The notes under the pieces: model-generated
The model's input: only the letters and a program-made list of their open reading frames with translations
Databases searched by the model: none
What the model was told of the DNA's origin: nothing
IMG/VR virus record: IMGVR_UViG_3300037453_000856
Location: 1,092-65,091 of that record
Origin: a virus
Taxonomy: Duplodnaviria > Caudoviricetes
Length of the DNA: 64,000 bases
Reading direction: 5' to 3' (one strand)
Shown: one piece after another, positions 1 through 64,000 of the stretch
How the letters are laid out: every line of letters begins with the position of its first letter
Numbering within the stretch: position 1 is the first letter of the stretch
Position numbers and translations under genes: made by a program

Positions 1-1293
1 CAGATTCAGGCCATTCCTGCCGCTCATGACTTCGGCCCGGATATTGCTACTGCTAGTAATGCCGTTTTGACCGCTTCTAAGACTTATGCTGACACAAAGC
101 TGCCGAAGTCTGGCGGCACCATGACCGGTGCCATCAATATGGGCAGTAAAAAGATCACTAGTTTGGCCGCTCCTACTTCTGATGCTGATGCCTCCACTAA
201 AAAGTATGTAGATGACGCCAAGGCTGCTGCTATCAGCACCGCCGCTTCCGATGCTGAGTCTAAAGCTAATGCCGCTGAACAGGCCGCTATGTCTGGCGCC
301 GCTCTTGATGCCACCACCAAAGCTAATGCCGCTCTTGCTAACGCTAAGAACTATTCTGACACCAACACTTTGGTCAGGGCTAAGTCTTATGCTGACAGCG
401 CTGCTTCTACCGCCGCTTCTGGCAAAGTCTCTAAGTCCGGCGATACCATGTCTGGTGCTTTGAACATGGGTTCTAAGAAGATCACCAATCTCGCTACCCC
501 TACCAGCAACGCCGACGCCTCTACTAAGAAGTATGTTGACGATGCTGCTGCTTCTGCCGTTTCCACCGCTGCTTCTGATGCCACCACTAAAGCCAATACT
601 GCCGAAAGCAACGCTAAGACATGGGGCAGAGGTGCCACTAACGCTGTTCTCACCGCCGCTAAGACTTATGCTTCGTCTGTTGCTAGCACCGCCGAGTCTA
701 ACGCCAAGACTTATGCCGACGGCGTCGGCTCTTCTACTTTGAACAGTGCTAAAACCTGGGGCCGCGGTGCTACCAACGCTGTGCTTGCCACCGCCAAGAC
801 TTATGCTGCTTCTCAGGCCAGCACCGCTGAATCGAACGCTAAATCCTACGCCGACACTAAGAAGTCCGAAGCCATCAGCTCCGCTTCCTCTGATGCCACT
901 ACTAAGGTCAATGCCGCTAAGCTTCAGGGCTACACCTTTGCCGAAAACCTGAAGATCAAAATGGGCACTGGCGCTGACGCTCCCAAGGCCGCCAACAACT
1001 CTACCGCTTATACTCTTGCTACTGGTCGTGAAAAAATCGCTTTGACCAACACCGTCGCTGGCACTTCTCTTGCTTTGTTTGTCGATGTAATTTCTCCCGA
1101 AGCCACTCCTGTTACCGCTACTGTTCAGGCTGGCAATGCCAGGTATTGCACCGTTAATTTTCCTATTTCTGATGTTCTTCGCGGCAAAACCGTCAGCTTC
1201 CATCTTCTTGTCACTTGCGTGAACACCGCTGATTCCGTTTCTCCTGCCTGTGTCAAGGACTTCTATATCACCCATACTTTTACCGATCTTTAA
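1..1293 (+). CDS. Trimeric fibre/adhesin-like virion protein (5' truncated by window edge)
   Basis: Frame open from position 1; Ala/Thr/Ser-rich heptad-like repeats; two copies of GxTMxGAxNMGSKKITxLAxPTSxADASTKKYVDD fibre motif. Confidence 0.75.
   Translation, partial: QIQAIPAAHDFGPDIATASNAVLTASKTYADTKLPKSGGTMTGAINMGSKKITSLAAPTSDADASTKKYVDDAKAAAISTAASDAESKANAAEQAAMSGAALDATTKANAALANAKNYSDTNTLVRAKSYADSAASTAASGKVSKSGDTMSGALNMGSKKITNLATPTSNADASTKKYVDDAAASAVSTAASDATTKANTAESNAKTWGRGATNAVLTAAKTYASSVASTAESNAKTYADGVGSSTLNSAKTWGRGATNAVLATAKTYAASQASTAESNAKSYADTKKSEAISSASSDATTKVNAAKLQGYTFAENLKIKMGTGADAPKAANNSTAYTLATGREKIALTNTVAGTSLALFVDVISPEATPVTATVQAGNARYCTVNFPISDVLRGKTVSFHLLVTCVNTADSVSPACVKDFYITHTFTDL
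106..560 (+). repeat. Internal duplication of fibre motif (approx 106-235 and 430-560)
   Basis: Two diverged copies encoding KSGxTMxGAxNMGSKKIT...ASTKKYVDD. Confidence 0.85.
616..855 (+). repeat. Tandem 105-bp coding repeat (616-720 and 751-855)
   Basis: KTWGRGATNAVL(T/A)(A/T)AKTYA(S/A)S(V/Q)ASTAESNAK(T/S)YAD twice, synonymously diverged. Confidence 0.9.
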
Positions 1294-1296
1294 TCT

Positions 1297-1887
1297 ATGA
1301 GACCTCTTCTTTTGAGTCTTCTCTTTGCCGCTTCTATGCTCCATGCTGCCTCGTCTTCCATGACCGTCAGCATGGAGTCTAAAGGCGTCCCTAAAGCCGA
1401 GTTCAGGAGCGGCACTAATTCTGTTTACACCGCTTGCAGATCCGAACGCATTAATTCTACAAACGCCATTTACCGTTCTTGCCAAGATTACCCCTTCCAG
1501 TTTTTTGTCTTGACTCAGACTCCCTCTGGTCAAGACACCATGAATTGTTATCCTGGTTATGGTACCTCTGTCGCTTCTCCTATTACTTTTTCCACCACTC
1601 TTAATTGCGTTCTTTTATCTTCTGGCGGCGAGGATGTTCTCATCGAAGCCCTTCCAGCTAACCCTTCCGTTAAGCTTTCTGTTAGCACTCCTTACGTTTC
1701 TGGCGCTTCCGTTAACGAGTTTTCCATCACCAGTACCGGCCACACTTCTGGCTATGTTGATTTTGTCGTTCGTCTTACTTATCAATGCCGCGACCAAGTC
1801 ATTTCCAGAACTGGCGGTAAGTCTCCTGATTACCCTCACGCCCGCGTTCTTCTTTATAAATTTCACGTCCAGTTCCCTCCCGAATAA
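1297..1887 (+). CDS. Secreted beta-rich protein of unknown function
   Basis: Sec-type signal peptide MRPLLLSLLFAASMLHA; late-gene codon usage. Confidence 0.7.
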   Translation: MRPLLLSLLFAASMLHAASSSMTVSMESKGVPKAEFRSGTNSVYTACRSERINSTNAIYRSCQDYPFQFFVLTQTPSGQDTMNCYPGYGTSVASPITFSTTLNCVLLSSGGEDVLIEALPANPSVKLSVSTPYVSGASVNEFSITSTGHTSGYVDFVVRLTYQCRDQVISRTGGKSPDYPHARVLLYKFHVQFPPE

Positions 1888-1941
1888 TTGAGGACGGCGT
1901 TTGGCAATTAGTAATAACTTCATGCACAACCTTTTCTACTT

Positions 1942-2283
1942 ATGATGCGTTTCTACTCCTGGTCCATTCGTAAAGCGCTGCTCGGCCTCGTGGCAGTGTC
2001 CGTCCTCTCCCTTTGCTCTTGTAAGACCTCTGAGCCTGTTTCTGAGCCCGTCTGGAACGATATGTATGAACTTCGTTCCTATCAGGTCGAAGTGATTACC
2101 AATGAGATCGTCACAACCGTCTTTATTTCCGCTCATACCGAAACCAACAAACTTGTCAAGGTTGCCGAACCCGTTACCGACTTTGGCGGTTATGAGTTCG
2201 AGCCTTTGAAGCCTGCTGAGGACATAAATGTCCCTAGCAATGCAATCGAGTTCCAATGCGTTGATGGGAGCTGTACCAAATGA
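1942..2283 (+). CDS. Putative lipoprotein (possible o-spanin or exclusion protein)
   Basis: Basic N-region, hydrophobic core, lipobox-like LSLC/SC. Confidence 0.55.
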   Translation: MMRFYSWSIRKALLGLVAVSVLSLCSCKTSEPVSEPVWNDMYELRSYQVEVITNEIVTTVFISAHTETNKLVKVAEPVTDFGGYEFEPLKPAEDINVPSNAIEFQCVDGSCTK

Positions 2284-2768
2284 GCAACGACCGCGTTGAT
2301 GATCTTGAGCAGCGCTTGTCTGACCTTTCTCTTGATGTTGACAGCGTTAAGAAGCAGGTAGAGGCCGTTGGCTCTAACGTCTCTCATAACTGCAAACTTA
2401 ACAAAGAAAGCTTCGAGAAGCTCAACGAAAAGTTCGATGAGCTTAACGAGACTGTTTTGACTACTATCGGCAGCGTCGTTGGCACTGTTACTGAGCTTTC
2501 CAAAGGCTTGGGTACTGCTGCCGGCCAAATCAACACCAATCAAAAGCAGATAAACCTCTTGTCAGAACGCACTCATAAGCTTTCAATCGCTCTCACCAAA
2601 CGCTCCATGGCTCTCTGGGCCATTCTCGTTGCCATGATCCTCTCGTTTATCGGCGGCAGTCTCGTTAAGTGGTCTAAAGTCGAAAACTACTTTGACAGGA
2701 CTACCGCTGCTGACCGAGCCGAAGTCGTTAAGCAAGCTATCGAAACCGCCGTTAAAGTTTCCAAATAA
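2280..2768 (+). CDS. Coiled-coil protein with one C-terminal TM helix (possible lysis/spanin component)
   Basis: Heptad N-terminus; SMALWAILVAMILSFIGGSLV; overlaps upstream stop (ATGA). Confidence 0.6.
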   Translation: MSNDRVDDLEQRLSDLSLDVDSVKKQVEAVGSNVSHNCKLNKESFEKLNEKFDELNETVLTTIGSVVGTVTELSKGLGTAAGQINTNQKQINLLSERTHKLSIALTKRSMALWAILVAMILSFIGGSLVKWSKVENYFDRTTAADRAEVVKQAIETAVKVSK

Positions 2769-3748
2769 TGTCTCGCACTTACGTTCCAGATTATATTCCC
2801 GGCAACATCGATCTTGCTGACCGTGGTTATAAGACGGCTGTCAACAACAAAGACGGTTCTGTTTCTTCTAATTACACTCACACCTTTCTTGACGATGATG
2901 GTTATTATACCGTTGCTCCTGGCGTAGTCGAAAACGGCCTTTATGATTATCGCGTTGGCTCTCCTCAAGATTCCAGAGATCGTTTCAACCGAACCGGAGA
3001 GTTCTTTGGTAAGTTCCGTAACCTCTCTGATTCCGAAGATTTTGCTCATCGCAATCATCTTTTATCTTATTTTGACATGAAGGACACTCCCGATGCCCTT
3101 CTTGACGAAAGAGCTCGCCATCGTAAATACATTCACAATCGCGACACCACTTATCCCAAAGGCGATTCTTCTTTCGTCCCTTCTTACGACGATTCTTACC
3201 TCCCTTACACTCATGGCGTCCCTGTCCGCACCAATCTTTACGATGATGAAGATATGTTTTATAAAAGTCATCCCGAGGTTGCCGGCATGTTTACCGACTA
3301 TGCTCATGACATTACGTTCAACCCTTACGGCGTTGCTCGCGACGACGTGCGCAAGCGCGGTCTTGCCGAGCTCGAGGCTTTCCGCGGCTTCGCTGATCAG
3401 TATGTTTTCGACCATCCCGAAGTTCTTGGCAACGCTCTTTCTTATATGTCTCCCGAGGCTCGTGAGCTTTACCAGCATTATTCCCCTTATCCCGTTGATC
3501 AGCTCATGACTCGTCTCTCTCGCCATCATGTTGGCGACGATCCCTATGTTCCTCTTTCTTCTGACGAACTTTCTCTTTACGACTCCGTCTCCGATTATAT
3601 GTCTAACAACGAGTTCGAGCCTCGCAAACTTCACTGGGTTGATGCGCGCGGCGAATCTCCTTGGACCCCCGCTGACCGTGCCTATCATCGTAACGCCTTC
3701 GATTCCGCTTTAAACAAAGTCCTTTCATCCCGCTCCCTTTCCGAATAA
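2768..3748 (+). CDS. Probable internal virion protein with two conserved phage domains of unknown function
   Basis: NKDGSVS...TGEFFGKF...AHRNH and HPEVAGM...ITFNPY...ELEAFR segments resemble modules I recall from podovirus ejected proteins. Confidence 0.55.
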   Translation: MSRTYVPDYIPGNIDLADRGYKTAVNNKDGSVSSNYTHTFLDDDGYYTVAPGVVENGLYDYRVGSPQDSRDRFNRTGEFFGKFRNLSDSEDFAHRNHLLSYFDMKDTPDALLDERARHRKYIHNRDTTYPKGDSSFVPSYDDSYLPYTHGVPVRTNLYDDEDMFYKSHPEVAGMFTDYAHDITFNPYGVARDDVRKRGLAELEAFRGFADQYVFDHPEVLGNALSYMSPEARELYQHYSPYPVDQLMTRLSRHHVGDDPYVPLSSDELSLYDSVSDYMSNNEFEPRKLHWVDARGESPWTPADRAYHRNAFDSALNKVLSSRSLSE

Positions 3749-3750
3749 CT

Positions 3751-4419
3751 ATGAAATCTTCTTCCTATCTCCATCCCGACCCCGAATACCGCTCTAAGGC
3801 TTTCCCTTCTAGGCCTTTTCCTTCTCCCGGCTCTACCCCTCTTTCTGACGCTGTTTCCCCCAACGACCGCATAGTTCCTCCTTTGCCTGCTTTCGATACC
3901 GACCCTTGGATGTACCGTTTTCCTCAGTACCGCGATGACAACTATTATCAAAACGAGATGAGGTATATTCCTCACAAGACTCTCGAGCCCCTTTTTGACG
4001 ACCAAGGTATTATCCGCGACGATTACGATGATGCCGAGTGGGAAGCCTCCCTTAAATATGCTCCTCCCGATGTTAGGAATGATTTGATCAACGCTAACCC
4101 CAAATATAAACTCCCTCCTTTCGGTACTTATGAGCTTACTCCTGCTGAACGCGCTCGTAATATCGGCAAGAGTCTCATTGGTGCCGCCCGTGATTTTGTC
4201 AACCCCGCTGGCGTTTCTGGCAAGGCCTTTAACGCTCTTCGCGGCACTGGCGAGTTCATCGGTGATAAGATCGCCGACGGCATGCAGTGGGCTTATGATA
4301 AGTATGTCGATCCCGGCAATCCGCCTGCCAATCCTTTCCGCGTCCAGAGTCCTGAAGATTTAGACGCAACCTTTAATGATATTGGTAATTTTGACCTCAA
4401 CAAATATGCTGGATATTGA
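3751..4419 (+). CDS. Hypothetical Pro/Asp/Tyr-rich virion-associated protein
   Basis: Tightly packed in late operon, late codon bias. Confidence 0.7.
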   Translation: MKSSSYLHPDPEYRSKAFPSRPFPSPGSTPLSDAVSPNDRIVPPLPAFDTDPWMYRFPQYRDDNYYQNEMRYIPHKTLEPLFDDQGIIRDDYDDAEWEASLKYAPPDVRNDLINANPKYKLPPFGTYELTPAERARNIGKSLIGAARDFVNPAGVSGKAFNALRGTGEFIGDKIADGMQWAYDKYVDPGNPPANPFRVQSPEDLDATFNDIGNFDLNKYAGY

Positions 4420-5144
4420 TTATGAAGCTCTTTAAATCAAAAAAACCCGTGCCTAAACCTCGCCTCTCTTCTAAGGCTTCTTCCAAGGTTTCTTCTAAGA
4501 CCCCGTCCCTCTCTCCCCGTTCTTCTCTTTCCGAACGCGTTCTTCGCTCTGCCCCTCTCGATACTCTCCCTCTTCCTCCTCCCCCCTCGCGTACTATCGA
4601 GTACGATCCGCGCGCGCAGCTTCCCAACACAATCGACAGTGATCTTGAGTGGGTCGCTGGTATGAGCGGTTGGGGTCACCCCGATCTCTATCCCGAGAAC
4701 CTTCCTGGCAACTTTATTATTCGCGCGCTCAATGAGGTTAACGGCATTAACTGGGGCGCAAACCCCAATTTCGTTAACAGCCTCGGCGAAAGTTCCGGCG
4801 GCAACCTTTTGGGCAACCACGGCGGCTATCAAGTCCGTTTTCCTCAGTCTCCCGAAAAAATTGGCCGCGTTGGTTTTGACGATCCTTCTTATTACATGTT
4901 CCCTCCTAAAGAGCTTCGTGGCCGTACTGTTTATACTGAAGATATGCCTTGGGATCTTCCTGGCAAAATCACCTCTCTTGCTCCCTTGCAATTTATCGAT
5001 CTTCTTCGTAAGTACACCGGCTTTGACCCTTCTTCTAAGGCCGAACCCGGCAAATCTAACTATGATCCTGAGCTTGATTATTGGCCTCACTCTCGTCTTC
5101 GTAAGTCTCTTTCTCCTACATCTGATGCCGATATCGAGAACTAA
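4416..5144 (+). CDS. Hypothetical protein, basic Ser/Pro-rich N-terminus
   Basis: Coupled to upstream gene; late codon bias. Confidence 0.7.
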   Translation: MIMKLFKSKKPVPKPRLSSKASSKVSSKTPSLSPRSSLSERVLRSAPLDTLPLPPPPSRTIEYDPRAQLPNTIDSDLEWVAGMSGWGHPDLYPENLPGNFIIRALNEVNGINWGANPNFVNSLGESSGGNLLGNHGGYQVRFPQSPEKIGRVGFDDPSYYMFPPKELRGRTVYTEDMPWDLPGKITSLAPLQFIDLLRKYTGFDPSSKAEPGKSNYDPELDYWPHSRLRKSLSPTSDADIEN

Positions 5145-5214
5145 GAACTCCTTGATGTAATCAGTTCTCTTTTATTTTATACCTTTCCTTTATAACCTCC
5201 ACCTTTATCTTTTT

Positions 5215-5397
5215 ATGGCTACCAATAAGACTACTACCGAAACCAGCAAAGAACAGTCCTTTCTCGAAATCATCGCCGAAAAGCTCAAAGAAGCCTTTAG
5301 CGACTTCTGGAAAGAAAACAAAGACAGCGTTGTCGGTCTTCTGAAGGCTTTTGCCAACGATGTCCTCGAAAAGTTCAAAACTTTGCTCAAAAAGTAA
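5215..5397 (+). CDS. Small amphipathic helical protein
   Basis: 60 aa; TAATG coupling to next ORF. Confidence 0.6.
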   Translation: MATNKTTTETSKEQSFLEIIAEKLKEAFSDFWKENKDSVVGLLKAFANDVLEKFKTLLKK

Positions 5398-5585
5398 TGT
5401 TTGACTTTGTCCGTGACAAAATCACTTCTTGGTATCTTACCAAGGAGACCATAGATCGGTACACCGAGGTGCTCTCGGAAGCTTTTTTTGAGACCCTCGG
5501 TGATTCCGAGATCCGCGACAAATATCGCAGAGAGATCTTTGCTATTTTCCTTAACCTTCTTCAGTCTTTTATCAAGGTTTTATGA
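5397..5585 (+). CDS. Small hypothetical protein
   Basis: 62 aa; coupled on both sides. Confidence 0.6.
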   Translation: MFDFVRDKITSWYLTKETIDRYTEVLSEAFFETLGDSEIRDKYRREIFAIFLNLLQSFIKVL

Positions 5586-5911
5586 GGTTTCTTTTACTCG
5601 CTGCTCTTTCGTTTTTTCTCTTCGGTTGCAAGGTCGCCACTCTTTATGACAATTATGGCGCCGTCGCTTCCATCGAAAACGGCTCTTTTAAAGACATGTC
5701 TTCTCACGAGGAATACTCTGTAGAGTATGCTACCCCGCAGAACATTGTCAACACCAATACTCCTCTTTATAGGCTTGGCATACCCACGAACCAGGTCAAG
5801 TCCATCACCGTCGTTCGCGAGGTCAAGTCTTCGTCCCAGGGCGGCACCATCTTCTCCGCTATTGGTGACGCCTTTATCGGTACTTGCCGTATGGCTGCCG
5901 GCGTATTCTAA
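5582..5911 (+). CDS. Putative lipoprotein
   Basis: MRFLLLAALSFFLFGC: classic lipobox LFGC. Confidence 0.7.
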   Translation: MRFLLLAALSFFLFGCKVATLYDNYGAVASIENGSFKDMSSHEEYSVEYATPQNIVNTNTPLYRLGIPTNQVKSITVVREVKSSSQGGTIFSAIGDAFIGTCRMAAGVF

Positions 5912-7938
5912 TGCCCGATATTTCCGCTGATTATTACCCCAGCTTTTTGCTTGGCAAGTCTGTTTCCGAAGACTCCTCCAGTCCTCACCGTAGGCCTGTT
6001 CCTTCTTCTTATCGTCTTTTGCATCCCGACGATTCTTACGACTACAACTCTGCCGTCCCCTACTCGCCTCTTAAATATTCTTCTGCTGATTTTGCTCTTG
6101 ATCGCGCCGCTGCTCTTCAGCGTCTTTCTGACCTTTATTATTCCAGCGAGAATCTTTCCCCTGAACTTCAAACTGCTCTTGCTTCTAAGTATAATTCTCT
6201 TGTCTCTGAAGACGAAGAGATTCACGACCTTTTTGACAAGATGCCTGGTTTGTTCGAGTCCGTTTCCGAAAACTCTTCCGATTACGACTCTTACATGTCT
6301 GGCCTTGCTAAAAATTACTCCCTCATGGATCGCGCTTATAAGCAGGCTGTCGGGCGTCTTGGCGATCAACCCCCTTTAAACTCTTACGCCTCTCACTCTT
6401 ATCCTCTTTATAACATTTACAAAAACGTTGTCGAAGGTTTTAAGGACTATTTCAATAAAGACGATAGTTCTTTTAAGTCTTATCTCAACGCTCAAGATCG
6501 TTTTTCTGGCGGCGACACTTTAGGCGATAAGCTTTCTGGCTTTGCTGACGTTGGCACCTCTAATCCTGTTACTGACGCTCTTTCTTACGTTTTCCTTCGC
6601 CGCCCTGTTCAGCTTTATCCTTATCACGAAGGCGAAAATTCCTCTTCCGAAGAATTTCCTTCTGGCGTTTTTAACCCTTATCTTTCTCTTGGAACCGGCA
6701 CTAAAGGCTCTTCCCTTGTTTCTTATGCTTGGGAAAATCTTGTAAATTCACTTAACGATCCGATTTCTCGCGGTATTTATAGTCACAATAAGCTTGCTCT
6801 TCCTCTTAACCCCATGTCGAAAGAGCAGTTTGCCAAGCATTATTTCTCTGATTTCGATCCTGACGTTAATAACGATGCCGCTACCAATCGTGAATTTGAG
6901 CGTGCTCTTTATTTTGGCGTTGATCCTCTTACTGACGAAGCCGAAGTTAATATTCCTCGCGGTCGCGCTCTTGGTTACGATCGCCTTGTTCCTTATACTC
7001 TTGCTCCTACCGCAATTTCTTGGGCCCCCAATATCGTTCATGGTCTTGCCGATTTCGCCACTTTTCCTCTTGAGCCCGGTACCATGTCCGAGATGTCCCT
7101 CGCCAATCGTTATGCCATTGGCCCTCTCTCTTCTCTTATCTCCAGCCGCATTCCTTCCGCCCTTTCCAAAGCCTCTAACGTTTCTGGCAAGCTTTCCGAT
7201 CTTGAACGTAAAACGTGGAACGCCATGGAGACTGGCGATTCCGGCGTTTTCGATAAGTTGGCCAACGACTCCTATGTTTCTTATCTCACTGGTGCCGATG
7301 GCGCTTCCGATTTTTCTTTTGACCCTCTCGCTGATCAATCTTTTTATACTCGCGCTCTTGGCCTCGACAAGCACCCTAATAAGCTTTTTGCTCGCACCTT
7401 CTTTCCCAACTCTACTGACGCCTCTGTCCTTCTTCGCAATTTTGAGCCTTATCGTTCTTTTTCTGACGCCTCTATCGCCACTCGCTCTGGCCTTGGTAGA
7501 GCTCTTTACAAGAAAATTCCTGATCGTTTCTTCCACGACTTTTTGTTTCTTTCTGCCGGCAGCCCCTTTATCAACTCTATGAGTGAGGCTTCTACCAAAC
7601 TTTTCGACCCTTCTTCCGACCCCGACAACCGCAAAATCGTTTCTCCCGACGACGAATATTCTTTCAAATCCTCTCCCCAGTACCTTTTTGACAACAACAC
7701 CGATCGCAACCGCTTTTCTTATTCTTCCCTCGACACTTCTGGCTCTCCCAAGCAAACTCCTTTTGACCTTTATAAGTCTTACGTCGATTATTTTAAACCT
7801 TATTATTCCGGTAGCTTTCAAGATCCCGATCAAAAGATTCCTTCGCGCGGTCTTGATATGTTCGTTCCTTCGACCCCTTCTTATGACCCTGGCGAATTTG
7901 TTCTCGGTCGTAAGCCTAACCATAACAAGAAGAAATAA
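5884..7938 (+). CDS. Large Ser/Asp/Tyr-rich internal virion (ejection-type) protein; likely start ATG 5911
   Basis: 684-aa ORF; composition like the 20873-31637 block; TAATG coupling at 5909-5913. Confidence 0.65.
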   Translation: MPYGCRRILMPDISADYYPSFLLGKSVSEDSSSPHRRPVPSSYRLLHPDDSYDYNSAVPYSPLKYSSADFALDRAAALQRLSDLYYSSENLSPELQTALASKYNSLVSEDEEIHDLFDKMPGLFESVSENSSDYDSYMSGLAKNYSLMDRAYKQAVGRLGDQPPLNSYASHSYPLYNIYKNVVEGFKDYFNKDDSSFKSYLNAQDRFSGGDTLGDKLSGFADVGTSNPVTDALSYVFLRRPVQLYPYHEGENSSSEEFPSGVFNPYLSLGTGTKGSSLVSYAWENLVNSLNDPISRGIYSHNKLALPLNPMSKEQFAKHYFSDFDPDVNNDAATNREFERALYFGVDPLTDEAEVNIPRGRALGYDRLVPYTLAPTAISWAPNIVHGLADFATFPLEPGTMSEMSLANRYAIGPLSSLISSRIPSALSKASNVSGKLSDLERKTWNAMETGDSGVFDKLANDSYVSYLTGADGASDFSFDPLADQSFYTRALGLDKHPNKLFARTFFPNSTDASVLLRNFEPYRSFSDASIATRSGLGRALYKKIPDRFFHDFLFLSAGSPFINSMSEASTKLFDPSSDPDNRKIVSPDDEYSFKSSPQYLFDNNTDRNRFSYSSLDTSGSPKQTPFDLYKSYVDYFKPYYSGSFQDPDQKIPSRGLDMFVPSTPSYDPGEFVLGRKPNHNKKK

Positions 7939-7940
7939 TC

Positions 7941-8321
7941 ATGCCTCCTATTGTACCCTTTGATTGGACAGCCTCTTTCCTCAATTCCTCCTCTGAGGAT
8001 CGCACCGCTATTCTTCAGCGTCTTCTCGACGCCGAGCTTGATGCTTCTACTCTTTCTGAGTTTAAGTCTTCTCAGTCTTATAAGCTTTTTTGTGAGTTTA
8101 TTCGCGACCAGATGGCTCGCATCCAGGAAAATATGTTCCAGATCGTCGAAGCCGATATTGGCGTTCTTTCCTCTTCCGAGAAGCGCGACGCCGTCTTTAA
8201 CTGCGCTTGCGCTCTTAAGTCTTATCGCGACCTTCTCGCTTTTATTGACAACACTATCGAGTTTGGTAAAGTTGCATCTACCCAAGCTCAGACCCTTAGC
8301 TCTATAAACACCCCTAAATAA
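7941..8321 (+). CDS. Hypothetical helical head-module protein
   Basis: Position upstream of scaffold/capsid genes. Confidence 0.65.
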   Translation: MPPIVPFDWTASFLNSSSEDRTAILQRLLDAELDASTLSEFKSSQSYKLFCEFIRDQMARIQENMFQIVEADIGVLSSSEKRDAVFNCACALKSYRDLLAFIDNTIEFGKVASTQAQTLSSINTPK

Positions 8322-8346
8322 CCCTTAATTTCAAATCTGGCAAACA

Positions 8347-8619
8347 ATGCAGACTCTTAACTCCAAAAAGTACGGGCTTCGCGACGCCAGACCGTCCAAG
8401 ATCTTCATTACCGACTCTGAGAACCAGGCGTTAAACCGCTTCTTCTCTAAGTGTCGGCATGAAGCCATCGAGTACGGCGACACCATCATCAGATGGAAAG
8501 CCGGAAAGATCGTTCATGTCTTTTTTGAAGACTCGGTCCCCGTCGTTGTCCGCCAGTCCGAAAACGGCGCCTCTAACTCTACTTCTACAGAAGTAGCTCC
8601 TTCCCAATCAAACTCCTAA
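8347..8619 (+). CDS. Small protein, DUF2292/YezD-like
   Basis: IEYGDTIIRWKAGKIVHV resembles DUF2292 pattern. Confidence 0.4.
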   Translation: MQTLNSKKYGLRDARPSKIFITDSENQALNRFFSKCRHEAIEYGDTIIRWKAGKIVHVFFEDSVPVVVRQSENGASNSTSTEVAPSQSNS

Positions 8620-8634
8620 CAAAGGATTACCACT

Positions 8635-9738
8635 ATGGCTAATGACCCTTCTCTCGATGAACTGAATCCCGACGTCAATTTGGACGACAATTCTATTTCT
8701 GATACTTCCGATCAGAGCATTGACGATCAGCTCGGTTCTTACTCCCTTGATGACGAACCCAGTCCTTCTCCCGATCTTCCTGTCGAAGATCAGCTTGATG
8801 AAGACGACAACTCCGACGACGATGACGGCCATCCTGACGATGGCGACGAAAACGCCCCTGATCCCTCTTCGCAGCTGCCTCCTCCTTCCCAGGACGGTGG
8901 CGCCAACAACGAATACATCAAACGTTTTCTTGCCTCTCGCCAGGCCCGCGAACAGGCTCTCGCCCAGCGCGAAGAAGCTGTTCGCCGTCAGGCTCAGGCT
9001 ATTTACGCCGAAAGGCTCCGTCAGAAGCATTATGCCGAGTTCGCTAAGGCTCAGGAAGAAAAGCAGCGTGCCGAACAGCAGCGCAATCTTCCGCCTGCTG
9101 AAAAGGACCCTGCTCGTTATCAGTACTATCTTACGCTTTGTCGCTTCATGCCTCCTCAGCAGGCTCTTGCGCTCGTCAACGAGCAGGACACTTATTATGA
9201 AGCCCAGTTCGAAAAGCGCTTTGGCAAAGCTATGGAGAAGTTCGCTCCTTACTTTGAGCGCCAGGCTGAAGAAGCTTATGTTACGGATCTTGGCAATCTT
9301 GCCTATTCCCACATCAGCAACTTCCACAATGCCGCTTCTCAGTTTGACGTTGGCATAACCCCTGAAGAGAGCAAGGCTGTCGTTATGGCTTACCTTAAGT
9401 CCTACATCGACGCCGGCCACCGCGATCTTCGCGATATTGACCGTTGGTTCTCTGCCAACTCAGCCAATATCTTGGCAGCCACCGTTCGCGAAAAGAGAAG
9501 GATTCTCGCTGAAGATCAGCAACGCAACAACGCGAAAAAACCTCCAACCCCGTCTTCTACCGTCATTCCCTCCACCAAGCTCGCCAATCAGAAGCTTGTT
9601 AGCACAGGCGACGAAGCCCGCATGAAATCTGACGGCGCCATCACAGGCGGCGCAAGTTCCGGCGGCAACAACGCCTCTGCCGGCTTGATTAAATCGCTTA
9701 TGGAGCAGACTGGTATTAACGGTTTCACCGCTAACTAA
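8635..9738 (+). CDS. Capsid scaffolding protein
   Basis: Very acidic disordered N-terminus, coiled coil, directly upstream of major capsid gene. Confidence 0.75.
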   Translation: MANDPSLDELNPDVNLDDNSISDTSDQSIDDQLGSYSLDDEPSPSPDLPVEDQLDEDDNSDDDDGHPDDGDENAPDPSSQLPPPSQDGGANNEYIKRFLASRQAREQALAQREEAVRRQAQAIYAERLRQKHYAEFAKAQEEKQRAEQQRNLPPAEKDPARYQYYLTLCRFMPPQQALALVNEQDTYYEAQFEKRFGKAMEKFAPYFERQAEEAYVTDLGNLAYSHISNFHNAASQFDVGITPEESKAVVMAYLKSYIDAGHRDLRDIDRWFSANSANILAATVREKRRILAEDQQRNNAKKPPTPSSTVIPSTKLANQKLVSTGDEARMKSDGAITGGASSGGNNASAGLIKSLMEQTGINGFTAN

Positions 9739-9757
9739 TACCCTTCTATAAAAAACT

Positions 9758-11215
9758 ATGTCTTGGTATAACGATTATCTTGCTAATGACGACATTAATA
9801 TTCTGTGTGAAGAGTATCAGCCGAATATTACGTTCGCCGATCCCCGTAGACTGCTGCTCCAGCAGATCATAAACTATGGCAACAGCTCCTTCACTATTCC
9901 GAAGGGCCAGTGCATTAACGTTCAGTCGAAGCCTCTCCGCAGGAAGAAAATCAAACACGACGTCACTATTTATCGTTGCCGTTTGAAATTCCCGTGGATT
10001 GTCACCATTTCTGCCGTTGACAAAGCCGCCGACAATGTCGCTACTTGGACCGTTGATGGCGTTACCGGCAAACCCGACACCAAATGGGCTGGCAAAACCT
10101 ATCCTGCTGAGTATATGGTTCTCTACCTGAGCACCTATAATCAGGGCTGGGATAGCCAGGGCCATGCTGAAGTTCGCGCCGTCCCGATCAACACCATCCT
10201 CGAAAGCAAACACACTGGCGAGGATATTGTTGTCGTCGACTTCGACAAGAACGCCAACGCGGTTCTGATTCGCCGCGACGTTCTGTATCCGAGCGAAACC
10301 GATGCTAAGAACGCTGGCGTCCTCGCCGGTACCATCTTCCGTACCAGCACTACCGAGCCCACTCTTAAAGCGGAATTTGCCGCCGGCAAACAGTGGGAAA
10401 TCAAAACCACTGCTCTGTATGAGAAAGACTGGGCTTCCGACAACGCTGGCATGGAAAAGGTGGCTGTCTATAAGAACTACGTTCAGTTCTTCGACACCAT
10501 CTTCGGTTCCACGCTTACCGCTGACAATACCATCTTCCATGGTGGCGATCCCCGCAAAGCTCTTGACAGGTTCCATTGCGAACGCCTGTCTGAAAAGATC
10601 GAGAAAGCTCTGCTCAAAGGCCAGGGCCGTTACATCGAAGATCCGGAAGACAGCGTCAACCGCATGCAGACCATGCAGGGCGTCCTTGCCGCTCTGTCCC
10701 AGGGCCCGAACGCCGCTGAGAACTGCGTCTCTCTGCTTGAAAACAGCGGTAGCGGTCTGCTTACTATTGATAAGTTCAATAACTGGATCGACTTCCTGAG
10801 CCAGAAAGACACCTGCGACTTCATCTTCTGCTCTGCCAGGCTGCTTTCTGCCGTTAATAAACTCGACCGCCAGTTTGTCCGCACCAGCTTCGGCGAGATT
10901 TGGACCGGCAACCAGATCCTTGGTTGGAGATCCGACCTCTCGAAGACCAAACTGATCTACTATCCGCTGCTTGATGACGCCATCCCCGTCACCATCCACG
11001 GCAAAGAGGGTCTTGGTGCTGTCACTGTCGACGCTATTAAGTACAACTTCGATAAGCACGCTCGTATCCGCACGCTCATTCCGTTGACCGTCCGCGATAA
11101 GATCGGTACCCGCGAAGCTCGTACCTACAGCGAAAAGTGGCTGTTCACCGCTCTGACTGCCGAGTGGAACCACCCCGAACTGGGCGGCCTGCTCTGCGAC
11201 GTCCAGGGCGCTTAA
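9758..11215 (+). CDS. Major capsid protein (HK97 fold, SU10/DUF5309-like, with insertion domain)
   Basis: NYVQFF...EKIEKALLKG...MQGVL pattern; C-ending high-expression codons; followed by terminator. Confidence 0.85.
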   Translation: MSWYNDYLANDDINILCEEYQPNITFADPRRLLLQQIINYGNSSFTIPKGQCINVQSKPLRRKKIKHDVTIYRCRLKFPWIVTISAVDKAADNVATWTVDGVTGKPDTKWAGKTYPAEYMVLYLSTYNQGWDSQGHAEVRAVPINTILESKHTGEDIVVVDFDKNANAVLIRRDVLYPSETDAKNAGVLAGTIFRTSTTEPTLKAEFAAGKQWEIKTTALYEKDWASDNAGMEKVAVYKNYVQFFDTIFGSTLTADNTIFHGGDPRKALDRFHCERLSEKIEKALLKGQGRYIEDPEDSVNRMQTMQGVLAALSQGPNAAENCVSLLENSGSGLLTIDKFNNWIDFLSQKDTCDFIFCSARLLSAVNKLDRQFVRTSFGEIWTGNQILGWRSDLSKTKLIYYPLLDDAIPVTIHGKEGLGAVTVDAIKYNFDKHARIRTLIPLTVRDKIGTREARTYSEKWLFTALTAEWNHPELGGLLCDVQGA

Positions 11216-11223
11216 CCCCTATC

Positions 11224-11256
11224 AAAAAGAGGGGAGGGCAACCTCCCCTCTCTTTC
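11224..11256 (+). terminator. Rho-independent terminator after capsid gene (possibly bidirectional)
   Basis: AGAGGGGAGG-GCAA-CCTCCCCTCT perfect 10-bp stem, GNRA loop, flanked by A-run and CTTTC. Confidence 0.85.
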
Positions 11257-11260
11257 AATT

Positions 11261-11551
11261 ATGGCTTATACTTACTTTGTAAACTCCGAGACTGGCGATA
11301 TCTATCCCGCTTCCAACGAGACTATCGCTTCTTCTTATCGCAAGTACAAGAATTTTGTTTCTTTTACTTGCCCCAAAGAAGCTTCTGCCTTTGCCGCCTC
11401 TGTTGCTTCTAAAAAGTCCGCTCCTGCTGAGCCCGAGGCTCCCAAGAGCACAATCGTTGATCCTTCCGATATTACTCCTCAGGATGCCGTTATCGCTGAG
11501 ATGTCCACTTCTCGCCGCGTTCGCGCTCTTCCTGGCAGAAAGAAAAAATAA
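11261..11551 (+). CDS. Small head-associated hypothetical protein
   Basis: Between capsid and adaptor; basic C-terminus. Confidence 0.65.
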   Translation: MAYTYFVNSETGDIYPASNETIASSYRKYKNFVSFTCPKEASAFAASVASKKSAPAEPEAPKSTIVDPSDITPQDAVIAEMSTSRRVRALPGRKKK

Positions 11552-13255
11552 ATGAATCCCTATTATCTCCAGCGTTATTGTGAGTCTTATCTTGAAGACT
11601 CCACTATGCGTCCTCTTATAAGACGCGCTATTAACAGCGCTATCACCTTTGTCTGCACTCAGAACGAGCCTGGCAAAGATTGGTCTTTTATGGTCAATGA
11701 TAACGCTGAGTTTAGTGTTCATTATGATTCGTCTGATGCTCTTGTCGGCCTTGCTTATCTTCCTGTCGGCGTCCGTTCTGTCATAAACATTTACGAAGGC
11801 CCCGATTTTAAGGCTCATATCCATGGCCGCACTATTGTTGTGGAATGCCGTCCCGGCCTCCATCCCGCTTCTCGCCCTTCGTCTCTCCGCGCTCGCGTCT
11901 ACAGAGCTCCTGTCCCTCTTTCTGCTAACCCTACGAATAAGACGGACATGGACACCGAGTGGACTCCTGATAATCCTCCTGATAGCGACATCTTCCTTCC
12001 TGACGAGGCTACAGACCTTGTTTGCTTCAGAGCTCTCCAGATCCTTGGTGTCGTTGAGATCGAGGTTGCCAATAACATCCAGTCTCTCCAGTCGCTTATC
12101 AGCGAGCAGCTGGCTACTCTCCGTGCCAACTACTCCATCCAGATCGACACCCGCGTTCCCGTTGACGAAACTAAAGAGCATAACGAGTCTCTTACCGCTG
12201 GTTGGCTCGTAAACTACGGTGCAACGCTCGTAGGAGGCGAAAGAGACACTTATCAGCTCTTGAGGCTTGTCAATGTAGCCGCCAGCAATATAGCCGATTG
12301 GTTGAAGCTTAAGGGCGCTCAGAGGCCCAAACCTGTCTATAAGCTGACCGATCCTTTGCCCGATTTCGGCAAGCCTTCCGGCGCTAACATGTCCGGTGAT
12401 CCCAACGGCGATCGCTCTTTGATTCCTGCTGCCTACTGGGAAGCTGCTATGAATTATGTCTGCCTTAAGCATATTAAGCAGCTTGAGAAGTTCAATTTCG
12501 AAGAGTATCAGCAGACCATGGCCGCGCTTTCTGACCTTTTCTACTCTCTTAGGGACAAAGGTCAGACTGATATATATACCTACGGCGGCATGATGAACCA
12601 CCTTAGAACTCTTTGGAAGAACCAGCGCGGCGACGCTTTCCTTTGGTCTTCTCTCAACAGGGCCATCGCCGATGTCATGCGCCAGATTAACGTTCAGTTT
12701 ACCCAGCAGCTTTACGACTTTTCTCCTCGCGTTTGTGGCGTTAAGTCCGTTAATTTGCCTTATCATATCAAACATATAGTTCGCATTATGATCAACGGTC
12801 GTCGCGTTATCTGCCGCGGCGCCGAGCAGCGCGGTCGCGTCCGCCCTGAGCAGGGCGTGTGGGGTTTCCCCGATGCTCCTCACTCCTTCAGTCACATGGT
12901 TGCTTCCGTTCGTGGTCGCTCCGTCGAGTTCAGCCACCCTCTTCCCGTCGGTTGCAAACTCGAGATCGCCTATTACCCAATGCACGTCTGGCCGTCTTAT
13001 TCCGACCCCGACACCGCTGATATGCTCATTCCTGTAGATCCTTCTCTCGTTTTGACTCGCGTTGAGGCCGATATCGCTCTTGAAAGCGGCAATGGCAGCA
13101 AGTATAAGGCTCTTATGGATATCTTTATGCAGCAGCTTCAGGCCTACGACGAGACTCAGAACGTTAATCTTGCTGACGACGATCGTATTATCGCCGCTGT
13201 TCCTCCTGTCGATTATCTTCTCGACGTTAACACCGGATGTTGGCTTAACTACTAA
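11552..13255 (+). CDS. Head-tail adaptor / tail ring protein with three adaptor-like modules
   Basis: Three recurrences of helix (RRAINSAI, RLVNVAA, SSLNRAI) followed later by xLxP-helix (IFLPDEATDLV, SLIPAAYWEAA, MLIPVDPSLV). Confidence 0.6.
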   Translation: MNPYYLQRYCESYLEDSTMRPLIRRAINSAITFVCTQNEPGKDWSFMVNDNAEFSVHYDSSDALVGLAYLPVGVRSVINIYEGPDFKAHIHGRTIVVECRPGLHPASRPSSLRARVYRAPVPLSANPTNKTDMDTEWTPDNPPDSDIFLPDEATDLVCFRALQILGVVEIEVANNIQSLQSLISEQLATLRANYSIQIDTRVPVDETKEHNESLTAGWLVNYGATLVGGERDTYQLLRLVNVAASNIADWLKLKGAQRPKPVYKLTDPLPDFGKPSGANMSGDPNGDRSLIPAAYWEAAMNYVCLKHIKQLEKFNFEEYQQTMAALSDLFYSLRDKGQTDIYTYGGMMNHLRTLWKNQRGDAFLWSSLNRAIADVMRQINVQFTQQLYDFSPRVCGVKSVNLPYHIKHIVRIMINGRRVICRGAEQRGRVRPEQGVWGFPDAPHSFSHMVASVRGRSVEFSHPLPVGCKLEIAYYPMHVWPSYSDPDTADMLIPVDPSLVLTRVEADIALESGNGSKYKALMDIFMQQLQAYDETQNVNLADDDRIIAAVPPVDYLLDVNTGCWLNY

Positions 13256-13785
13256 TGCCTCGCACTGACGCCTTAGATTCCCAAGGTCATCATAACCTTA
13301 TGGGTATTGACCTTCGCAAGAACGCCAATCAGAACACTGCGCTCGATGCTTTCAACGTCCGTGTCGATTCTGCTCAGCTTTTTGTTAATCGTCTTATGCC
13401 TAGGCTTTATAAAGACAAATCTCAGAAGCACATGTTTGCCTGCGAGGCCCGCAACCTTTCTGGCGTCGATTTCGACTACGACTTTACCGCCGACGAAGAG
13501 GCTCCTTCTATCCTTTCCACCGGCACCTCTTCTATTCCTAAAGCCTACCAAAAGTCCTTTTCTTATCGCATTGTTGGCAAAGGGCTTTCTACTATCTCTA
13601 ACCTTTTTATAATCAACGTTTCTGACAATTCCTCTAAGGTTGGCAACGCTGATTTTGCTTTTGTTTATAACAAAGAGGACGGTCCTGTTGATACTATCTT
13701 GCTTTCCATAGTTCCGTCTCCTTCTTCTAAGATAATCCTCATTTCACCTTTTGGCTCTTGTAGCTATATCATTCCCCAACCATGA
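13255..13785 (+). CDS. Possible N-terminal part of tail nozzle/stabilisation protein
   Basis: LMGIDLR...ALDAFNVRVD...NRL resembles N-termini of P22 gp10/T7 gp12-like nozzles. Confidence 0.4.
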   Translation: MPRTDALDSQGHHNLMGIDLRKNANQNTALDAFNVRVDSAQLFVNRLMPRLYKDKSQKHMFACEARNLSGVDFDYDFTADEEAPSILSTGTSSIPKAYQKSFSYRIVGKGLSTISNLFIINVSDNSSKVGNADFAFVYNKEDGPVDTILLSIVPSPSSKIILISPFGSCSYIIPQP

Positions 13786-15437
13786 AACGCTTTCTTGTTT
13801 TCTTCTCTATCGTCGCTGTTGCCGCTACCGTTTATTGCGCTCAGTATGTTGATTTTCATCCTTATTCCGATGTGGATATGCAGATGCGTTTCCGCGTTAA
13901 AAATATGGCTAATCCCATTAACCCTCAGGATGCTGCTACTAAAAAATATGTAGACGATGCCGTTTCCGGAGGTACTTCTACCTATGTTACTCCTGAGGCT
14001 CTTGAGGATCGCATAACTGTTTATGATGCCGGCATAAAAGACTGGGCTAGCGGTGAGCATACTCTTCTCGAACAGCTCATTAAAGACTGGGCTTCCGGCC
14101 AGCTTGTTTCCCTTGATTCTACCCTTCGTTCTTGGGCAACCTCCAGTTTCCTTCCTAAAGATCCCGATCACATTCACGTTACTGGCGATTTCCACGTTGA
14201 CGGCAACGCCGCTATCGACGGTGGCCTTCGCGTCGGCACTTCCGGCATCGACATGTCCGGTGGCCGCATCAGAAACCTTCCCGGCCCTCAAGACCGCAAC
14301 GACGCCGCCTCTGCTGGCTATGTTTCTGACAACTACCTTAAGCTTAACGGCGGTCGTATGAGAGGCGAAATCAACATGGCCGATGAAGACGGCGATCGTC
14401 ACCGTATCATAAATCTTGCTGATTACGGAACCGCTTCCGGCGATAACGGCTACAACGCTGTCAACAAACATTATGTTGATGGCGCTATTCTTGATGCTCT
14501 TGGCACTATTCACCTCGAAGATTACCTCCCTCTCGCTGGTGGCACCATGACTGGCTCCATTGACATGAACCGTCTTCCCATTCTTGGTCTTCCCGTTACT
14601 CCTGCCCGTTATGACGAAGCCGCGTCTAAATCTTATGTCGATTCTCGTTATTCCGATGCCATTTCTTTCCGCCAGCTCGATTCTTTCCTTTTTTCTGTTA
14701 CCAACGATTTCTCCACCACTGCCCGCATTTTTGAAGCTCCCTCTTTAGCTTCCCCTGTTTCTTTTTACGTCATTCTTCTTCACTCCGTTCAGCGCCTTCA
14801 GTTTTATGTCGATGGCAATTCTTCTGTCCTTGGCAAGGACTTCGTCATCCAATCCTCTGTTGTTTCTGGCGACGGTAAGAGCGCTGGTTCTATTATCCAT
14901 TTCAAGGTCTCTCAGCCTGTTCCTTTTGTCTCTAGCCAGGCGTTCTCTTTTGTCGCTTATGACGCTTATGCAGACGATGCTTCTTTGGCCTCTTGCTGTT
15001 TGCTTAGGTGGACCAGCTCCGATCCTCCTCTTCCTCCGCCTCCCGTTGCTGAGTTTACTTACTCTTCCTCCATTTCTGTTGGTGGCGTCACCACTCCTCT
15101 TGATCCCTCTGAATCTGTTCACTTAGAATTTCCCTCTGAGTCTTACGACCCTTCTGTTGGCGGTTTTCCTTTCTCTTTTGAAATCACTAACACCACTCCT
15201 GGTATTTATTCCGCCGCTGAATTTACCCTTACTGTGCTCCATTCCTCCGGCGGCGTCTCTCCCTACACCGACTCTTCCTCTATCCCTGGCGGTGGCATGT
15301 CTCATTCTTTCTCTTTTGTCGCCATGCCCAATTCCTCTTTTTCCGTCAAGGTTTCCAATAGCGTTGGTTCCGACGTCTTCTTCGGCTATTTCTCTACTCC
15401 TTCTATCACGCCTCCTGTTGAGCCTCCTGAGCTTTAA
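13782..15437 (+). CDS. Fibre-repeat protein with N-terminal signal peptide and C-terminal Ig/PKD-like domain
   Basis: MKRFLVFFSIVAVAATVYCA; about four DAA(T/S)KxYVD / GGTMTGSIDM motifs; PPPPVAEFTY. Confidence 0.65.
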   Translation: MKRFLVFFSIVAVAATVYCAQYVDFHPYSDVDMQMRFRVKNMANPINPQDAATKKYVDDAVSGGTSTYVTPEALEDRITVYDAGIKDWASGEHTLLEQLIKDWASGQLVSLDSTLRSWATSSFLPKDPDHIHVTGDFHVDGNAAIDGGLRVGTSGIDMSGGRIRNLPGPQDRNDAASAGYVSDNYLKLNGGRMRGEINMADEDGDRHRIINLADYGTASGDNGYNAVNKHYVDGAILDALGTIHLEDYLPLAGGTMTGSIDMNRLPILGLPVTPARYDEAASKSYVDSRYSDAISFRQLDSFLFSVTNDFSTTARIFEAPSLASPVSFYVILLHSVQRLQFYVDGNSSVLGKDFVIQSSVVSGDGKSAGSIIHFKVSQPVPFVSSQAFSFVAYDAYADDASLASCCLLRWTSSDPPLPPPPVAEFTYSSSISVGGVTTPLDPSESVHLEFPSESYDPSVGGFPFSFEITNTTPGIYSAAEFTLTVLHSSGGVSPYTDSSSIPGGGMSHSFSFVAMPNSSFSVKVSNSVGSDVFFGYFSTPSITPPVEPPEL

Positions 15438-15439
15438 TT

Positions 15440-18400
15440 ATGCTTTTTTCTCGAAACAGATATCATAGACAGGTCGAACAGTCCGACAAGCACCTTATAG
15501 TTAACGGCCCTACCAACCTTATGGTTGACAGCCGCGGTGTTGTTCGGCCTTTCGGTATTGGCCAGCCTCCTGCCGGCCCCTCCGCCAAACCTCTTGACAA
15601 GCAGGGCGTTCTTCGCCGCGATATATCTTATTCTTACCTTTACACTTATTTCGACTCCTACAATAATGCCGAGAGCGAACCTTCGCCCTGCACCGATTTC
15701 GTTGGCCTTTCCAAAGTCGGTTCTTTTTCCCTTATCGGCTTTGGCAGTGTTGGTGATTCTGTTTCTTTTTCCAAACTTATAATTACAGGCGACCTTGAAA
15801 AAGAAGATGATTATTATAAAAATCAGAGCATCGCTGTAAATGTAGTCAACAACGACCGCAAGACCGAATATTCCCAGTGGCAATATCGCAAGATCATTGG
15901 CTACAAGTGGGACGCTGAACAAAACGCCGGTATCTTTACCCTTTCTCGCCCTCTTATCAATGTCGACACTGATCCCGAGGACCGTAATTACGAGGTTAAG
16001 CTTTCCGATATAGAGTGTGAAGAAGGCGTTGTTGGCGGCAAGGCCGCCGGTAAGTCCAAGCTCATCCTTGATCCTTCCGCTTCCACCGATATTGCTTCTT
16101 ATCGTCTTAAGCTTATCCGTATTACCGCCGGCAAAGGCAAAGGCCAGGCTCGCATTATTGCCGATGCATGTCTTAACCCCTCCGGTCTTGTTGAAATAAC
16201 TCTTGCCAAACCTTGGAAAGTTAAGCCGAAGTTTGTCGACGACAATCTTCCCGAGGTCCAAAAAGCCCAGTCTGAGTGGCAGGCTAAAGAGCGCCTCCCT
16301 ATCTCTTATTTCAACCGTTGGTTTAGCTCCGAATATATGATCTACGATCCCATGCGTCATAGCGGGCTTGCTATTGACGGAGCTGTTACTTCTTACGACA
16401 AGAAAACTGGTTTAGTTGCTATCGACGGTCTTGGCAATGGGTCCGCTATTCTTTCTGGCAACGTTATCCGCTTTGTCCAAAAAACCGAAAAGAAGCAAGA
16501 AGGCGGCACCACTGTCGAGCGTTCTTCTTCTTCTCTTGTTGTTTCTCTCGAGAACTCCAACACCGCTGACGACTGGGTCGAGTCCGACGGTTTGATCGAC
16601 AAGACGATCCGCATTACTTCCGGTCCTGGTTCTGGCGCTACGTTTGTCATTTCCGCTGTCGAAAAGTCTGGTGAGAACTCTATCTCCCTTACTCTTTCCT
16701 CTGCTAACTATGCCGATTATAATAGCGAGGCTTTTTCTCTTACTGGCACCCCCAATGCTGCTTCTACTTTTGTTATCTTTTCTGACGATCCTATAAGCTC
16801 TCCTTCTCTTACCATTGGTGCTGTTTCTTCCAAGAGCGAAGGTACTCTTTATCGCAACGCCGATGCTGACACTTCTTATTCAAAAGATAGCAGCGGCATT
16901 TATTATATTGGAGATTCTGCCAATTTCATCCCTTATTCTGAGTGGAACAACGACAATGATAAGACCGGCAAGCTTTCTCTTTCCTTTCCCGGCGCTACTG
17001 TTCGTCTTTTCGAGCCCAAAAAAACTGTTGGTATTATTGTTCGTGATCCCGCTGCTGTTTCCGCTATAGCTTCTCTTTTCCCCGACCCTACCGTTGCCGA
17101 TCCTTCTATCGAAATCGACCTCATACTCTCCTTTGCCAACGGATCTCCTGACGTTTCTTTCCGCGCCGCTCTTCCTTCTCACGGGTATGTTTCTTACCAT
17201 TCGCCTTATTATGCCGTTCTTTTCTTTAACAATATTGGCACCGACGGAAAAACCAAATTTAAGAGCCTTCTTACTAAAAATAGTAAGTACATAGGAGACG
17301 ATGCCTGGTCTGTTTCCCTCGCTTCCTTGTATAATCACGGCGATGACAGTACCAAGACCGCTGATCCTCCTGACAACGATATTGATCCCGGATTTAAGAT
17401 TTACGTTTCCAGCCTTTCTGATCTTGGTCTTTCCTCTGACTCTCTTGTTTCCGGCGCTTATTCCCTTACTTTTACCGTTTCTCCCCGTATTCCTGAGGAC
17501 ATCATTCCTGGCAACCCTGACAAGGCCACTAAAAAGTATTCTTACAGGATCACTCGCCCCATTCTTTCCGTCGGTGATTCCAGCCCCGACGGGTCTCTCG
17601 CCCCTTATGTTGTTGTTTCTGGCGCTCTTCCTGTTCTTTACCTCGACCCCAAGCAGGAGCCCCATCAGCTTTTTCCGCTTCATGGTGCTGCCGCTACTGT
17701 TATTGGTAACTCTCTTATGGAGGGTTTTTATACCGGCTGGAAGGCATTTTTTTACAATGATGATCTAGAAGCCAAACCGAAGCAGAAGTTCAAAGAAGCT
17801 CGTGTTGCCGGTTATTTTGACGCTTCCGGTTCTCTTTTGCTCGACACTAAGCTTTCCGGCGTCGGGCCCGGTTGGTCTTGCGTCCTTTTCTCGGAATATT
17901 CCAGATGCCTTGGCACCGCTATTGCTCCTTACGACTCCGACGCCTTTTATGCTAAAAAGTCCGTTCCTGTAAAGGCCTATTACGATTACATTCCCCTCGA
18001 GGCCTTTGCTGCTTCCGAAAACAATCCCGAAGACGACACCGTTCCTTATGAAGGTTGGACCGTTCAAGTTCTTTCTTCTTCCAAACGTCGTAAAAACGGC
18101 ACCTCTAAGTATAAGGCTATTTCTTCAAAGAAGGCCGAAAAGCGCAAACGCACCATTGTCAAATATTTCCCCACTTCTCGCCGTGCTTATGTCTTTTATA
18201 AAGAAGAAGATGCTTCTTTTCCTGCTGACGTCTCTCAGTATTTTAAACCTCAGCTTGACGGGTCTGAACACCTGTGGCTTTATGACGAGTCTTCTGCTGT
18301 TGACACTCTCTTTAACGAAGATTCTGACTCTTCCGTCGAAAAGGACACTTCTGAATATGGCTGCCGTATCCAGGTAACCGATATTCGCCCGTGCCCTTAC

Positions 18401-20839
18401 GCTGGCGTTGACAAGATCAGGCTTTATCGCGCTACCGAGATTACCAACGCCTATCATCTCGTTGCCACTCTCGACAATAAGCTCCAGACCTACGAAGACA
18501 ACACTCCCGAGGACTACCTTCGCAAAGAGATCGACTTTAGTACCACCGTTTTGCCTCCTGCCGGCGTCTGTTGCTATTATAAAGGCCACTTTGCTGTTGG
18601 CGGCGTGCCCGACGGCACCAATCTTAGCGCCGAAACTGGCGACAATCCCGTCATAACTCCTATTCTTTCTTCTTTCTACTCTCTTTTCCCGTTCGATTAT
18701 GACAATCCCGTTTTCGACGGTTATTCTTATTCTAACGGTGGCACTTTTAACAGCACCATTATTAAGTCTGTTCCTGCTTTTTCTACTCCTGTTAACGCTT
18801 CCGTTAACTATTCTTTCCCCGTTTCCGACAAGCTTAAGGCTGAAAAACTCAATATTTCTTTTCTCATTTCCGAGCCCTCTTCTGACGGTCTTATCGCCTA
18901 CGCCCTTCAGGACATTCTTTCTGGCCGCACCCAGCCGATGCCTGTTGTTCACTTCACCGTTCCTCCCACGGATTCCGACAATCCTCTCGTTTCTTCCTAC
19001 TCTTCCGACTCTGATGATCATCCTGAAATTCAGCCCGATAGAGTTCATCTCCCGCGTTCTGCTTCTTCTTTGAATGATGCTTATCTTGGCTGCCGCCTCA
19101 CCATTACCGCCCCCGGCGACGATAAAAAGCCTTTTGTCGTTCTTCTCGGTACTGGCGATTATACCGGCGTTACGCGTTGCCTTGATCACGTTGATTATGC
19201 TTCTTTCTATACTCTCCCCGAAGGCGCTAAACGCTATCCCTCCTTTCCCTTCTCTCTCGACCGCATTTTGTGGTCTGTGAAACGCAGAACCGACGCTAAC
19301 GGTGTTTCTTATGTTTATTCCGATGCCTTTGGCAACGAATCCCTTCTTGAACCTATTTCCGTTTCCGGCCCTAATGGCTCCAAATACCTCTCCTTTGGAT
19401 TTACCGTTAATCAAGGCACCGACTTTTCCGCTATCCGCTTTGGATTAGGCGGTGTGTTCCTTAAAGACTCTATCGAATCTTCCGACTTCTCTCTTGTCGC
19501 CTTTTCTTTTTCTGACACTAACGACGCCTTGATCGAAAGCTATTTGCCTTCTCTCGGCAAGCTTCTCGAAGAGCGTTCTGCCGCCGGCCTTGTTATGCAG
19601 ATTCCCGGTTTGGTTTCCAACTTCACCAACGCCTCTATTTTTACCGACGATGATTCTACGCCCTTTGCCAGAACTGGCATTGTTGATGGCGACGATTTTT
19701 GGCGCATTGCTGTCTTTGATAAGTATAATTCTCCTTACAACACCAATCCTGGCCCTATAACTGTTTTCCCCAGGTCTAACGGTTATCTTGTTCATGTTTG
19801 CTCCAGCAGCGATCCTACCGCTTCCGAAAAGGTTGAGCTCGCTAGCGTTTTTACGTTTGCCGACGAATTTGGCGACAGGATTACCGGTCTTGTTCCTCGT
19901 CAGAAGTTTATTCTCGTTTTTAAGGAACGCGCCATTTACGCTCTCGATCCCGACGAGCCCTCCACCAATCTTCTCAACTCCGAAGTAGGGTGTATCGCGC
20001 CCGATAGCATAGCTTCCGGTAGGTCTGGTGTTTATTGGCTTAGTGCCGATCGCCGCATTCTTCGTTCCAGCTTTACCGGCGATACCATTTACTATGCTTC
20101 CAAGGAGATTCAGCCCTGGCTCGACGGCAATCCCGCTTTCGGCGATGAGCTCTTTGACGAAACCCGCATTCGCGAGGTCAAAGCCACCTACGATGCCGAC
20201 ACTGATGAGTACATGATCGCCTTCCCGACCAAATCCGGCAAGCTTTTGCTTTTCGCCTTTTCCGACTCCGCTCAGACTTGGTTTAGGATCGTCGATCATA
20301 GCGGTACTTCCGATCTTTGTACCGAAAACGCCTTTAACTGCCTCTTTAAGAATCATGGCCGTGCCTCTTTCGCTTCTGACCACGGCGTCTATTCTTATAG
20401 TGAAGGCTATCGCTCTGGCGGCTTTTATCCGTGGAAATATGCTTCCACCTATCTTTCTGAGTCTAATGAAGGCCTCCGTAAGCATGTCAAGCGCATCCAG
20501 GTTATCAATCTTATTGACAAAAACCTTCCTGCGTCTCCTGTTCCTTGCGCCTATTTTGAGTTCTTCAGGGACCTCCTCGACACTCCTGAAGAGTCTTATC
20601 AGAACGAAGACAGGCACACCCGTAGATTCTTCGACACCAACAAGTTTGTTCAGTTTGTTCATGTTGGTCTTAGATCTCTTCTTTGGAACTTTGTTATGTA
20701 TTCCTCTGATCAGGACAAGGCTTCTTATGCCAATTTTGTCCGCATTCACGACTTTGTCCTCCACTATCGTAACAAACGCGAAGATGACCCTCGCTGGAAC
20801 GCAACCCCTTATACCGATCCGCCGATTAGAACAAATTAA
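15440..20839 (+). CDS. Tail nozzle / stabilisation protein (P22 gp10/T7 gp12-like beta-propeller) with large insertions
   Basis: GIGQPPAGP...YTY...ESEPSP, KIRLYRAT, DRITGLVPRQKFILVFKERAIY, VGCIAPDSI...GVYWLS. Confidence 0.75.
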   Translation: MLFSRNRYHRQVEQSDKHLIVNGPTNLMVDSRGVVRPFGIGQPPAGPSAKPLDKQGVLRRDISYSYLYTYFDSYNNAESEPSPCTDFVGLSKVGSFSLIGFGSVGDSVSFSKLIITGDLEKEDDYYKNQSIAVNVVNNDRKTEYSQWQYRKIIGYKWDAEQNAGIFTLSRPLINVDTDPEDRNYEVKLSDIECEEGVVGGKAAGKSKLILDPSASTDIASYRLKLIRITAGKGKGQARIIADACLNPSGLVEITLAKPWKVKPKFVDDNLPEVQKAQSEWQAKERLPISYFNRWFSSEYMIYDPMRHSGLAIDGAVTSYDKKTGLVAIDGLGNGSAILSGNVIRFVQKTEKKQEGGTTVERSSSSLVVSLENSNTADDWVESDGLIDKTIRITSGPGSGATFVISAVEKSGENSISLTLSSANYADYNSEAFSLTGTPNAASTFVIFSDDPISSPSLTIGAVSSKSEGTLYRNADADTSYSKDSSGIYYIGDSANFIPYSEWNNDNDKTGKLSLSFPGATVRLFEPKKTVGIIVRDPAAVSAIASLFPDPTVADPSIEIDLILSFANGSPDVSFRAALPSHGYVSYHSPYYAVLFFNNIGTDGKTKFKSLLTKNSKYIGDDAWSVSLASLYNHGDDSTKTADPPDNDIDPGFKIYVSSLSDLGLSSDSLVSGAYSLTFTVSPRIPEDIIPGNPDKATKKYSYRITRPILSVGDSSPDGSLAPYVVVSGALPVLYLDPKQEPHQLFPLHGAAATVIGNSLMEGFYTGWKAFFYNDDLEAKPKQKFKEARVAGYFDASGSLLLDTKLSGVGPGWSCVLFSEYSRCLGTAIAPYDSDAFYAKKSVPVKAYYDYIPLEAFAASENNPEDDTVPYEGWTVQVLSSSKRRKNGTSKYKAISSKKAEKRKRTIVKYFPTSRRAYVFYKEEDASFPADVSQYFKPQLDGSEHLWLYDESSAVDTLFNEDSDSSVEKDTSEYGCRIQVTDIRPCPYAGVDKIRLYRATEITNAYHLVATLDNKLQTYEDNTPEDYLRKEIDFSTTVLPPAGVCCYYKGHFAVGGVPDGTNLSAETGDNPVITPILSSFYSLFPFDYDNPVFDGYSYSNGGTFNSTIIKSVPAFSTPVNASVNYSFPVSDKLKAEKLNISFLISEPSSDGLIAYALQDILSGRTQPMPVVHFTVPPTDSDNPLVSSYSSDSDDHPEIQPDRVHLPRSASSLNDAYLGCRLTITAPGDDKKPFVVLLGTGDYTGVTRCLDHVDYASFYTLPEGAKRYPSFPFSLDRILWSVKRRTDANGVSYVYSDAFGNESLLEPISVSGPNGSKYLSFGFTVNQGTDFSAIRFGLGGVFLKDSIESSDFSLVAFSFSDTNDALIESYLPSLGKLLEERSAAGLVMQIPGLVSNFTNASIFTDDDSTPFARTGIVDGDDFWRIAVFDKYNSPYNTNPGPITVFPRSNGYLVHVCSSSDPTASEKVELASVFTFADEFGDRITGLVPRQKFILVFKERAIYALDPDEPSTNLLNSEVGCIAPDSIASGRSGVYWLSADRRILRSSFTGDTIYYASKEIQPWLDGNPAFGDELFDETRIREVKATYDADTDEYMIAFPTKSGKLLLFAFSDSAQTWFRIVDHSGTSDLCTENAFNCLFKNHGRASFASDHGVYSYSEGYRSGGFYPWKYASTYLSESNEGLRKHVKRIQVINLIDKNLPASPVPCAYFEFFRDLLDTPEESYQNEDRHTRRFFDTNKFVQFVHVGLRSLLWNFVMYSSDQDKASYANFVRIHDFVLHYRNKREDDPRWNATPYTDPPIRTN

Positions 20840-20872
20840 AATCGTTCTTCCCTCTTTTTTTGTATCTTCTCT

Positions 20873-21517
20873 TTGAACACAATCCCGAAGCTTATGAACT
20901 ACAATTTTGGCGTAAATCCGGCTACTTATTATAACGCTAATTCCGGTTCTAACAAGAACGCCTGGAATAGCGTTTATTCTAACAACATTCCCAAGAAAGC
21001 TGGCGCTGACAGCTCTGGTTACAACCAGACCAAAAACCTTGAGTTTAACGCTCGTCGTTACTTTTTTGATCCTGCCAACAACGTTTATAACCCCGCCAAT
21101 CGCGAGCGCTTAGTTTCCCAGCAGATTGCTAATAACAACCAGGGCTCCGACGCCGCCATTGCCGAGTCCAACGCTCAGGCCAACCGTTCCGGCCTTGCCG
21201 GTTCTGGTGCTCTCCTTGCTAATAATCGCTGGCTTAATTACGTTCGCGCTAAGCAGAACGCCGCCACTGCCTTTGATACCCGCTTCGGTATGGACAAGGC
21301 CGATCAGGATTGGAAGTATGGCATGTTCCGTGATGTCACTAACGATGCCTTTGCTTATCGTGCCAACAAAATGGCCAATACTCAGATGGCTTATAACGTT
21401 TCTTATAACGCCGCTAACGCTCGAACCGCCAAAGGGCAAGCCGACGCCGCAAAAGCTTGGGGCTGGACTTCTATGATCAATCCCGGTTCGTGGTTTAGCG
21501 GCAGCAACAAGGCTTAA
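20873..21517 (+). CDS. Ejection (internal virion) protein, Asn/Ala-rich; likely start ATG 20894
   Basis: Position after nozzle; RSGLAGSGA motif; low-complexity helical. Confidence 0.65.
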   Translation: MNTIPKLMNYNFGVNPATYYNANSGSNKNAWNSVYSNNIPKKAGADSSGYNQTKNLEFNARRYFFDPANNVYNPANRERLVSQQIANNNQGSDAAIAESNAQANRSGLAGSGALLANNRWLNYVRAKQNAATAFDTRFGMDKADQDWKYGMFRDVTNDAFAYRANKMANTQMAYNVSYNAANARTAKGQADAAKAWGWTSMINPGSWFSGSNKA

Positions 21518-21520
21518 TAT

Positions 21521-21988
21521 ATGTTTCAAGCTCTTCTCTCTGCTATTCCCGGTATTTTAGGTGGAGCTTCATCCGCTGCTGCTGGCGGTGCCGCCGCTGC
21601 TGGTACCGCTGCTGCTGCTACCGGCGCTGCTGGCGCTGCCGGTGGCGCTGGTGCTGGCATTGCTTCCGGTATTGCTTCCGGCCTTGCCGAATCTGGTGCC
21701 GCTGGTGCTGCTGGTGCCGCCGAACAAGGCGGCCTTTCTAAGTTCGTCGGTGGCGTTATGAAAAATTTCCCTGCCGTTCTCAATCCTAACGCCAATCTCT
21801 CCAACGCTTTTCCCTTTTCTTCTCGCTCTCCTAATTCCAGCGGCGGTTCTGTTGGCTCTCTTGGCGTTCCTGTTCCTACTTACAACGCTTCCAATGAAGC
21901 TGGCAATGCTTCTAATCTCGCCGGCCAGGCCCTTCGCGGCCTTCGCAACGGCGGTTCTTCCAATTCTATCTTTTCTGGTCAAGGTTAA
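21521..21988 (+). CDS. Gly/Ala-rich ejection (pilot-like) protein
   Basis: GGAAAAGTAAAATGAAG low-complexity hydrophobic tract. Confidence 0.65.
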   Translation: MFQALLSAIPGILGGASSAAAGGAAAAGTAAAATGAAGAAGGAGAGIASGIASGLAESGAAGAAGAAEQGGLSKFVGGVMKNFPAVLNPNANLSNAFPFSSRSPNSSGGSVGSLGVPVPTYNASNEAGNASNLAGQALRGLRNGGSSNSIFSGQG

Positions 21989-21993
21989 GTCTT

Positions 21994-22374
21994 ATGCCTA
22001 ATTCTGGTTATACGATCGAAATGCAGTGCCCTGACAATTCGTGCGGGCCCTTTGTTTCTTCTGCCGAACAGACCGTTTCTGTTGGCCCTGCCAAATCCGA
22101 AGGCGGTTTCCCTTGGGGCTCCGCTGCTCTTATTGGCGCCTCTCTTCTCGGTGGTGTTGGCGGTAACGCTGTCCGCTGGCTTTCTTCCGGTGGTCTTTCC
22201 GGCGGTTCCGGCGGTGGTGGTTATGGCAAAGGCTATGGCCGCGGTTATGTTCCTTATAACCCGATCAGTGTCCAGATTCCTCATTATACCCCTACCGACT
22301 TTAACGAATCTTTTGTTCGTAGCGGCCTTCCCTTCTCCATTTACGAGCTTCACCACTCTTCCAAGAAATCCTAA
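21994..22374 (+). CDS. Gly-rich small virion protein with hydrophobic segment
   Basis: WGSAALIGASLLGGVGG; GGSGGGGYGKGYG. Confidence 0.6.
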   Translation: MPNSGYTIEMQCPDNSCGPFVSSAEQTVSVGPAKSEGGFPWGSAALIGASLLGGVGGNAVRWLSSGGLSGGSGGGGYGKGYGRGYVPYNPISVQIPHYTPTDFNESFVRSGLPFSIYELHHSSKKS

Positions 22375-22379
22375 CCACT

Positions 22380-24923
22380 ATGGCCGGCACCTTTGATAAC
22401 ATTAAAGTTAAATCTAAGACTGACGCTAAGATCAACCCTAAAAAGCCGAAATTTTCCAATTACCGCGGCAAAAAGGTTGTTTCTGATTTTAATACCGCTA
22501 AAATCAACGGCGAACCTTTTCTCGAGGTTCTTCCTCCCGATCTTGCTGCCGAACTTGCTTTTCACGCGCAGAATGAGGATCAGATAAAGCTCTCCCCTCG
22601 CGCCGCCGTTGCTCTCGGTAAAATAAACAAAGGCATTGGTCTTCGCGGCGCTCAGTCCATAATTGACCTTGTCGACGATGCCCGCCGCCGTATCAAGGGT
22701 TATGATAGCGAACGTTTTGATTGGGGCATGGAAGACTGGCACAAAAATACTCGCTCCGAACTTCAGCAGGTACGTGACGCTCGCGATCTTGAATATAAAA
22801 AGCTCGATGTTGGCAAGGGCGCCATTTCTTTCATGAATGATGACGCGTCTGGTGGCGACATTATTTCCGTTCAGCTTAAGAAGAATAAAAACGGCGATTA
22901 TATAAAGGATCGCCGCACCGGCAAGCCCCTCATTTTTGATCATCCTACTGTTCTTAAGAAGACCGGCAGAGAGCTTTATAATAAGTCTCTTAACGAGGCA
23001 TATAAGGAACTTTATAATCAGTATTTTGGCGAAAGCGATCCTTATGTTGTTGGCGATGCTGTTCTTTCTGGCGACGCTGATCTTGCTGCTCTTCTCGAAC
23101 AGTTCGAGACTATGGAATATCCCGGCCATTATACCGACGAGTCTATTGCCGATAAAATGGCCGCTCTTCCTTATGGCGAGCGTCTAAATCCCGATGTTTC
23201 TGATCTTGAAAAAAACTTTATTGAAAAGGACGCTGTTACTGCTCCGATAAACGACCGCATTACCGCCGCTACCGGTGGTTCCTCTGCTGCTAACTTTGAT
23301 AGCGACGACAACTCCAAGGCTCAACGTGGCAAAGCTAAAGTCAAGCAGCTCCGCGGCGGTGCCGAGGCCGCTCGACGCGCTTTTTACAATGATGTTGTTT
23401 CTTCCGGTGGTAGTTCTCGCTTCAATCCCGATCTTGCTGGTCTTGACGGTATCTCTTATCTCTGGATGCCTTTTGTTGACAAATCCGGTATCCATACTCC
23501 TATGGCCTATAATGCTCTTGAATCTCTTGAGAATCTCTCTTTCTTGACCGATCCTCAGTCTCCTTACATTCATGACCTTTTGGCCCGTGTTACCGGCGGT
23601 GGCGCTAATATCACTTCTCCTACTGTTTTAGAAAAGCAAAACAGGCTTAAGGCACTTTTTGATCTTGCTAAGGCTTCTGCTACCCAGTCTGGCAAAGGTT
23701 CTTCTCCTAATTTCAACGAAATTGCCGCTTCTCTTCCTGTTTCCCAGTCTTCTTCTTTTGTTCTCAATCCTTACGCCGATATCAACGCTGAGGTTTCTTT
23801 GATTGGCGACTGGTTCAACAAGAACAAGAACATTTTCAATTTTCTTGGCGCTGTTCGCGATTTTTACGGCGGCCTTGCTCCCGATGATTTCCCTGTTCTT
23901 CCTTTCCCTGTTAATCTCTATGATTCTTATATTCAAGGTCTTAAGAGAAAAGACAAGAGCCAGGAACTTATAGATAATGAAGCCGCTGCTAAAAAGATTT
24001 CCTTGAACGGTAGCCGCAAAAAAGGTCAGAACGCCAAAGGTAGCAGCGATGTTTTTTATGGCACTGAAGACGAGTTTAGAGATCATGTTAATTCTCTTGC
24101 CGAGTCTCTTGGTGTTCCTTCTAAGTTTGATTCGCCTAGGGCTGCCTATGACACCCTTATTTCTAGGCTTGCACAAAAATATCCCTTTGCTTTCGACCGC
24201 GTTACTGGCACTCCTCTTTTCCGCGCTCAGTTTTCCACTCATTCCACTCCTATAGGCATCCTCGATGCTACCAAATCCAGAGATGCTTCCATCTCTTCCG
24301 AGATAAAGAACGGAGATCTTCCTTTTAACCTTTATCAAGCCATTGCTCCTGCTTATGCCGGCAGTTATCGGTATTCTAAGCCGCCTTTCCGCAGCGAGTT
24401 TACTACTCCTGCTGGTTTTGTTGGCCCTGAACAGTATGACGCTTTGTCTGCGCTTCGTAACGTCTTTTTTTATGATTATCCCGAAGGTGGCGCTCCTGGT
24501 TTCATCGATCGCTCTCATGCGATTCTTAACGATGTCGTCAATCTTTCTCAAGTTCTTGGCGGCGAGCTTAAGCACGGCTATCAGCGCGCTTATTATTCTG
24601 ACGATCCTAGCGTTGTTGCTGGTGCCGATGCCGCTGGCCTTTCCGACCTTTCTAAAGCCTTTCTCAAAATGAAGACCATCGACGATGCTCGTTCCGTTCT
24701 TGAGGGTCACATGAATCGCGCTAACGCCTTTACTAAGGAACTTTATAACCAGAAGCTTCAGGACGCCATTTCTCGCGGCCTTGCCGACTCTGTTGAGCCT
24801 TACAAGCCTCGCTTTGGCAGCCTTGATTCTGCTTATGGTGCTGACGATTATCTTAACGCTATCCGCGACATTCTTGCCCTTTCTCAGATCTATCGTAATA
24901 TCAACCCTGCTCTTTCTAGGTAA
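22380..24923 (+). CDS. Large internal virion/ejection protein (847 aa)
   Basis: Long ORF in ejection block; no recognised catalytic motif. Confidence 0.65.
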   Translation: MAGTFDNIKVKSKTDAKINPKKPKFSNYRGKKVVSDFNTAKINGEPFLEVLPPDLAAELAFHAQNEDQIKLSPRAAVALGKINKGIGLRGAQSIIDLVDDARRRIKGYDSERFDWGMEDWHKNTRSELQQVRDARDLEYKKLDVGKGAISFMNDDASGGDIISVQLKKNKNGDYIKDRRTGKPLIFDHPTVLKKTGRELYNKSLNEAYKELYNQYFGESDPYVVGDAVLSGDADLAALLEQFETMEYPGHYTDESIADKMAALPYGERLNPDVSDLEKNFIEKDAVTAPINDRITAATGGSSAANFDSDDNSKAQRGKAKVKQLRGGAEAARRAFYNDVVSSGGSSRFNPDLAGLDGISYLWMPFVDKSGIHTPMAYNALESLENLSFLTDPQSPYIHDLLARVTGGGANITSPTVLEKQNRLKALFDLAKASATQSGKGSSPNFNEIAASLPVSQSSSFVLNPYADINAEVSLIGDWFNKNKNIFNFLGAVRDFYGGLAPDDFPVLPFPVNLYDSYIQGLKRKDKSQELIDNEAAAKKISLNGSRKKGQNAKGSSDVFYGTEDEFRDHVNSLAESLGVPSKFDSPRAAYDTLISRLAQKYPFAFDRVTGTPLFRAQFSTHSTPIGILDATKSRDASISSEIKNGDLPFNLYQAIAPAYAGSYRYSKPPFRSEFTTPAGFVGPEQYDALSALRNVFFYDYPEGGAPGFIDRSHAILNDVVNLSQVLGGELKHGYQRAYYSDDPSVVAGADAAGLSDLSKAFLKMKTIDDARSVLEGHMNRANAFTKELYNQKLQDAISRGLADSVEPYKPRFGSLDSAYGADDYLNAIRDILALSQIYRNINPALSR

Positions 24924-24928
24924 TTTTT

Positions 24929-26449
24929 ATGTCTAAATCCCCCAAGACCAATAAAGCTAATGTCAATGCTAAGGCCTCCGCTAAGTTTAACAAAGCCAAG
25001 CTCGAATCTAAGGCCTCTTCCAAACGTCTTCCTAAAACGCCCGATGTTCCTCCTACTCATAAATTTGCCAGCGGGTACGACACTACCGCTTCTTATTATG
25101 CTCCTCGTCCCACCGTTGTTGAGCGTTCTGTAGAGTCTCCTGAAAAGTCTAACAACTATCGTCTTGTTAAAGCTCTTCGCGAGCACGGCCTCAATCTTGT
25201 TGCCAATAATCTTGGCGATACCACCATGTTTTATCAAGACAATGACGCTCTTGATGCCCTCCGTGAAAAACTCGCTTCAGACAAGCGTACTGATGCTCTT
25301 AGGCTTCTTGATTCTATTCAGTCCGAATCTGGCGAGCGTTTTGATCCCGATCTTTGGGAACAGGCTATCGAAGATAGGTCTCTTGACGCTTTTTACCGCA
25401 TGATCGTTCCTCGCGAGGAAGATCTCGAGTCTGATCCTAGCAAAGTCGGCGTTATAAACATCACCCCCAATAAAGGCGGTGGCACTCAGCAGGCTCTTAA
25501 AGAGTTTAATCGCCTGTCTTATCTTTATGGCCTCGATCCTGCCTTTAACTTTAGTTCTTATTGGATTGGAGACAAAGCTACTGCCGAAGACCCCTTTATG
25601 CGCTCCGTTATTAAGACTCTCGGCAGGCAGGCTCTTACTTCCAACCTCAACAAGTACGGGCAGCGGCCTCTTGGCGACTTTACTCTTTACAACATGCTTA
25701 AGGCCCTTTTTAAGGGCGAACCTTTCAACCGCGATACTGTTCTTGGTCCCGGCAGCGTTTTTGACTCCATACTTCGCGGGCTTCCGAACGAAGAGGCTCT
25801 TCGCGCTCGTCATGCCCAGGATGCCAGCGACCTTGAAGGTCGCGCTGCTGTCCTCCGCGATTTCATTGAGAAAAATCCTGTTCTCAAGGAGTTCATTCGC
25901 GTTACTAATTCTGGCCCCGGTCTTGGTGATTCTCTTTCCGAGTCTGAACTTTCTTTTGATGACGAGACTCCCGTTATGTCTAAGAGCGCTGATAAGTTTG
26001 CTCCTCGTGTTGGCGACATTTATCTTCCTCTTCCCGTTGACATAAACTGGCCCGGTCCCGGCAATGCTAGCCCTCGCCAGCTCTTTATCACTCCGTCTAA
26101 TCCCAAGTCTATCACCGATCCCAACGGCAAGAACTATTTCCGCGGCGGCAATGTTTCCTTTGGCAAGGACCAGTTTTATCTTTCTAAAAAGTCTCCCAAT
26201 GGCTCTTATCGTATTAACGAAGACCTTCCTGTTGTTCCTCGCGAAGAGCTTGCTCGCATTAAAGATTTTCCTTCTATCGAATCTCTCAACGCCGACTTTA
26301 TTAATATGAGCGAGCCTGATCGTAATCTTATTTTGGACTTTTATAACGATCTTGCTAGGAAGGTTAACAGCCGCAATAGCTCCATGGACGAACTCAACTC
26401 TGTTAAAGGGAAATATAACGCCAACTTTGAACCCCTTAAGTTCGATTAA
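24929..26449 (+). CDS. Internal virion/ejection protein (506 aa)
   Basis: Long ORF in ejection block; basic N-terminus. Confidence 0.65.
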   Translation: MSKSPKTNKANVNAKASAKFNKAKLESKASSKRLPKTPDVPPTHKFASGYDTTASYYAPRPTVVERSVESPEKSNNYRLVKALREHGLNLVANNLGDTTMFYQDNDALDALREKLASDKRTDALRLLDSIQSESGERFDPDLWEQAIEDRSLDAFYRMIVPREEDLESDPSKVGVINITPNKGGGTQQALKEFNRLSYLYGLDPAFNFSSYWIGDKATAEDPFMRSVIKTLGRQALTSNLNKYGQRPLGDFTLYNMLKALFKGEPFNRDTVLGPGSVFDSILRGLPNEEALRARHAQDASDLEGRAAVLRDFIEKNPVLKEFIRVTNSGPGLGDSLSESELSFDDETPVMSKSADKFAPRVGDIYLPLPVDINWPGPGNASPRQLFITPSNPKSITDPNGKNYFRGGNVSFGKDQFYLSKKSPNGSYRINEDLPVVPREELARIKDFPSIESLNADFINMSEPDRNLILDFYNDLARKVNSRNSSMDELNSVKGKYNANFEPLKFD

Positions 26450-26454
26450 CTTTT

Positions 26455-28074
26455 ATGTCTAGCTCTGATCCGTCCGTTTTCTCTTGGCAGCCTCCCGATG
26501 CTCAGCAGCAGCAGACTTTTGAAGAGTATCTCAAAGGTTATCCTGTTGATGTAAACGCTCAGCGCCCCAATGTCTTCGAGCAGGCTACCCAGTATTACAA
26601 CAATTCTGGTGTTCCTGGCGCTATGCCTCTTAGCCAAATGCAGGGTTATTATCGCCAGGCTGATAACGAGGCCAATGCTTATAATGCTCTTGTTATGGAC
26701 AAAAACGCCCGTCGTCGTCAGATCTTGCAGAATACTTATGCCGCCAGGGAGAAGGCCGATGCCGAGGCCGCTAAAGCCTCCGGTATGCAGTCTTGGGTCA
26801 GCAATATTCCTTTCTTCCAGAACACAGCCGCCGTTTACGATTACAATCCCGAAACTCGCAGATACGAATATCGCCTTCCCAAGGACGGCGGTGAGACCCT
26901 TGCTCAGGCTCTTCAGAATTTTGGCGCTCACTTTACCGCCGCTCTTATTGGCGATCCTGACTGGGCTCGAAATCAGCAGCGTATGGCCGTTTCTGATAAG
27001 GGCAAGGACTCTCTTAAAGAGCTCGAAGATGCCGAAAATTACCTTAACGGCAAAACTGGCGATCTGAAGACTCCTCCTGGCGTCCAGTTCTCGTCCGATC
27101 TTTATAAAACTGCTCTTACCGCTTCTGCTCACAATCCTGATGGCTTAAGCCCGCAGGAGCGCTTGAAGCTTGACGCTTTCGACAAATATTCTCGTGAGAA
27201 CGACGCTACCGCTCGCTCTGCTAAGGCTATTCGTGACAAGCAGCTTTCTCTCGTCAATAATTTTAAGAAAAATTATAACACCGCCAGCGCCAATTACGCT
27301 TCTATGCTCGACCCCGATACCATCGACCTTGCTTTTCTTGTTCCCGGTCAGATGGAAGGCCCCGCTGCTCTTGACATGAAGCGCGCTACCGACGCCACTT
27401 TCCAGCTTCTTGGTATTGCTAACGATCCTGATTTTCCCGACGAGGTTAGGGCCGACGCTCTTCAGAAGGTTAATCAGCTCAAGCGCATTCGTGATGCCTA
27501 TGGCCGCGCTTCTCAGTACATTAAATCCGGCCCTCGTTCTGTTACGAATGCTGGCGTCGAGAAAGGCGCCGCGTGGCTTAATCCTAACGCCTATTTTAAG
27601 GGTATCAACAATGGTATCCCTGCTTTCTGGGGCGACATTGGCCTTGAACCCCTTCGCTCTGTTCCTGGCGAGTCTGGCGGTAGCATTTCTAGTTTCTTTG
27701 CCGATCCTAAAAGCGGTTATACTTATACCAGTCTTTTTCCCGATACTTACACTCCTCGCGACGAGTCTAATTCTTCCGCTCCCAGGACTTTCTTTGAAAC
27801 TCCTGCTGCTGCAAACTTTTTTAAGCAATTTCAGAATCTTTATAACTCTTATTCCACTCTTTACGGTTGGCTTCCTGAGGATTCTCGTACCGCTCTTAAC
27901 AACACTTACGCTTCCATTCTCAGCAAGACATTCCCTAAGCGTTATTATGACGAACTTGCTAAAGCTCGTCTCTTGGACAGCAAAGCCGTTTCTTACGATG
28001 CCTTTATGAACCAGGTTCTTAAGTCTTTCTTGGCTTACGGTGCTGCGAACGCTTTTGCTACCCCCTCTGAGTAA
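26455..28074 (+). CDS. Internal virion/ejection protein (539 aa), helical Ala/Gln-rich
   Basis: Long ORF in ejection block. Confidence 0.65.
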   Translation: MSSSDPSVFSWQPPDAQQQQTFEEYLKGYPVDVNAQRPNVFEQATQYYNNSGVPGAMPLSQMQGYYRQADNEANAYNALVMDKNARRRQILQNTYAAREKADAEAAKASGMQSWVSNIPFFQNTAAVYDYNPETRRYEYRLPKDGGETLAQALQNFGAHFTAALIGDPDWARNQQRMAVSDKGKDSLKELEDAENYLNGKTGDLKTPPGVQFSSDLYKTALTASAHNPDGLSPQERLKLDAFDKYSRENDATARSAKAIRDKQLSLVNNFKKNYNTASANYASMLDPDTIDLAFLVPGQMEGPAALDMKRATDATFQLLGIANDPDFPDEVRADALQKVNQLKRIRDAYGRASQYIKSGPRSVTNAGVEKGAAWLNPNAYFKGINNGIPAFWGDIGLEPLRSVPGESGGSISSFFADPKSGYTYTSLFPDTYTPRDESNSSAPRTFFETPAAANFFKQFQNLYNSYSTLYGWLPEDSRTALNNTYASILSKTFPKRYYDELAKARLLDSKAVSYDAFMNQVLKSFLAYGAANAFATPSE

Positions 28075-31000
28075 TGTCGTCTCTTTATCCCTATCCTTTT
28101 GCTGGGCTCGACCACGAGACCTCTCTCAAGCCTGTTAGCGACAAGGACAGGGAAGAGACCGCTAAGTTTCTTAAGGATGACGTTTGGCCTGTCGTAAAGC
28201 CCGTTTTGCACGGCGGCAAGGTTGCTCTTGACTGGCTTTTATATCCTGCTCAGGTTTTGTGGAATCCCGTTGCTCTTGGCTCTCGCGAGTTTAACCGCCG
28301 CTACCTTTATCCTCTTACCGAATCTGCCGGCTATATTCCTCAAGACATTGAGGATTATTTCTCTTATCGCAACGCCCTTCGTACTGGTGCTTCCAAAGAA
28401 GAAGCTTCCGAGCTTCTTTCTGACGTAAAAAAGCGGCATCTTGACGCTCTTTCGCAGGTCGTTTTCCCTTATGTTGAAGGCCTCAATGATGAAAACGAGC
28501 CTTTTGGTCGTCGCCTTTGGAACCATCTTCAGTTCCCCGGCACCGATAAGGCTGGTAACTTTTCTACGAAAGGTGCTCTTACTGAATTTTTCGCTCCCGG
28601 GCACTTTATTGGCAGCGTTCCTAGCGGCATTGAGGTTGCCCGCCATTTTAACAAGCAGCTCGGTTTGAAAGGCGCTGGCGCCGTTCCCTCCTATGTTTTG
28701 TTTCCCGGGCTCGGTTTTGCCTCCGATTTTGCCATCAATAAGCGTCTTGGCTTTAAGTTCAACGCCCTTACTCCTTCCGGTCGCTCTTCTGCCGTTCCTC
28801 GCACTGCTTCTTCTTCTTGGTATCGCGAGGCTCGTAACGGCCAGCGTGCTCTTCTTCAGCTTGCTGACATTCCTCTTGTCCGCGGCGAAGGTGTTTACAG
28901 GCGCCTTTCCAACCTTGGCAAAGCCATGGATGCTTATCAGGCGTCCCGCGTTCTTAAGTCCAATTCTCCTTACTTTGAAACTGGCCCTGCTACCAGCAAA
29001 AACCTTTCTCGCGATTTTGCGGAAGGGTTTGTTAATCATTATGACTCCCTTGTTGCTCCCAAGATTGATTCTATTCCTCTTGTTACCAAGGTTATGTCTT
29101 ATCCCTACCGTTACGGCAGGGCTCTTGCTGGTATGCCTCCCGCTCGTGTTCGCGAACTTCGCCGTATTTCTGGCGCTTCTTCTGATCCTCTTGACGCGTC
29201 TTTCCTTTCCAAGCTTTTCGAGAATTCTCCTTCCTCTCCTGTTTATCTTCTCCCCACTTCCGACGCCGCTGACGTTATACGCCACGCTCCCATTCCTGTC
29301 CACGTTTCTGAGGTTCCTTATTTGCAGGAGGTCTATTCTGCCTCCTCCGCTCCTTCTACCGCTGAGAAGGTCGTTAGGTCTCTTTATATGCAGTCTTACA
29401 CTCCTAAGGTTGCCGTAAACAACGCCTTTAACGCCGGCCCTCAGTCTGTCAACTCTGGCGCTCGTCTTTATTCTCCCACTTATTGGAAAGCGTTTTTCAA
29501 TTCTCTGTTTAACCGTCGTTCTTCTAGCAGCAAATCTATTTCCGACGCCCGTCGCGCTTTTGTTCAGAACAGCCTTTCCGATATGGTTTCTTTTGGCCCT
29601 GCTGATAAGGGCTTTGGCTATAAGGTCGTCGGCTATGTTCCTCGCACTCTTGCCAAGACTTCTGGCCGCTTTGAGCGTGCCGCCAGGACTGCTTCTTATG
29701 CCGATCTTGTTGAGCAGGGTTGGTCCCCCAGCCGCGCTTATTCTGAGGTTCTTAATTCTTTTGTCGACTATAGCAGCCCCACCATGTCCTCTCGTGTTGT
29801 TGGCCGTATTTTGCCTTTCCCTCAGTTTTATTTCGGCAATACTGCTAACAACATTCGCATGGCTTATTCAAACCCTGCTATGATGGTTTATCCCCGGTAC
29901 CTTGCGCAGAGCCTTAACAATTCTAATGAGGCTTACGTCAAGGACCCCGTTGCTTATGACAATCAATATGGCTTTAACGCCCACATTCCTGGCACCGACG
30001 ACAAAATCAACTTCCGCTCTTACCTCCCACAGTTAAAGAACTCTCCTGGCGATCTTGTTTATTCTGGCGGTCGAATCACCCTCCCTTACGAAAACTTTTT
30101 AAAGGCCATTTATGGCGCTTTTTCTGACGAGGTCCCTCCAAATGATCCTTTGCGTCTTCATGCTCCTGCTCCTGTTCCTTATATTTCCCTTTCCTCCACC
30201 CCCTCCTCCCCCGAAGATCTGAAGCGAAATCAGACGATCGTTGACTTTATTCGCTCCGTTCCTCTTTCTCGCGATCTTTATGATTTTCTTGTTTCTGGCA
30301 ATTCTGATGCTTATAACTTTACTACCGGCAAGAATCAGCCCGATCTCCCGTCTCGCCTCGCTCGTTACTTTTTCTCCGTTTCAGAAGACACTCCTGCCGT
30401 TTCTTATTATTCTCGATATCGTAATCTTGTTAATAACTTGATCGAGAACAATGCTGGCTTCGAGTTTGATCCTTCTGTCTACCGCTTCCGTGACCTCATT
30501 GAAGAGCTTTACGGTCGCTCCCTTTCTCCTTCCAGTTTTACTGAAAAGCTTGTTGAGCCTGGCGATTCTTATCCCGAGCATGAGTACGTTGATAGCAGTT
30601 ATTCTCCTGAGGATTTTGATAGCTATCTTTATCCTTTGTCTCAGGCGCTTGCCCCTTATAAGAATCGCGCTTATATCGACAATTCTGAACTCGGCGAGCT
30701 TTTGCACGCTCTTATTTTCAACCGCAACGCTCGCGTGTACTTTGACACTTCTAAGATCGATCAGTTTGCGTTTTCTTCTTTAGGCGCTTTTGCTTCCGTT
30801 CTTTCTGATCTTGTTTATAATTCTGACTTGCGCGGCGATGACGCCATCGCCTATCTTTCTCCTTTCCTTTTGACTAATCGTCAGTTGGGCAATACAGACG
30901 TCCCCAAAGACGAACTTGATAAAAAGGTTCTCAAATATTGGCCTATTGATGAAACTGACACTCCCGACTATCGCAATCCTTTTTTGTACGACGGTACTTA

Positions 31001-31637
31001 CGAGGATGTCGTTTCTCACATTTCCGATCTTGCTGCCAAGGGTCTTTACGCTATGGAGCATCCCGTTCGCTATTATAGCCCCGATTCTATTGGCGATTCT
31101 CCTTCTTTTCGCGGCAAAATTGACCATATTTTCTTCTCTCCCGACCATAAGCATGCCGCCGGCTTTGACAACAAGTTCGGCTCCTCTTTTGTTCCTCCTG
31201 CCGAGCGTAATGGCCAGGTCGCTTCTTATGCTCTTTCTCTTTTCCAGATGTATCCCGAGCTTGAGGACGTTACTTTTTCCATTATGCAGCCTAGCGCTTC
31301 CGAAGGTTTTTCCCCCTACTCTTTTAACCGCGCTTCCTATACTTTCCATAACGACCCTGACACTATAAAGGAAATTATTAGTCAGATTCAGCTTTCCGAG
31401 CGTCTCGCTCGTCGCCGCGCCGAACTTGAGGATCAAGGTAGAGACTTAACTCGTACCACTCAGGATATCATCAACGACATCAACGAGCTTATGTTTAACA
31501 ATCCCGGTTTGATGCCCTTCTTTATGCTGCTTGACGGCGACGACTCTTTTTACCGGTCTTCCAACCCTCGTTTTGTTAAGCCCTTGTACGATCCTTACGA
31601 AAATCCCGAGCTGTTTTTCCCTAGCAAAAAGAAATGA
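28074..31637 (+). CDS. Largest ejection-type protein with C-terminal PD-(D/E)XK nuclease domain
   Basis: FVDYS...RILPFPQF polyvalent-protein-like region; ELGELLHAL...FRGKIDHIF...FDNKFG...QVASYA nuclease motifs. Confidence 0.7.
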   Translation: MSSLYPYPFAGLDHETSLKPVSDKDREETAKFLKDDVWPVVKPVLHGGKVALDWLLYPAQVLWNPVALGSREFNRRYLYPLTESAGYIPQDIEDYFSYRNALRTGASKEEASELLSDVKKRHLDALSQVVFPYVEGLNDENEPFGRRLWNHLQFPGTDKAGNFSTKGALTEFFAPGHFIGSVPSGIEVARHFNKQLGLKGAGAVPSYVLFPGLGFASDFAINKRLGFKFNALTPSGRSSAVPRTASSSWYREARNGQRALLQLADIPLVRGEGVYRRLSNLGKAMDAYQASRVLKSNSPYFETGPATSKNLSRDFAEGFVNHYDSLVAPKIDSIPLVTKVMSYPYRYGRALAGMPPARVRELRRISGASSDPLDASFLSKLFENSPSSPVYLLPTSDAADVIRHAPIPVHVSEVPYLQEVYSASSAPSTAEKVVRSLYMQSYTPKVAVNNAFNAGPQSVNSGARLYSPTYWKAFFNSLFNRRSSSSKSISDARRAFVQNSLSDMVSFGPADKGFGYKVVGYVPRTLAKTSGRFERAARTASYADLVEQGWSPSRAYSEVLNSFVDYSSPTMSSRVVGRILPFPQFYFGNTANNIRMAYSNPAMMVYPRYLAQSLNNSNEAYVKDPVAYDNQYGFNAHIPGTDDKINFRSYLPQLKNSPGDLVYSGGRITLPYENFLKAIYGAFSDEVPPNDPLRLHAPAPVPYISLSSTPSSPEDLKRNQTIVDFIRSVPLSRDLYDFLVSGNSDAYNFTTGKNQPDLPSRLARYFFSVSEDTPAVSYYSRYRNLVNNLIENNAGFEFDPSVYRFRDLIEELYGRSLSPSSFTEKLVEPGDSYPEHEYVDSSYSPEDFDSYLYPLSQALAPYKNRAYIDNSELGELLHALIFNRNARVYFDTSKIDQFAFSSLGAFASVLSDLVYNSDLRGDDAIAYLSPFLLTNRQLGNTDVPKDELDKKVLKYWPIDETDTPDYRNPFLYDGTYEDVVSHISDLAAKGLYAMEHPVRYYSPDSIGDSPSFRGKIDHIFFSPDHKHAAGFDNKFGSSFVPPAERNGQVASYALSLFQMYPELEDVTFSIMQPSASEGFSPYSFNRASYTFHNDPDTIKEIISQIQLSERLARRRAELEDQGRDLTRTTQDIINDINELMFNNPGLMPFFMLLDGDDSFYRSSNPRFVKPLYDPYENPELFFPSKKK

Positions 31638-31943
31638 GCAGTTTTATGTCATGCTCGGGACGTCACCTTAAACAAGGAATCTTATGGATACTGGGCGGTT
31701 TATCCTCATGCCCGGGAGCCTGCTTTAGGGGAGAAATGTTAGAGATTATGTCAACATCGATATATCTCTTCTTCGTTGACGGCCTTTTCGCGCCTTGCCC
31801 ATGGCATCACCGACGAAGTCGCGGTTTCAATATTTAGGCAGTTTATCGTCTTGCCCGGGACGTTACTCAAGGAGGAATCTAGATACGAATTATACCTGCT
31901 TCGTTATCGGCCTTTTTAATTCTTGCCTAGGAGTGGACGAAGC
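31636..31943 (-). ncRNA. Tandem array of five covarying H-type pseudoknot units (31636-31663, 31693-31718, 31781-31805, 31837-31862, 31909-31934)
   Basis: Identical 4-4-6-1-4-3 spacing with compensatory changes in the variable helix; strand not certain. Confidence 0.8.
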
Positions 31944-31981
31944 CGCCGTAGATAACAACAACATGAAAGAAAGTGTTCATG

Positions 31982-32014
31982 GCAGACTTTGTTTTAAGAC
32001 CCGTCTGCTGGTCT
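31982..32014 (-). ncRNA. Classical H-type pseudoknot overlapping stop codon of last early gene
   Basis: Minus strand AGACC-A-GCAGAC-G-GGUCU-UAAAACAAA-GUCUGC: 5-bp and 6-bp perfect stems, A-rich loop 3. Confidence 0.75.
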
Positions 32015-32312
32015 AAGCTAATTCTATGTTCGACGGATCTGGCACTTCGTCCGCCACTATGATTTCCTTGTTCTCGATGTCTTTTTTCCACTCTTCGAAC
32101 GCCCCTTGAGCGTCGTCCATCGTGTAGAATTTGGTTCTCGGTTCCCAGCGCATCATCGCGCCTTCAAGGCCTTTTTCGAGAATGAAGCAAGGGTTTACTT
32201 CCTTCTTTTGGTCTTCCGGAACTCTGATTGTGACAACCGTCATCGAGTTGTCGAAAACCCAGATTACGTCTCTTCCGTCATATTTTATAATATCACTCAG
32301 CTGTAGTTTCAT
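32013..32312 (-). CDS. Hypothetical protein, last early gene, directly upstream of pseudoknot array
   Basis: 99 aa ORF with SD (GGAG) upstream. Confidence 0.75.
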   Translation of the reverse strand: MKLQLSDIIKYDGRDVIWVFDNSMTVVTIRVPEDQKKEVNPCFILEKGLEGAMMRWEPRTKFYTMDDAQGAFEEWKKDIENKEIIVADEVPDPSNIELA

Positions 32313-32610
32313 AGACGTTGTACTCCTCGAAGACGCTTTTTATCGTCTCCTTCATTGTCTTTTCGAGCCTTTTTGCCAGCTCTTTTGAGACTTTTTCTTT
32401 GTCCTCGCACTCTGCATTTTCTATTGCGATTTTGAGGTCAATTTTAACGCCCGGTAGCTTTTTCTGTTTTTCTTCTTCCTGTTTCTTTTCTTTCAGGTTT
32501 TCCCTTGCTTCTTTCACGACCTCTTCCAGCAGCCTTTCAGCTTCTTCGATGGCCTTGCAGAAGTCTTTGCGAGCCTGTTCCAGCTCTTCGTTTTCGAACA
32601 TTTGATGCAT
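32293..32610 (-). CDS. Lys/Glu-rich coiled-coil protein
   Basis: 105 aa; AAGGA upstream; first gene after promoter at 32676. Confidence 0.7.
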   Translation of the reverse strand: MHQMFENEELEQARKDFCKAIEEAERLLEEVVKEARENLKEKKQEEEKQKKLPGVKIDLKIAIENAECEDKEKVSKELAKRLEKTMKETIKSVFEEYNVYETTAE

Positions 32611-32675
32611 CTTTTTTCCTTTTTGTTTTTTTGTTAGGTTTTAGTTCACATAGCCGTTAGCTAAACGGCATTGTT

Positions 32676-32703
32676 ATTATATCACACTTTCCTTAAAAGT
32701 CAA
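32676..32703 (-). promoter_or_regulatory. Strong sigma70-type promoter
   Basis: TTGACT-16nt-TATAAT with extended -10 TG. Confidence 0.8.
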
Positions 32704-33205
32704 TCGGCCAGACCGATTCTACTGCCTTGTCGTCTATATACAAATCCGCTATCGGTTTGCTCCCCGCTACTCTGTCGAACTCCACTCCTACCGACTTGCA
32801 GAATTCAACCGCCCAATCTACCGCCGGGCCCGTTCTGCTCGTGTGCAGTATCAGTTTTGCTCCCCTTTCTTTCGCCGCTTTTATCTGGTCTATCAGCCAC
32901 GGGTTGATTTCCCAGCCCTCTCCGCAAAGTGTTCCGTCGAAGTCTACCGCTATTGTTTTTGCTTCTCTGCACTTCCTTTCCAATTTGCTTCTCGGTGATC
33001 TTACGGCTTCCCTTTTCAGCTCTTTGTACTCGTCTGGCGTCATTATCACCCTGCCGTTTTTTAGTAGTGTGCAGTACATCCCCGGCTCTTTTTGCCGTTT
33101 TCCTTTTGCTATTTTTAGGCCTATCAGCACTCCCACTAGCGCCACTCCTATGTATGACCCTATTTGTGCCACCAAGCCTACTAAATTATTCATCGTTTCT
33201 ATCAT
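32693..33205 (-). CDS. HAD-superfamily phosphatase with N-terminal membrane anchor
   Basis: IAVDFDGTL motif I, HTSR motif II, KP..DLYIDDKA motifs III/IV; N-terminal TM. Confidence 0.8.
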   Translation of the reverse strand: MIETMNNLVGLVAQIGSYIGVALVGVLIGLKIAKGKRQKEPGMYCTLLKNGRVIMTPDEYKELKREAVRSPRSKLERKCREAKTIAVDFDGTLCGEGWEINPWLIDQIKAAKERGAKLILHTSRTGPAVDWAVEFCKSVGVEFDRVAGSKPIADLYIDDKAVESVWPIDF

Positions 33206-33437
33206 TTTTCTTTTCTCTTGTTGCTATTATTAAGACCCACGGCAGTATCAGCATCGCTATTCCCAGCAATGCTATTGCCAACCAGCCTTCTCCGTCATTC
33301 ATCGTCTTTTATTTCTCCTATGTCGTAACAGTCGTCAGGCGGTTCCGCTAGTTTGTCCATCCACGTTGCGCCCAAGAACAGCATTACCGTTAATGCGAAG
33401 CATATTCCGAATATTGCCCCTATTATTGCTATAGCTA

Positions 33438-33788
33438 TCATAAGCTTTCAAACTTCCTTGTCCTTTTTTCGTGTTCTATTCGCTTCCTTATTTCCTCCCA
33501 CCACATCGGGTGGTCTTCCTCGAAGCGTCTTAGTTCTTCCCAGTTTTTCACTTCGTTTTCTTCTTTGATCAGTTGGTTCATTACTGTCCACATCCTTCCG
33601 TCGCTAAACCTTCTTACCGTAGTGTAGCTGTTCGCTTCTCGTATAACCAGCCCCCATTCCAGTGCTCTTTCCGTTGCTGTTTCCGGTATTTTCATTAGCG
33701 TGTTCGGATTTTTCTGTATCACCCTCCTTATTATTTCCCAAGCTATGAACTTCAAGCCTTGTATTTCTTGTTTATTCTTCGCTTTCAA
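33438..33788 (-). CDS. Hypothetical protein
   Basis: Packed early-operon ORF. Confidence 0.6.
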   Translation of the reverse strand: MKAKNKQEIQGLKFIAWEIIRRVIQKNPNTLMKIPETATERALEWGLVIREANSYTTVRRFSDGRMWTVMNQLIKEENEVKNWEELRRFEEDHPMWWEEIRKRIEHEKRTRKFESL

Positions 33789-34020
33789 ACTTCAGCCACC
33801 CTTGTTTTGGCGCTTGCTGCTTCTTTCCCTTTACGACGTCGTTCCTAAAAGCCTTTAGCTCCCTTATCATCCTTTCGCATCTGCTTATCGATTTTCGAGC
33901 CGTGTCCATATCTTTCTTATAGTGTTTGATATAGCCTTGGTACTCTTTTATTTGTTTGCATATGTCCAAGTAAAGCTTTTGCTTCTCAGGAGTGTCAAGG
34001 CTCTTAGGAACGCACATCAT
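33772..34020 (-). CDS. Small coiled-coil protein
   Basis: Packed early-operon ORF. Confidence 0.6.
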   Translation of the reverse strand: MMCVPKSLDTPEKQKLYLDICKQIKEYQGYIKHYKKDMDTARKSISRCERMIRELKAFRNDVVKGKKQQAPKQGWLKFESEE

Positions 34021-34023
34021 TTC

Positions 34024-34359
34024 TTATTCCTCCTCGTCGGTTGCTAAGTGCTTTTCAAGGTTTTTCGCCTCTGTGTGCATGTACTTAGAAAGCTCTTCGA
34101 GCTTCATAAGCACGCCGTCTTTCAGGTCGTCTTCTTCCAGAACTCTCACTGCCGCCGCCAGGTTTGCAGATGTCAGCATTTCGCTGATTAACCACAGTCT
34201 CAGGCACCCTCTTGTTTTCTTGTATTCAAGTTCTTCTCCGCCTTTTTCTTTGGCTTCTTCAATCTGCCGCATTATTTCCTCGATCATCTCTGCATCTCCC
34301 TTGAGCATTGTCAGAACGATCTTGGCGACTGTTTTCTTTCTTTTGTCTTTTTTAGTCAT
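34024..34359 (-). CDS. Hypothetical helical protein
   Basis: SD GAGG upstream. Confidence 0.65.
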   Translation of the reverse strand: MTKKDKRKKTVAKIVLTMLKGDAEMIEEIMRQIEEAKEKGGEELEYKKTRGCLRLWLISEMLTSANLAAAVRVLEEDDLKDGVLMKLEELSKYMHTEAKNLEKHLATDEEE

Positions 34360-34395
34360 ACTTTTTGTTCCTCGTTGTTAAAGTTGTGTATTTTG

Positions 34396-34998
34396 TCATT
34401 TCCTTGTGTCTGCTTTAGCGTCTGCCGGCGCTTGATCCACATATCCGTCTCCGAATGCGTCTCTTACAACTTCTTCAATCGGTTTGACGTCTTCTTTTTC
34501 TTCGGCCCTTGTTGGCGTTCCTGGCACGCCCATTTTAGGTCTTATGGCATGCCTGTCTGGCACAGCGCCTTTCGTAGTTGTGCTTGCCGTGCATGTCGGC
34601 CCGTTCATGTAATAAGGGCTGTCGTCGTAGTAATGTGTGTAATATTCTCGTTTCCAAGGCCCTTCGTTTAAGTATCTTTTGTATTCCTTTATGAACCACG
34701 TTTCGTTGCTTTTTTCTTCCAGCTCTTTTATTTTCTTTTCAAGTTTGTCGAGCCTTTCTGCCAAGCACGTTCCAAGCTGCCTTATTTGCTTGCAAGTTCC
34801 TATTTTAGCCGCTTCCGAGTTATAAACGTGTATGCTCAGCCTGTTGCCTTTTTCCCACTCGTCTACAAACTTTATCAGTTTGTCCAGCGGCTCTTTCAGC
34901 GCGTCTTTCAGCTCCGCGTCGTCGTCAAACGGCGTTCCTCCGTAAGCGATGTCTTTTATCGTCTTGAAGAGTCTCGAGATTGTTTTTGCTTCGTTCAT
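34396..34998 (-). CDS. Hypothetical protein
   Basis: GGAG SD; ATGA overlap with resolvase. Confidence 0.7.
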   Translation of the reverse strand: MNEAKTISRLFKTIKDIAYGGTPFDDDAELKDALKEPLDKLIKFVDEWEKGNRLSIHVYNSEAAKIGTCKQIRQLGTCLAERLDKLEKKIKELEEKSNETWFIKEYKRYLNEGPWKREYYTHYYDDSPYYMNGPTCTASTTTKGAVPDRHAIRPKMGVPGTPTRAEEKEDVKPIEEVVRDAFGDGYVDQAPADAKADTRK

Positions 34999-35525
34999 TT
35001 TTTTGTCTCCTCCGCGTACATTAAGATTCCCAAGGCGTCCGCGGTCTCTAACGTAACCTTGATCTGTGGGTATTTTGCCTCAACGATCTCTTTGATGCGT
35101 TTTTTGGCTTCCCTTTTGATTCTTTCCTTAACTGAAGGCGTCGCTCCTTTCGGAACCGCCTCTCTCGTCGCGCCTATGGCCTTCTGCCACGTTTTTGGCT
35201 CGACATCGACTCTCGATATCCCATAAGCCAGAAGCAGGGCTTTTAGAGCTCCGTAGTTCTCCGCAAACGTCCATGTCGCCGTCGGCCTCTGCTTTGGCAT
35301 CGAGTGGACCTTCTCCAAGTAGCACACCGGCTGTGGCGGAAGCCCTTCTCCCGGGTTTTCCTTCTTGAATGCTTCCAGCTCTTGTGCTGTTGCCAGACTT
35401 AGATTGAACGAGAACCACTCGTTTATTCCTCCTACCGTGTTAGGCATCTTCCATGCATGAACAATTCCGTTGTTCATTTTCATGGCTATGCCGCCTTTGA
35501 TCCCCGGATCGATTGCTATTATCAT
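34995..35525 (-). CDS. RuvC-like Holliday junction resolvase
   Basis: IIAIDPGIKGGIA, YLEKVHSMP, FAENYG, KTWQK, TADALGI. Confidence 0.85.
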   Translation of the reverse strand: MIIAIDPGIKGGIAMKMNNGIVHAWKMPNTVGGINEWFSFNLSLATAQELEAFKKENPGEGLPPQPVCYLEKVHSMPKQRPTATWTFAENYGALKALLLAYGISRVDVEPKTWQKAIGATREAVPKGATPSVKERIKREAKKRIKEIVEAKYPQIKVTLETADALGILMYAEETKK

Positions 35526-35773
35526 TCCTTTTCCTCTTTGCGCTTTTCGTCGTTGCCTTCTTTCTGCTGTTCCGTTTTCAGAAGCTTTGTTATTTCGATT
35601 TTTAAGGCTATGTCTATTGCCTTGTCAATTAACATGATCATGCTAACGACAAATGCTTTCTTTTCTTCTTCGTCTACACCCTTTGTGTGTTCAAGGAAAA
35701 TTCTCTCGACGTTTTCCCATAAAGCCTTGTTCATTTCTTTTGGTATCATTTTTTTCTCCTTTTCTTTGTGCAA
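35522..35773 (-). CDS. Small hypothetical protein
   Basis: Packed early ORF; true start probably internal. Confidence 0.55.
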   Translation of the reverse strand: MHKEKEKKMIPKEMNKALWENVERIFLEHTKGVDEEEKKAFVVSMIMLIDKAIDIALKIEITKLLKTEQQKEGNDEKRKEEKE

Positions 35774-36042
35774 TCTTCGCAGCCTGCAAGGCTTTCTTCC
35801 AATTCCTCTTCGGTTAAATAGTACTTTTCTGCCGAGTCGCTATCGCCTATCTCTTCGTCGATGCGCTCGATAAAGCACTTGCCTTTGTAGTCAATTTGGA
35901 AAAAAGCTTCGTCTGTCCTTACCGCTTCCGGCTCTCCACTTAAACCGTCTTCGGTATAGATAAAGCGCTTCTTGCCCTTTACTACCTTTTCCATCCATTG
36001 TTCGTAAGTAATCATTTTGTTTCCTCCACTTTTCGCCCGCAA
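35746..36042 (-). CDS. Small SH3/KOW-like family protein (start approx 36015)
   Basis: MITYEQW...KYYLTEEELEE, shares family signature. Confidence 0.55.
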   Translation of the reverse strand: MRAKSGGNKMITYEQWMEKVVKGKKRFIYTEDGLSGEPEAVRTDEAFFQIDYKGKCFIERIDEEIGDSDSAEKYYLTEEELEESLAGCEDCTKKRRKK

Positions 36043-36353
36043 TTCGGGCAGTAGTTAAAATTCATCATGCACTCTATGCTTCGCCCTCCACATGCTGAAC
36101 ATTCGAACATCATGTAGTGATCGTCCATGTTCTCGCATGTTTCTTCTCGCTCTAGCGCCTTTATGGCTTGGTTAATATACGGAACACTATCGGAATAATA
36201 CCCTAAAGGCGATACGCTTTCTAGTGTAATAGTCTGCCTAACTCTTTTTAGATAATCTATCGCTTCTTTGTTGGTCATTCCTCTTTCCCTCTTTCTTCTT
36301 CTCTTTGGTGTTTCCACGCAAGCATTCTTCTTTCGTGTTCTTGCCTGTCCCAT
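36012..36353 (-). CDS. Zn-ribbon protein (start approx 36278), paralogue of 49014-49268
   Basis: MTNKEAI...AIKALEREE...CSAC...YCPNCGRKV. Confidence 0.75.
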   Translation of the reverse strand: MGQARTRKKNACVETPKRRRKRERGMTNKEAIDYLKRVRQTITLESVSPLGYYSDSVPYINQAIKALEREETCENMDDHYMMFECSACGGRSIECMMNFNYCPNCGRKVEETK

Positions 36354-36661
36354 CTTTCACATACTTCCGCAGCCTCCTCCCACGTCAGGAAGATATATCT
36401 TTGCGTATGCCTGCCAAGCATTTCCGTGCCGTACTTGACCAGCACCGAATCCTCTCGCTTTTCTATTACTTTTGCGTCTCTCGGATATTTGTTTCCCGCT
36501 CCGTTTACATACGGGTAGTATATCGTGTCTCCTGGTTTTAGCTTTTCATACTCTTTGTCTGTCATTTTCCTTCCTCTATTTTTCGTTCCACCCACACTTG
36601 CTTCATTTCTTCGTAGTCTTTTCTTTCTAGTTCTTCGTCCTTCTTTATTTGCCTTTTCCAT
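36275..36661 (-). CDS. SH3/KOW-like family protein (start approx 36565)
   Basis: MTDKEYEKLKPGDTIYY...IFLTWEEA. Confidence 0.7.
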   Translation of the reverse strand: MEKANKEGRRTRKKRLRRNEASVGGTKNRGRKMTDKEYEKLKPGDTIYYPYVNGAGNKYPRDAKVIEKREDSVLVKYGTEMLGRHTQRYIFLTWEEAAEVCERWDRQEHERRMLAWKHQREEERGKEE

Positions 36662-36873
36662 GCTCTTTTGGCCTTTTCATGCGTCAGGAAGCAGTATTTG
36701 TAAGGTATTGCCTCGCAGCACGCCTCCGCTAAACAAACCATGTCGTGGCCGTTGTATTTTTCCTTGCCTGAAACTTTATCCTCTTCGATCCAAGGATTAG
36801 TTTCCGGGTAGCCTCCCTCGACATAGTAGACAGTTTCTCCGCCTTTCAAGTTGTCGTATTCTTTTCGTGTCAT
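36562..36873 (-). CDS. SH3/KOW-like family protein
   Basis: MTRKEYDNLKGGETVYY...CFLTHEKA. Confidence 0.7.
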   Translation of the reverse strand: MTRKEYDNLKGGETVYYVEGGYPETNPWIEEDKVSGKEKYNGHDMVCLAEACCEAIPYKYCFLTHEKAKRAWKRQIKKDEELERKDYEEMKQVWVERKIEEGK

Positions 36874-36981
36874 TTTTGCTTTTATTGTTAATAGCGGCGG
36901 TCGGCATCGCTGCGTGTCGACATGGGCGTGGATTGTGTCAAAAATGTGTGTTCGTTGCCCATCTGGTCGCCCTTATTGCTG

Positions 36982-37167
36982 CTAAAATCTTCCTATTCTT
37001 ATTCTTCGCTCTTCGTCTTCTTTCTTCAGTCTTGCTTGGCGTTTCTTTTCTCTCGGCATCCACTCAATTTTCTCTTCTTCCCATCGTTTTTCTAAACGAG
37101 CCAGCCACTTTGGCTTTTGTTTTCTTTTGAAGAGCCCCTTGGTAGTTACCTCTTTTCCTTTCGCCAT
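36982..37167 (-). CDS. Small basic protein
   Basis: 61 aa Lys/Arg/Glu-rich. Confidence 0.4.
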   Translation of the reverse strand: MAKGKEVTTKGLFKRKQKPKWLARLEKRWEEEKIEWMPREKKRQARLKKEDEERRIRIGRF

Positions 37168-37296
37168 AAGATTCTCTCTCTTTCTTTTTTCGTTTCTTCA
37201 ATGTACTTTTTTCTTTCTTGCTCAAGCCTTATGTTGTAAATCCACAGCCCTATTGCCGTTCCTAAGCAAGCCCCTAACGTGCATTCCAGTATCTCT

Positions 37297-37509
37297 TTAA
37301 CAGTAATCATCTATTTTGCCGTTTCTTCGCTTTTGCACTTTTCGTTTTAGCTCGTCCAGGATGTACTCTTCGTACTCTAACGCTTGTTTGACTCCTTGCG
37401 CTATCGCAAAGCATAAGAGTAGGGCTGTCCCCAGGCCCATTATTAATGAGAACGCCCCCACAAACGGGAATACCAGCATCTCTTTCAGTGTCATTGCGTC
37501 GCCTTCCAT
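37297..37509 (-). CDS. Small membrane protein
   Basis: LVFPFVGAFSLIMGLGTALLLCFAIA TM segment. Confidence 0.6.
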   Translation of the reverse strand: MEGDAMTLKEMLVFPFVGAFSLIMGLGTALLLCFAIAQGVKQALEYEEYILDELKRKVQKRRNGKIDDYC

Positions 37510-37783
37510 TTCTTAGTTTCTCCAGCTTTTCGGTTAATCTCTTTGCCAGCTCTTCTTCTGCTTCTTTTTTTGTCACGAAGCAATCTTCGGCCTTGAAGTA
37601 TCTACAGTTTTTAGATCTTATCGACTCTTCCAGTACTCTCGGCCTTCCTCTTTTGACCCTCGATCTGAACGTCGTTGTCTCGAATATGTCCGGGAAGAAC
37701 TTTATGATTTCCATGTTTATTTCTACCCCGAACAGCGGCTTTTTCGTCAAGCACACTTTTTTAAACTGCTCTATTGTTACCAT
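37307..37783 (-). CDS. SH3/KOW-like family protein with C-terminal extension overlapping next gene
   Basis: CFVTKKEAEEEL signature in first 90 aa. Confidence 0.55.
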   Translation of the reverse strand: MVTIEQFKKVCLTKKPLFGVEINMEIIKFFPDIFETTTFRSRVKRGRPRVLEESIRSKNCRYFKAEDCFVTKKEAEEELAKRLTEKLEKLRNGRRRNDTERDAGIPVCGGVLINNGPGDSPTLMLCDSARSQTSVRVRRVHPGRAKTKSAKAKKRQNR

Positions 37784-38295
37784 TACGCGTTCCCCACTTG
37801 TTTGCTTAGTCTGTTCATTACGTCTTCTATTTTTTCTTTTTCCTTTTCTTTCTGTCTGTCATACCAGCCAGATTCTTTTTTCAGCAGGTAGATCCTGAAT
37901 GACCCTTCAGTCAGCCCTTCTATTCCGATTGCGATCTTCGCTTTTTCTTCTGCGCTGAGCTCTACGTCTTCCTCTATGTGCTCGATTATACTCTTTGTGC
38001 TTCCCACCACTATGTCGTGGCAGAACGAGTTCACCGCCGATTGCTCTCTTTCGTCTTTTATTTCTTTCGGTTCTTTGCTTTTCCTTATTTTTTCCCTTGT
38101 TTCGTTCAGCTTTTCGAGCGGCGCTCCTGGCTTGTCCATCATTTCTATCAGCTCTCTTATGTTGAGGACGGTCCCTGATAGAATTTTCCCGTTTTCGTCA
38201 TCCTTTTCCCTCGTTATTATTTCTATCGTCCCGTCGTGGAGGTTCGGCATCACCGCGCATTCGCCTTTCGGTTTTTTTCTTTTCTTTTCTTTCAT
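37783..38295 (-). CDS. Hypothetical protein
   Basis: TAATG coupling. Confidence 0.65.
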   Translation of the reverse strand: MKEKKRKKPKGECAVMPNLHDGTIEIITREKDDENGKILSGTVLNIRELIEMMDKPGAPLEKLNETREKIRKSKEPKEIKDEREQSAVNSFCHDIVVGSTKSIIEHIEEDVELSAEEKAKIAIGIEGLTEGSFRIYLLKKESGWYDRQKEKEKEKIEDVMNRLSKQVGNA

Positions 38296-38443
38296 TTTCT
38301 TCGTCTAGTTCTTTAAAAAAGTTTATCAGTTCTTCTTTTGCTTCTTCTATTGCCTCTTCTGGCAATCCTTTTTCTTTTAGCTTTTCAACGAGCTCGAAAT
38401 AATCTTTTCTTCTTCTGGCGAGCTCTTCTTCATTTGGCTTCAT
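38198..38443 (-). CDS. Small Lys/Glu-rich protein
   Basis: GGAG SD; ATGA overlap. Confidence 0.55.
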   Translation of the reverse strand: MKPNEEELARRRKDYFELVEKLKEKGLPEEAIEEAKEELINFFKELDEENERKEKKKTERRMRGDAEPPRRDDRNNNEGKG

Positions 38444-38730
38444 TTTTCTCCGTGGATTGTTTTTTCTCCGGCTTCCGGTTCTTCTTCGTCCGGAAGCTTT
38501 TCAAGGTTCGTGTTGTCCAGAGTATGCCTTATTTTCGGCTCTCTGTCCTCTTCTTCTTCCTCCTCTATGCAGCCTACTTCCCACTCTACTCTCCTCGTTA
38601 CTTCTTCTAGCAGCGTCAGCAGTTTTTCGCAGCACCGCTTTCTCAGCACCGGAGTCGATTCAAATCGCGGGTTTAGCACGTTGTCAAGCAGGAGATGAAG
38701 CTCGGCCAGGTAATCTGGTTTTTCCGTCAT
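38440..38730 (-). CDS. Hypothetical protein
   Basis: ATGA overlap. Confidence 0.6.
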   Translation of the reverse strand: MTEKPDYLAELHLLLDNVLNPRFESTPVLRKRCCEKLLTLLEEVTRRVEWEVGCIEEEEEEDREPKIRHTLDNTNLEKLPDEEEPEAGEKTIHGEK

Positions 38731-38963
38731 TTGAATATCCCCTTTATTTTCTTTATCACTTGATCTGCTTTTAGCGCAATGTAAAGCAGAGCGATTTTCC
38801 AGAAAGGCGTTTTGTCCATTGTCTTTTTCTCCTTTTTGTGCGTTCTTCTTGGATTTCTTTTCTGATCTTTACGCTTTCCTCCTATCTCCATGAACGCCTT
38901 GCGTCCGCTTCCTTTCTTTCCCTTCGGCGTAAAATCTACATACCTTTCCTTAGATTTTATCAT
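38727..38963 (-). CDS. Small basic protein
   Basis: Packed early ORF; GGAGGA upstream. Confidence 0.5.
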   Translation of the reverse strand: MIKSKERYVDFTPKGKKGSGRKAFMEIGGKRKDQKRNPRRTHKKEKKTMDKTPFWKIALLYIALKADQVIKKIKGIFK

Positions 38964-39225
38964 TTTCCTCCTCCTCGTTCAAGTCGTCTTCCTCGCGCCT
39001 TACGCAGCCTTCTTCTTTGTCCCATTCCAGACCGATAAGCGAAGCCAGGAACTCCGGTTCGAACCACATCATGTCGTTGATTTGTGTTTCCGTCAAGTTG
39101 TCGAAGTCTTGTTCCAGCTGCTCTTCAATCATGTCCAGCTCGTGCCATGTGAACTCTTTGGCGTTGTCTTTTGCTCCCGACCAGAAGTCGAAGTGTCTTA
39201 ACTCTCGTTCTACTAAGTATTTCAT
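38950..39225 (-). CDS. Conserved small phage/MGE protein (FDFWSGA...INDMMWFE type)
   Basis: Recognisable FxFWSGA and INDxxWFE motifs; AAGGAG SD. Confidence 0.7.
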   Translation of the reverse strand: MKYLVERELRHFDFWSGAKDNAKEFTWHELDMIEEQLEQDFDNLTETQINDMMWFEPEFLASLIGLEWDKEEGCVRREEDDLNEEEENDKI

Positions 39226-39397
39226 CTTACTTTCTCCTTTTGTTCTATTCTTATTAGTTCTATTTGCACTGCTGTTAGAGCTTCTTTAAGCTTTTGTTCT
39301 AGCTCCTCACAGGCGGCTTTGTGTTGTCTTGTTGATAGCGGTATGTATCTTTTGCTCAGCACATACTCTATCAGGTCTTCCAATCGTTCTGTGTCTA

Positions 39398-39808
39398 TCA
39401 TACCGGCGGCGCCTCATCGTCTTCTCTGTTCCATTTGTCCAGTTTGTACTTGAAGTCTTTTGTCATGTCAAACGGCTCTTTCCACGATATTATTTGTGCT
39501 ATCTTTGACGCCTTTTCTGTTTCTGACATACCTTCCGCTTCCTCTACAATGCGGTTGCTAGGGTCTTTTATTCCCTCTATCATCGCTCTTTTCGCCTCTT
39601 CGAAAGTGTCGTAGTACTTGTCGTAGTAGAAGCCTGACAGCGTTCCTTTTCCTGTCTTGAATATGTCTTTTACAATGTCCGGTGTTCTTAACCCCATCGG
39701 CAGCAAAATCCCGTAAAAGACTTTTTCTTTTCCTTCTTTGCTTAAGTCTATCATTGTTCTGGTATCGGCCTTTCGCAGTCTTTGATTAAATCGTAAGGTT
39801 CTTCCCAA
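39398..39808 (-). CDS. Tandem paralogue A (start approx 39754, MIDLSK)
   Basis: VFYGILLP...LSGFYY...FEEAK...WKEPFD matches neighbour. Confidence 0.7.
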   Translation of the reverse strand: MGRTLRFNQRLRKADTRTMIDLSKEGKEKVFYGILLPMGLRTPDIVKDIFKTGKGTLSGFYYDKYYDTFEEAKRAMIEGIKDPSNRIVEEAEGMSETEKASKIAQIISWKEPFDMTKDFKYKLDKWNREDDEAPPV

Positions 39809-40056
39809 TCCCTTGCTTCTTTGAGCAACGTTTCTTCGTGCTCTTCTTCAAGGTCTTTTAGTAGTTGCGCTTTCGCTGTTTCGAATCTTCTGAATTTCCT
39901 GCTGTACAAGAATCCTGACATTGATCTTCCGTGGCTTATTTTGTCTTTCACTAGGCACCTTTTTCTTAAGTGGTATGGCATCAGGATTGCATAGAATACA
40001 GTCCCTTCTTCGTCGTTTTCTACGTATGGCTTGTTTTCTTCGCTCACGTCAATCAT
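39751..40056 (-). CDS. Tandem paralogue B
   Basis: VFYAILMP...MSGFLY...FETAK...WEEPYD. Confidence 0.7.
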   Translation of the reverse strand: MIDVSEENKPYVENDEEGTVFYAILMPYHLRKRCLVKDKISHGRSMSGFLYSRKFRRFETAKAQLLKDLEEEHEETLLKEARDWEEPYDLIKDCERPIPEQ

Positions 40057-40444
40057 TGCATTTCTCCAGCAGCTTTTCTATTCGTTCTGTTAGCTTTTCC
40101 AGATCTTTTTCGTACTCTTCTGGCGTTTCGCCCTTCATCATGTACTTTGTTAGTTCTCTTTCCGCGTCTTCTATCTTTTTGTTGTACATCTTTACTTTCA
40201 TGTCTTCTTCCTCTGTTTTTTCGTTTTCGTTTAATTTTTTAATTAAATTTTCCAGATCGCCATTTAATTGGTCTATGTTTCTTAATTGTTGTATCGTTAC
40301 CGCTTTTTTTATTGCTTCATTTGTCCAGGCGGCCAGCGCTGCTTCCCTTGATGGGTAGTATTGCTGGTCGCCCTGCCATTCTGTTTCGCTGTGCTTAAAC
40401 GTCCCTAGCGTCTGGCTTAGGTTTGTTATTACTCTGTAGTACAT
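40049..40444 (-). CDS. Hypothetical protein with coiled-coil tail
   Basis: YYPSREAAL family-like motif. Confidence 0.65.
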   Translation of the reverse strand: MYYRVITNLSQTLGTFKHSETEWQGDQQYYPSREAALAAWTNEAIKKAVTIQQLRNIDQLNGDLENLIKKLNENEKTEEEDMKVKMYNKKIEDAERELTKYMMKGETPEEYEKDLEKLTERIEKLLEKCND

Positions 40445-41790
40445 TTCTTTTTACCCTTTGCCGCCGCTTCCAGCGCTTTAACCGCGCTTTCCAGCATCTT
40501 GATCTTATACAGTAGGTAAGCCCTGTATGATTCTTCCGTTCTGTATTCTTTGACCATGGCTTCCAGACGTTCGATAGAGCTCATTTCCTCTTCCGGAACC
40601 TCGTCGTCGCCGTTGGTTCTGCGCTTTTTCGTTACCAGCTCGATTTTTCTGGCTTTGAGTCTTCCGCAGCATCCTTGGTCGATGATGTTTTTCGCCATCT
40701 CCAGGATATCTTTCGGTTCACTCTTCGTTTCGACCGTTACGGCGAAGTACTCCATCGTTTCGTCTCTCATCATCGCCAGCCTGTTATAGTACCCGTGGGC
40801 ACTGCTGTCTCTGACGTTTCGCTTTCTGGAGTCGTCGAGTCTCGAGATGTCGATCTGCGTTAACTGCGGCAGCCTTTCGTCCGGCCTCCTCAGCTTTTCC
40901 GCTATCTCGCCTTCCAGTTCCGCTATGTATCCGACGACCTTTCTGTCGTCGTTCGGATCTCTTTCGATGTCTTCGATCTTTTTGTAACCGCCTACTTCGT
41001 CTGGTGTCATGTTGTTCTTGTGCATCAGTTGCATGCCTATCTTCATCGTGTCCGCCACCTTGACTGCCTCTTCCGCGATTTTGTTTAGGCTTTCTTCAAG
41101 CTTGCTTATCACAAGGCTTGCGTATAGCGTGTACAGCTCTTTCTTTCCGCTGCTGTCCCATTCCGCCTTTCTCATCCATCCGAATTTTCTGGCGAGCATA
41201 CTGTCTTTCGAGTCGCTTCTGCCCAGTTTCCAGTTGCCGCTTGATATTTCCACGCGCATTATGAAGCTTCCTTCCGTGTAGTAGTCGTCCTGCTGCTTTT
41301 CAATCAGCACTTCTATGCCTCCGCCTTCCTCGGCTCCTAATCCGCTTCCTTTTTTGAGCTCGAACAGATGCCTTCTCCCTGCGCAACAGCTGTTCCAGTC
41401 TTCCCAGCCCGGCGTATTCCATATTCTGTTGTACTCTTCTCCTTCGAGCTTGTACCAGTTCTTTTCCGTCACTCTTACTGTGTAGTCTTTCGGTTTATTT
41501 ATCAACTCTGCTGTCACACTTACTCTTTTCGCCTTTTCTTTGATTTCCTTGGCTTCTTGCGTTAGGTGCGAGCATTTGTCGAGTTCGATGAATCTGTCTA
41601 TCACCGTCGCTGAAATGTACATGTCAGCGTGTCCGCTGTCCAGGTCTCCCTTGATTATCATTGGCGTGCATCTGTTTCCCACCAGAACCAGCGTGCCTTT
41701 TTTCACCTTCCCCGATTCTCCCTCCGCCATCATGACTTCGGTTCTCGGATAATAACCTTTGTTGTTTCTTAAAACATCATTAATGTCCAT
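40429..41790 (-). CDS. Hypothetical protein (453 aa)
   Basis: Long ORF, AAGGAG SD; no motif recognised. Confidence 0.75.
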   Translation of the reverse strand: MDINDVLRNNKGYYPRTEVMMAEGESGKVKKGTLVLVGNRCTPMIIKGDLDSGHADMYISATVIDRFIELDKCSHLTQEAKEIKEKAKRVSVTAELINKPKDYTVRVTEKNWYKLEGEEYNRIWNTPGWEDWNSCCAGRRHLFELKKGSGLGAEEGGGIEVLIEKQQDDYYTEGSFIMRVEISSGNWKLGRSDSKDSMLARKFGWMRKAEWDSSGKKELYTLYASLVISKLEESLNKIAEEAVKVADTMKIGMQLMHKNNMTPDEVGGYKKIEDIERDPNDDRKVVGYIAELEGEIAEKLRRPDERLPQLTQIDISRLDDSRKRNVRDSSAHGYYNRLAMMRDETMEYFAVTVETKSEPKDILEMAKNIIDQGCCGRLKARKIELVTKKRRTNGDDEVPEEEMSSIERLEAMVKEYRTEESYRAYLLYKIKMLESAVKALEAAAKGKKKCTTE

Positions 41791-42037
41791 TGTTTTTCTC
41801 CTTTGTTATGTAATCTATTCTTTTGTTAACTTCTTCTAGAGCGTTTTCCAGTTTTAATTTCAGGCGCGCCAGCGCTTCTTCTTCGTTATCGAACCACCAG
41901 TAGTCGTTCCATTTGATCTTGTCGTACATTTTGTCTTTAATGTCTGCTACCCGCAAAGGTAGCAGACTTTTTTCGACTACATAGCTTGTGGCTTTCTTTC
42001 GGAAAGCCTCTTGGATTTCCCACGGGATCAGTTCCAT
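41780..42037 (-). CDS. Small SH3-like family protein
   Basis: WWFDNEEEALARL signature. Confidence 0.6.
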   Translation of the reverse strand: MELIPWEIQEAFRKKATSYVVEKSLLPLRVADIKDKMYDKIKWNDYWWFDNEEEALARLKLKLENALEEVNKRIDYITKEKNNGH

Positions 42038-43104
42038 TGTTCGCTGCTCCTTTTGGTGGTCCTTCTCAGATACGGCGTACCTTCCGACGTTTCCGTGTAT
42101 TCCGCGACGTCGTCAGCGGTTGCTCCGAGCTTCTGAGCCAGCTCTTTCCACTTCACCGTTGTCCGTTTGGCTTTCACGATCTTGTAGTTCGCGCTGCCTC
42201 CCTTCTCGATGATGTAGTTTGTCACCACTTTCTTCTTTTCTTTGATGAAGTCCTCTATGGTCGCTATTTTGTCCAGAGCCTTGTCTGCGTATGTCAGAGC
42301 CTCTTCGACGTTCGCGTCCTTGAACGCGTACTTCGTTGTGAGTTCCGCGCCTTCTTTCCCAAGCACCACCGTTATAGCGTCTTCGCACATGCGTCTCCAA
42401 GCTGGGCAGTTCATCTTGTTGCAGAAGCGACAGTTATCAGCGCTCGGGATAGCGTCTTTATCAGTGGCCGCGTGAGCTGCCATCTCTATACCGACGATAT
42501 TCGCAAGGAAGTTGTTTTCGCTTTCTTCCCTTGTCACCTTCCAGGCGCTCGGGTCTTCGATTTCTTCCCAGCTCATACAAGCCGGCTGGATGATCAGGAC
42601 CTTCAACGCTTTCAGGGTTTTTACACCCTGAAAAGCTCCTTCCACGTATGCTTGCAACTGGAGGTTTGTCGGGCTGTCGTTCACTCTCATACTTCCAAAC
42701 TTCCAGTCGATAAGCACGCCTTCTGTTTTGTCGTCGTTGAGCAGCAGGTAGTCGAGCGTTCCTCTCGTAATCTCTCGGTTTCCGAAAACGACGCTCACAG
42801 GAAGTTCCTGGAGGAGCTGTTCGCCTTCTTCCGTCTGGCCTTCTACGAATATCGCCCTGAGGCGCTTTACCGTTTCTATGTCTTCTTTGCTGATGTTGTA
42901 TCCATCAGAAAGCGCTTTTTCAATTCCGTTCGCCATCGCGTAGTGCATCGCTGTGCCACGCTCTGAGTCGCTTGATTTTTCTTCCTCCCAGTTCAGACAG
43001 TTGAACCACGAGTAAGGGCAAGCGCTGATTTGAGGCATCTTTGACGGCCTCACGAGTCTCTCGTCGGGGACTCTTATGATTTCTTCAGTCTTGTTTTCGC
43101 TCAT
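42028..43104 (-). CDS. Cas4/RecB-like PD-(D/E)XK exonuclease with 4Fe-4S cysteines
   Basis: ACPYS, ERGTAMH, RGTLDYL, LIDWKFG, QLQAY, CRFC...CP. Confidence 0.85.
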   Translation of the reverse strand: MSENKTEEIIRVPDERLVRPSKMPQISACPYSWFNCLNWEEEKSSDSERGTAMHYAMANGIEKALSDGYNISKEDIETVKRLRAIFVEGQTEEGEQLLQELPVSVVFGNREITRGTLDYLLLNDDKTEGVLIDWKFGSMRVNDSPTNLQLQAYVEGAFQGVKTLKALKVLIIQPACMSWEEIEDPSAWKVTREESENNFLANIVGIEMAAHAATDKDAIPSADNCRFCNKMNCPAWRRMCEDAITVVLGKEGAELTTKYAFKDANVEEALTYADKALDKIATIEDFIKEKKKVVTNYIIEKGGSANYKIVKAKRTTVKWKELAQKLGATADDVAEYTETSEGTPYLRRTTKRSSEQWN

Positions 43105-43282
43105 TTTCTTGTTCCTTTAAAGTTTTATATTCGATGATTTCGTCTCTTGCTTGCAGAAGTTCTTTCGTTGCTTTTTCCAGCAACATTTCTCTTATTTGCG
43201 GAATCGATTCTTCTTCCGCCTCTTTTAGGGCTAGCAGCGCCCTTTTTGCGAGCGCTGCTACCTTTACCACCAGCGATCCCAT
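43085..43282 (-). CDS. Small helical protein
   Basis: TAATG coupling to annealase. Confidence 0.6.
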   Translation of the reverse strand: MGSLVVKVAALAKRALLALKEAEEESIPQIREMLLEKATKELLQARDEIIEYKTLKEQENERKQD

Positions 43283-43998
43283 TACAAGCCCCTTCTGCCG
43301 GGGAACCTGTTGTTCCCGTTGAAACCGCCGCCGTTGTCTTCGTCAGGCGCGTCGACTTGGGCTTCGGTGTCTCCGTACGTGTAGACCGTTTTCTTCAGCG
43401 TCCTGTTGTAGATGGCGAGAGCGACGATCTTCTTGTCCACTATTTTGATTTCCTGGACTTCGAATTTGTCGTACTTGTCTCTGAACAATCCGCTCTTGAT
43501 CCAGATGAACGGAGCCGTGTACAGCTCTCTTCCGATGCCCCAGTTGAAGCACGCGCGCTTAAAGCTGTCTGAAGCGAGGCCTTTCTCTGCTTCGGTGTTT
43601 GATTCCGTGCCGGTGTCTTCTTTGCTCACCCAGTCGTACTTGCTGTCGTCCCAAATTGACACCGTACAGTTGGCGTTGTCGCGGCTGTGCGCTCTCTTCC
43701 AGTTGAACGGGCCTACTGTCTCGTCGAGCACGTTCATGTCACATCTGGCGTCTTTGTAAAGGAGGAGCGACAAGCCCGTTTCCTTCACCGTCGAGATTCT
43801 GCAATCAATTTCGTCGGCTCTCAGGTCCCTGAACTCCAGGCGTTTAGCCTTCGGCGTTTCCCGTTCTGGTTCGGGTTTGTCAGCGACGATCTGGTTTTGT
43901 TCCTGCTGTTCTCGTTTTACATCCTCTTCGTCGAAGAAAAGGTCCTGCTGTTCTTCCGGGTCTCTCTGGATGAATTTACTAACTTTTTCTAACGTCAT
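43282..43998 (-). CDS. Rad52/Rad22-family (Sak-like) ssDNA annealing protein
   Basis: YKDARCDMNVLDETVGPFNW, WVSKEDTG, EKGLASDSFKRACFNWGIGRELY. Confidence 0.9.
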   Translation of the reverse strand: MTLEKVSKFIQRDPEEQQDLFFDEEDVKREQQEQNQIVADKPEPERETPKAKRLEFRDLRADEIDCRISTVKETGLSLLLYKDARCDMNVLDETVGPFNWKRAHSRDNANCTVSIWDDSKYDWVSKEDTGTESNTEAEKGLASDSFKRACFNWGIGRELYTAPFIWIKSGLFRDKYDKFEVQEIKIVDKKIVALAIYNRTLKKTVYTYGDTEAQVDAPDEDNGGGFNGNNRFPGRRGL

Positions 43999-44003
43999 AG
44001 TTC

Positions 44004-44411
44004 TTACTCCTCAGTTATGATTGATTTGAATTTTTCTATCGCTTCTTTGTAGTCTGTTGGGTTTACATTTTCAAGTTGCTTTTTATAAGCTTCTTTCCTT
44101 TCTTGCTTTTTGCTGTGGTATTTTCCGGCTGCTTCCAGTAAGTCTCCGTCGCTTTCTTCCAGCATCTTGTCAAGATACGCTTCTGCTGTTTCGTACTGCT
44201 CTTTCGGCGTCGTTCCCAGTTCTTTTCCCAGCCACTTGGCTGTTCCTTCCGACATTCCGAATAAGCCCCAGCTTGTTCCGTCCTTGTGCCAGCCTTCGAT
44301 TTTACCTGAAGATTCCACGCACATTATTTGGAACATGACGGCTTCTTTTGGGGACACATTTGCCCCCAAAAGTAAGCCTAATTGCATTGCGAAGATTAGG
44401 AGCGCTTCCAT
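44004..44411 (-). CDS. Lytic transglycosylase (SLT-like) with hydrophobic SAR/signal-like N-terminus
   Basis: IMCVESSG catalytic Glu, WGLFGM, AAGKYHS. Confidence 0.7.
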   Translation of the reverse strand: MEALLIFAMQLGLLLGANVSPKEAVMFQIMCVESSGKIEGWHKDGTSWGLFGMSEGTAKWLGKELGTTPKEQYETAEAYLDKMLEESDGDLLEAAGKYHSKKQERKEAYKKQLENVNPTDYKEAIEKFKSIITEE

Positions 44412-44674
44412 TAGAACGGTCCCTCTTCGCTGTTGTTCCGTCCGCCGTCTTCTTTTCCGGCTTTGTAGTCCGGAGCGACGTAGACATAGAAGTCAGGCGA
44501 CTTTTCGTCTTTCTTGAAACCGTTCTGGAGAACGTAAAGCTTGGCGTCTCCGAGCTTGCCACTCAGGATGAGCCTGCCTTCTTTGTCTTCAGAGTTCCAC
44601 AAGCAACCGATTTTCACTAAATCCATTTTGCGGTTTTCGCCTTTGTTGCCGTAACGATTGTTTTGATAGGCCAT
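44411..44674 (-). CDS. Small SSB-like protein (DUF736-like)
   Basis: KIGCLW...LSGKL...KSPDFYVY; acidic tail ending EEGPF like SSB tips; next to annealase. Confidence 0.55.
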   Translation of the reverse strand: MAYQNNRYGNKGENRKMDLVKIGCLWNSEDKEGRLILSGKLGDAKLYVLQNGFKKDEKSPDFYVYVAPDYKAGKEDGGRNNSEEGPF

Positions 44675-44683
44675 AATTTTCTC

Positions 44684-45370
44684 CTATTTTAGTTTGATGG
44701 TTATTTCTTTGACTTCGCCTTTTTCGTCTCTGTGCAATATGACTTCTGCGCACGTTGTTATGTCCGCGTCTGTCATCACGAAGCCGGCTACGTCTTCGAA
44801 CTTGTTGCTTTTCAGTGAGCCTGCGTTGTCTCTCGCGTTGGCTATCACCTTTTTCAGCAGGTCTATTTTTGTTTCTATTCCCAGCTCTTCCTTGCTGTAG
44901 AGATAATCAGGGTCTCCGAACATGAAGAAGCCCGATCGTATCTTGTATATTCCCAGTCTGTCTTGCTTCAGCTCTTTTTCTTTCGGCGGTTCCTGTGCTT
45001 CTTCTTCCGGCTCTTTTTCCTTCTCCGACTTTCTGTACGGAAGCTTGCTTCCTATTCCGTACTTGTAGTACCAATCCATCGCCGCCTGCTTCGCTTCGTT
45101 GTAGTCGCAAAATTCCAGCTCGAAGTTTTCTCCGACTATTGCGTATACCTTTACGCTCGTTCCTTTTTTCAGGTCTCTTTGTCCGAATACGCACGGTGCC
45201 CCAGGCTCTGCCTGGAGCAGCAGCGTGCCTCCTTCGCTTATGAATCCTGTTACTTGCGTTGACGAGAAGTCGTAGTCCAGCTGTTTACCCGTCCAATATA
45301 GCCTCGCGCCCCATGGTTTTCCCCAAAGTTTTGGGTCTTTTCCTTTGAAGTCGCATTTTACTGTTCCCAT
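44684..45370 (-). CDS. Hypothetical protein
   Basis: 228-aa ORF in operon. Confidence 0.7.
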   Translation of the reverse strand: MGTVKCDFKGKDPKLWGKPWGARLYWTGKQLDYDFSSTQVTGFISEGGTLLLQAEPGAPCVFGQRDLKKGTSVKVYAIVGENFELEFCDYNEAKQAAMDWYYKYGIGSKLPYRKSEKEKEPEEEAQEPPKEKELKQDRLGIYKIRSGFFMFGDPDYLYSKEELGIETKIDLLKKVIANARDNAGSLKSNKFEDVAGFVMTDADITTCAEVILHRDEKGEVKEITIKLK

Positions 45371-45376
45371 GTTTTT

Positions 45377-46267
45377 TCATCCTTTTATTTTGTTTGCTTC
45401 TTCAATTATCATGTTTGCTAGTTCTTCCGGGTTTTTGTTTTCCATGCCTTCTTGTACTATTACCACGCTGTGCGGACCGAACAGGGATTTCCCTATCATG
45501 TCTACGGCGTCGTTCCCCCACGCGTGCTGCGCCGGAGTGCCGTGCCCGTATCCCGCGTCTGGTATGCGGTCTGCCCTTTCTATCCATGACATCATAAGCC
45601 ATCTTGGCATAGCAGGACAGCAAAGCGGGAAGCCGATTCGCTTCAAGTCGAACGGCTGATCTGCGTTTTTGATCTTGGTGGCAACTACGCAACCTTCGTT
45701 GCTTCTTTCTGTTTCCAAGATCTTCGCCATGTTGATCTCCACGCGGTTTCCGCGCCTTTCGATCTCTTTGGCCGCGATCGCGATGTTCGCTCCCGCTTTC
45801 GCTATATCCTCGGCGGTCACGTAGTGAGGCATGCCTGTCACTACCACCAGTCTGATGACTTTCGCTTTCTTCCTGATGTATTGTTTCCGCCGCATGCAGG
45901 TTGGGATTCCCATAATTGCGGCAGGGACGCAGACTTCGTCCCCTACCACGTCATTTATGGTCCTTACGCCCTTGATCATGCCTTCGCACTTTTTGTTTTT
46001 GTCGCGAAAGCGATCCTTGATGTACCCCAGGCGTTTGTCGTAGCCGTATTGCAGATATTTCTTGCCTTCTTCGGCAGAATCTATCCCAACGCCGCTGACG
46101 CCTTGTTTGGCCGCTTTGTTCAGCACCCAAAAGTCGGGGTCCCTGTGTCGGTAGTGCTCGTTCTTTTCTTTTTTGCTTTCCAGATAGTCGCGGATAGCGT
46201 TCGTACCTGTGTGCATCTGGTAAAAGATAGTGTACTTGCCTATCTGCTTTTTGACTACTTCTTGCAT
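45377..46267 (-). CDS. vWA-like partner of MoxR ATPase
   Basis: GDEVCVPAAIMGIPTCM, beta-alpha vWA pattern, adjacent to MoxR. Confidence 0.7.
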   Translation of the reverse strand: MQEVVKKQIGKYTIFYQMHTGTNAIRDYLESKKEKNEHYRHRDPDFWVLNKAAKQGVSGVGIDSAEEGKKYLQYGYDKRLGYIKDRFRDKNKKCEGMIKGVRTINDVVGDEVCVPAAIMGIPTCMRRKQYIRKKAKVIRLVVVTGMPHYVTAEDIAKAGANIAIAAKEIERRGNRVEINMAKILETERSNEGCVVATKIKNADQPFDLKRIGFPLCCPAMPRWLMMSWIERADRIPDAGYGHGTPAQHAWGNDAVDMIGKSLFGPHSVVIVQEGMENKNPEELANMIIEEANKIKG

Positions 46268-46270
46268 GGC

Positions 46271-47308
46271 TTATTCCTCCATGGTTCTTTCGATTTCGAC
46301 TGTGGCCTTGTAGAATCTGTTGTCTCTCATCCCGCGAACCTTTTCGATTTCGCCGATAATGATCTTTACATCGTCTCTACTTAAGCCTTTGATCAGGTTC
46401 TGTTTGACCGTCTTCACCGTGCCGATGTCTCCCTCGACAGCGACAAAACGCTCGAACGCCCTGTAGCTGACGATCACCTCTAAGCCAGCATCTTTGACCG
46501 CTTTGCGGACGGCTCTGAGGTATTCGATCAGTTCCTGGTCGCCGTTGGCGATGGCTTCCTCGATCTTCGGACTGTAGTCCATCTTGATCAAGGCGAACCT
46601 GTCAAGCGACGCTGCGTCTAGCTTGTTTCTGGCGCTGTAGGCGGAGTTGGCACCTTCACCAACCGTGTTGCCTGCGGCGATTACTCTGAAGTTCGGATTG
46701 GCTTCGATGTTCCTGATAGGAGCAGGGAAGTCAAAGCACTTGTTCGCAATAGCCATGTTCAGGATTGTCAAGACCTCGGGGATTGACGCGTCGATTTCGT
46801 CGAACAGCATCAAGCCGCCTTTCGTGAAGGCGTCGAAGAACGCCGTAGGCACGTACAGACCTCTGGTGTTTGAATAACCTTTGACCTGGTGTTCCTGCGT
46901 GACCGCGTTCGTGTAGTAATAGTCCAAGCCGAGCGCGTCAGCGATCTGTTTGGCTAATACGTTTTTGCCGCAGCCGGCAGGCCCCACGATGAACAGAGGC
47001 ACGTTCTTCGCGACGTACTTTACGGCTTCCTCGAAGATCTCGTGCGTGACGCCCTTGATCTCCCTGATTTTGCCGTCGACATCCTTGATCTCGATTCTCT
47101 GCGGAACTGCGCCGTAAATCTCAACCAGACGGTTTTCAACGTCTTTCTTGATCTCTTCGACTTGCTCTTCCGTCAGAGTTTTCCTCTGAAGCTCTTCAAT
47201 GGTCTTCCGGATTGCCGCGAACACCATTGCCGCTTCGTTTTTGAACTGGCTGTCCTGAGTCAATTCGTTTTTGGCTTTTTCCCACAACTCGAAATTTTCA
47301 TTACCCAT
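46271..47308 (-). CDS. MoxR/CbbQ-family AAA+ ATPase
   Basis: GPAGCGKN Walker A, LFDEID Walker B, IAAGNT, LDAASLDRF. Confidence 0.9.
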   Translation of the reverse strand: MGNENFELWEKAKNELTQDSQFKNEAAMVFAAIRKTIEELQRKTLTEEQVEEIKKDVENRLVEIYGAVPQRIEIKDVDGKIREIKGVTHEIFEEAVKYVAKNVPLFIVGPAGCGKNVLAKQIADALGLDYYYTNAVTQEHQVKGYSNTRGLYVPTAFFDAFTKGGLMLFDEIDASIPEVLTILNMAIANKCFDFPAPIRNIEANPNFRVIAAGNTVGEGANSAYSARNKLDAASLDRFALIKMDYSPKIEEAIANGDQELIEYLRAVRKAVKDAGLEVIVSYRAFERFVAVEGDIGTVKTVKQNLIKGLSRDDVKIIIGEIEKVRGMRDNRFYKATVEIERTMEE

Positions 47309-47337
47309 GTTTGGATTCTCCGTTTTGGTTTTTTGTC

Positions 47338-47832
47338 TTATTCTTGCTCCATGGCCTTAGCTTTTGCTTCAGCCACGAAGTTTCTTATGATTGTTTGTAT
47401 TTGTTCGCTGGCCTGTCTGTAGAGCGTCTTGGCTCCGAACAGGTACGCTAGCATGTATAGCTTGGTTATTTCGGCAGTAATCAGGTTTCTGGTTCTGCCG
47501 TTGGCCGCGTCCCACCTAATGTAGTGAGAGTTCAAGATCACTCCGTGCTTGCTGTCTCCCCATTTCGCGTAGAACGTGTCTTTTTCCTTGATTTGCTCGT
47601 TCCACAGGTCCTCGTCCAGTATCATGAAGTCTTCGCCTTCCTCTTCGGCTCTGGCTTTAAGCACCCAGCCCCAGATAGGCGTTCCTCGCCTTCCTTCATA
47701 CTGTCCGTTTTTCCCTGTATCTTGGAACAGCAGCTCGTTCTTTTTAAGAACGTCCTCTATTTCCTCTCTTGACAGCTCAGTGGCAAAAGTGCCACTGATG
47801 CTGTCTGAAGCGATCATGATGTATCCGCCCAT
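47338..47832 (-). CDS. Hypothetical protein
   Basis: Packed early ORF. Confidence 0.65.
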   Translation of the reverse strand: MGGYIMIASDSISGTFATELSREEIEDVLKKNELLFQDTGKNGQYEGRRGTPIWGWVLKARAEEEGEDFMILDEDLWNEQIKEKDTFYAKWGDSKHGVILNSHYIRWDAANGRTRNLITAEITKLYMLAYLFGAKTLYRQASEQIQTIIRNFVAEAKAKAMEQE

Positions 47833-48236
47833 TATTCGCTCCTTTCCATCCCTTCTTTCTCTTCCTTGAGTTCGAAAGCGATGGTGCCCTTGACGATCTG
47901 CTCCATTGGCTTGCAGAAGCGCATTTCTGTCTCGTCGTCGAGTTCCAGGTCGCAGTCTTCCTCGACTTTGTCTTTCAGCGCGTTGTACACATCATATGTG
48001 TACATGTTCGAGAGCTTGTCGAGCGCGAATTCCATTTCCTGGGGGCTGTCGGCTTCCCAGAACATGCACTTGTACTTCATAGCCTTGCTGGTTTCTAGGA
48101 ACTTTATGATGTTCTTGCCGAAGGCGCCCACCGTTGAGTGAAGCTTGCCCTGCTTCCTGTCGGTCTCCGACACCTCGAAGAGTTCAACACTGTCCCTGGA
48201 AGCGCAATAGATTGCGGTCATGGTGATTTTTCTCAT
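47832..48236 (-). CDS. Hypothetical protein
   Basis: GGAGG SD. Confidence 0.65.
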   Translation of the reverse strand: MRKITMTAIYCASRDSVELFEVSETDRKQGKLHSTVGAFGKNIIKFLETSKAMKYKCMFWEADSPQEMEFALDKLSNMYTYDVYNALKDKVEEDCDLELDDETEMRFCKPMEQIVKGTIAFELKEEKEGMERSE

Positions 48237-48239
48237 GTC

Positions 48240-48662
48240 TTAGTCCTCCTGTTTCTTGTTTTTGTTAATCTCTTTTCTCAAGTCTCTGAAGTTCTGGAAC
48301 ATCTCCCAAACGTTGACCATCGTCTCTTTGGTGATGTATACCAGTTTTTCTTTGAGCGCGATGAGCGTTTCGGTCGCGAGTTCGGCGTCTTCCGCGTCTT
48401 TGATGCGTTCGACCAGGCCGTCGGCGACTTCGTCAGTGAACTTTCTGGCTTTCTCTTCCATCACGTCTTCGATTTCGCTTTGCGACTTGTCTCTGGCGGT
48501 GCAGAGGTTCTTGAAGCTTTCGTTGCTGGTGATGATGTCGTCCAGCGCATTCCTCAGGTTGAAGCTGAACATGACCCTGCCTTCGGCGGGCCCGTCCAAT
48601 TCGTTGAGGCTGATCTGTCCGGTGACGATGTTCAGATGAACGTTCGGTCTAGCAATTCTCAT
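48240..48662 (-). CDS. Hypothetical helical protein
   Basis: AAGGAG SD. Confidence 0.65.
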   Translation of the reverse strand: MRIARPNVHLNIVTGQISLNELDGPAEGRVMFSFNLRNALDDIITSNESFKNLCTARDKSQSEIEDVMEEKARKFTDEVADGLVERIKDAEDAELATETLIALKEKLVYITKETMVNVWEMFQNFRDLRKEINKNKKQED

Positions 48663-48945
48663 TCTGGTTCTCCTTTTGATTGGTGTTTGTTAGTTTGTCG
48701 TATGTTTCTTTGTTGTTTTCTTTCCAAAATTCAGCCATGTCTTCGCTTACTTTGTACACGGCCCAGCGTTTTCTTTTTGTTCTTATTGTTATTGTTGCGA
48801 CAGGCAGCTTGAAAATGTGCCTGATGTCGTGTATTCTTGCGCTTAACCGGTAGCATGTGTAGTCGGCTATTGCGCTTTTCTGTGTTATTTCCTTACCTTT
48901 CAGTAAGTCTAACAGTATTCTTTTTGCTTGTGCTTCTTCTTCCAT
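48649..48945 (-). CDS. Winged-helix DNA-binding protein
   Basis: LLKGKEITQKSA...YRLSARIHDIR pattern. Confidence 0.65.
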   Translation of the reverse strand: MEEEAQAKRILLDLLKGKEITQKSAIADYTCYRLSARIHDIRHIFKLPVATITIRTKRKRWAVYKVSEDMAEFWKENNKETYDKLTNTNQKENQNENC

Positions 48946-48957
48946 ACTTTTCTTTTT

Positions 48958-49003
48958 AAATTTATAAATTTTTAAATTTCACAAGAAATAAAAATATAAA
49001 TTT
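48958..49003. promoter_or_regulatory. AT-rich hairpin element H1 (loop ACAA/TTGT)
   Basis: Imperfect inverted repeat directly upstream of 48945 start. Confidence 0.75.
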
Positions 49004-49013
49004 ATCTTGCTTT

Positions 49014-49268
49014 TTATTCTTCTCTTTCTATCTTTCGTCCGCAGTTCGGGCAATAGTTAATGCCGGAGACATGGGCTTGGTAATAGCATTTTTCGCATTC
49101 CCAAGTGTTGAACTCTTCGGCAAGGTACCATTGTGTCGTTTCCTCTCGCTCTAGCGTCTTGATTGCGTTGTCAATCGATAAAAGCATGTCGTCGCTGTCT
49201 TCAAATATCAGCTCCTTTGCCAGCTCTTTTAAATCGCTTAAGCCTTTTATCGTTTCTTTGTTTGTCAT
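49014..49268 (-). CDS. Zn-ribbon protein, paralogue of 36012-36278
   Basis: MTNKETI...AIKTLEREE...CEKC...YCPNCGRKI. Confidence 0.75.
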   Translation of the reverse strand: MTNKETIKGLSDLKELAKELIFEDSDDMLLSIDNAIKTLEREETTQWYLAEEFNTWECEKCYYQAHVSGINYCPNCGRKIEREE

Positions 49269-49543
49269 TTTTCTTCCTTCTTCTCCGTTAATATTCCCTT
49301 TTCCCTTAGTTTGTTATAAGCAACCGCTTCTTTCTTTGTGCGGAAACATAAACGATCCCACTCAAAATCTTTTTGGCCGTTTGAAGCATACGTATAATCA
49401 ATCCAAAACCAATCATCGCCATCTGGTCTTGCTTTTATAAACTTTGCTTTTACCGGCTTGAAGTGGTTGTGATAGCCGTCGTGATAATCGTAAACAAGCA
49501 CCCAAATGGTATCGCCTTTCTTTAAGTTTTTTACGATAATCAT
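49265..49543 (-). CDS. SH3/KOW-like family protein
   Basis: LKKGDTIWV...CFRTKKEA. Confidence 0.7.
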   Translation of the reverse strand: MIIVKNLKKGDTIWVLVYDYHDGYHNHFKPVKAKFIKARPDGDDWFWIDYTYASNGQKDFEWDRLCFRTKKEAVAYNKLREKGILTEKKEEK

Positions 49544-50196
49544 TTTGTTTCCTCTTCTTGCTTTGGTATTGCTGGTATATTGGATAGACGGTTTTTTACT
49601 TCTTCAAGCTTCGCTTCCGTTTCTGCGAGTTTCTTTTCGTAATGTCTCGCGAGAACAATATATGCTTCGTGTTCTGTTTCGCACGGTTTGTATCTTGCGC
49701 TTCCCATTGTCCATTCGTAGTTTTCGACACTTGCTTCCCACCTCTTCTTTGTGGAACGTACAACTTCGCCTTTGTCAAAATCGACAACCCACACAACGGT
49801 CTCTTCTTCTTTTACCTTGGCAAGTTCGTCTTTGAGTGCTGATAATGTTGCTTTTCTTTGTCCTAGTTCTGTTTTGGCTAGTTCAACATATTTTTCTTGC
49901 AATTCAATTTCACCTTCTATCGCTTGCGATTTGGTTATGCCTACAAATTTGTGGTTGAACTTTGTTGGGAGTAAGCTGTCGGCTTTGAATTCAACGCAAT
50001 TTTCTTGCTTGCTTATAACAACCGCCTCTGACAAAAAGCCGTGATATATCCATACTTTATCGCCAGCTTTCAGCTGCTCAAATTCTTTTTCTGTCATTCC
50101 TTTTCTCCCTTTTTGTTGTTGTTGTGGCTTATCCAAACTAACTCTTCGTTCTTGTTGTAAAACGGGTATATAAGTTTTTGCCCGCAATACGGGCAA
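49540..50196 (-). CDS. Two-module SH3/KOW-like family protein (start approx 50097)
   Basis: MTEKEFEQLKAGDKVWI...GITKSQA, second module ...CETEHEA. Confidence 0.65.
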   Translation of the reverse strand: MPVLRAKTYIPVLQQERRVSLDKPQQQQKGRKGMTEKEFEQLKAGDKVWIYHGFLSEAVVISKQENCVEFKADSLLPTKFNHKFVGITKSQAIEGEIELQEKYVELAKTELGQRKATLSALKDELAKVKEEETVVWVVDFDKGEVVRSTKKRWEASVENYEWTMGSARYKPCETEHEAYIVLARHYEKKLAETEAKLEEVKNRLSNIPAIPKQEEETK

Positions 50197-50387
50197 TATC
50201 TTTCCTTCTTGCCTTGCGGTCTGTCTTTAAGCCCTTCCCAGAAAATGTAGTTCTTAACAACTTTGTGGCACGACGGGCATACTGATCTCACATTGTTGAA
50301 TATCTTTCCCCAGCCGTGAATCACCACTCGTTCCGCAATTTGTTTGTCGTTGTTCATTTTCTTCTTTTTAATCCGTGTTTCCGGCAT
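50094..50387 (-). CDS. Zn-ribbon protein
   Basis: CPSC...YCPYCGQKL. Confidence 0.65.
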   Translation of the reverse strand: MPETRIKKKKMNNDKQIAERVVIHGWGKIFNNVRSVCPSCHKVVKNYIFWEGLKDRPQGKKERYCPYCGQKLIYPFYNKNEELVWISHNNNKKGEKE

Positions 50388-50395
50388 AAATTATA

Positions 50396-50788
50396 TTAAA
50401 AGCTCTTTTCTGACGTCAATGTTTTGTTGATACTTGTTTGCTTTTCCAGCCATGTATCAAAAAGCCATTTTTCCGCCAGCTCGTTTATCTCTTGCGTTTC
50501 CGTGAAGAACTCAGGCAGTGAGTACACCTTGCCTATCACGATTATTTGGCGCATGTGTTCCTTGTCCGGCACTAGCATTCCCAGCAGGAATATGAATAGC
50601 CCTATCACGGCTATTTTCATTGCGCCCGCCGTTACGTCTTCCAGGTTTTTAACCTTGTACTTGTTCCTTAAGTATTCGGTCATGATCGTCAGCCCTAGGC
50701 CTCCCAGAGTTACCATAGCTCCTGCTACTCCCACGGCTGCTTTGACCCAGTTTGCCATTACCAGCATGTAGCTTTCAAACATGTTCAT
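50396..50788 (-). CDS. Two-TM membrane protein
   Basis: AAVGVAGAMVTLGGLGLTI and IAVIGLFIFLLGMLV. Confidence 0.7.
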   Translation of the reverse strand: MNMFESYMLVMANWVKAAVGVAGAMVTLGGLGLTIMTEYLRNKYKVKNLEDVTAGAMKIAVIGLFIFLLGMLVPDKEHMRQIIVIGKVYSLPEFFTETQEINELAEKWLFDTWLEKQTSINKTLTSEKSF

Positions 50789-50798
50789 ATCGTGTCTC

Positions 50799-51080
50799 CT
50801 ATTTGTAGTCTTCCATCAAGAAGCGCCTGAGCGTTTTGCAGCGCACGCTGTCCATTTTCTGGACGTGTTCCCTGTCTTGCGTGTCTTCGTGCGTATAGCA
50901 CGCCTTGATCTCGTCGGCTTTCAGGTTCCCGCTTTCGTCCAGCGCTCCTCTGAAGCCCAGTTTTACGCACCACTCTTTCGCTTTTTCCAAGACCGTTCCG
51001 TCGTCTCCTGTTTCCAGCGTGAATCTGATTGCGTTCGTCGGGTCGTAAGACCCCGGCACATAGAAGGTGACTTTACTCAT
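50799..51080 (-). CDS. Hypothetical protein
   Basis: GAGG SD. Confidence 0.6.
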   Translation of the reverse strand: MSKVTFYVPGSYDPTNAIRFTLETGDDGTVLEKAKEWCVKLGFRGALDESGNLKADEIKACYTHEDTQDREHVQKMDSVRCKTLRRFLMEDYK

Positions 51081-51348
51081 CTTCGTTTTCCTCTTGGCTT
51101 GGTGTTAACTCGATGTCCGGCAGCTTGCTGCCTGAATGGACCGTTATTTTTGTATCCCATTCAAAGAACGAGCTTTCCGGATAAAGTATTATCTTTTCGT
51201 CTTTGTAGTCTTTTCTTACGATCTCTTCCGCTTCCGTTTCGTTTTCGGCTTCTACTTGCACCCACTTTTGAAGCGTTTCCGTTATCTCGACTACGTAGTA
51301 GCTTTTCATTTTGTTTCCTCCTGTTCGCGCTCTTTCAGCTTTTTCCAA
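51073..51348 (-). CDS. DpnD/PcfM-like protein
   Basis: YVVEITETLQKWVQVEAENETEAEEIV...YKDEKIIL. Confidence 0.75.
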   Translation of the reverse strand: MEKAERARTGGNKMKSYYVVEITETLQKWVQVEAENETEAEEIVRKDYKDEKIILYPESSFFEWDTKITVHSGSKLPDIELTPSQEENEDE

Positions 51349-51707
51349 TCTTCCGCTATTATCCTTTTTTGGAGTTCCTTGAACATTTCCCTAGCGTCTT
51401 CTATCGACATTGTTTTTTTAGTTTGCCAGATGCTGGTTATTTTGATTTCCAGCAGGTACTCAAGTCTCCTGCGGATGTCGCACATGTCCTTGACGTCGAA
51501 GTCATAGAACATTATGTCTTCGTCTTTGTATTCCGTGTCTTCCAGGAACTTGTCAAGCTTTTGTCTGCGCTTTTCGTCCACGTTGTTTTTTAGGATGTCT
51601 TTCAGCCGCTCGTTTTCGAGTGTGCCCTCTTCCGTCACGCAGACGAATCCGCTTATGGTTTCGCGACTTTTGTCTGGTTCTTCGAACATTAAGCTTAATA
51701 TGTACAT
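51306..51707 (-). CDS. Hypothetical protein
   Basis: AAGGAG SD. Confidence 0.65.
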   Translation of the reverse strand: MYILSLMFEEPDKSRETISGFVCVTEEGTLENERLKDILKNNVDEKRRQKLDKFLEDTEYKDEDIMFYDFDVKDMCDIRRRLEYLLEIKITSIWQTKKTMSIEDAREMFKELQKRIIAEDWKKLKEREQEETK

Positions 51708-51717
51708 TGTGTTCTCC

Positions 51718-52068
51718 TTATGTGTAGCTTACCGCCTTTTTCAATACCAGATCGTCTATTATTTCGTCATATTTGACAAATCTCGGGTCTCTGTTGTTTT
51801 TCACGTAGAAATATGTGTCTTTGTAATACCCGCGAAAGACGTGGTATCCTGCTTTTACGCAGGCGTACAGCGCTTCGTTGAATTCTTCCGGCGAGAACGC
51901 CACCTTTTTTTCTTTTCCGGTTTCTTTGTCTTTGTATGTTACGTTTCTTCCGTGCCTCGGCTCATATTCTCCATGCCCTCCTAAGAAGTAGTCTACCAGA
52001 GCTTGTACCACTATCTCCCTTGGCTCTTTCGGGAAGTCATGTTCGTTCTTTTCTATGTTGATATTCAT
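51718..52068 (-). CDS. Hypothetical protein
   Basis: Packed early ORF. Confidence 0.65.
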   Translation of the reverse strand: MNINIEKNEHDFPKEPREIVVQALVDYFLGGHGEYEPRHGRNVTYKDKETGKEKKVAFSPEEFNEALYACVKAGYHVFRGYYKDTYFYVKNNRDPRFVKYDEIIDDLVLKKAVSYT

Positions 52069-52509
52069 TTACTTCTTCCACAGTTTGTTGGCGATCCTTT
52101 TCCAGATGGAGCCCCGGTTCTTTTTGTCCACTTCCTTTTCCAAGACTTCTATTTTGGTTTTCATGAGTTCGTTTTCCTGGCGGAATTTGACGATTTCCTT
52201 TTTCCAAAATTCGATTTCTTTCTGCTTGCTTTCCTGTTCTTGCAGCAGCCAGTCGAGCTCGTCGGTTCTGAGCAGCACCGTTTTGTCCACGGCAGCGTGC
52301 TCTTCTTGAGATTTCCTTCTCCTTCCGATGCTTTCCTTGCCGTCTTTGGCGCTCTGGAGGCTGAACCAGAAGTTCTCTGATTGCGTCTTGTAGCCCATTC
52401 TGTCCATGATCTTCGCATCAAACGTGATCAGCGTTCCTTCGCGAAGCTCGCCGATTCTGTTGAGGTACCAGATTTTTCTCGGTTTAGCGGTTTTCCTTTC
52501 CTTTTTCAT
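52069..52509 (-). CDS. SH3-like family protein with coiled coil
   Basis: KIWYL...FWFSLQSAKD; GAGGAG SD. Confidence 0.6.
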   Translation of the reverse strand: MKKERKTAKPRKIWYLNRIGELREGTLITFDAKIMDRMGYKTQSENFWFSLQSAKDGKESIGRRRKSQEEHAAVDKTVLLRTDELDWLLQEQESKQKEIEFWKKEIVKFRQENELMKTKIEVLEKEVDKKNRGSIWKRIANKLWKK

Positions 52510-52912
52510 CTTTGTTCTCCTCTTTTTCTTGTAATTTTCTTATTTCTTTTTGTATGCCCACGCGCCATGTCGTGAATCTTTTGTGTTCTTCGTAGAGGGT
52601 TTCTGTGTAGTCGTTCGTCGGTTTCCCGCTGACTTCCAATATCTTTTCTGTCAGCTCTGCGTCTACTACGTCTATCCACGCCAGCTCTTTTTCCAGAACT
52701 TCCAGTTCCGTTTTCCCGGCTTCGTCTTTTATTATTTCCACTATTTTTGCGTGGTTTTTGTCGAGCGGCAGCGCGACTGTCACCACGTACTTTTCTTCTT
52801 TCACCACCTTGCCTTTTTCCGTGTAAGGAGGGTTCGGTGTTAGGTACCACGGCCACCCGTACGCGTCTTTCTTGAAGACGTATATGTCGTCGCCCGCCTT
52901 GTAATCGTTCAT
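52484..52912 (-). CDS. SH3/KOW-like family protein
   Basis: YKAGDDIYVF...GKVV; GGGAG SD. Confidence 0.65.
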   Translation of the reverse strand: MNDYKAGDDIYVFKKDAYGWPWYLTPNPPYTEKGKVVKEEKYVVTVALPLDKNHAKIVEIIKDEAGKTELEVLEKELAWIDVVDAELTEKILEVSGKPTNDYTETLYEEHKRFTTWRVGIQKEIRKLQEKEENKDEKGKENR

Positions 52913-52935
52913 CTTGTTCTCCCTTTGTAATATAG

Positions 52936-52961
52936 GGCCTTTTAACGTCTTGCCCAGGACG
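52936..52961 (-). ncRNA. Isolated pseudoknot-family copy (PK8)
   Basis: Plus GGCC-TTTT-AACGTC-T-TGCC-CAG-GACG; 19 nt from stop of ArdC-like gene. Confidence 0.8.
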
Positions 52962-52979
52962 GATAGGTTCGCTGCTTGC

Positions 52980-53774
52980 TTAAGCGGTGGCAGCTTCCGC
53001 TTTTTCGGGACCCAGGAGCCTCTTGATGCAGAGGAGAGCCGCGGTCATCGCCTGGTAATACGCGGTCTTGTTGCATTTGACAAGATCGAGCATTTTCTGG
53101 CAATATTCCTCGCACTCCTGCTGGGTCTCGTAGATGTTTTCACCCATGCGGGCGAGCATCTGGTGGGAGAACAAAGCGGCAGCGAGTTCTTCCTTGGGCT
53201 TGGCTTCGTCGGTCATCCAGTAGCGTCTGGTGCCGGGGAGGAAGCCCATGGCGTGGAAGATCTCGTGCAGGACGGTCATCTTGTCGTGGACAGTCTTGAC
53301 CGCGTCCTTGGTCAGCGAGATGGTGACCTCGTTGGTGTCTTCGTCGAGCGTGGCCTTGTTGACCTCGTCAGGGTTGCAGACAAACCTGACGCCCATGGCC
53401 TTGACCTTATCCACTACAGCCTTGAACTCAGGGCGGGGTTCGCCGTCCTCGGCGACCTTGCCAACTCTCAGCCACTTGAGGCTCTTGACCTCGCGGTAGC
53501 CGGTCTTTGGATCGGGCTTTTTGTCGACAACGTAGCCATTTTCGACCACAAATTTGCTGGTGTCAACGCCGCGCTTCTTCGCGTAGTACTCGCTCTCGAA
53601 GTCGCCGGACTCGTTGAACACGCTCATGAGGCAGAACTTGTTGATCTTCCCGTTGAAAGAAACGGGGTTGTAATGATCTTCAATCGGCATTCCGGCCTTG
53701 TAGGCGTCGATCGCTTTCTTGTTCATACCGCACTTGTTGTGATAACTGTAAAGAGATTTGATGTTTTTGTCCAT
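52980..53774 (-). CDS. ArdC-like / polyvalent-protein zincin metallopeptidase
   Basis: VLHEIFHAMG HExxH, KEELAAALFS, C-terminal helices like the ArdC protease domain. Confidence 0.65.
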   Translation of the reverse strand: MDKNIKSLYSYHNKCGMNKKAIDAYKAGMPIEDHYNPVSFNGKINKFCLMSVFNESGDFESEYYAKKRGVDTSKFVVENGYVVDKKPDPKTGYREVKSLKWLRVGKVAEDGEPRPEFKAVVDKVKAMGVRFVCNPDEVNKATLDEDTNEVTISLTKDAVKTVHDKMTVLHEIFHAMGFLPGTRRYWMTDEAKPKEELAAALFSHQMLARMGENIYETQQECEEYCQKMLDLVKCNKTAYYQAMTAALLCIKRLLGPEKAEAATA

Positions 53775-53809
53775 AGTTTTACCTCTATGTTGTTGAATTT
53801 GTGTTGTTT

Positions 53810-53851
53810 AAAAATATTATTTTTAATTTCACAAGAAATAAAAATATTTTT
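53810..53851. promoter_or_regulatory. AT-rich hairpin element H2 (loop ACAA/TTGT)
   Basis: Imperfect inverted repeat upstream of 53774 start. Confidence 0.75.
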
Positions 53852-54507
53852 TATCTTTTCCTATATTTCATGTCGTAGTCGTAAGACGAGTCTTTGTATT
53901 CCCATCTCTGCCATTGCATGCAGCTTGACGTTACTTCCGCGTCGATCATCTGCGTTTTTTCCGCGAGCTTGATGATCTTGTCTTTGAAGTACTTGAGAGG
54001 GACCTCTTCCGTTTCGTAGTTTCTGAGATGTCCGCTGATATTGACGGTGTAGACGAACTCTCCGAGTTTCGTCTTTGCCTTGTAGATTTTGATCTCGCAG
54101 CCGCCTTCGCTGCCGACGGGCATGTAGCTGTCCGGGTCGGCTTTGTATTCGCCCCAGCGCTTGTCCATTTCCTTGTAGAACTCTTCGCTCCAGGCCCATT
54201 TGATGTTTCTTTTCTGGCGCTTTCTGTGCTCGGCCCAGTATCTGTCGTCCATGGCGTCTCGCTCTTTGCGGCTCTTGTGGTTCTTTTTCCACTTTGCCCA
54301 GCCGCCTTCTTTGCTGACTTCTCGCGGTGTATAGTTGTTCTCGTCTACGACGTTCCATTTGAGTTTCAGGCTTTTCCCGAAGTCTTTGTCCGGCTCCAAG
54401 GTCTTGCCTTGCTCAAGCATGAATCTCACTTTGCAATGTACGTGCGTCCAAATGCTCATAATTTGTTTTTTCCTTGTGGAGGGTTGGGGAGGCTTTTGCC
54501 TCCCCAT
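53851..54507 (-). CDS. Hypothetical protein with basic insertion
   Basis: 218 aa ORF; MSIWTHVH probable start. Confidence 0.65.
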   Translation of the reverse strand: MGRQKPPQPSTRKKQIMSIWTHVHCKVRFMLEQGKTLEPDKDFGKSLKLKWNVVDENNYTPREVSKEGGWAKWKKNHKSRKERDAMDDRYWAEHRKRQKRNIKWAWSEEFYKEMDKRWGEYKADPDSYMPVGSEGGCEIKIYKAKTKLGEFVYTVNISGHLRNYETEEVPLKYFKDKIIKLAEKTQMIDAEVTSSCMQWQRWEYKDSSYDYDMKYRKR

Positions 54508-54513
54508 TTGTTG

Positions 54514-54705
54514 TTAGTCCTCTAACTCGACCATCTCATCGATGGCGTTGATGACCTGGATGTCCTCGTCCGTCAGGCCGACGCTCTTTGCAAGGGCGTT
54601 TTCGAATTTGCGCTTCTTGCTGTTTAACTTGCTAATGGAATCGAGTGTTACCGCCTTCACAGAGGCGACCGAGTAAGGCTTTTTAGCAGCCATGGTAAAC
54701 TCCAC
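54514..54705 (-). CDS. Small protein (start probably MAAKK, approx 54693)
   Basis: GGAG SD before MAAKKPY. Confidence 0.65.
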   Translation of the reverse strand: MEFTMAAKKPYSVASVKAVTLDSISKLNSKKRKFENALAKSVGLTDEDIQVINAIDEMVELED

Positions 54706-54729
54706 TTTGTGGGTTAATTGGTGATTATG

Positions 54730-54759
54730 CTGGGCAGTTTAGCGACTTGCCCGGGTCGT
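54730..54759 (-). ncRNA. Isolated pseudoknot-family copy (PK6)
   Basis: Plus GGCA-GTTT-AGCGAC-T-TGCC-CGG-GTCGT; compensatory GAC/GTC swap relative to array copies. Confidence 0.8.
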
Positions 54760-54770
54760 CCAGGAGGCAA

Positions 54771-55511
54771 TCAGAGGCCTAAAGCCTTCAATCTGAGTTC
54801 GATTTCGGCTCTGAACTTCCTATTCTTGGCTCGTTCCTCGTCCCTGGCCTGACGCTCGTCGAGCTTTTCAACCTGGCGCCTGAGGGAACGCTCTTTGCGT
54901 TCCTGCTCTTTGCGTTCCTTGTTGATGGCTTCCTTTGTCCAGATGACTTGGATTCGTCCCTGGCATTTGAGCGCAGCGACTTCCGAATCCACCGCCGTGT
55001 TGTCATAGATGACTTCACCTGGGTAGCGCTCCATCTGCTTGGCCATGCGCTCGACCACGTGCTGAGGCACGCCGTGGATGTTGCTGCGGTTGCCCTTGAC
55101 GTGGATGACCTGGAAGTAAGCGTTGTACTTCTTAGCCAGCTTCCTGTAGAACTCGATGTGCGCGTTCTTGACGAAGGTGTTGGCCACAACGACGTACTTG
55201 CCCACGGCGAGGAGACGCTCGGCCTTCTGCTGGCAGTAAGCTATAGCCTTGCCTATGTACAGTTTGTTGTACTTGTACTCGAGATCGTCGTCGGTGAAGT
55301 AGTCGTCTTGTTCGACGGGAGCGACGGGCTGAGTCAGGCAGAAGTGCGCGGCGAGCTGCTCGGCAGCTTTTCTGGCCACGGTGGACTTGCCGGAACCCGG
55401 TATGCCCTTGAAGATTAAGAGGATTTTGCGACCGCGAGCGGCCTCGATGACGCTGGTCGTGATGCCAGCAACGTTGGCAGTGAGGGTGCCAGCCGTTTCA
55501 ACTTTGCTCAT
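54771..55511 (-). CDS. P-loop polynucleotide-kinase-like protein (AAA_33 / N4BP2-like)
   Basis: KGIPGSGKST, EQDDYF, VVVANTF, SNIHGVPQHVVERM. Confidence 0.85.
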   Translation of the reverse strand: MSKVETAGTLTANVAGITTSVIEAARGRKILLIFKGIPGSGKSTVARKAAEQLAAHFCLTQPVAPVEQDDYFTDDDLEYKYNKLYIGKAIAYCQQKAERLLAVGKYVVVANTFVKNAHIEFYRKLAKKYNAYFQVIHVKGNRSNIHGVPQHVVERMAKQMERYPGEVIYDNTAVDSEVAALKCQGRIQVIWTKEAINKERKEQERKERSLRRQVEKLDERQARDEERAKNRKFRAEIELRLKALGL

Positions 55512-55556
55512 AGCTTGTGCCTTTGAGTTGTGGTTAATTGTATAAATCCTTGTTGT

Positions 55557-55636
55557 TGGTGGAGGTGGCGGGACTCGAACCCGCTTCTCAAGCTTCCCTT
55601 TTCGGGCTTAAGCCTGATCGACGCCTTATCACCCCC
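55557..55636 (-). ncRNA. 80-nt tmRNA tRNA-like domain lacking the mRNA-like domain (mini-tmRNA)
   Basis: GGGGGUG/CACCUCC acceptor with G3-U70, A73, encoded CCA; stemless D-loop AUAAGGCGUCGA; 8-bp P2a UCAGGCUU/AAGCUUGA; GAA linker; T-arm GCGGG-UUCGAGU-CCCGC. Confidence 0.85.
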
Positions 55637-55652
55637 ATGCACAACAAATTTG

Positions 55653-56111
55653 TTAGTCCGTGAGGAAATCCAGAGCATCCTCGGCGATTGCTTTCGCCGT
55701 GGTTTCTATGTCCTGGAAACGCCTTGTGGGGCTGTTGCTCTTGCCCCAGTAAAACTCACCGTCGAACGACTTGTACCAGCCGCCCGTGATTATCGAGCTT
55801 CCGGTTGTGTCAATGGTCATAATGTCTACGCAAAAGACCTTCTCATCGTTCCCTACCGGGAAGTCTTCCATATCGTCCTGGCTTGTGCCGATTTCGAAAT
55901 GTGCGCACGTGACAGCTTCTGGATGCTCTTCGTTGACGATGTCAATCTCCTGGTTCCTTTCTGTGTCCTCGATCGTCTTGTTAAAGACGTATAGCGACCT
56001 GACGGTCGTGCACTTGGGATTGGAGTAAAACAGAGCGTACTCCCTGAGCAGCTCCTTTACGAGGTCGAAGACTTCGTAAAACTGCTCTATGTTCATGAAT
56101 TTGCTAAACAT
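55653..56111 (-). CDS. Hypothetical acidic protein
   Basis: AAGGAGG SD; downstream of hairpin H3. Confidence 0.75.
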   Translation of the reverse strand: MFSKFMNIEQFYEVFDLVKELLREYALFYSNPKCTTVRSLYVFNKTIEDTERNQEIDIVNEEHPEAVTCAHFEIGTSQDDMEDFPVGNDEKVFCVDIMTIDTTGSSIITGGWYKSFDGEFYWGKSNSPTRRFQDIETTAKAIAEDALDFLTD

Positions 56112-56131
56112 ATTGTCCTCCTTGGATTATG

Positions 56132-56178
56132 AAAATTTATATATTTTTTATTTCACCAAAAATAAAAATATAAATTTT
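56132..56178. promoter_or_regulatory. AT-rich hairpin element H3 (loop CACCAA)
   Basis: AAAATTTATATATTTTTTATTT / AAATAAAAATATAAATTTT. Confidence 0.75.
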
Positions 56179-56192
56179 AGACTTGTAAAAGC

Positions 56193-56219
56193 GGGCAGTT
56201 TCCCTTCTTACCCAGGAAG
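56193..56219 (-). ncRNA. Isolated pseudoknot-family copy (PK7)
   Basis: Plus GGCA-GTTT-CCCTTC-T-TACC-CAG-GAAG; U-G pair on minus strand; downstream of NADAR stop. Confidence 0.75.
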
Positions 56220-56254
56220 TGGCTGTACTAGCGATGTATGTACTTACTTGTAAG

Positions 56255-56674
56255 TTACTTGCCGTTCCTTATGGATTCCCTTTCTTCCATGAGAATCTTG
56301 CCGAGCATGTTCTTGCCATATCCGTTGCAGACACCCCAAAAGGTGTCGCCCCAGGTATTGCCTTCTACTAGCTCTTCGTCACCAGTGTCGATCAAAAGCT
56401 GTCTGAGCTCAGGGTTTTGGAACTTCTGGTGAATGACCCACTTCATGACTTCGACTTTAATCTTGTCCCAGTCCGGGCGAAGGCTAACGCTTCTGCCGAG
56501 CCTTTTCGCCTCTTTGCCCGAGAGCCCGGCGAACTTGGCACGCTCATCCATGTCTTTGGTCTTGAAAGACTGGAATACGGCTTCCGTGCAGGTGTATTCC
56601 TTGCCACCCATCGTGATGTTCATATTGAACATGTTGGAGAGGAAGAAATACTTACCTCTAAATCTGTCAATCAT
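56255..56674 (-). CDS. NADAR (YbiA-like) N-glycosidase / ADP-ribosyl hydrolase
   Basis: FRGKYFFLSNM, TEAVFQSFK, EAKRLGR, RPDWD, KF.NPEL..LL.TG, LVEGNTWGDTFWG, GKNMLGKILM. Confidence 0.92.
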   Translation of the reverse strand: MIDRFRGKYFFLSNMFNMNITMGGKEYTCTEAVFQSFKTKDMDERAKFAGLSGKEAKRLGRSVSLRPDWDKIKVEVMKWVIHQKFQNPELRQLLIDTGDEELVEGNTWGDTFWGVCNGYGKNMLGKILMEERESIRNGK

Positions 56675-56706
56675 ATTTAACTCCTTTTATTTATTTCTTG
56701 TTATAT

Positions 56707-56747
56707 GAAATTAATTATTTATTCCACCAAAGAATAAAAATAATTTC
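56707..56747. promoter_or_regulatory. AT-rich hairpin element H4 (loop CACCAAA)
   Basis: GAAATTAATTATTTATTC / GAATAAAAATAATTTC upstream of NADAR. Confidence 0.75.
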
Positions 56748-56760
56748 TGTTTTTCTTTTC

Positions 56761-57070
56761 TTTAATGTATATATTATGTAACATTATGTATATAACATAT
56801 ATAATCTTTATTTATATGTTATATATTATGTTATCTTTTCTTTTTGTCTTCCCTCTTAAAATCATTTTATTTTATATTCTTTCTCTCCCTTCATTCTTGG
56901 TAAGGTATATGTTATCTTGCATCCTACTTCCCTCCCGTGCAAAGCGCTTCGCTTGTCTCGCGCGCTCCCGAATCCGCGCGCTCACTTGTGGCTCTTAACG
57001 TTCGCGCTCATCCCGCACAAGGGCTCTGCGCTCACGAGCCACTTGAGTAGTACACTTGTGAAGCCTCGTG
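56761..57070. other. Candidate replication origin or standalone ncRNA: AT-rich tract next to GC-rich repeats
   Basis: Almost pure A/T tract 56761-56835; GCGCTC at 56962, 56978, 57004, 57028; CACTTGTG at 56983 and 57053. Confidence 0.45.
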
Positions 57071-57075
57071 CACAT

Positions 57076-57104
57076 ATGATAGCAAAAGTTTCACAAAAAG
57101 TCAA
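57076..57104 (-). promoter_or_regulatory. Sigma70-type promoter
   Basis: TTGACT-17nt-TATCAT immediately downstream of a terminator. Confidence 0.8.
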
Positions 57105-57142
57105 GAGGTGTGTTTTTGTGATTTTGGCACCTATGATACAGT

Positions 57143-57177
57143 AAAAAAAGTGGAGGCACACTTGCGTGTGCCCCCGC
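57143..57177 (-). terminator. Rho-independent terminator
   Basis: GGGGGCACAC-GCAA-GTGTGCCTCC then ACTTTTTTT on minus strand. Confidence 0.9.
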
Positions 57178-57188
57178 TTGTTTTCCCC

Positions 57189-57629
57189 TTAGAAGGGGAG
57201 GAGCTGGAAGCCCTTGCCGGCATCCTCGGAGAGGACGACGATCTTGTAGCCAGCCTTGCGCATGGACTGGATGCCCATGTGCTTGCGCTTGCCCTTGTCC
57301 TGCCAATCCGCGTCGCGGAGGACCTTGGTGGAGCCGAAGCGGCCCTCTTCGTCAACCTCGATCGCGCTGGCGTAGCACGCTTCGGTGAGCGTGTTGCCGC
57401 AGATGCCGCAGATGACGGACTCGGGGCCCTTGGCGCCGTTCTGGACGAAGCGCTTGAGGAGCAGCGTCGCAGAGCCGTTGGGGAAGACAACCGCGAACAC
57501 GGAGTTGCGCGGAGTGTTGTCAATCTCCTTGACAGAGGCTACTTCGGTAACCTTGCCGGCTTTGTAGGCCTTGTAGAAGTTCTTGACGGACTTTTCGAGA
57601 GAGGAGAAGGTAAAAGCTTTGGTGTTCAT
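57189..57629 (-). CDS. Hypothetical early protein, high-expression codon usage
   Basis: C-ending codons; AAGGA SD; between H5 and terminator. Confidence 0.8.
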   Translation of the reverse strand: MNTKAFTFSSLEKSVKNFYKAYKAGKVTEVASVKEIDNTPRNSVFAVVFPNGSATLLLKRFVQNGAKGPESVICGICGNTLTEACYASAIEVDEEGRFGSTKVLRDADWQDKGKRKHMGIQSMRKAGYKIVVLSEDAGKGFQLLPF

Positions 57630-57657
57630 AGTGTGAATCCTTGTGTTGTGATTAATT

Positions 57658-57710
57658 GGAAGTTAATTTATAATTTTTATTTCACCAAGAAATAAATGAA
57701 ATTAACTTCC
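57658..57710. promoter_or_regulatory. AT-rich hairpin element H5 (loop ACCAA)
   Basis: GGAAGTTAATTT...TTTATTTC / GAAATAAA...AAATTAACTTCC. Confidence 0.8.
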
Positions 57711-57731
57711 ACTTATTCCTTGGTGAACTTG

Positions 57732-58040
57732 TTATTCAGCCTTGATGCGGTTGCGGATGCGCCTGCTCAGGTCCTTCGCCATGAGTTCCGCATCGTCGCC
57801 CAGCGTCGCAAGGTCGTCCTTTTCATCGTAGAACATCCAGTACGCATCCGCTGTGATGTTGCCGCTCATCCTTATGACGAACCTCATCCTGAAGGTACCT
57901 TTCATATCCGGTATGAAACCATTCTGCATCTTCAGTTCAAGTTCGTTGTCGGAAAGCTTCTTGAGCTCCACGAAGAAGTTAGCACTGCTCAGTTCATAGA
58001 CCAGTTTTCTGATGAAGCCTTTCGGTTTGATAAGTTCCAT
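57732..58040 (-). CDS. First early gene, hypothetical
   Basis: AGGAGG SD. Confidence 0.8.
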   Translation of the reverse strand: MELIKPKGFIRKLVYELSSANFFVELKKLSDNELELKMQNGFIPDMKGTFRMRFVIRMSGNITADAYWMFYDEKDDLATLGDDAELMAKDLSRRIRNRIKAE

Positions 58041-58217
58041 ATTTTCCTCCTATGGTTAATTGTTATTCATATCACCTGATATAAAAGATTATTTATATCA
58101 CTTGATATTCAACATTGGTGTTTGGTTTGTTATGTGTGTGAGGAGAGGATCGGGGTCACTTATGCAATAGTAAATAAAAAAACAAAATATACTCAAGGGT
58201 CAACCCGTGCGTCCTAC

Positions 58218-58247
58218 TTGACTTTTTGGAAGCAAGTTTGGTAGATT
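58218..58247 (+). promoter_or_regulatory. Sigma70-type promoter for packaging operon
   Basis: TTGACT-18nt-TAGATT with extended TG; same TTGACTTTT start as the two minus-strand promoters. Confidence 0.6.
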
Positions 58248-59054
58248 ATGCGCAAAAGCACAACATATGGTAGGGTGTCACTTAACCTGATACAAGATAT
58301 GGCGTACGTTAGGCGCAAGAAAAAAGACAAAGAGATAGACGAAACCGGCGTTATAGCCGAGTGGAAAAAGGAGTTCAAGCTTGTGGTGATGACGGCTGTA
58401 AAGGCCGGAGCTACGAAGAAGGAGCTCCAGGAAAAGGTATTGGAGAGCTTTCTCGACTATTGCGGGAAGGTTGATATTAGCGGCGAGGACATGGTCGATA
58501 TGGTCATGAAGATAGCGCCGACCAAGGAGGACATCAAGGAGAGCGACTTGGGCGCTCCTGTCAGCTATGCGAAATTTGCGGAGAGCATAATAGAGGACAG
58601 GGACGACAAGGTTGCCAGCGACTATACGATACAGGCCGAGGAGATGCTTAAGAAGGCCGAAGCCGAGAAGATAAGCGCGCAGCATGTGCAGCCGTTCAAG
58701 TACGGCGAGGACATCACCTATCCTGCGGGGGTCACTTTCGATGCGCAGTCCGAGGCAAAAAAGCAGGGCTTCTCCGAGGTAACGCCACCTTCTGACGACG
58801 AGGACGAGTTTAGCAGGAACATGCGCAAGTTCGATGCCAAGGAGCTTGTCGAGGCTGCCAAGCGTCATAGTGAGGAGATGGACAACAAGCTTATGCGTGT
58901 GCGTGCCGCGGCTAAGAAAGGCGGCGTCATCAGGGACGTCAGGGAGAGCCTGAGGTTTAACGGGCTCAGCTTTTGCGAGGCTCCCAGTAATCCGTTTAAG
59001 GGAGTTCCCGAATCGGAGCGGCCTTCTCTTAAAGACGACTCAGAGGACAACTGA
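58248..59054 (+). CDS. Putative terminase small subunit (start probably ATG approx 58296)
   Basis: Position immediately before TerL with TGATG coupling; helical and charged. Confidence 0.5.
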   Translation: MRKSTTYGRVSLNLIQDMAYVRRKKKDKEIDETGVIAEWKKEFKLVVMTAVKAGATKKELQEKVLESFLDYCGKVDISGEDMVDMVMKIAPTKEDIKESDLGAPVSYAKFAESIIEDRDDKVASDYTIQAEEMLKKAEAEKISAQHVQPFKYGEDITYPAGVTFDAQSEAKKQGFSEVTPPSDDEDEFSRNMRKFDAKELVEAAKRHSEEMDNKLMRVRAAAKKGGVIRDVRESLRFNGLSFCEAPSNPFKGVPESERPSLKDDSEDN

Positions 59055-60661
59055 TGCCTTATACTCCCGAGATGGTCAGCTATGCTCTTGATCCCGCAAG
59101 GTATGCAGAGCTCAAGATCAAACCCGAGAGGAGCCTCACCCCCATCGAGGCAAAGCTTCTCGCCACTCAGGAGCAGTTCGACGCCAGCAACTTCGGCTTT
59201 TTCAACGTTTATTTGACTGAAAAACAGTGCCATATCGTCGAATGCGCCAAAAAGTACAACGAGGTTATCATAGAGGGCGGCGTCCGTTCCAACAAGACCT
59301 TCGGCATTGCGTACTTTTCATGCTGCCGTCTCGGCAACTTTTATCCCATAGGGTATGTTCCTTACAGGACCAAGTACGGCGAGCGGATTTTCAGGCCCAT
59401 TTTGAAAAAGATGATCCTGCCCGACACCAACCCCGTGGCAAAGGTGTGGTTTTCCGTCCTTACCCGTCCTCTCGGCGCGGCTCCCGGCGGTCTCCAGCAG
59501 ACTTTTATGGCCCTTTTGCCTAAGCCGTGGCTAAAGAGCAAGCATACCGTCGGCGGCATATACTTGACCAGTATCGAGCTTGTCAATGGCGCTCAGGTGG
59601 AAATCAAATCGGCTGACGCTGGCCGCGAGGCTTATCAGTCCGCCACTATCGATCTGCTTGTGGCCGACGAGGGCCATACCTGGGAGGTCATATCTGAGGC
59701 TACTTCCCGTTCCGGTTCCTATCCCCTTAAGTTCATATACGGCTACTTCCCGATTCCTGAAGAAGGCACCACTTGGGTCAAGGAAAAGTATATCCAGCCT
59801 GAAATCGAGGGCAGAACTCCCGCTTACAGAAAGGTCATCAAGGTAAACTATCTTGAGAACGCCTTTATTCCCAAGCCCAAGAGAGACGAGCAGGTCGAGC
59901 GCTGGATAGAGAACCATGAGTTCGAAGAGCGCGCCTACGGCGACTTCGGCGAAATCAAGGGCCTTGTTTACAAGGAGTTCAAGCGTTCTACCCATGTCAT
60001 GAACGCCATGGACATCCCGGCTTTCAAGGCGAACGGCGGCGAGCCTCCTGATCACTGGAAGCGATTCTGCGCTATCGATACTCACAACTCCAGGAAAGGC
60101 TGCGCGGCGGTCATGTGCGCCATCGATCCTGCCACAGGCAGGCGGTATTATTACAACGAGTATCAATCCAACGGCGATCCCTACACCTGGTTCGACTATT
60201 TCAACAAGCTTCATGCTGAGCATCCCTTCGAAATGGTCTGGATCGATCCGTCCGCTTTTGCCACTGACGCTTCCGGGTTCTCCATCGGTGAGAAGTTTAT
60301 GGAGATGACTAATCTTCCCATGGAGAAAGCCTTCCGAGACAGGGCCCAGGGAATCCGAGCCGTCACTCTTGCGCTTAACCCGCTCCGTCTTCCCGACGGA
60401 TCGCGGCCTCTCGACGGCCTTCCCGGCATGATTGTCTGCGAGCATTGCTACACAACCATAAGGCAGCTCGAGACTTATGCCAGGAAGTCAGACGTTTACA
60501 CCGACGTTTTGAAAGTTAATGACGAATATTGCGACTGCGTTCGATACATAGAGGTTCAGGAGCCCCAGACGTTCTTTGGCGTTAGTTACGTCAATGACGA
60601 CGTCAGCCAGCTCGACCCCGATGAAGATATTAATTTTAATCCAAACCTTCGCGTTATATGA
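59054..60661 (+). CDS. terL: Terminase large subunit
   Basis: GGVRSNKT Walker A, LLVADEG Walker B, FCAIDTH nuclease Asp, WIDPS, DEYCDCVRY. Confidence 0.92.
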   Translation: MPYTPEMVSYALDPARYAELKIKPERSLTPIEAKLLATQEQFDASNFGFFNVYLTEKQCHIVECAKKYNEVIIEGGVRSNKTFGIAYFSCCRLGNFYPIGYVPYRTKYGERIFRPILKKMILPDTNPVAKVWFSVLTRPLGAAPGGLQQTFMALLPKPWLKSKHTVGGIYLTSIELVNGAQVEIKSADAGREAYQSATIDLLVADEGHTWEVISEATSRSGSYPLKFIYGYFPIPEEGTTWVKEKYIQPEIEGRTPAYRKVIKVNYLENAFIPKPKRDEQVERWIENHEFEERAYGDFGEIKGLVYKEFKRSTHVMNAMDIPAFKANGGEPPDHWKRFCAIDTHNSRKGCAAVMCAIDPATGRRYYYNEYQSNGDPYTWFDYFNKLHAEHPFEMVWIDPSAFATDASGFSIGEKFMEMTNLPMEKAFRDRAQGIRAVTLALNPLRLPDGSRPLDGLPGMIVCEHCYTTIRQLETYARKSDVYTDVLKVNDEYCDCVRYIEVQEPQTFFGVSYVNDDVSQLDPDEDINFNPNLRVI

Positions 60662-60936
60662 GTTCAAAACTTTACCGTCATTTTTCCGAGGATCTGCTTT
60701 CGATTCAGAAGCTTTTTTCTGATGTCGAAAACGGGTATAAGTCAGCCGACAGTGCCTTCCGTGATTTTTTAACCGCCTTCGGTGGTTATTATGTTTACGT
60801 TCCCAAGAACAAAAGGCCTAAGGCTTCCCGCATCTTACTCCTTCTTGACGAAGGTCTTACGCCCGCTCAGATATCCGAGCGGCTCGGCGTTACCAGACGC
60901 TGGGTCTATTATGTCCGGACAAAAAGAACGCAATAA
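60658..60936 (+). CDS. Mor/C-family transcription regulator
   Basis: AFGGYYVYVPK followed by HTH GLTPAQISERLGVTRRWVY. Confidence 0.7.
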   Translation: MSSKLYRHFSEDLLSIQKLFSDVENGYKSADSAFRDFLTAFGGYYVYVPKNKRPKASRILLLLDEGLTPAQISERLGVTRRWVYYVRTKRTQ

Positions 60937-60974
60937 AATAATTCTTCCCTCTTTTGTGGTACGTTTGAGTCACC

Positions 60975-63878
60975 ATGGAAAATACTGACGATTTCGAACT
61001 CGCGTCCGAAAACCTCGAGTTGAAGGAGCTTTATGAGCAGGTCAAGACTCGTTCCGACCGAGCCTTTTCCAATCTGTCCTCTTTTCACGATGAGTGCCGC
61101 GCAAACCTTAAGGCTCTCCACTCCTGGGAGAACCGGCGTTCCTATACCTATCACAACAACGTAGACGTTCCGCTTTTCTATAAGGTTGTCGAATCGTTGG
61201 TTCCCTACGAATCTTCCGGAACACTCGAGCCCGGCTGCACAGCTCTTCACCCTGAAGACGTTGAGGCTGCCACTTCTATGAATCAGCAGCTCAAGTATTT
61301 CAATAACACCCGGGAGGCGAAGCGCGCCAGATCCGAGGCCGTGCTCTGGAAGATTCTTTGCGGTATCGGTTTCCTTAAGGACGGCTGGAACTTCAAGCAG
61401 GATCGCCATAGGCGTTGGGTCAAGGACGACGAAGAGCTCGTTTATCTCGCTTCCGAGTCCGATGACAAGGTTCTTAAAGAGCTTGCCTCCTCTATTCAAG
61501 AGATGGGCCCTGACACTCCTCCCGAAGAACTCGAGCAGCACAACGAGGAAGTTGTCAACGCCATAAAGGAATATCTCCGTCAGCCAGGCGAGAACGGCGA
61601 GCCTATCTGTCCGTCCATCACTCCCTCCGGTGACGGATTTATTATTTACGATATCGACCAGTACGATGCTCCCGCTCTCGAGGCCATTCCCACTTATGAC
61701 ATCGCCTGGCTGGGCACCGGCCACGATATACAGAAATACGAAGCCATTTATCATCGCTATTATCTGAGCAAGACCCAGCTGGCTAACATAATTCGCGACT
61801 CTAAATCTAATAAATCTTCCGGCTGGGTCAACCTCGATTACGTTTATAAATATACCGACCTCCAGAATACCGAGTCCGAGATCCTTTCCCAAGATTGGGA
61901 CAAGACTCTTCCTGAGGCCGCTTCCTTTGAGTTTATAGAAGAAACCAGGCGCGACGAAGACGGCGAAATAGTCGTCACCACTATTTGCCCTAAGGGCGAG
62001 TGCGTCGTCCGCCACATGAAGTCTCCGTTCTTCCACAATCAGTTTAACTATACGCCGCTCGTCATGAACCAGAGCGTTTCCGACATCCGCGGCACTTCCG
62101 TTTTCAGGCCTATCGAATCTCTTTGTATGGCCATTGAAAAGCAGCTGAACTCTTTGCTGGACAACAGCGACATTATTCAGAATCCTGCATTCCGCGTTTC
62201 CAAAGGCTCAATGATGACCGATCGTCAGCTGTCTTTGTACGCTGGCAAGATCATACCCGCAAGGCAGGGCGATCTCGAGCCTATCGTTATCCCCGATATC
62301 CGTTCCGCCACCGTTGAAATAATCAATTACCTCATCTCGATGATCTATTCGATCACCGGCTGCCCTGAGGTGCTTGATTCCGTTATACCTATGATGGGCA
62401 ACGGCAATGGCAAGGCCGATCTCGAAGAGCTCAAATTCAGCACTACGGCACGCCTTAGGGCCTCTCTCAACGCTGATAGCATTGCGCTGTCCGGCTTGAT
62501 GGAACGCGAATGCTCCAATATTATGCAGTTCTGCCGTTATCCTAGGAAGATTCCTTTCACTAACAATGGCAAGACTGAGTACATTGATTATGTTCCGAAC
62601 TTGACTTCCGGTTCGTTCAAGTTCATGACCGACGCCTCTACTATGCTTGCTCCTGATCCTTCCGTTTTGAGAGCCCAGCTTACCAGCCTTATCAACATGG
62701 CTCCCGGTTTGGTCGTCGCTCATCTTGACGAAGAGTCTGGCCAGCTTGTTCAGCGTCAGCTTCTTAACATTAGAAGCATCCTTCGCATGTGGGCCGAATA
62801 TTCGAACGTCGGTGATACCGAGCAGTTCTTCGTTCCCACTGATTCCGTCGAGGCCATTCCTGCTCAGGCTTTGCCGCCTGTTCCTCAGCCGCCTCCTCCC
62901 GAAGAAGAGCCTCCTCAGGACGGCCAGCAGCCTTCTCCTGATCGTGGTGGTGTGCCTCCCCAAGGCGGCGCTCCTGGCGGCATGCCTCAGCAGCCAGATC
63001 CCGCGGCTATTCTTAGCCAGGTTCCTCCGGAAGTCTTCGTTCAGATATTCTCCCAGCCCGATTCCCTTCAGATGATGGTCCAGCAAGGCGCCATTCCTCC
63101 CGAGGTCGCTCAGATTCTTGCCGAGTTTGTTCAGGCTGTTATGCAAGATCCCTCTGTATTGGAGCAGCTTGTTCAGCAGGGAGTTATTATGCCCCAGGTC
63201 GCTCAGACCATTATGGCTGTTCTGAGTCAAATGAACTCCGCTCAGCAGCCTATGATGCCTCAAGGTGCTCCTTCCCTTTACGGAGGCGCCGTGTCCGGTT
63301 CCCTTCCTATATCCGGTTCTGCCACTCCAACCCCCATGGGTCCTTCTATCCTTTCTTCTGCCCAGCAGGTTGGCCCTTCCATGGTTCCCGGTTCTCCTAG
63401 TCCCGCCCCCGGCGCTGCGCCTCCCCCCTCTCCTTTGCCTTCTGAGCAGGAGCTTCAGCAAATGGTCCAGATGATCCTCCAGTATCCTCCTGAGATCTCT
63501 CTTAAGGCCATGCTCCAGCTTCCTCCCGAAGTCATTGCCATGCTTCTTCCCTATTTGCCTCCCGAGTTCGTCCAGTGGTTCCTTTCTCAGATCCCGCCTG
63601 ATCTCGCCGCCTACCTCTCCAATCCTACCGGCCAAATCCGCATGGATGGCGGTCTTAGCATTTCCCCTGAACAGGCTTTGGCCATGGGCGGCGGAGGTAT
63701 GCCTTCTTCCGGCGGAGCCGGAGGTGGCATGAATACCGCTACCGGCACTAATGGTATGCCTCCTCAGCTCGGCGGCGGCCAGCAAGCCGCTGCGCATCCA
63801 GTAGTATCTCCTCAGCAGTTGAGCGTCAAGTCCAGGACCTCTGACGTTCGTCAATCCGCCAACACTATACAACAATAA
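60975..63878 (+). CDS. Portal protein (P22 gp1/SU10-like) with long Pro/Gln/Gly-rich tail
   Basis: Follows TerL; PIESLCMAIEKQLNSLLDN...NPAF, GKIIP, ITGCPEV portal pattern; about 330-aa low-complexity C-terminus. Confidence 0.85.
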   Translation: MENTDDFELASENLELKELYEQVKTRSDRAFSNLSSFHDECRANLKALHSWENRRSYTYHNNVDVPLFYKVVESLVPYESSGTLEPGCTALHPEDVEAATSMNQQLKYFNNTREAKRARSEAVLWKILCGIGFLKDGWNFKQDRHRRWVKDDEELVYLASESDDKVLKELASSIQEMGPDTPPEELEQHNEEVVNAIKEYLRQPGENGEPICPSITPSGDGFIIYDIDQYDAPALEAIPTYDIAWLGTGHDIQKYEAIYHRYYLSKTQLANIIRDSKSNKSSGWVNLDYVYKYTDLQNTESEILSQDWDKTLPEAASFEFIEETRRDEDGEIVVTTICPKGECVVRHMKSPFFHNQFNYTPLVMNQSVSDIRGTSVFRPIESLCMAIEKQLNSLLDNSDIIQNPAFRVSKGSMMTDRQLSLYAGKIIPARQGDLEPIVIPDIRSATVEIINYLISMIYSITGCPEVLDSVIPMMGNGNGKADLEELKFSTTARLRASLNADSIALSGLMERECSNIMQFCRYPRKIPFTNNGKTEYIDYVPNLTSGSFKFMTDASTMLAPDPSVLRAQLTSLINMAPGLVVAHLDEESGQLVQRQLLNIRSILRMWAEYSNVGDTEQFFVPTDSVEAIPAQALPPVPQPPPPEEEPPQDGQQPSPDRGGVPPQGGAPGGMPQQPDPAAILSQVPPEVFVQIFSQPDSLQMMVQQGAIPPEVAQILAEFVQAVMQDPSVLEQLVQQGVIMPQVAQTIMAVLSQMNSAQQPMMPQGAPSLYGGAVSGSLPISGSATPTPMGPSILSSAQQVGPSMVPGSPSPAPGAAPPPSPLPSEQELQQMVQMILQYPPEISLKAMLQLPPEVIAMLLPYLPPEFVQWFLSQIPPDLAAYLSNPTGQIRMDGGLSISPEQALAMGGGGMPSSGGAGGGMNTATGTNGMPPQLGGGQQAAAHPVVSPQQLSVKSRTSDVRQSANTIQQ

Positions 63879-64000
63879 TGAAACGCTTTTTTCTTCCTTT
63901 TCTGGCCATCTTTGCTTCCGCTTGCGTTGCTGGCTATTTGGCTTCAGATTTCAAATCCGTCTCCTTCTCCGCAAACTCAAACTGGAAGCGAGTCGTTTTT
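63878..64000 (+). CDS. Signal-peptide protein (3' truncated by window edge)
   Basis: TAATG coupling; MKRFFLPFLAIFASACVAGYLA...; frame open to end. Confidence 0.65.
   Translation, partial: MKRFFLPFLAIFASACVAGYLASDFKSVSFSANSNWKRVVF

Follow-up and report, generated by a model that had tools for sequence, protein, structure and literature searches.

A phage early operon ends in tandem RNA pseudoknots of an uncatalogued family that is widespread among phages and bacteria

The analyzed window, a 64-kb stretch of DNA from a cattle-gut phage, contains a small early operon that terminates in a tandem array of five short repeats (Table 1). The array lies at the convergence point of early and late transcription, and unit 1, the last in the RNA sense, overlaps in antisense the stop codon of a late gene encoding 1187 aa. 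The operon includes two orphan genes and is probably driven by a candidate promoter, predicted from its match to the consensus. The first gene is also called in two close relatives, L240 and L241. The product of the second, 97% identical in these relatives, has one near-identical protein cluster and no other among 5.8 billion proteins. Between this gene and the array there is a hairpin that does not belong to the repeat family. Its loop holds a UUAAAAC stretch, and its pairing is kept in L240 through a change from C-G to U.G.

Three more copies of the repeat are found between early genes. The 52.9-kb copy is located 18 nt 3' of the stop codon of a zincin-like gene (264 aa), with the following ATG 22 nt away; the 54.7-kb copy lies 12 nt 3' of the stop of a kinase-like gene (AAA_33, 246 aa), with the following ATG 38 nt away; and the 56.2-kb copy lies 35 nt 3' of the stop of a NADAR gene (Pfam NADAR). 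The gaps of these copies to the preceding stop and to the next start are 12-35 nt and 22-81 nt, respectively. All eight copies lie on the early-gene strand, with the array coming after the last gene of its operon.

Table 1. Coordinates of the repeat copies and of the features of the operon that ends in the array
Feature	Position	Strand	Basis
Predicted sigma-70-type promoter (TTGACT, 16 nt, TG-extended TATAAT)	32676-32703	minus	Consensus scan, 11/12 matches plus TG
105-aa orphan gene, operon gene 1	32293-32610	minus	ORF list; no Pfam or PHROG family
99-aa orphan gene, last before the array	32013-32312	minus	ORF list
Hairpin GCAGAC...GUCUGC, 6 bp	31982-32008	minus	Sequence and MFE fold; 4 nt after stop codon
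Unit 5	31903-31940 (match), core 31908-31934, with clamp 31899-31942	minus	Covariance model, 27.0 bits, E 2e-9
Unit 4	31831-31868 (match), core 31836-31862	minus	Covariance model, 42.7 bits, E 4e-16
Unit 3	31775-31812 (match), core 31780-31806, with clamp 31771-31818	minus	Covariance model, 25.5 bits
Unit 2	31688-31725 (match), core 31693-31719	minus	Covariance model, 36.0 bits; stem 1 CUC/GAG
Unit 1	31631-31668 (match), core 31636-31662	minus	Covariance model, 19.6 bits, E 2e-6; outside seed alignment
U-tract, A then UUUCUUUUU	31626-31635	minus	Sequence; directly 3' of unit 1
Solitary copy, ~52.9 kb	52930-52967 (match), core 52935-52961	minus	Covariance model, 43.8 bits
Solitary copy, ~54.7 kb	54727-54764 (match), core 54732-54758	minus	Covariance model, 41.3 bits
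Solitary copy, ~56.2 kb	56188-56225 (match), core 56193-56219	minus	Covariance model, 23.2 bits; outside seed alignment

The repeats were described by a covariance model whose seed alignment excluded two of the eight window copies, unit 1 and the 56.2-kb copy. All five tandem units fit this single model without gaps (19.6-42.7 bits, E from 2e-6 to 4e-16), in agreement with the original prediction of five equally built units, and the model yields exactly the eight copies that had been claimed, while the plus strand of the window has no credible copy (best match 12.6 bits). The tandem units are 62-79% alike and follow each other with periods of 57, 87, 56, and 72 nt; Tandem Repeats Finder detected no array at this locus. 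No Rfam family had been recognized for the repeat, and Rfam 15 indeed gives zero matches at E up to 10 over positions 31000-32600 or over six canonical loci. At the gathering score, the sole match in the whole window is tmRNA-like.

Each copy is a 27-nt H-type pseudoknot in which stem 1 varies, loop 1 has 2 nt, stem 2 is a near-constant GGGC/GCCC, and loop 3 is rich in A. This fold had been proposed for the minus strand, and the model, the strand, and the covariation data bear it out. Along the RNA, the layout is stem 1 (3-4 bp), loop 1 (CY), the GGGC arm of stem 2, loop 2 (AW), the second arm of stem 1, loop 3 (NUAAACU or NUAAAAG), and GCCC. The loop pattern CY / AW / N-UAAA-(CU or AG) is borne by the window copies, with unit 3, whose stem 1 is UGCC/GGCG, deviating (loop 1 AU, loop 3 CGAAAAG); the canonical pseudoknot is provided by unit 4, with stem 1 CGUC/GACG and loop 3 AUAAACU. 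The sequence of stem 1 varies among units with pairing kept; units 1-4 have 3, 3, 4, and 4 bp in the RNA (minus) sense. In unit 5, stem 1 is weak in this sense (two contiguous pairs, a C.A mismatch, then one pair), and stem 2 has 3 bp. Stem 2 is present in all eight copies, including unit 1, where a compensated double change produces GAGC/GCUC, a variant found again in L089, L083, L114, and L105, and the 56.2-kb copy, where it contains a U.G wobble possible in the minus sense only. It had also been stated that the variable segments pair in every unit. Stem 1 does covary, but two of the pairings given, ATGTC/GACGT and ATTC/GAGT, need G.T wobbles available on the plus strand only.

Two further elements noticed earlier are present as described. 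A 6-bp clamp, CUUCGU/ACGAAG, encloses units 3 and 5 (in unit 5, 31937-31942 with 31899-31904), and the last unit is followed by a U-tract. A repeat search also supports unit 5, through direct repeats D2 and D4, and unit 3. When the whole array is folded by nested MFE, its stability does not exceed that of shuffled sequences (z +0.9), as expected because pseudoknots lie outside the nested MFE model.

The knot is a member of a family that is very widespread in phages and bacteria and has remained uncatalogued; model R1, together with alignments A1 and A2, defines the family. A sequence pattern in which the stem-1 positions are left free matches more than 118 viral loci on unrelated contigs. Among the 122 viral matches listed, 73 have four of four stem-1 pairs and 39 have three of four, and a perfect 3-bp stem-1 core is found in 59 of 120 bacterial matches; the element is present in bacteria of many phyla. 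Few cultured phages are matched in a BLAST search with 38 nt of a canonical copy (Moorella MTATph1, Nostoc NMeng1, and a small fecal virus). In the alignment of 106 sequences, the whole structure is 93.6% paired, compared with 79.3% after shuffling, and there are 105 double-change cells, compared with 35, almost all of them in stem 1. In the alignment of model-found copies, the corresponding paired fractions are 95.2% and 76.2%, with double changes at seven of the eight pairs and stem-2 variants GAGC/GCUC, GGAC/GUCC, GGCC/GGCC, and AAGC/GCUU. Across the family, stem-1 pairs 8/21 and 9/20 show GC, CG, AU, and UA, and stem 2 has double changes at three of four pairs. The G.U wobbles are concentrated in the RNA sense (G.U 14 times and U.G 7 and 8 times in the model-found alignment; 24 and 15 times in the 106-sequence alignment). 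The loops are near-invariant across phyla, the first base of loop 1 being C in at least 90%.

The element is placed at gene boundaries. In 51 cases the surrounding ORFs share the orientation of the RNA, and in 2 they are opposed to it. Most copies lie 5-15 nt past a stop codon and 20-37 nt ahead of the next start, and the element also occurs 5 nt upstream of a tRNA gene. In more than 100 other phages it is single, between ordinary genes, and carries no seed-like appendage. A U-tract (at least 5/8) comes after the knot in 26% of the viral copies and in 34% of the bacterial ones, compared with mostly 5-14% at control offsets; a U-tract after a quarter to a third of copies would also fit termination. 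At several bacterial loci, the knot is followed by an ordinary terminator hairpin. No gene family is common to the neighborhoods of the element, and the bacterial micro-protein belongs to no Pfam or NCBIfam family. A full-text literature search for the motif letters gave primers and vectors only, and a search for exonuclease-resistant RNAs in phages or bacteria gave nothing relevant. A reading of the conserved letters as a sigma-70 or sigma-54 promoter was rejected, since the spacing misfits and a DNA site leaves the covariation unexplained. The T7-type RNA polymerase domain PF00940 is absent from 30 motif-bearing records, but control genomes are negative too, and this argues only weakly against a phage-polymerase promoter.

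The unit lends itself to stacking, and near-identical phages differ in how many copies they carry. L240 and L241 have three units compared with five here: a 142-nt block with units 3 and 4 and two spacers is absent. The spacer between units 2 and 1 is unrelated in these phages, yet the knot cores are kept, as is the spacer between units 5 and 4. Unit 2 scores 35.3 bits in the relatives, and the C.A mismatch in stem 1 of unit 1 becomes a C-G pair in L240. A rumen metatranscriptome library contains an 873-nt contig that covers positions 31853-32725, a weak argument for the explanation proposed below, and contigs of the RNA run have zero coverage of 31671-31837. The ends of RNA and DNA contigs at 31853 and 31858 fit the polymorphism of five versus three units rather than an RNA end. 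A similarity search with positions 31400-32300 gave no match among 50,697 phage records, and no relatives were found in viral contigs through the 1187-aa protein.

The closest described relative of the element is the coremin motif (xrRNA-C) of eukaryotic RNA viruses, especially its Watson-Crick variant. Coremin is found in a wide range of such viruses, among them BNYVV and cucumoviruses (PMC6546385, PMC10520033), and RNAs of this type bring Xrn1 and scanning ribosomes to a stall and promote -1 frameshifting (PMC10520033, PMC10321173). Both elements are very small, are located in UTRs or between genes, and often have multiple copies. In both, a 4-bp hairpin, most commonly CGUC/GACG, has a loop that begins with a pyrimidine and ends with A and a non-C base, followed by UUAAACU. 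Compared with the coremin loop (YGAD or YGNNAD), the 8-nt loop C-Y-GGGC-A-W fits at the first and the last two positions but not at the second (G); an octaloop coremin variant was reported to be resistant (PMC10520033). The coremin spacer GUUAAACUAC after hairpin 1 is matched by the family consensus G-UUAAACU; in units 2 and 4 the spacer is AUAAAC(C/U), and its last bases differ from coremin because they form stem 2. Whereas the coremin loop of 4-8 nt has no obvious Watson-Crick partner, GGGC of the phage loop pairs with GCCC after the spacer. Coremin also requires a second hairpin directly 3' of the spacer. No such hairpin is conserved in the phage family, where GCCC pairs back to the loop, and the outer clamp of units 3 and 5 is a different arrangement. 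Because the phage element lacks the second hairpin, for which stem 2 substitutes, the likeness may be a convergence on a small triplex-type knot. Coremin stalls 5'-3' exonuclease and ribosomes without a protein partner, a role only proposed here by analogy, and its carriers are eukaryotic RNA viruses, whereas the phage element resides in DNA genomes with bacterial hosts that have no Xrn1.

The Watson-Crick variant, xrRNA-WCC, was selected in vitro and is also present in Sanxia picorna-like virus 5 (PMC10321173). As in the phage element, the loop of hairpin 1 pairs antiparallel with the spacer after UUAAA, resulting in an H-type pseudoknot. This pairing is backed by compensatory mutations, as the double mutants PK2 and PK6 restore resistance (PMC10321173), whereas the phage stem 2 is backed by covariation. 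Stem 2 has 3 bp in xrRNA-WCC and 4 bp in the phage element; loop 1 is a single unchangeable G in the former and CY in the latter, which also has two extra unpaired bases (AW) before the return of stem 1. The luteovirus -1 frameshifting knots (BWYV, ~28 nt) and preQ1-I aptamers resemble the element in size, short loop 1, and an A-rich loop 3 of 6-7 nt, which would be expected in the minor groove of stem 1 in all of them. However, the phage element has no upstream slippery site, follows stop codons, and is not inside overlapping frames; nor does it match Rfam PreQ1. REP hairpins, T7 RNase III sites, and RNase J1 5' stabilizers likewise lie between genes of one operon, with a proposed role in fixing message ends, but these are plain hairpins or double-stranded and lineage-specific, whereas the phage knot is sequence-conserved across phyla.

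Tentatively, and with slightly more doubt than confidence, we suggest that the minus strand of the array is a 3' UTR tail with redundant RNA roadblocks or end-caps, the spacers being filler rather than seeds. Positions 31626-31942 would form the 3' untranslated tail of the promoter-driven two-gene early operon. By analogy with coremin, each knot would be a compact, mechanically stable structure that halts or slows enzymes travelling on RNA, namely a 5'-to-3' exoribonuclease (for example, RNase J), 3' exonucleases, and ribosomes. The knots would thus fix stable message ends and insulate adjacent genes, as coremin does against Xrn1 and scanning ribosomes. The five-unit array would then act as a redundant bumper where early and late transcription meet and an ordinary terminator is lacking, and the last unit with its U-tract may help end the transcript. 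The alternative named in the original prediction as exonuclease-blocking elements is the nearest to this explanation. The poor stem 1 of unit 5 in the RNA sense counts against it. Many knots start ~5 nt after a stop codon, so that a ribosome terminating there has to unfold some of the knot, which could point to a translation role. A bolder version, to which we assign little probability, is that the tail gives rise to nested exonuclease-resistant ncRNAs that build up in the course of infection and either sequester the RNA-decay machinery or ribosomes of the host or act in antisense to the end of the converging late message. Such ncRNAs would be the phage counterpart of flavivirus sfRNA and BNYVV ncRNA3. 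Knot-to-knot recombination would adjust how many units there are, as suggested by the difference of five versus three among close relatives.

Other roles for the knots have to be weighed against that of roadblocks. The absence of a canonical terminator on both strands at the junction, A-UUUCUUUUU immediately after unit 1, and the excess of U-tracts over controls would all suit a termination zone, in which the knot, chiefly that of unit 1 with the U-tract behind it, takes the part of the hairpin in an intrinsic terminator and the array blocks early antisense read-in to the late operon. The scan of the minus strand found no intrinsic terminator, but a U-tract does follow unit 1, which is a knot and not a hairpin. 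We consider this explanation unlikely, as most copies have no U-tract and lie shortly ahead of the next gene in their operon, a place where ending the transcript would do harm, several bacterial loci have an ordinary terminator after the knot, and stem 2 has only 4 bp. The near-invariant loops and the short, fixed spacing ahead of the next start, which puts the knot at the 5' edge of the ribosome footprint, could reflect an operator bound by a conserved host factor or a phage protein that controls downstream translation, with the array titrating this factor. This is rather improbable given five units with no downstream gene, neighbors that share no gene family, an orphan 99-aa protein adjacent to the array, and the copy before a tRNA gene. 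The loops are conserved across phyla, and the architecture, in which loop 1 is short and the A-rich loop 3 runs along stem 1, recalls preQ1-I aptamers and ToxI-type knots, but a ligand-sensing, riboswitch-like aptamer or a decoy of type III toxins (pseudo-ToxI) is very unlikely. Apart from the Rfam result, the eight copies adjoin unrelated genes, five of them with no gene to control, and the knot is not linked with a Shine-Dalgarno sequence. ToxI-type antitoxin repeats and phage pseudo-ToxI are, like the array, tandem small pseudoknot RNAs on phage. However, ToxI repeats are identical, have a fixed period of 34-45 nt, and lie beside a toxin gene, whereas the array units differ, are irregularly spaced at 53-87 nt with no toxin gene nearby, and have a knot that is also single in hundreds of genomes. 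The array has neither the identical fixed-period repeats nor the toxin gene of type III antitoxins (ToxI, CptI, TenpI).

The observation of the repeat in the original prediction is confirmed; its interpretation is partly supported. It proposed a small-RNA array in which a constant knot handle carries a variable spacer pairing with ribosome-binding regions of host or early genes. The statement that four of five spacers resemble such regions on the plus strand holds only weakly: under strict criteria for a Shine-Dalgarno sequence with an ATG behind it, a single site is found (31674), and AAGGAGG at ~31870 has no start codon downstream. The duplex energies of the five spacers were compared with 60 shuffles against 84 translation-initiation regions of the phage itself, and four spacers are no better than shuffles. 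The exception is the spacer between units 5 and 4, containing CCUCCUU, which bears GAUUCCUCCUU, a good anti-Shine-Dalgarno sequence; it beats the shuffles (4/60, 1/60) and is kept in relatives. The relatives lack two other spacers and have an unrelated third, and elsewhere the family is single and within operons, so that seeds on a handle are highly improbable. Coding on the plus strand, suggested earlier as mini-ORFs, has next to no probability. A peptide motif G-x-L-x-S-C-P-G does occur in ORFs of 67 aa (31634-31837) and 73 aa (31795-32016), all units share one motif frame that shifts between units 3 and 4, and the 67-aa ORF shares an ATGA overlap with the upstream stop. This reading is contradicted by the copy at 52936, which is out of frame with the sole long plus-strand ORF there, by the intergenic position of the family in an orientation opposite to the coding frame, and by the 142-nt indel, not a multiple of three, which trims the ORFs in relatives, where no gene is called. 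A PHROG search gave no match.

If the knots stop nucleases or ribosomes, a way of defending RNA ends so far recorded in eukaryotic RNA viruses alone would be shared by DNA phages and bacteria of many phyla. The 27-nt knot would then be an old and simple structural solution. It would allow direct tests of how phages divide long messages into stable units and insulate neighboring genes, and it would supply bacterial synthetic biology with a very small stabilizing part.

The element is a 27-nt H-type pseudoknot with the family consensus CGUC, CY, GGGC, AW, GACG, UUAAACU, GCCC. A scan of 2.9 million viral contigs, with the conserved letters fixed and stem 1 left free, yielded more than 118 loci as a lower bound. 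Pairing of the four free loop positions with the four that follow the second stem is complete in 73 of the 122 matches listed and reaches three of four in a further 39. Across 106 sequences, both central pairs of stem 1 are found as GC, CG, AU, and UA, double-change cells number 105 versus 35 in shuffles, and the signal is lost once the partner is slid by one to three columns. Because the scan pattern itself fixed stem 2, this helix was tested on copies found by the covariance model of the family (R1). The latter include the variants GAGC/GCUC (also that of unit 1 of the array), GGAC/GUCC, GGCC/GGCC, and AAGC/GCUU, with double changes at three of four pairs. Thus, covariation supports both helices of the pseudoknot.

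The RNA sense of the knot is that of the flanking genes. Both neighbors are co-directional with it at 51 loci and both opposite at 2; G.U wobbles occur almost exclusively in this sense, and only here is the classical geometry observed, with a 2-nt loop 1 and a 7-nt A-rich loop 3. The original prediction was right to read the array on the minus strand. The stem pairings it quoted stand in part; those for units 1 and 5 include wobbles of the plus strand and lose strength in the RNA.

In phages, the knot typically begins 5-15 nt past the upstream stop codon, leaving 20-37 nt between its end and the next start. It is also found in leaders of first genes, after last genes, and once 5 nt ahead of a tRNA gene. 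Several knots per phage are common, always in one orientation, and paired knots 55-150 nt apart occur. Three BLAST matches cover 66-79% of the 38-nt query at 90-97% identity, all in unannotated stretches (see the table).

R1 was built from unrelated phages, and two of the eight window copies are outside the set used for building it. In the 64 kb, it found exactly eight copies (E 4e-16 to 2e-6), confirming both the repeat and the count of eight proposed from the sequence. The three solitary knots come after zincin-like, AAA_33 kinase-like, and NADAR genes. Two of the array units are enclosed by the same 6-bp outer helix, CUUCGU/ACGAAG. Between two of the solitary knots lies an Rfam tmRNA match (56.6 bits versus a gathering score of 47) that covers model positions 1-374 within only 80 nt and looks like the tRNA-like domain without the tag region; a similar truncated match in another knot-bearing phage scores 37.2 bits, below the gathering score.

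Coordinates of the knots, their BLAST matches, and neighboring features
Feature	Location	Strand	Source or remark
Array of five knots	31631-31940	minus	R1
Three solitary knots	52930, 54727, 56188	minus	R1
Outer helix around two units	31771-31818, 31899-31942		
tmRNA match	55557-55636	minus	Rfam
BLAST match to element	OM869566.1 5802-5831		6-kb faecal virus, microvirus-sized
BLAST match to element	OR602862.1 170434-170463		Moorella phage MTATph1
BLAST match to element	OQ540924.1 37841-37865		Nostoc phage NMeng1
Knot over ORF stop	L122, L161, L164, L132, L199, and about 40 other bacterial loci		e.g., L161:4604-4681

The window covers nearly all of a viral record of 65,091 bp that has direct terminal repeats and comes from bovine gut samples. 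Late genes occupy the plus strand, ending at 31637 with the stop of a 1187-aa protein; the early genes, on the minus strand, extend from about 56 kb to 32013. The 376-nt gap between them contains repeats, in which a repeat finder resolves two sub-families. The array follows a two-gene operon that encodes orphan proteins and is preceded by a near-consensus sigma-70 promoter. GC and AT skews are negative across nearly the whole window; the coding strand of the late genes (plus, 1-31637) is pyrimidine-rich and that of the early genes purine-rich, and a strict scan for Shine-Dalgarno-plus-ATG sites counts 18 on the plus strand versus 119 on the minus strand.

The spacers between units had been proposed to act as antisense seeds against ribosome-binding regions, with the knot as a constant handle. 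The five spacers in RNA sense were folded against the 84 translation-initiation regions predicted for the phage, and 60 shuffles of each served as controls. The CCUCCUU-bearing spacer alone stood out (4/60 and 1/60 shuffles); pairing of the other four with these regions was ordinary. The strict Shine-Dalgarno-plus-ATG scan of the plus strand of the array found one site, the background being close to 0.1 per 379 nt. Contigs L240 and L241, which derive from other samples, encode a 99-aa protein 97% identical to that of the window and carry three units. Both lack a 142-nt block comprising unit 4, a spacer, unit 3, and a spacer, and between units 2 and 1 they carry an unrelated spacer. Their knot cores are conserved, with a C-G pair in unit 1 where the window has C.A. 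Selection therefore acts on the knots rather than the spacers, and the seed model is among the less likely explanations. Comparison of the five- and three-unit forms (31720-31862 versus L240:3448 and L241:3448), in which the flanking genes share about 97% identity, indicates that copy number shifts through recombination between knots. Plus-strand ORFs across the array are disposed of by the 142-nt indel, which is not a multiple of three.

An 873-nt contig from a metatranscriptome library spans 31853-32725 and so takes in unit 5, the two genes, and the promoter region; as an assembled sequence carrying no strand, ends, or level, it weakly supports the presence of the region in RNA. In two rumen runs, the contigs end at 31853 (RNA) and 31858 (DNA), coinciding with the polymorphic junction, and the two array forms therefore probably co-occur.

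Rfam 15 contains nothing matching the knot, as the original prediction had supposed, and the literature searched yielded no report of it in phages or bacteria. The knot resembles coremin, a 20-nt motif of plant and fungal RNA viruses, in its hairpin stem, the first and the last two loop bases, and the seven-base spacer. In the Watson-Crick form of coremin, pairing between loop bases and the spacer creates a true pseudoknot, which was selected and validated by compensatory mutations. However, coremin requires a second hairpin that the phage knot lacks; hence we treat the knot as coremin-like and perhaps related, rather than as a member.

The analysis shows the fold, strand, family, and position of the knots; their function is an inference. 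Coremin-type RNAs stall Xrn1 and scanning ribosomes and stimulate -1 frameshifting. Given this parallel and the position at gene boundaries, the knots would block exonucleases or ribosomes, and the array may tentatively be viewed as a set of redundant RNA roadblocks or end-caps. The main rival, a role in termination, seems rather unlikely. It draws on the convergent junction, where no ordinary terminator was found, on a U-tract after unit 1 (31626-31635), and on U-tracts (at least five of eight) directly 3' of 26% of viral and 34% of bacterial copies, compared with mostly 5-14% at control offsets. This excess suggests that a subset of knots doubles as terminators or Hfq-type sites. Action as a protein-binding operator, ligand sensor, or toxin decoy is less likely.

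Bacteria of many phyla, among them Omnitrophota, Desulfobacterota, Planctomycetota, and Clostridia, carry the knot across the stop codon of a conserved 22-27-aa ORF, whose frame relative to the knot never changes. The good bacterial matches include almost none from alpha-, beta-, or gamma-proteobacteria. The ORF reads M..R[FY]M..[VI]AHCxxGC...S[WR]A, includes an A-H-C-x-x-G-C motif, varies at third codon positions, and has no Pfam or NCBIfam family. It adjoins genes for ArsP-type permeases, heavy-metal-associated (HMA), Metal_resist/PDZ, FAD-oxidoreductase, and Rrf2 proteins. Given the overlap, a ribosome that terminates on this ORF has to open the knot, a possible hint at the role of the element. 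MTATph1 and NMeng1 are cultured systems in which it could be tested.

Follow-up and report, generated by a model that had tools for sequence, protein, structure and literature searches.

Candidate RNA punctuation in an uncultured cattle-gut phage: five conserved-tip hairpins between early genes

The DNA of an uncultured cattle-gut phage carries five hairpins of about 45 bases with a conserved tip (H1–H5), which lie before five early genes. The five elements are real, and they are most likely RNA punctuation in long early messages and not a new kind of promoter. In the form preferred here, with somewhat less than even confidence, they would be RNA hairpins between cistrons that are cut or bound in the way of the early RNase III sites of phage T7. 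Their anatomy, copy number, placement and strand asymmetry were established.

Copy number, placement and conserved sequence

An nhmmer search of the window (the whole stretch of 64,000 nucleotides that was analysed) and of the whole 65,091-bp record found exactly five copies, all in minus-strand orientation. A pattern built from H1–H5, TTTATT-N1-2-TTG-N0-1-TGRAAT, gave five matches versus 0.00 expected in 100 shuffles. An earlier note on this DNA had described five inverted repeats just upstream of the minus-strand starts 48945, 53774, 56111, 56674 and 57629; they were recovered by nhmmer and RNA folding with nearly the same bounds and 15–21 pairs, at gaps of 11–34 nt from the start codons. 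The conserved upper stem and loop read TTTATTTC-TTG(G)T-GAAATAAA, while the lower stem is variable. The conservation of the TTTC-AC(C)AA-GAAA core claimed in the same note was evident, its extent being really about 25–30 nt, i.e. ATTTTTATTTC TTG(G)T GAAAT(A/T)AAAAAT. Rfam 15 covariance models assigned no RNA family to the elements, and the only matches at the H5 locus, to miRNA models, were at chance level (E 0.23 and 4.4).

The element is present at five of the approximately 25 gene junctions of the stretch, and the features listed in this paragraph are on the minus strand. The first gene of the leftward block encodes 102 aa (57732..58040), has a strong GGAGG ribosome site and is located upstream of H5 (57657..57711), which is followed after 27 nt by the ATG at 57629. 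RNA folding gave H5 21 pairs and the loop TTGGT, the hairpin being built of an 8-bp upper stem, a 2x6 internal loop and a 13-bp lower stem, within which lies the perfect 12-bp repeat GGAAGTTAATTT/AAATTAACTTCC. An inverted copy of the core, the H5 anti-core arm (57707..57727), begins 5 nt past the stop codon of the 102-aa gene. This first unit, consisting of the 102-aa gene, H5 and a 146-aa gene, is closed by a GC-rich intrinsic terminator with a T-run (57152..57175), and a host-type promoter, TTGACT-17-TGcTATCAT, occupies 57076..57104. H4 (56707..56747; 15 pairs) stands 32 nt before the ATG at 56674 of a NADAR gene, and its own anti-core arm, CATTAAAGAAAAGAAAA (56751..56767), pairs with the left arm and loop of H4. 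H3 (56132..56178) folded into 20 pairs, including a U.G closing pair, with the loop TGGT; a pseudoknot-type element lies immediately 5' of it and the ATG at 56111 of an acidic 152-aa gene 20 nt on. H2 (53809..53853) and H1 (48957..49004) each folded into 18 pairs with the loop TTGT, and the intercistronic gaps around them are tight: the 5' end of H2 overlaps the stop codon of the gene at 54507..53851, with the ATG at 53774 of a zincin/ArdC-like gene 34 nt on, and H1 begins 9 nt past the stop codon of an 84-aa gene and ends 11 nt before the ATG at 48945 of a winged-helix HTH_39 gene. The genes behind the elements are of accessory or counter-defence type (NADAR, zincin/ArdC-like, HTH).

Folding, strand asymmetry and anti-core arms

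The loops obtained by RNA folding were TTGT, TGGT or TTGGT, closing predicted helices of 15–21 pairs (at least 18 in four of the five), or about two helical turns, which were nearly all A-U with 0–4 G-C pairs per stem. In the predicted structures the 3' arm exceeded the 5' arm by 2–4 unpaired bases and an internal loop or bulges were present, both in five of five hairpins. E. coli RNase III typically acts on helices of two turns, internal loops restrict its cutting to one strand, leaving a protective 3' hairpin, and GC pairs can act as antideterminants (PMC1540722). The folding energies of H1–H4 were weak, from -6.8 to -10.4 kcal/mol, and their single-hairpin z-scores modest (-1.5 to -3.0), that of H5 being strong (-5.4); within a longer sequence context H1, H2 and H4 were not the predicted minimum-energy fold.

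The outer stems had been described previously as divergent and compensating, which applies clearly to H5 and partly to H4 and H2, the lower stems of these three varying in sequence yet pairing, and does not apply to H1 and H3, which share arms. The outer arms of H1 are nearly identical to those of H3, with H2 similar, and for this reason arm swaps among H1–H3 folded as well as the native combinations. When H2–H5 were scored against shuffled flanks, the excess of outer-arm complementarity was strong for H5 alone (p about 0.001) and moderate or absent in H3 (0.02), H4 (0.07) and H2 (0.11). In H4 the core is the variant TTCT/GGAA (TC/GA to CT/GG), its pairing being kept by one two-sided change and a U.G pair.

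Seven wobble pairs were counted on the sense strand versus none on the antisense strand, five of the seven coming from just two helices; the sense G.U pairs were distributed as one in H3, one in H4, three in the alternative hairpin of H5 and, by manual reading, two in the H4 anti-core duplex. The alternative hairpin of H5, formed by the H5 anti-core arm and positions 57681–57701, was predicted to have 21 pairs and to bury the H5 loop, with -26.6 kcal/mol for the sense RNA, including the three G.U pairs, versus -14.3 for the antisense. The H4 anti-core duplex was read manually as 15 pairs, two of them G.U, at about -10.7 kcal/mol. Compared with shuffled upstream sequence, the anti-core arms were significant at p <= 0.001 for H5 and p = 0.01 for H4. 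Such arms are of no use to a promoter. In the RNA of both elements, the upstream arm could trap the core in an alternative helix, and the signal may therefore stay masked until the arm is opened, which at H5 could be done by a ribosome completing the 102-aa gene.

Transcription layout and competing explanations

Host-type signals have another appearance in this phage, where TTGACTTTTT/TGn consensus promoters were found three times and a GC-rich terminator once. A minus-strand sigma-70 pair with a 16–18 bp spacer was absent at all five elements, the best fits having spacers of 11–14 bp, so that the promoter scan agreed at every site with the previous failure to fit a -35/-10 pair at 16–18 nt. 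The accompanying claim that the hairpins head transcription units was not substantiated: H5 is located behind the 102-aa gene (58040..57732) and is therefore intercistronic, not the head of the block, and H1–H3 follow genes without an intervening terminator. The elements sit between genes and downstream of host-type promoters, no terminator intervening, and the terminator scan of the block detected no terminator-like site from the promoter at 57104 to H1 and a single terminator in the whole block. This promoter could supply a transcript carrying H4, H3, H2 and H1. An identity of the elements as intrinsic terminators was rejected: the scan missed them, and their tails are A-rich and lack a T-run, a true example being that at 57152–57175. 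Of the two readings offered in the earlier note, RNA processing or regulatory sites is the one favored by the evidence, namely the two-turn helices with an internal loop on the 3' side, the sense-only wobbles, the anti-core arms, the upstream consensus promoter and the lack of a terminator before H4–H1.

Several points count against the RNA-hairpin reading: few of the gene junctions have the element, H1–H4 fold weakly, the strand asymmetry is based on seven wobble pairs, every copy also has a TTGnnn box 11–12 bp from TAnnnW, and accessory genes of the kind found behind H1–H5 often have their own promoters. A serious rival, possible though rated below the preferred reading, is an activator-dependent promoter, in which a phage-specific factor would be needed and 12 bp separate the TTGnnn box from the TAnnnW hexamer. 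In this reading the -35 element would be replaced by CTTG(G)TGAAAT, with its centre near -30, and host sigma would read the -10-like hexamer in the right arm, as in the T4 middle promoters (sigma appropriation by MotA/AsiA), the hairpin being secondary, as in the PeSL (promoter-early stem-loop) cassettes of T4-type phages. The spacers in H1–H5 are 12, 12, 12, 11 and 12 bp, the hexamers TATAAA, TATTTT, TATAAA, TAATTT and TAAATT, the left arm is A/T-rich and UP element-like, and all five copies are oriented with their genes. Moreover, the H5 hexamer lies partly in the unpaired internal loop yet is conserved, as if retained for its sequence, and the elements precede accessory or counter-defence genes, as PeSLs precede ORFans (PMC2839356). 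However, sequence made up purely of A/T is rich in TAnnnW, and the copies share homology, so that the box-hexamer geometry is not independent evidence and was given low weight. The putative -10 falls in the least conserved part, H1 would have a leader of about 8 nt, and Pfam searches of 30 early and middle proteins recognised neither MotA or AsiA nor a sigma factor or any further transcription factor. The counter-defence genes would also have to await a phage factor despite a consensus host promoter upstream, and the complementarity of the H5 lower stem, the anti-core arms and the sense-only wobbles would be left unexplained.

Bacterial RNase III is not known to require a conserved loop, and the invariant tip would therefore point to another reader or to common descent. 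RNA hairpins that are bound by a phage protein and not cut by RNase III, serving as a translational operator beside the ribosome site or as a nut/boxB-like antitermination site for passage beyond the 57152 terminator, are a rather improbable alternative. The conserved asymmetric loop and upper stem on a free lower stem are the usual signature of a protein-binding hairpin, the order of promoter, small first gene (102 aa), hairpin and terminator recalls lambda pR-cro-nutR-tR1, and the sense-strand evidence (wobbles, anti-core arms) is shared with the preferred reading; on the other hand, no boxA-like partner was seen, the stems far exceed boxB, five copies are more than needed with a single terminator in the block, the distance of 11–34 nt to the start codon is awkward for a common operator, and no RNA-binding domain was recognised. 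A little less probable still is that the tip is the site of a dedicated phage factor of unrecognised kind, either an injected or early RNA polymerase or activator that would start transcription at extruded A/T hairpins, or a loop-specific RNA endonuclease or antiterminator with sites that the anti-core arms would mask before translation of the upstream gene. We consider it unlikely that the elements act as duplex DNA and are operators of a phage regulator, dimeric or multimeric, reading a long A-tract inverted repeat, in the manner of phi29 p4, whose target is AACTTTTT-15 bp-AAAATGTT with A-tract readout (PMC1904284). H1–H4 do have TTTTT-N14-16-AAAAA (AAATAA in H4) around a 20–21-bp palindromic core, a winged-helix gene follows H1 and the divergent control region contains shorter palindromes of similar style (ATATCACYTGATAT, twice). 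Conservation is nevertheless highest in the centre TTG(G)TG, which is not palindromic, a single orientation is common to all copies, H5 lacks the T5 tract, the arm lengths differ by 2–4 nt, breaking the two-fold symmetry on duplex DNA, and the complementarity that the H5 lower stem shows independently of its sequence would be unexplained.

The least probable reading, and an unsupported one, is the other of the two offered in the earlier note, namely extruded cruciform promoters for a virion-delivered polymerase, as in N4. A/T-rich inverted repeats extrude readily, the late operon uses a host-type promoter, the virion proteins include large ones without an assignment (1799, 1187 and 847 aa), and the combination of conserved and variable-but-paired bases follows the same logic as in the N4 early promoters (PMC4496689). 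Yet Pfam, PHROGs, PDB sequence and feature searches of the large proteins gave no signal of a T7-like/two-barrel polymerase, and the Pfam, PHROGs and PDB searches yielded neither a polymerase nor a sigma factor. Specifically, Pfam and PHROGs found no polymerase family in ten large virion-block proteins, sequence searches of the solved-structure database with the 1799- and 847-aa proteins found no polymerase, and aspartate-triad motifs were no commoner than by chance. A divergent polymerase would still be conceivable, as most virion proteins of this phage have no recognisable fold and the mean pLDDT of the structure model was 49. The bulged stems of 15–21 bp with 4–5-nt loops and no GC-rich tip are unlike those of N4, no sequence is conserved at a fixed downstream distance, and the wobbles turn into A.C mismatches on the template strand.

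Comparison with known systems and proposed function

The T7 early region has five RNase III sites (R0.3, R0.5, R1, R1.1 and R1.3) between early cistrons. The phage described here is similar in having five hairpins between early cistrons, on what would be a host-polymerase message, that are similar to one another and placed just before ribosome sites, and also in helices of about two turns whose internal loop would confine cutting to a single strand, with a 3' hairpin left behind (PMC1540722). In contrast to T7, the stems are weak and almost pure A-U, with cleavage being putative, the loop and upper stem are near-invariant and two copies have an anti-core arm. The host is probably not an enterobacterium. 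Phage SP82 offers a likeness in its early-message hairpins, which are non-native RNase III targets, as H1–H5 would be, and in a host with strong ribosome-binding sites; the SP82 sites reportedly resemble one another in sequence.

T4 middle promoters combine a MotA box at -30 with a sigma-70 -10 element, the two being 12 +/- 1 bp apart (PMC2988021), and the elements likewise have a box 12 +/- 1 bp before a TAnnnT-type hexamer and no -35 at 17 bp. The box sequence is, however, unrelated, no MotA/AsiA homologue was found here, and T4 middle promoters have no hairpin. PeSLs are also repeated intergenic cassettes before accessory early genes that combine a stem-loop, which may overlap the -35 or -10 box, with promoter-like sequence (PMC2839356), but their -35/-10 boxes are good sigma-70 matches and their stems are G/C-rich terminators, neither of which is true of H1–H5. 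The N4 promoters likewise have conserved tip bases on a stem that otherwise needs only to pair, and they too occur in few copies where the early region starts (PMC4496689). They differ in a perfect stem of 5–7 bp, a 3-nt loop, a GC-rich heptamer centred at -11 and a giant virion T7-like polymerase (PMC4496689), none of which was found here.

For H1–H5 as intercistronic RNA hairpins, we infer that the sites are transcribed, that they are cut or bound and that a masking switch operates. The host polymerase would make long early messages from ordinary promoters, i.e. those of the control region 58041–58247 and the promoter at 57104, and the hairpins would be acted on by host RNase III or by a phage protein reading the conserved tip. 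As a result, the upstream message would keep a protective 3' hairpin, while the counter-defence gene downstream would gain a defined, open leader.

The hairpin family and its anatomy

The five A/T hairpins preceding early genes, H1 (48957-49004), H2 (53809-53853), H3 (56132-56178), H4 (56707-56747) and H5 (57657-57711), proved to be real: a profile made from these sites recovered them and nothing else across the genome, every one on the minus strand, and a core pattern with 15 fixed bases derived from the five copies occurred five times against 0.00 expected. As the earlier note had it, they stand just upstream of minus-strand starts, the gaps to the start codons being 11-34 nt. On the coding (minus) strand the common sequence is roughly ATTTTTATTTC-TTG(G)T-GAAAT(A/T)AAAAAT, and the core previously read as TTTC-AC(C)AA-GAAA is its complement. 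Each site forms one hairpin with TTG(G)T at the centre and, from H1 to H5, 18, 18, 20, 15 and 21 pairs, almost all of them A-U. The build is common to all: a lower stem, an asymmetric internal loop, a conserved upper stem and a 4-5-nt loop; in five of five the unpaired bases of the 3' arm outnumber those of the 5' arm by 2-4, a feature absent from the earlier note. H5 folded strongly (-19.9 kcal/mol, z -5.4) and H1-H4 only modestly (-6.8 to -10.4 kcal/mol, z -1.5 to -3.0). DNA folding parameters agreed with the RNA picture, and in longer predicted folds H1, H2 and H4 were marginal, being displaced by other weak pairings. Rfam contained no family matching the hairpins, and exact-core searches of IMG/VR and GTDB produced scattered single matches in A/T-rich genomes, none with the full motif. 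H1-H5 form a genuine family of A/T hairpins specific to this lineage.

The proposal that the stems differ but stay paired held clearly for H5 and in part for H2 and H4, whose changes keep the pairing, and did not apply to H1 and H3, which share the outer arms AAATTTATA / TATAAATTT (H2 is close), so that compensation is less extensive than was claimed. Read from the alignment, the outer stem of H2 differs from that of H1 by three two-sided A-T/T-A swaps. H4 has the outer stem GAAATTA / TAATTTC and a core change from TC...GA to CT...GG that keeps both pairs, one as U.G, and the outer stem of H5 is a perfect 12 bp of unrelated sequence, GGAAGTTAATTT / AAATTAACTTCC. In arm-swap folding the H1-H3 chimeras were as good as the native hairpins because of these shared or similar arms, and the comparison was non-discriminating since A/T arms pair in many registers. 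With the core fixed, native flanks outscored shuffled ones, in a test covering H2-H5, at p of about 0.001 for H5, 0.02 for H3, 0.07 for H4 and 0.11 for H2.

Genome setting and ordinary transcription signals

The window covers bases 1092-65091 of a 65,091-bp virus record, whose 127-bp terminal overlap indicates a circular assembly. The rightward block, from 58248 across the record ends to 31637, comprises the structural and packaging genes, and the leftward block, from 58040 to about 31650, comprises about 60 small genes. A GGAG-type ribosome site is present at nearly every gene, which argues against a Bacteroidota host; Bacteroidota-type -33/-7 promoters were rejected on the same grounds, these sites being strong at nearly all genes. 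Most phage proteins had no match in Pfam or PHROGs, and neither near nor distant relatives were found in the GenBank phage set at the DNA or protein level. Searches of IMG/VR with TerL, a TerL alignment and a domain alignment of the 1799-aa virion protein (15440-20839, plus strand) gave zero relatives, as did the GTDB representative genomes. The JGI metagenomes yielded just two short TerL fragments, and seven closer TerL homologues (51-96% identity) came from ENA, Logan and NCBI contigs. A search of 1.84 billion cluster representatives gave only eight homologues of the 1799-aa protein, which have in common one beta-rich domain of roughly 320-470 residues (residues about 690-1165). The phage belongs to a very poorly known lineage almost without recognisable genes. 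Other unusual RNA elements occur in the same phage, namely pseudoknot arrays and a truncated tmRNA; the Rfam tmRNA match (55557-55636, minus strand; 56.6 bits vs a gathering score of 47) comprises only 80 nt yet spans model positions 1-374, as expected of a tmRNA-like gene with its middle missing.

The suggestion that the hairpins head transcription units was not confirmed: H5 lies behind the first leftward gene (102 aa, 58040..57732, minus strand, with a strong ribosome site), and H1-H3 come directly after upstream genes, H2 beginning at the stop codon of its neighbor. The second gene is followed by an intrinsic terminator (57175..57152, minus strand; seven G-C pairs and a T-run), the single convincing one in the block, and next after it stands a consensus promoter, TTGACT-17-TGcTATCAT (57104..57076, minus strand). 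No terminator-like site was found between this promoter and H4, H3, H2 and H1. The 9-mer TTGACTTTTT is common to three near-consensus promoters with a TG-extended -10 (32676-32703, minus; 57076-57104, minus; 58218-58247, plus) and occurs nowhere else in the genome. From these three promoters and the terminator it follows that the phage uses host-type signals, and the five hairpins resemble neither kind. Intrinsic terminators were rejected as the identity of the hairpins, which have neither a G/C stem nor a U-run.

Several further elements were seen in the early block and at its border. The 58218 promoter abuts the ATG annotated as the start of the first gene in the packaging block, making either the start codon or the transcript start doubtful. 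Between the early and late blocks, the divergent region (58041-58247) contains two 14-bp palindromes of the type ATATCACYTGATAT, ATATCACCTGATAT and ATATCACTTGATAT, at 58069-58082 and 58095-58108; each includes TGATAT, and by our own reading a TGnTAT-type extended -10 is readable in both directions, so the pair looks like an operator-controlled switch. Downstream of the 57104 promoter (56750-57070, minus strand) a non-coding, G/C-rich stretch of about 200 nt, in which GAGCGC and CACAAGTG recur, is followed by a pure A/T tract containing a palindrome with 26-nt arms (56779-56833) and then by H4; this region may be a long structured leader, a separate RNA or a replication origin. A TTGACG-18-TATAAT site (50390-50419, minus strand) agrees with the consensus at 11 of 12 positions and ends 2 nt ahead of the listed ATG of a 97-aa zinc-ribbon gene, whose message would be either leaderless or started at the next ATG. 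Finally, CAATTAA(C/T)C occurs four times, always on the minus strand (5' coordinates 58062, 57658, 55540 and 54720), 20-30 nt upstream of one of the early block's first start codons, and each copy has a C/A-rich leader after it (ACAACACAAGG or similar). The motif resembles the beginning of the T3 promoter AATTAACCC and is probably a common leader or translation element; a T3/T7-type promoter, suggested by the leader motif CAATTAACC, was rejected because a single-subunit polymerase was not found.

RNA signals or promoters

The evidence leans toward the hairpins acting as sense-strand RNA rather than DNA. The predicted helices contain seven G.U pairs on the coding strand and none on the other, where they would become A.C; H3 and H4 contribute one each, as their closing pair, and alternative helices supply three at H5 and two at H4, the last two being a manual reading in a total that is small. 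These alternative helices are formed by anti-core arms, upstream segments able to pair with the core. At H5 an inverted core copy, beginning 5 nt past the stop of the 102-aa gene, can form 21 pairs with the hairpin's left arm and loop (57681-57727, minus strand), reaching -26.6 kcal/mol as sense RNA, which exceeds the hairpin's own value, and -14.3 kcal/mol as antisense; the H4 arm makes 15 pairs (-10.7 kcal/mol). Against shuffled upstream sequence the arms had p <= 0.001 (H5) and 0.01 (H4), and the same test revealed none at H1-H3. Such arms would be meaningful only where the core acts in RNA transcribed from upstream, and the 2-4-nt inequality of the hairpin arms also favors RNA, since it is easier to reconcile with a single strand that folds than with a symmetric duplex-DNA protein site or an easily extruded cruciform. 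From the arms at H5 and H4 we infer that in both transcription units the first hairpin may be masked until its arm is opened; at H5 the alternative hairpin is a possible translation-coupled switch, which a terminating ribosome could open.

The earlier note had left a choice between cruciform promoters and RNA processing sites. The T7 early region has five RNase III-type hairpins between the cistrons of its host-made early message, and H1-H5 are likewise five hairpins between cistrons of early genes. Single-cut RNase III substrates span two helical turns with a 3'-side internal loop and leave the upstream product with a protective 3' hairpin (PMC1540722). H1-H5 have the same predicted build, with two turns, nearly all A-U, a 3'-side internal loop, an upper stem that is conserved and a lower stem that is free to vary. 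Early mRNA hairpins of SP82 are likewise cut by B. subtilis RNase III (cited in PMC4838370). Because of this build and the T7 and SP82 parallels, intercistronic RNA processing or stability hairpins are ranked first, albeit tentatively and at somewhat less than even chances. A conserved loop is, to our knowledge, no requirement of bacterial RNase III, and for this reason a sister reading was kept, rather improbable by our estimate, in which the hairpins would act as RNA operators bound by a protein or as nut-like sites.

Activator- or factor-dependent promoters are the main rival and a live alternative. As had been noticed, no -35/-10 pair with a 16-18 bp spacer fits the minus strand at any of the five sites. 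The geometry is nevertheless constant, with TTGTGA or TTGGTG followed after 12 bp (11 in H4) by TATAAA, TATTTT, TATAAA, TAATTT or TAAATT, and the spacing equals that from MotA box to -10 element in T4 middle promoters (PMC2988021); this geometry, together with the location of part of the H5 hexamer region in the unpaired internal loop, keeps the rival in place. However, pure A/T sequence often contains TAnnnW, the five copies are homologous, the hexamer falls in their least conserved part, and neither MotA, AsiA nor a sigma-like protein was recognised among the early and middle proteins. Dependence on a factor would, moreover, delay apparently immediate counter-defence genes (NADAR, a PNK-like kinase and the zincin/ArdC-like gene). 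Promoters for an injected N4-like virion polymerase are an unsupported and improbable alternative. Early promoters of N4 combine a 5-7 bp stem and a 3-nt loop with a GC-rich centre at -11, and require a giant T7-like virion polymerase (PMC4496689), whereas the stems here are 15-21 bp long, bulged and A/T-only, with nothing conserved downstream. Searches of the large virion proteins with Pfam, PHROGs and PDB sequences turned up no polymerase, nor did language-model features, which were uninformative, and aspartate-triad scans (DxDxD, NADFDGD-like) gave chance-level matches only; the AlphaFold model of the one conserved domain of the 1799-aa protein had a mean pLDDT of 49, too poor for a fold search.

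Significance for early gene expression

The family most probably adds a new case to a known type of signal, the RNA punctuation of early messages. If the hairpins are RNA processing or regulatory signals, they would represent T7-style punctuation in an unrelated gut phage and provide a small testable RNA motif with a built-in masking arm in two copies. If they are promoters, they would form a new factor-dependent class and hint at a transcription factor among the first two genes. On either reading the hairpins flag separate early expression units: NADAR (behind H4), an acidic 152-aa protein (H3), the zincin/ArdC-like protein (H2) and a winged-helix regulator (H1).

Follow-up and report, generated by a model that had tools for sequence, protein, structure and literature searches.

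A recurrent 27-nt pseudoknot associated with stop codons in phages and bacteria

The 64,000-nt stretch of viral DNA analyzed here (the window) contains exactly eight full-length, gap-free copies of a 27-nt element, all on the minus strand, and each of them is a self-contained H-type pseudoknot in the mRNA of that strand. The family to which they belong, which has no entry in Rfam 15, is very large and is found in phages of many bacterial phyla. RNA motifs that are small, covary strongly and occur in many phyla are rare, and they have usually proved to be riboswitches, ribozymes or key regulatory sites. As to its function, we tentatively suggest a barrier at cistron boundaries that would stay folded beside the terminating ribosome.

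The element in the window

The covariance model of the family gives the eight copies E-values from 1e-14 to 8e-7, while the ninth-ranked match in the window reaches only 13.8 bits. With a loose pattern there are nine matches, against 1.1 expected from shuffled sequences, and none of 100 shuffles had nine or more. Internal spacing is identical in all copies. Three of them are solitary and five form an array (Table 1). The initial annotation had the positions of the solitary copies right, each requiring one added base for the full element. Its description of exactly kept spacing with differing first helices (CGTC/GACG, CGAC/GTCG and CTTC/GAAG on the plus strand) also stands.

Table 1. Pseudoknot copies in the window and the genes upstream of the solitary ones
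Feature	Positions	Strand	Basis
PK1, solitary pseudoknot	52935..52961	-	sequence; covariance model 39.7 bits, E 1e-12
PK2, solitary, canonical copy	54732..54758	-	sequence; covariance model 43.2 bits, E 7e-14
PK3, solitary pseudoknot	56193..56219	-	sequence; covariance model 34.5 bits, E 1e-10
Five-copy array (cores 31908-31934, 31836-31862, 31780-31806, 31693-31719, 31636-31662)	31636..31934	-	sequence; covariance model
Gene upstream of PK1, 264 aa	52980..53774	-	weak zincin-like (MPTase-PolyVal) resemblance, Pfam E 0.0017, sub-threshold
Gene upstream of PK2, P-loop kinase/ATPase resembling polynucleotide kinases	54771..55511	-	Pfam AAA_33 7e-11
Gene upstream of PK3, NADAR-domain protein	56255..56674	-	Pfam NADAR 6e-24; phrog_1017 2e-42

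The solitary copies had been placed about 12-35 nt past minus-strand stop codons, and the measured distances are 18, 12 and 35 nt. PK1 (helix 1 CGUC/GACG; four of five pairs in helix 2, whose 3' strand is variant) starts 18 nt past the stop of the 264-aa gene and ends 22 nt ahead of the gene at 52484-52912. PK2 (helix 1 CGAC/GUCG; all five pairs in helix 2) starts 12 nt past the UGA stop of the kinase gene, and the next small gene follows some 26-38 nt further on. PK3 (helix 1 CUUC/GAAG) starts 35 nt past the NADAR stop; after it come UUUU, an AT-rich tract of 80 nt and then the gene at 55653-56111. The kinase gene also matches phrog_2071 (3e-28) and phrog_505, polynucleotide kinase (1e-12). 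For the 264-aa product there is no PHROG match, and the label "ArdC-like", of which the sub-threshold Pfam match is the sole basis, is not established.

The array fills the gap between convergent genes, the last minus-strand gene (32013-32312) on one side and the last plus-strand gene, ending at 31637, on the other. Its spacing is irregular (54, 87, 56 and 72 nt), and the tandem-repeat finder TRF called no array at 31636-31934. In the last copy, behind which comes a U-rich tract, helix 2 is compensated (GAGCA/UGCUC); no canonical terminator was found in this gap on either strand. With cmscan at E<=10, the segment 31600-31960 matched no Rfam family. Separately, a scan of the whole window at the gathering threshold gave only a tmRNA-like match, which lies away from the elements.

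Fold, covariation and strand

Helix 1 has four pairs of free sequence except for an invariant C-G at the junction. Loop 1 is C followed by a pyrimidine. Helix 2 is formed by the hairpin loop with the 3' tail and has five pairs, again free in sequence, with A-U as the junction pair. Loop 2 is a single base, and loop 3 reads N, A/U, A, A, A, C. It is thus around the helical junction that the invariant positions gather, namely the two junction pairs (C-G and A-U), the base that opens loop 1 and the AAAC of loop 3; the distal positions of the helices are free to vary.

Covariation of both helices was assessed across independent IMG/VR samples. In 54 sequences helix 1 shows 46 double changes, compared to 16 in shuffles, and none of 500 shuffles was as high; when helix 1 was left free in the scan, at least three of its four pairs were kept in 96 of 101 unique matches. 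A scan with helix 2 left free gave compensatory changes at all five of its pairs, with 83 double changes versus 24.5 in shuffles (0 of 500). The pseudoknot fold proposed in the initial annotation is therefore correct.

That annotation had left the strand open, holding that some G-U pairs fit plus better and that position and the A-rich loop 3 fit minus. The G-U counts decide for minus. Read in the minus sense, the unconstrained pairs of helix 1 include 19 G-U against 4 C-A, helix 2 has 35 G-U cells in the helix-2-free scan, and PK3 has one U-G wobble in helix 2 that pairs in the minus sense only. Since these pairs fit the minus sense alone, the RNA strand is the minus strand, which is the sense of the flanking genes. 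In every annotated phage examined, the element likewise has the sense of its neighboring genes.

On their own the helices are weak, with means of -2.0 kcal/mol for the helix 1 hairpin and -5.5 kcal/mol for the helix 2 duplex. A larger fold around the element gained no support, as no conserved flanks or flanking helices were found; upstream flanks are unconserved across 108 family members. Nor is the anti-SD-like "seed" described before the 54732 copy conserved: the stretch GAUUGCCUCCU is present there, but it includes the UGA stop of the kinase gene itself.

Distribution and genomic position

Over 200 IMG/VR contigs contain the element, as do 121 GenBank phages whose hosts include Staphylococcus, Lactobacillus, Bacillus, Mycobacterium and Synechococcus. 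Among the carriers are culturable, well-studied phages (Staphylococcus phietaviruses, Lactobacillus and Bacillus phages, cyanophage S-EIV1). One contig of 361 kb has six copies with identical helix 1. Head-gene modules of Staphylococcus, Lactobacillus, Streptococcus and Anoxybacillus phages carry the same element, and in Firmicute siphophages it has a conserved place just upstream of the scaffold and major capsid genes. No association with a gene family was found across phages: the upstream genes are mutually unrelated, and so are the downstream genes. Hence the earlier suggestions of a special tie to "counter-defence" genes and of co-regulation of three such genes with the array find no support, the element being present also in head-gene modules and in bacterial operon leaders.

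What did gain support is the idea of a reusable structured RNA module, with both helices covarying, that goes with cistron 3' ends. The spacer between stop codon and helix 1, measured in 196 unique IMG/VR instances, starts sharply at 5 nt: 29 instances have 5 nt, 20 have 6 and 11 have 7, and 10 fall below 5. The element lies within 24 nt of a stop codon in 66% of instances, compared to 13% in the opposite-strand control. These stops are on the same strand (TAA 105, TAG 48, TGA 34), with spacers mostly of 5-10 nt and most commonly of 5-6 nt. The distance to the next start codon is broad in phages. No near same-strand downstream gene exists for 38% of phage copies, and for one third of copies the next co-directional gene is at most 45 nt downstream. 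Some copies are fitted into gaps between convergent genes with 5-7 nt to spare, and one group lies 4 nt upstream of the 5' end of tRNA-Thr.

More than 120 bacterial genomes also have the element, in operon leaders. There it ends a conserved Cys-containing upstream ORF of 17-28 codons, behind an Rrf2-type operator. In 64 of 86 bacterial cases the stop codon of this ORF is inside loop 3, meaning that translation must unfold the bacterial element. The genes downstream make up a consistent set concerned with regulation, metals and stress: Rrf2 in 12 of 30, and also MarR, Usp, P-type ATPase/HMA, ferritin and hemerythrin. By reading of the listed sequences, an ordinary hairpin terminator follows about 20 of the 86 copies; no U-tract enrichment was found after bacterial copies.

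Possible functions

Several suggestions can be made regarding what the element does. The one that we favor, as a tentative possibility suggested by sequence and position, is that it is a barrier at the cistron boundary, insulating the upstream cistron from RNA decay. Given the geometry of the ribosomal helicase, a structure is unwound at about +11 to +13 from the P site. With a stop codon in the A site, the element would sit just outside the mRNA entry channel, and being outside the channel of the terminating ribosome it would stay folded during translation of the upstream gene. Triplex pseudoknots are mechanically stable, and upstream cistrons are known to be stabilized by REP and other intercistronic stem-loops. 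Once folded, the element might act as a compact mechanical barrier that keeps 3'-to-5' decay, and possibly other RNA-tracking enzymes, from entering the finished cistron. As its helices are thermodynamically weak, such a barrier would depend on tertiary contacts. In the window, the mRNAs insulated in this way would be those of the 264-aa, kinase and NADAR genes, with one solitary copy for each, and the array would close off the whole leftward transcription unit at its end, where an ordinary terminator hairpin is absent. Copies in convergent gaps, those before tRNA-Thr and the array gap without a terminator favor 3' ends over 5' leaders as the place where the element acts. A plain barrier does not explain, however, why the helical junction and loops are conserved across phyla. 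It looks redundant where a hairpin terminator follows a bacterial copy, and there a regulatory role is more natural. The place upstream of siphophage scaffold and capsid genes would also fit a role for the downstream message.

A broader idea, somewhat unlikely in our judgment, is that the element belongs to a new class of functional RNA cores, an aptamer or cleaving module and no mere passive structure, working at the boundary of translation termination and downstream RNA fate in both phages and bacteria. If correct, it could be an aptamer of 27 nt whose folding responds to a ligand and/or the terminating ribosome, and then the smallest sensor of the riboswitch type; alternatively, it could be the smallest natural self-cleaving or RNase-P-directing module. 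It would then be a portable cistron separator in phages of many phyla, and bacteria would pair it with a conserved Cys-containing leader peptide in the control of operons for Rrf2, metals and stress.

More narrowly, the element might be a cis-regulatory switch, which we consider unlikely. Folding of the pseudoknot would be gated by a ligand or ion bound at the junction, or by ribosome traffic on the upstream ORF, and the folded state would alter the fate of the RNA downstream by changing its transcription or the expression of the next gene. Invariant positions at the junction combined with free distal helices make the pattern of an aptamer pocket, and weak helices suit a switch. So do the bacterial copies, with their leaders, Rrf2-type operator, Cys-containing ORF that stops in loop 3, coherent downstream genes and, in about 20 cases, a terminator beyond. 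The phage copies are another matter: they have no recognizable expression platform, their distance to the start codon is broad, their downstream genes are mutually unrelated, often there is no near downstream gene on the same strand, and some copies lie between convergent genes. Five tandem copies in a gap free of genes are hard to reconcile with a switch.

It is quite doubtful that the element is an RNA processing site, guiding a universal endonuclease (RNase P, by mimicking an acceptor arm) or cleaving itself so that neighboring messages decay independently. The hosts of the carrier phages share few RNases besides RNase P and PNPase, and the locations between cistrons, beside tRNA genes and upstream of highly expressed scaffold and capsid genes would suit processing. 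A conserved core with free helices is also what small ribozymes have, and these are common in intergenic regions of phages. Yet we know of no natural self-cleaving ribozyme as small as 27 nt, no Rfam ribozyme family matches, and the element has neither a conserved base at a putative cleavage site nor an RCCA-like tail.

We regard as distinctly improbable that the element is a non-canonical terminator or pause signal, with helix 2 pairing against the pre-formed hairpin loop in the RNA exit channel and, together with a U-rich tract, releasing or pausing RNA polymerase. Such a tract does begin within 3 nt past the element in 31 of 93 phage copies (2-12 at control offsets), only 10 of these 93 have a canonical terminator within 100 nt downstream, and in the window a U-rich run follows the last copy of the terminator-less array, as UUUU and a promoter-like AT-rich tract follow PK3. 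But two thirds of copies lack the U tract, and unit ends show no excess of U tracts over tight gaps between cistrons (14/50, 14/44, 11/57). Termination would silence the co-directional genes that begin so closely behind one third of copies. Helix 2 is only five pairs, the element has no long hairpin, and bacteria show no U-tract enrichment and in about 20 of 86 cases have an ordinary terminator already. A terminator role is thus weakened.

Whatever its function, a 27-nt motif with two covarying helices that is absent from Rfam 15 occurs in culturable phages and many bacterial genomes. That it begins 5-6 nt past the stop, right where the terminating ribosome ends, points to a connection in bacteria, so far undescribed, between the termination of translation and the fate of the mRNA. 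Operon engineering could make use of a portable cistron insulator or switch of this size.

Comparison with known systems

Some identities can be dismissed briefly. An embedded sigma-70 promoter gained no support: a -10 hexamer (at least 4/6) 16-18 nt past the -35-like loop sequence occurs in 18 of 170 copies, the same as at other downstream offsets. The bacterial SECIS, which requires a selenoprotein gene with an in-frame UGA some 11 nt ahead of the hairpin, was rejected on the stop codon counts and spacers given above. A solitary CRISPR repeat or RNA anti-CRISPR was rejected as well, since both helices vary freely with the fold kept and no CRISPR-repeat family of Rfam matches.

The Pistol ribozyme likewise pairs a hairpin loop with downstream sequence into a pseudoknot, has an A-rich stretch after the hairpin and is frequent in phage-like regions, but the element is half its size, is without P2, P3 and the G-U cleavage junction, and matches nothing in Rfam. 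ToxI arrays and phage pseudo-ToxI indicate that arrays of small pseudoknot RNAs are possible in phages. ToxI repeats are exact, head-to-tail, of fixed period and beside ToxN, whereas the element is irregularly spaced and mostly solitary. These features, the absence of a TRF array and the lack of a ToxN/AbiQ-type family among the neighboring proteins scanned led us to reject a ToxI-like antitoxin. PeSL cassettes of T4-type phages are also short structured repeats among small early genes, near promoters, and there too helix sequence can be common to copies within one genome. PeSLs, however, are simple hairpins tied to early promoters that serve as recombination points, while the element is a pseudoknot under selection at the RNA level, and no promoter at a fixed distance from it was found.

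The loop lengths and the A-rich loop 3 match those of two kinds of compact, triple-stranded pseudoknots, the preQ1-I aptamers and the luteovirus frameshift signals. The preQ1-I aptamer (RF00522) is likewise a tiny H-type pseudoknot, with a 3' A-rich tail in the groove of helix 1 that ends in a short helix 2; conserved bases at the junction and a weak helix 2 are common to both. In the element, however, loop 2 is one base instead of the 4-6 bases that hold the ligand-pairing C, the copies lie outside queuosine-gene leaders, and those of phages have no SD or terminator platform. Identity with preQ1-I was rejected, there being no RF00522 match at E<=10 in 31600-31960, diverse downstream genes and a broad distance to the start codon.

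The -1 frameshift pseudoknots of luteoviruses (BWYV, PEMV-1, ScYLV) have nearly the same architecture and size (about 27-28 nt): a helix 1 of 4-5 pairs, a 2-nt loop 1 starting with C, a single unpaired junction base, an A-rich loop 3 of 6-7 nt, and a position 5-8 nt past the codon that occupies the A site of the ribosome. Unlike these plant-viral signals, the element has no slippery heptamer or extended ORF (0, -1 or +1) and follows the stops of unrelated genes in bacteria and phages, in arrays and in convergent gaps. Recoding by -1 frameshifting or readthrough gained no support: of the 55 copies within 12 nt of a stop codon, 7 (frame 0), 5 (-1) and 6 (+1) have extensions of at least 40 codons, the next gene shows no preferred frame (6, 15, 9), and no conserved upstream sequence was found.

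For function, the model that we favor is that of REP/BIME and other intercistronic stem-loop stabilizers (malE-malF, puf, pap), which are likewise repeated, structured, orientation-specific and located just after the stop codons of operon genes; a stabilizing effect of the element is putative. REP/BIME are long GC-rich hairpins of one genus, whereas the element is a 27-nt pseudoknot whose core is conserved across phyla.

The element and its strand

The initial annotation had picked out three solitary stretches, and all three lie where it had placed them; the full element is one base longer, 27 nt, and is on the minus strand. From 5' to 3' it consists of the 5' strand of helix 1 (4 nt), a two-base loop (C, then C or U), the 5' strand of helix 2 (5 nt), a single unpaired base, the 3' strand of helix 1 (4 nt), a six-base A-rich loop that ends in AAAC (AAAA in a variant form) and the 3' strand of helix 2 (5 nt). 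A loose pattern gave 9 matches in the window compared with 1.1 expected from shuffles. When the window was searched, with filters off, by a covariance model made from 106 family members, exactly eight copies were found, full-length, gap-free and all on one strand (see the table). The IMG/VR virus, which is complete and has terminal repeats, measures 65,091 bp, nearly all of it within the window.

The pseudoknot fold is real. IMG/VR was scanned three times, each pattern freeing a different part of the element. When the pattern fixed helix 2 and the loops but freed helix 1 in part or entirely, at least three of the four pairs of helix 1 are kept in 96 of the 101 unique matches among those listed. 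In 54 sequences having no more than one mispair, double changes number 16 and 24 at the two inner pairs of this helix. When helix 2 was freed instead, with helix 1 and the loops constrained, at least four of the five pairs are kept in 66 of 74 unique matches among those listed, by about 40 different sequence pairs. Among the same listed matches, compensatory changes occur at all five pairs of helix 2, double-change cells number 83 compared with 24.5 in shuffles (none of 500 was as high), and sliding the partner strand by 1-3 columns makes pairing fall to 19%-46%. The family is larger than the matches listed in these two helix-free scans. The element is also autonomous. A larger fold was considered and rejected: pairing between the 5' and 3' flanks reaches -8.8 kcal/mol, against -8.6 in shuffled controls, and the flanks are unconserved.

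The strand had been left open in the initial annotation. Two array copies do carry one plus-favouring pair each, as the initial annotation had noticed, but overall the strand is settled as minus. In those pairs of helix 1 that the patterns left free, the matches listed contain 19 G-U and 4 C-A pairs in the minus-sense reading, where a C-A would be a G-U if the element were read in the plus sense; for helix 2 there are 35 G-U cells in the minus-sense reading among the matches listed. PK3, the solitary copy following the NADAR gene, and three array copies (cores starting at 31636, 31780 and 31836) have compensations or wobbles that are valid on the minus strand only. In every annotated phage examined, the sense of the element is that of the surrounding genes. 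Hence, the element belongs to mRNA.

Pseudoknot copies and other features discussed in the text
Feature	Coordinates	Strand	Source or remark
Array copy (core)	31636-31662	minus	covariance model
Array copy (core)	31693-31719	minus	covariance model
Array copy (core)	31780-31806	minus	covariance model
Array copy (core)	31836-31862	minus	covariance model
Array copy (core)	31908-31934	minus	covariance model
Solitary copy PK1	52935-52961	minus	covariance model
Solitary copy PK2	54732-54758	minus	covariance model
Solitary copy PK3	56193-56219	minus	covariance model
Convergent gap	31638-32012
Sigma-70-like promoter	32703-32676		11/12 matches, plus TG
AT-rich intergenic tract	53780-53850
AT-rich intergenic tract	56112-56190
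Mini-tmRNA	55557-55636	minus	Rfam tmRNA match
Six copies in a provirus-like contig (L249)	G002:C1:342500-346800
Bacterial small ORF, example	L261:6896-6976	minus	loci range L256-L375
Bacterial small ORF, example	L256:999-1070	plus	loci range L256-L375

Position relative to stop codons

To define a spacer, we took upstream open frames of 60 codons or more, chose the stop codon nearest to the element and counted from its final base to the first base of helix 1. Among 196 unique IMG/VR instances, this spacer is 5 nt in 29, 6 nt in 20, 7 nt in 11, 8 nt in 9, 9 nt in 7 and 10 nt in 11, and it is shorter than 5 nt in only 10. The element begins within 24 nt of a stop codon in 66% of these instances, compared with 13% in an opposite-strand mirror-image control, and all three kinds of stop codon precede it. 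With a stop codon in its A-site, the ribosome has room for just five more bases in the mRNA entry channel. Therefore, the element is as near to the terminating ribosome as it can be without being unwound.

There is no comparable rule for the distance to the next start codon. For 151 non-redundant copies, the next same-strand gene is at most 45 nt away in 50 and 46-120 nt away in 44, while in the other 57 it is further off or absent. Some copies lie between convergent genes with 5-7 nt to spare on each side, and one group lies 4 nt 5' of a tRNA-Thr gene. Recoding by readthrough or frameshifting was rejected: the extensions after the stop codon are short in all three frames and the frame of the next gene is unbiased.

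Spread among phages

A blastn search with a 37-nt query found the element in 121 GenBank phage records, mostly from phages of Staphylococcus (85), Lactobacillus (12), Bacillus (9) and Mycobacterium (4), with single or few records from Synechococcus, Streptococcus, Pasteurella, Moorella and others. In cyanophage S-EIV1 the element occurs six times, always in gene sense, and four of the six copies start about 5-6 nt after a stop codon. Staphylococcus phietavirus B166, Lactobacillus KC5a, Anoxybacillus A403 and Streptococcus Javan554 have one copy each, with the minor head protein region on one side and the scaffold and major capsid genes on the other. A 361-kb provirus-like contig has six copies in 2.3 kb, surrounded by very small ORFs. 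All six have the same helix 1, ACAC/GUGU, hence copies can multiply inside one genome; their uniformity is evidence that the element duplicates within genomes or evolves in concert.

In Pasteurella phage PMP-GADVASU-IND (KY203335.1), two copies flank a tRNA-Lys gene, which an HNH endonuclease gene adjoins.

The initial annotation saw the element as tied to three counter-defence genes. In phages its neighbours show no gene-family association, so its association in the window with a kinase gene, a NADAR gene and a weakly zincin-like gene is incidental. Nor did the anti-SD "seed" proposed before PK2 hold up: it contains the stop codon of the kinase gene itself and is not conserved elsewhere. An embedded promoter was rejected, there being no general enrichment of a -10 hexamer at a fixed distance from the element; hints of a -35/-10 pair overlap PK1 (in a scan) and a Staphylococcus copy (in a BPROM annotation). 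Irregular spacing and free helix sequences dispose of a tandem-repeat antitoxin or a CRISPR-like repeat.

No blastn match to the element was found in complete E. coli genomes, and Rfam 15 has no family for it (window scan at the gathering threshold; scan of the array at E<=10). Sequence-word and keyword searches did not find it described in the literature. It may be among the roughly 10,000 candidate viral structured RNAs of one catalogue (PMC10690425), which does not discuss it. Close relatives of the window's phage, sought for synteny, were not found via the 264-aa protein or the kinase, and a search of encoding contigs with the NADAR protein returned only the source contig.

A bacterial version

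With one genome per species scanned, at least 120 bacterial loci contain the element, where we estimate that about 9 would be expected by chance. The carriers include Omnitrophota, Desulfobacterales, Chloroflexota, Bacillota, Planctomycetota, Actinomycetota, CPR phyla and others. Among the matches listed, to a pattern that fixed 23 of the 27 positions, a near-identical element ends a conserved small ORF of 17-28 codons in 86 of 112 full-flank loci. This ORF has a good SD, third-codon-position variation and a conserved core with His-Cys-x-x-Gly-Cys; upstream of it, many loci have an inverted repeat typical of Rrf2 operators. Its stop codon is within loop 3 in 64 of the 86, and in 13 it overlaps helix 1; a few loci have it ahead of the element, among them some with UGA and a spacer of 5 nt. 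The bacterial element is thus part of a leader in which it has to be unfolded by translation, which speaks for a regulatory consequence of folding.

The genes 3' of the element encode Rrf2 regulators in 12 of 30 cases, and also MarR, Usp, heavy-metal P-type ATPases, ferritin, hemerythrin and ribonucleotide reductase. By our reading of the listed sequences, an ordinary hairpin terminator follows about 20 of the 86 copies. The peptide and the RNA have no match in Pfam, NCBIfam or Rfam (the last for 14 loci at the gathering threshold). The small ORF looks like an undescribed leader-peptide attenuator or a gene for a small metal-binding peptide.

Public reads and neighbouring features

The window stretch occurs in public reads from bovine gut metagenomes, and 72% of its sampled words are present in a single metatranscriptomic run. 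The metatranscriptomic contigs cover genes and leave PK1-PK3 uncovered, at a depth (2-22) too low to show RNA ends. One of them stops at 56221, next to PK3, but this low-depth contig end from a single study cannot show an RNA end; nor can one be read from a second RNA run, where a relative's contig ends in adapter about 10 nt past 52971.

An 80-nt match to the Rfam tmRNA family (56.6 bits, gathering 47), without an ARAGORN call, is located between a 152-aa gene and the kinase gene. Since it spans model positions 1-374, it has tRNA-like ends only, a phage "mini-tmRNA". In one contig from a DNA run, 53854 and 56133 are directly joined, with 24 other letters separating them, hence a related phage lacks the whole cassette of the 218-aa and 63-aa genes, PK2, kinase, mini-tmRNA and the 152-aa gene. 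Two intergenic tracts ahead of minus-strand genes are very AT-rich (genes are about 55% GC). Only weak sigma-70-like matches occur in them, and they are probably unusual early promoters. Both break points of the cassette are in such promoter-like tracts, which suggests modular exchange there. A strong sigma-70-like promoter drives the last two small minus-strand genes toward the array gap.

Possible function

We tentatively favour a role for the element as a barrier at cistron boundaries. Its compact triplex architecture, its placement just outside the terminating ribosome and its independence from downstream sequence fit such a barrier, as do the copies at convergent ends and before the 5' end of a tRNA, and the array at the end of a transcription unit. 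Compact triplex pseudoknots are known for their mechanical stability. Three things weaken the case for a barrier: the helices have low computed stability, the junction is conserved and the bacterial copies lie in leaders. Taken as a whole, they keep in play a switch gated by a ligand or by the ribosome, which we consider somewhat unlikely. Another potential role, as a processing site for RNase P or self-cleavage, seems to us improbable.

Slightly less probable again is a role in terminating or pausing transcription. Of 93 phage copies, 31 are followed by a U-rich tract, compared with 2-12 at control offsets, and PK3 and the last array copy each have one. Moreover, the convergent gap where the late (plus) and early (minus) blocks meet has no canonical hairpin-plus-U terminator on either strand and contains only the five pseudoknot copies. 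However, U tracts are not commoner at the ends of units and are absent from two thirds of the phage copies, and many copies lie only a few tens of nt before the next co-directional gene.

The element represents a new, widespread family of post-stop-codon pseudoknots, more general than the initial annotation supposed. For the barrier that we favour there is a parallel in REP-type elements, which insulate the upstream cistron from 3'-to-5' decay. The pseudoknot may be like them and, once folded, protect the cistron before it in the same fashion.
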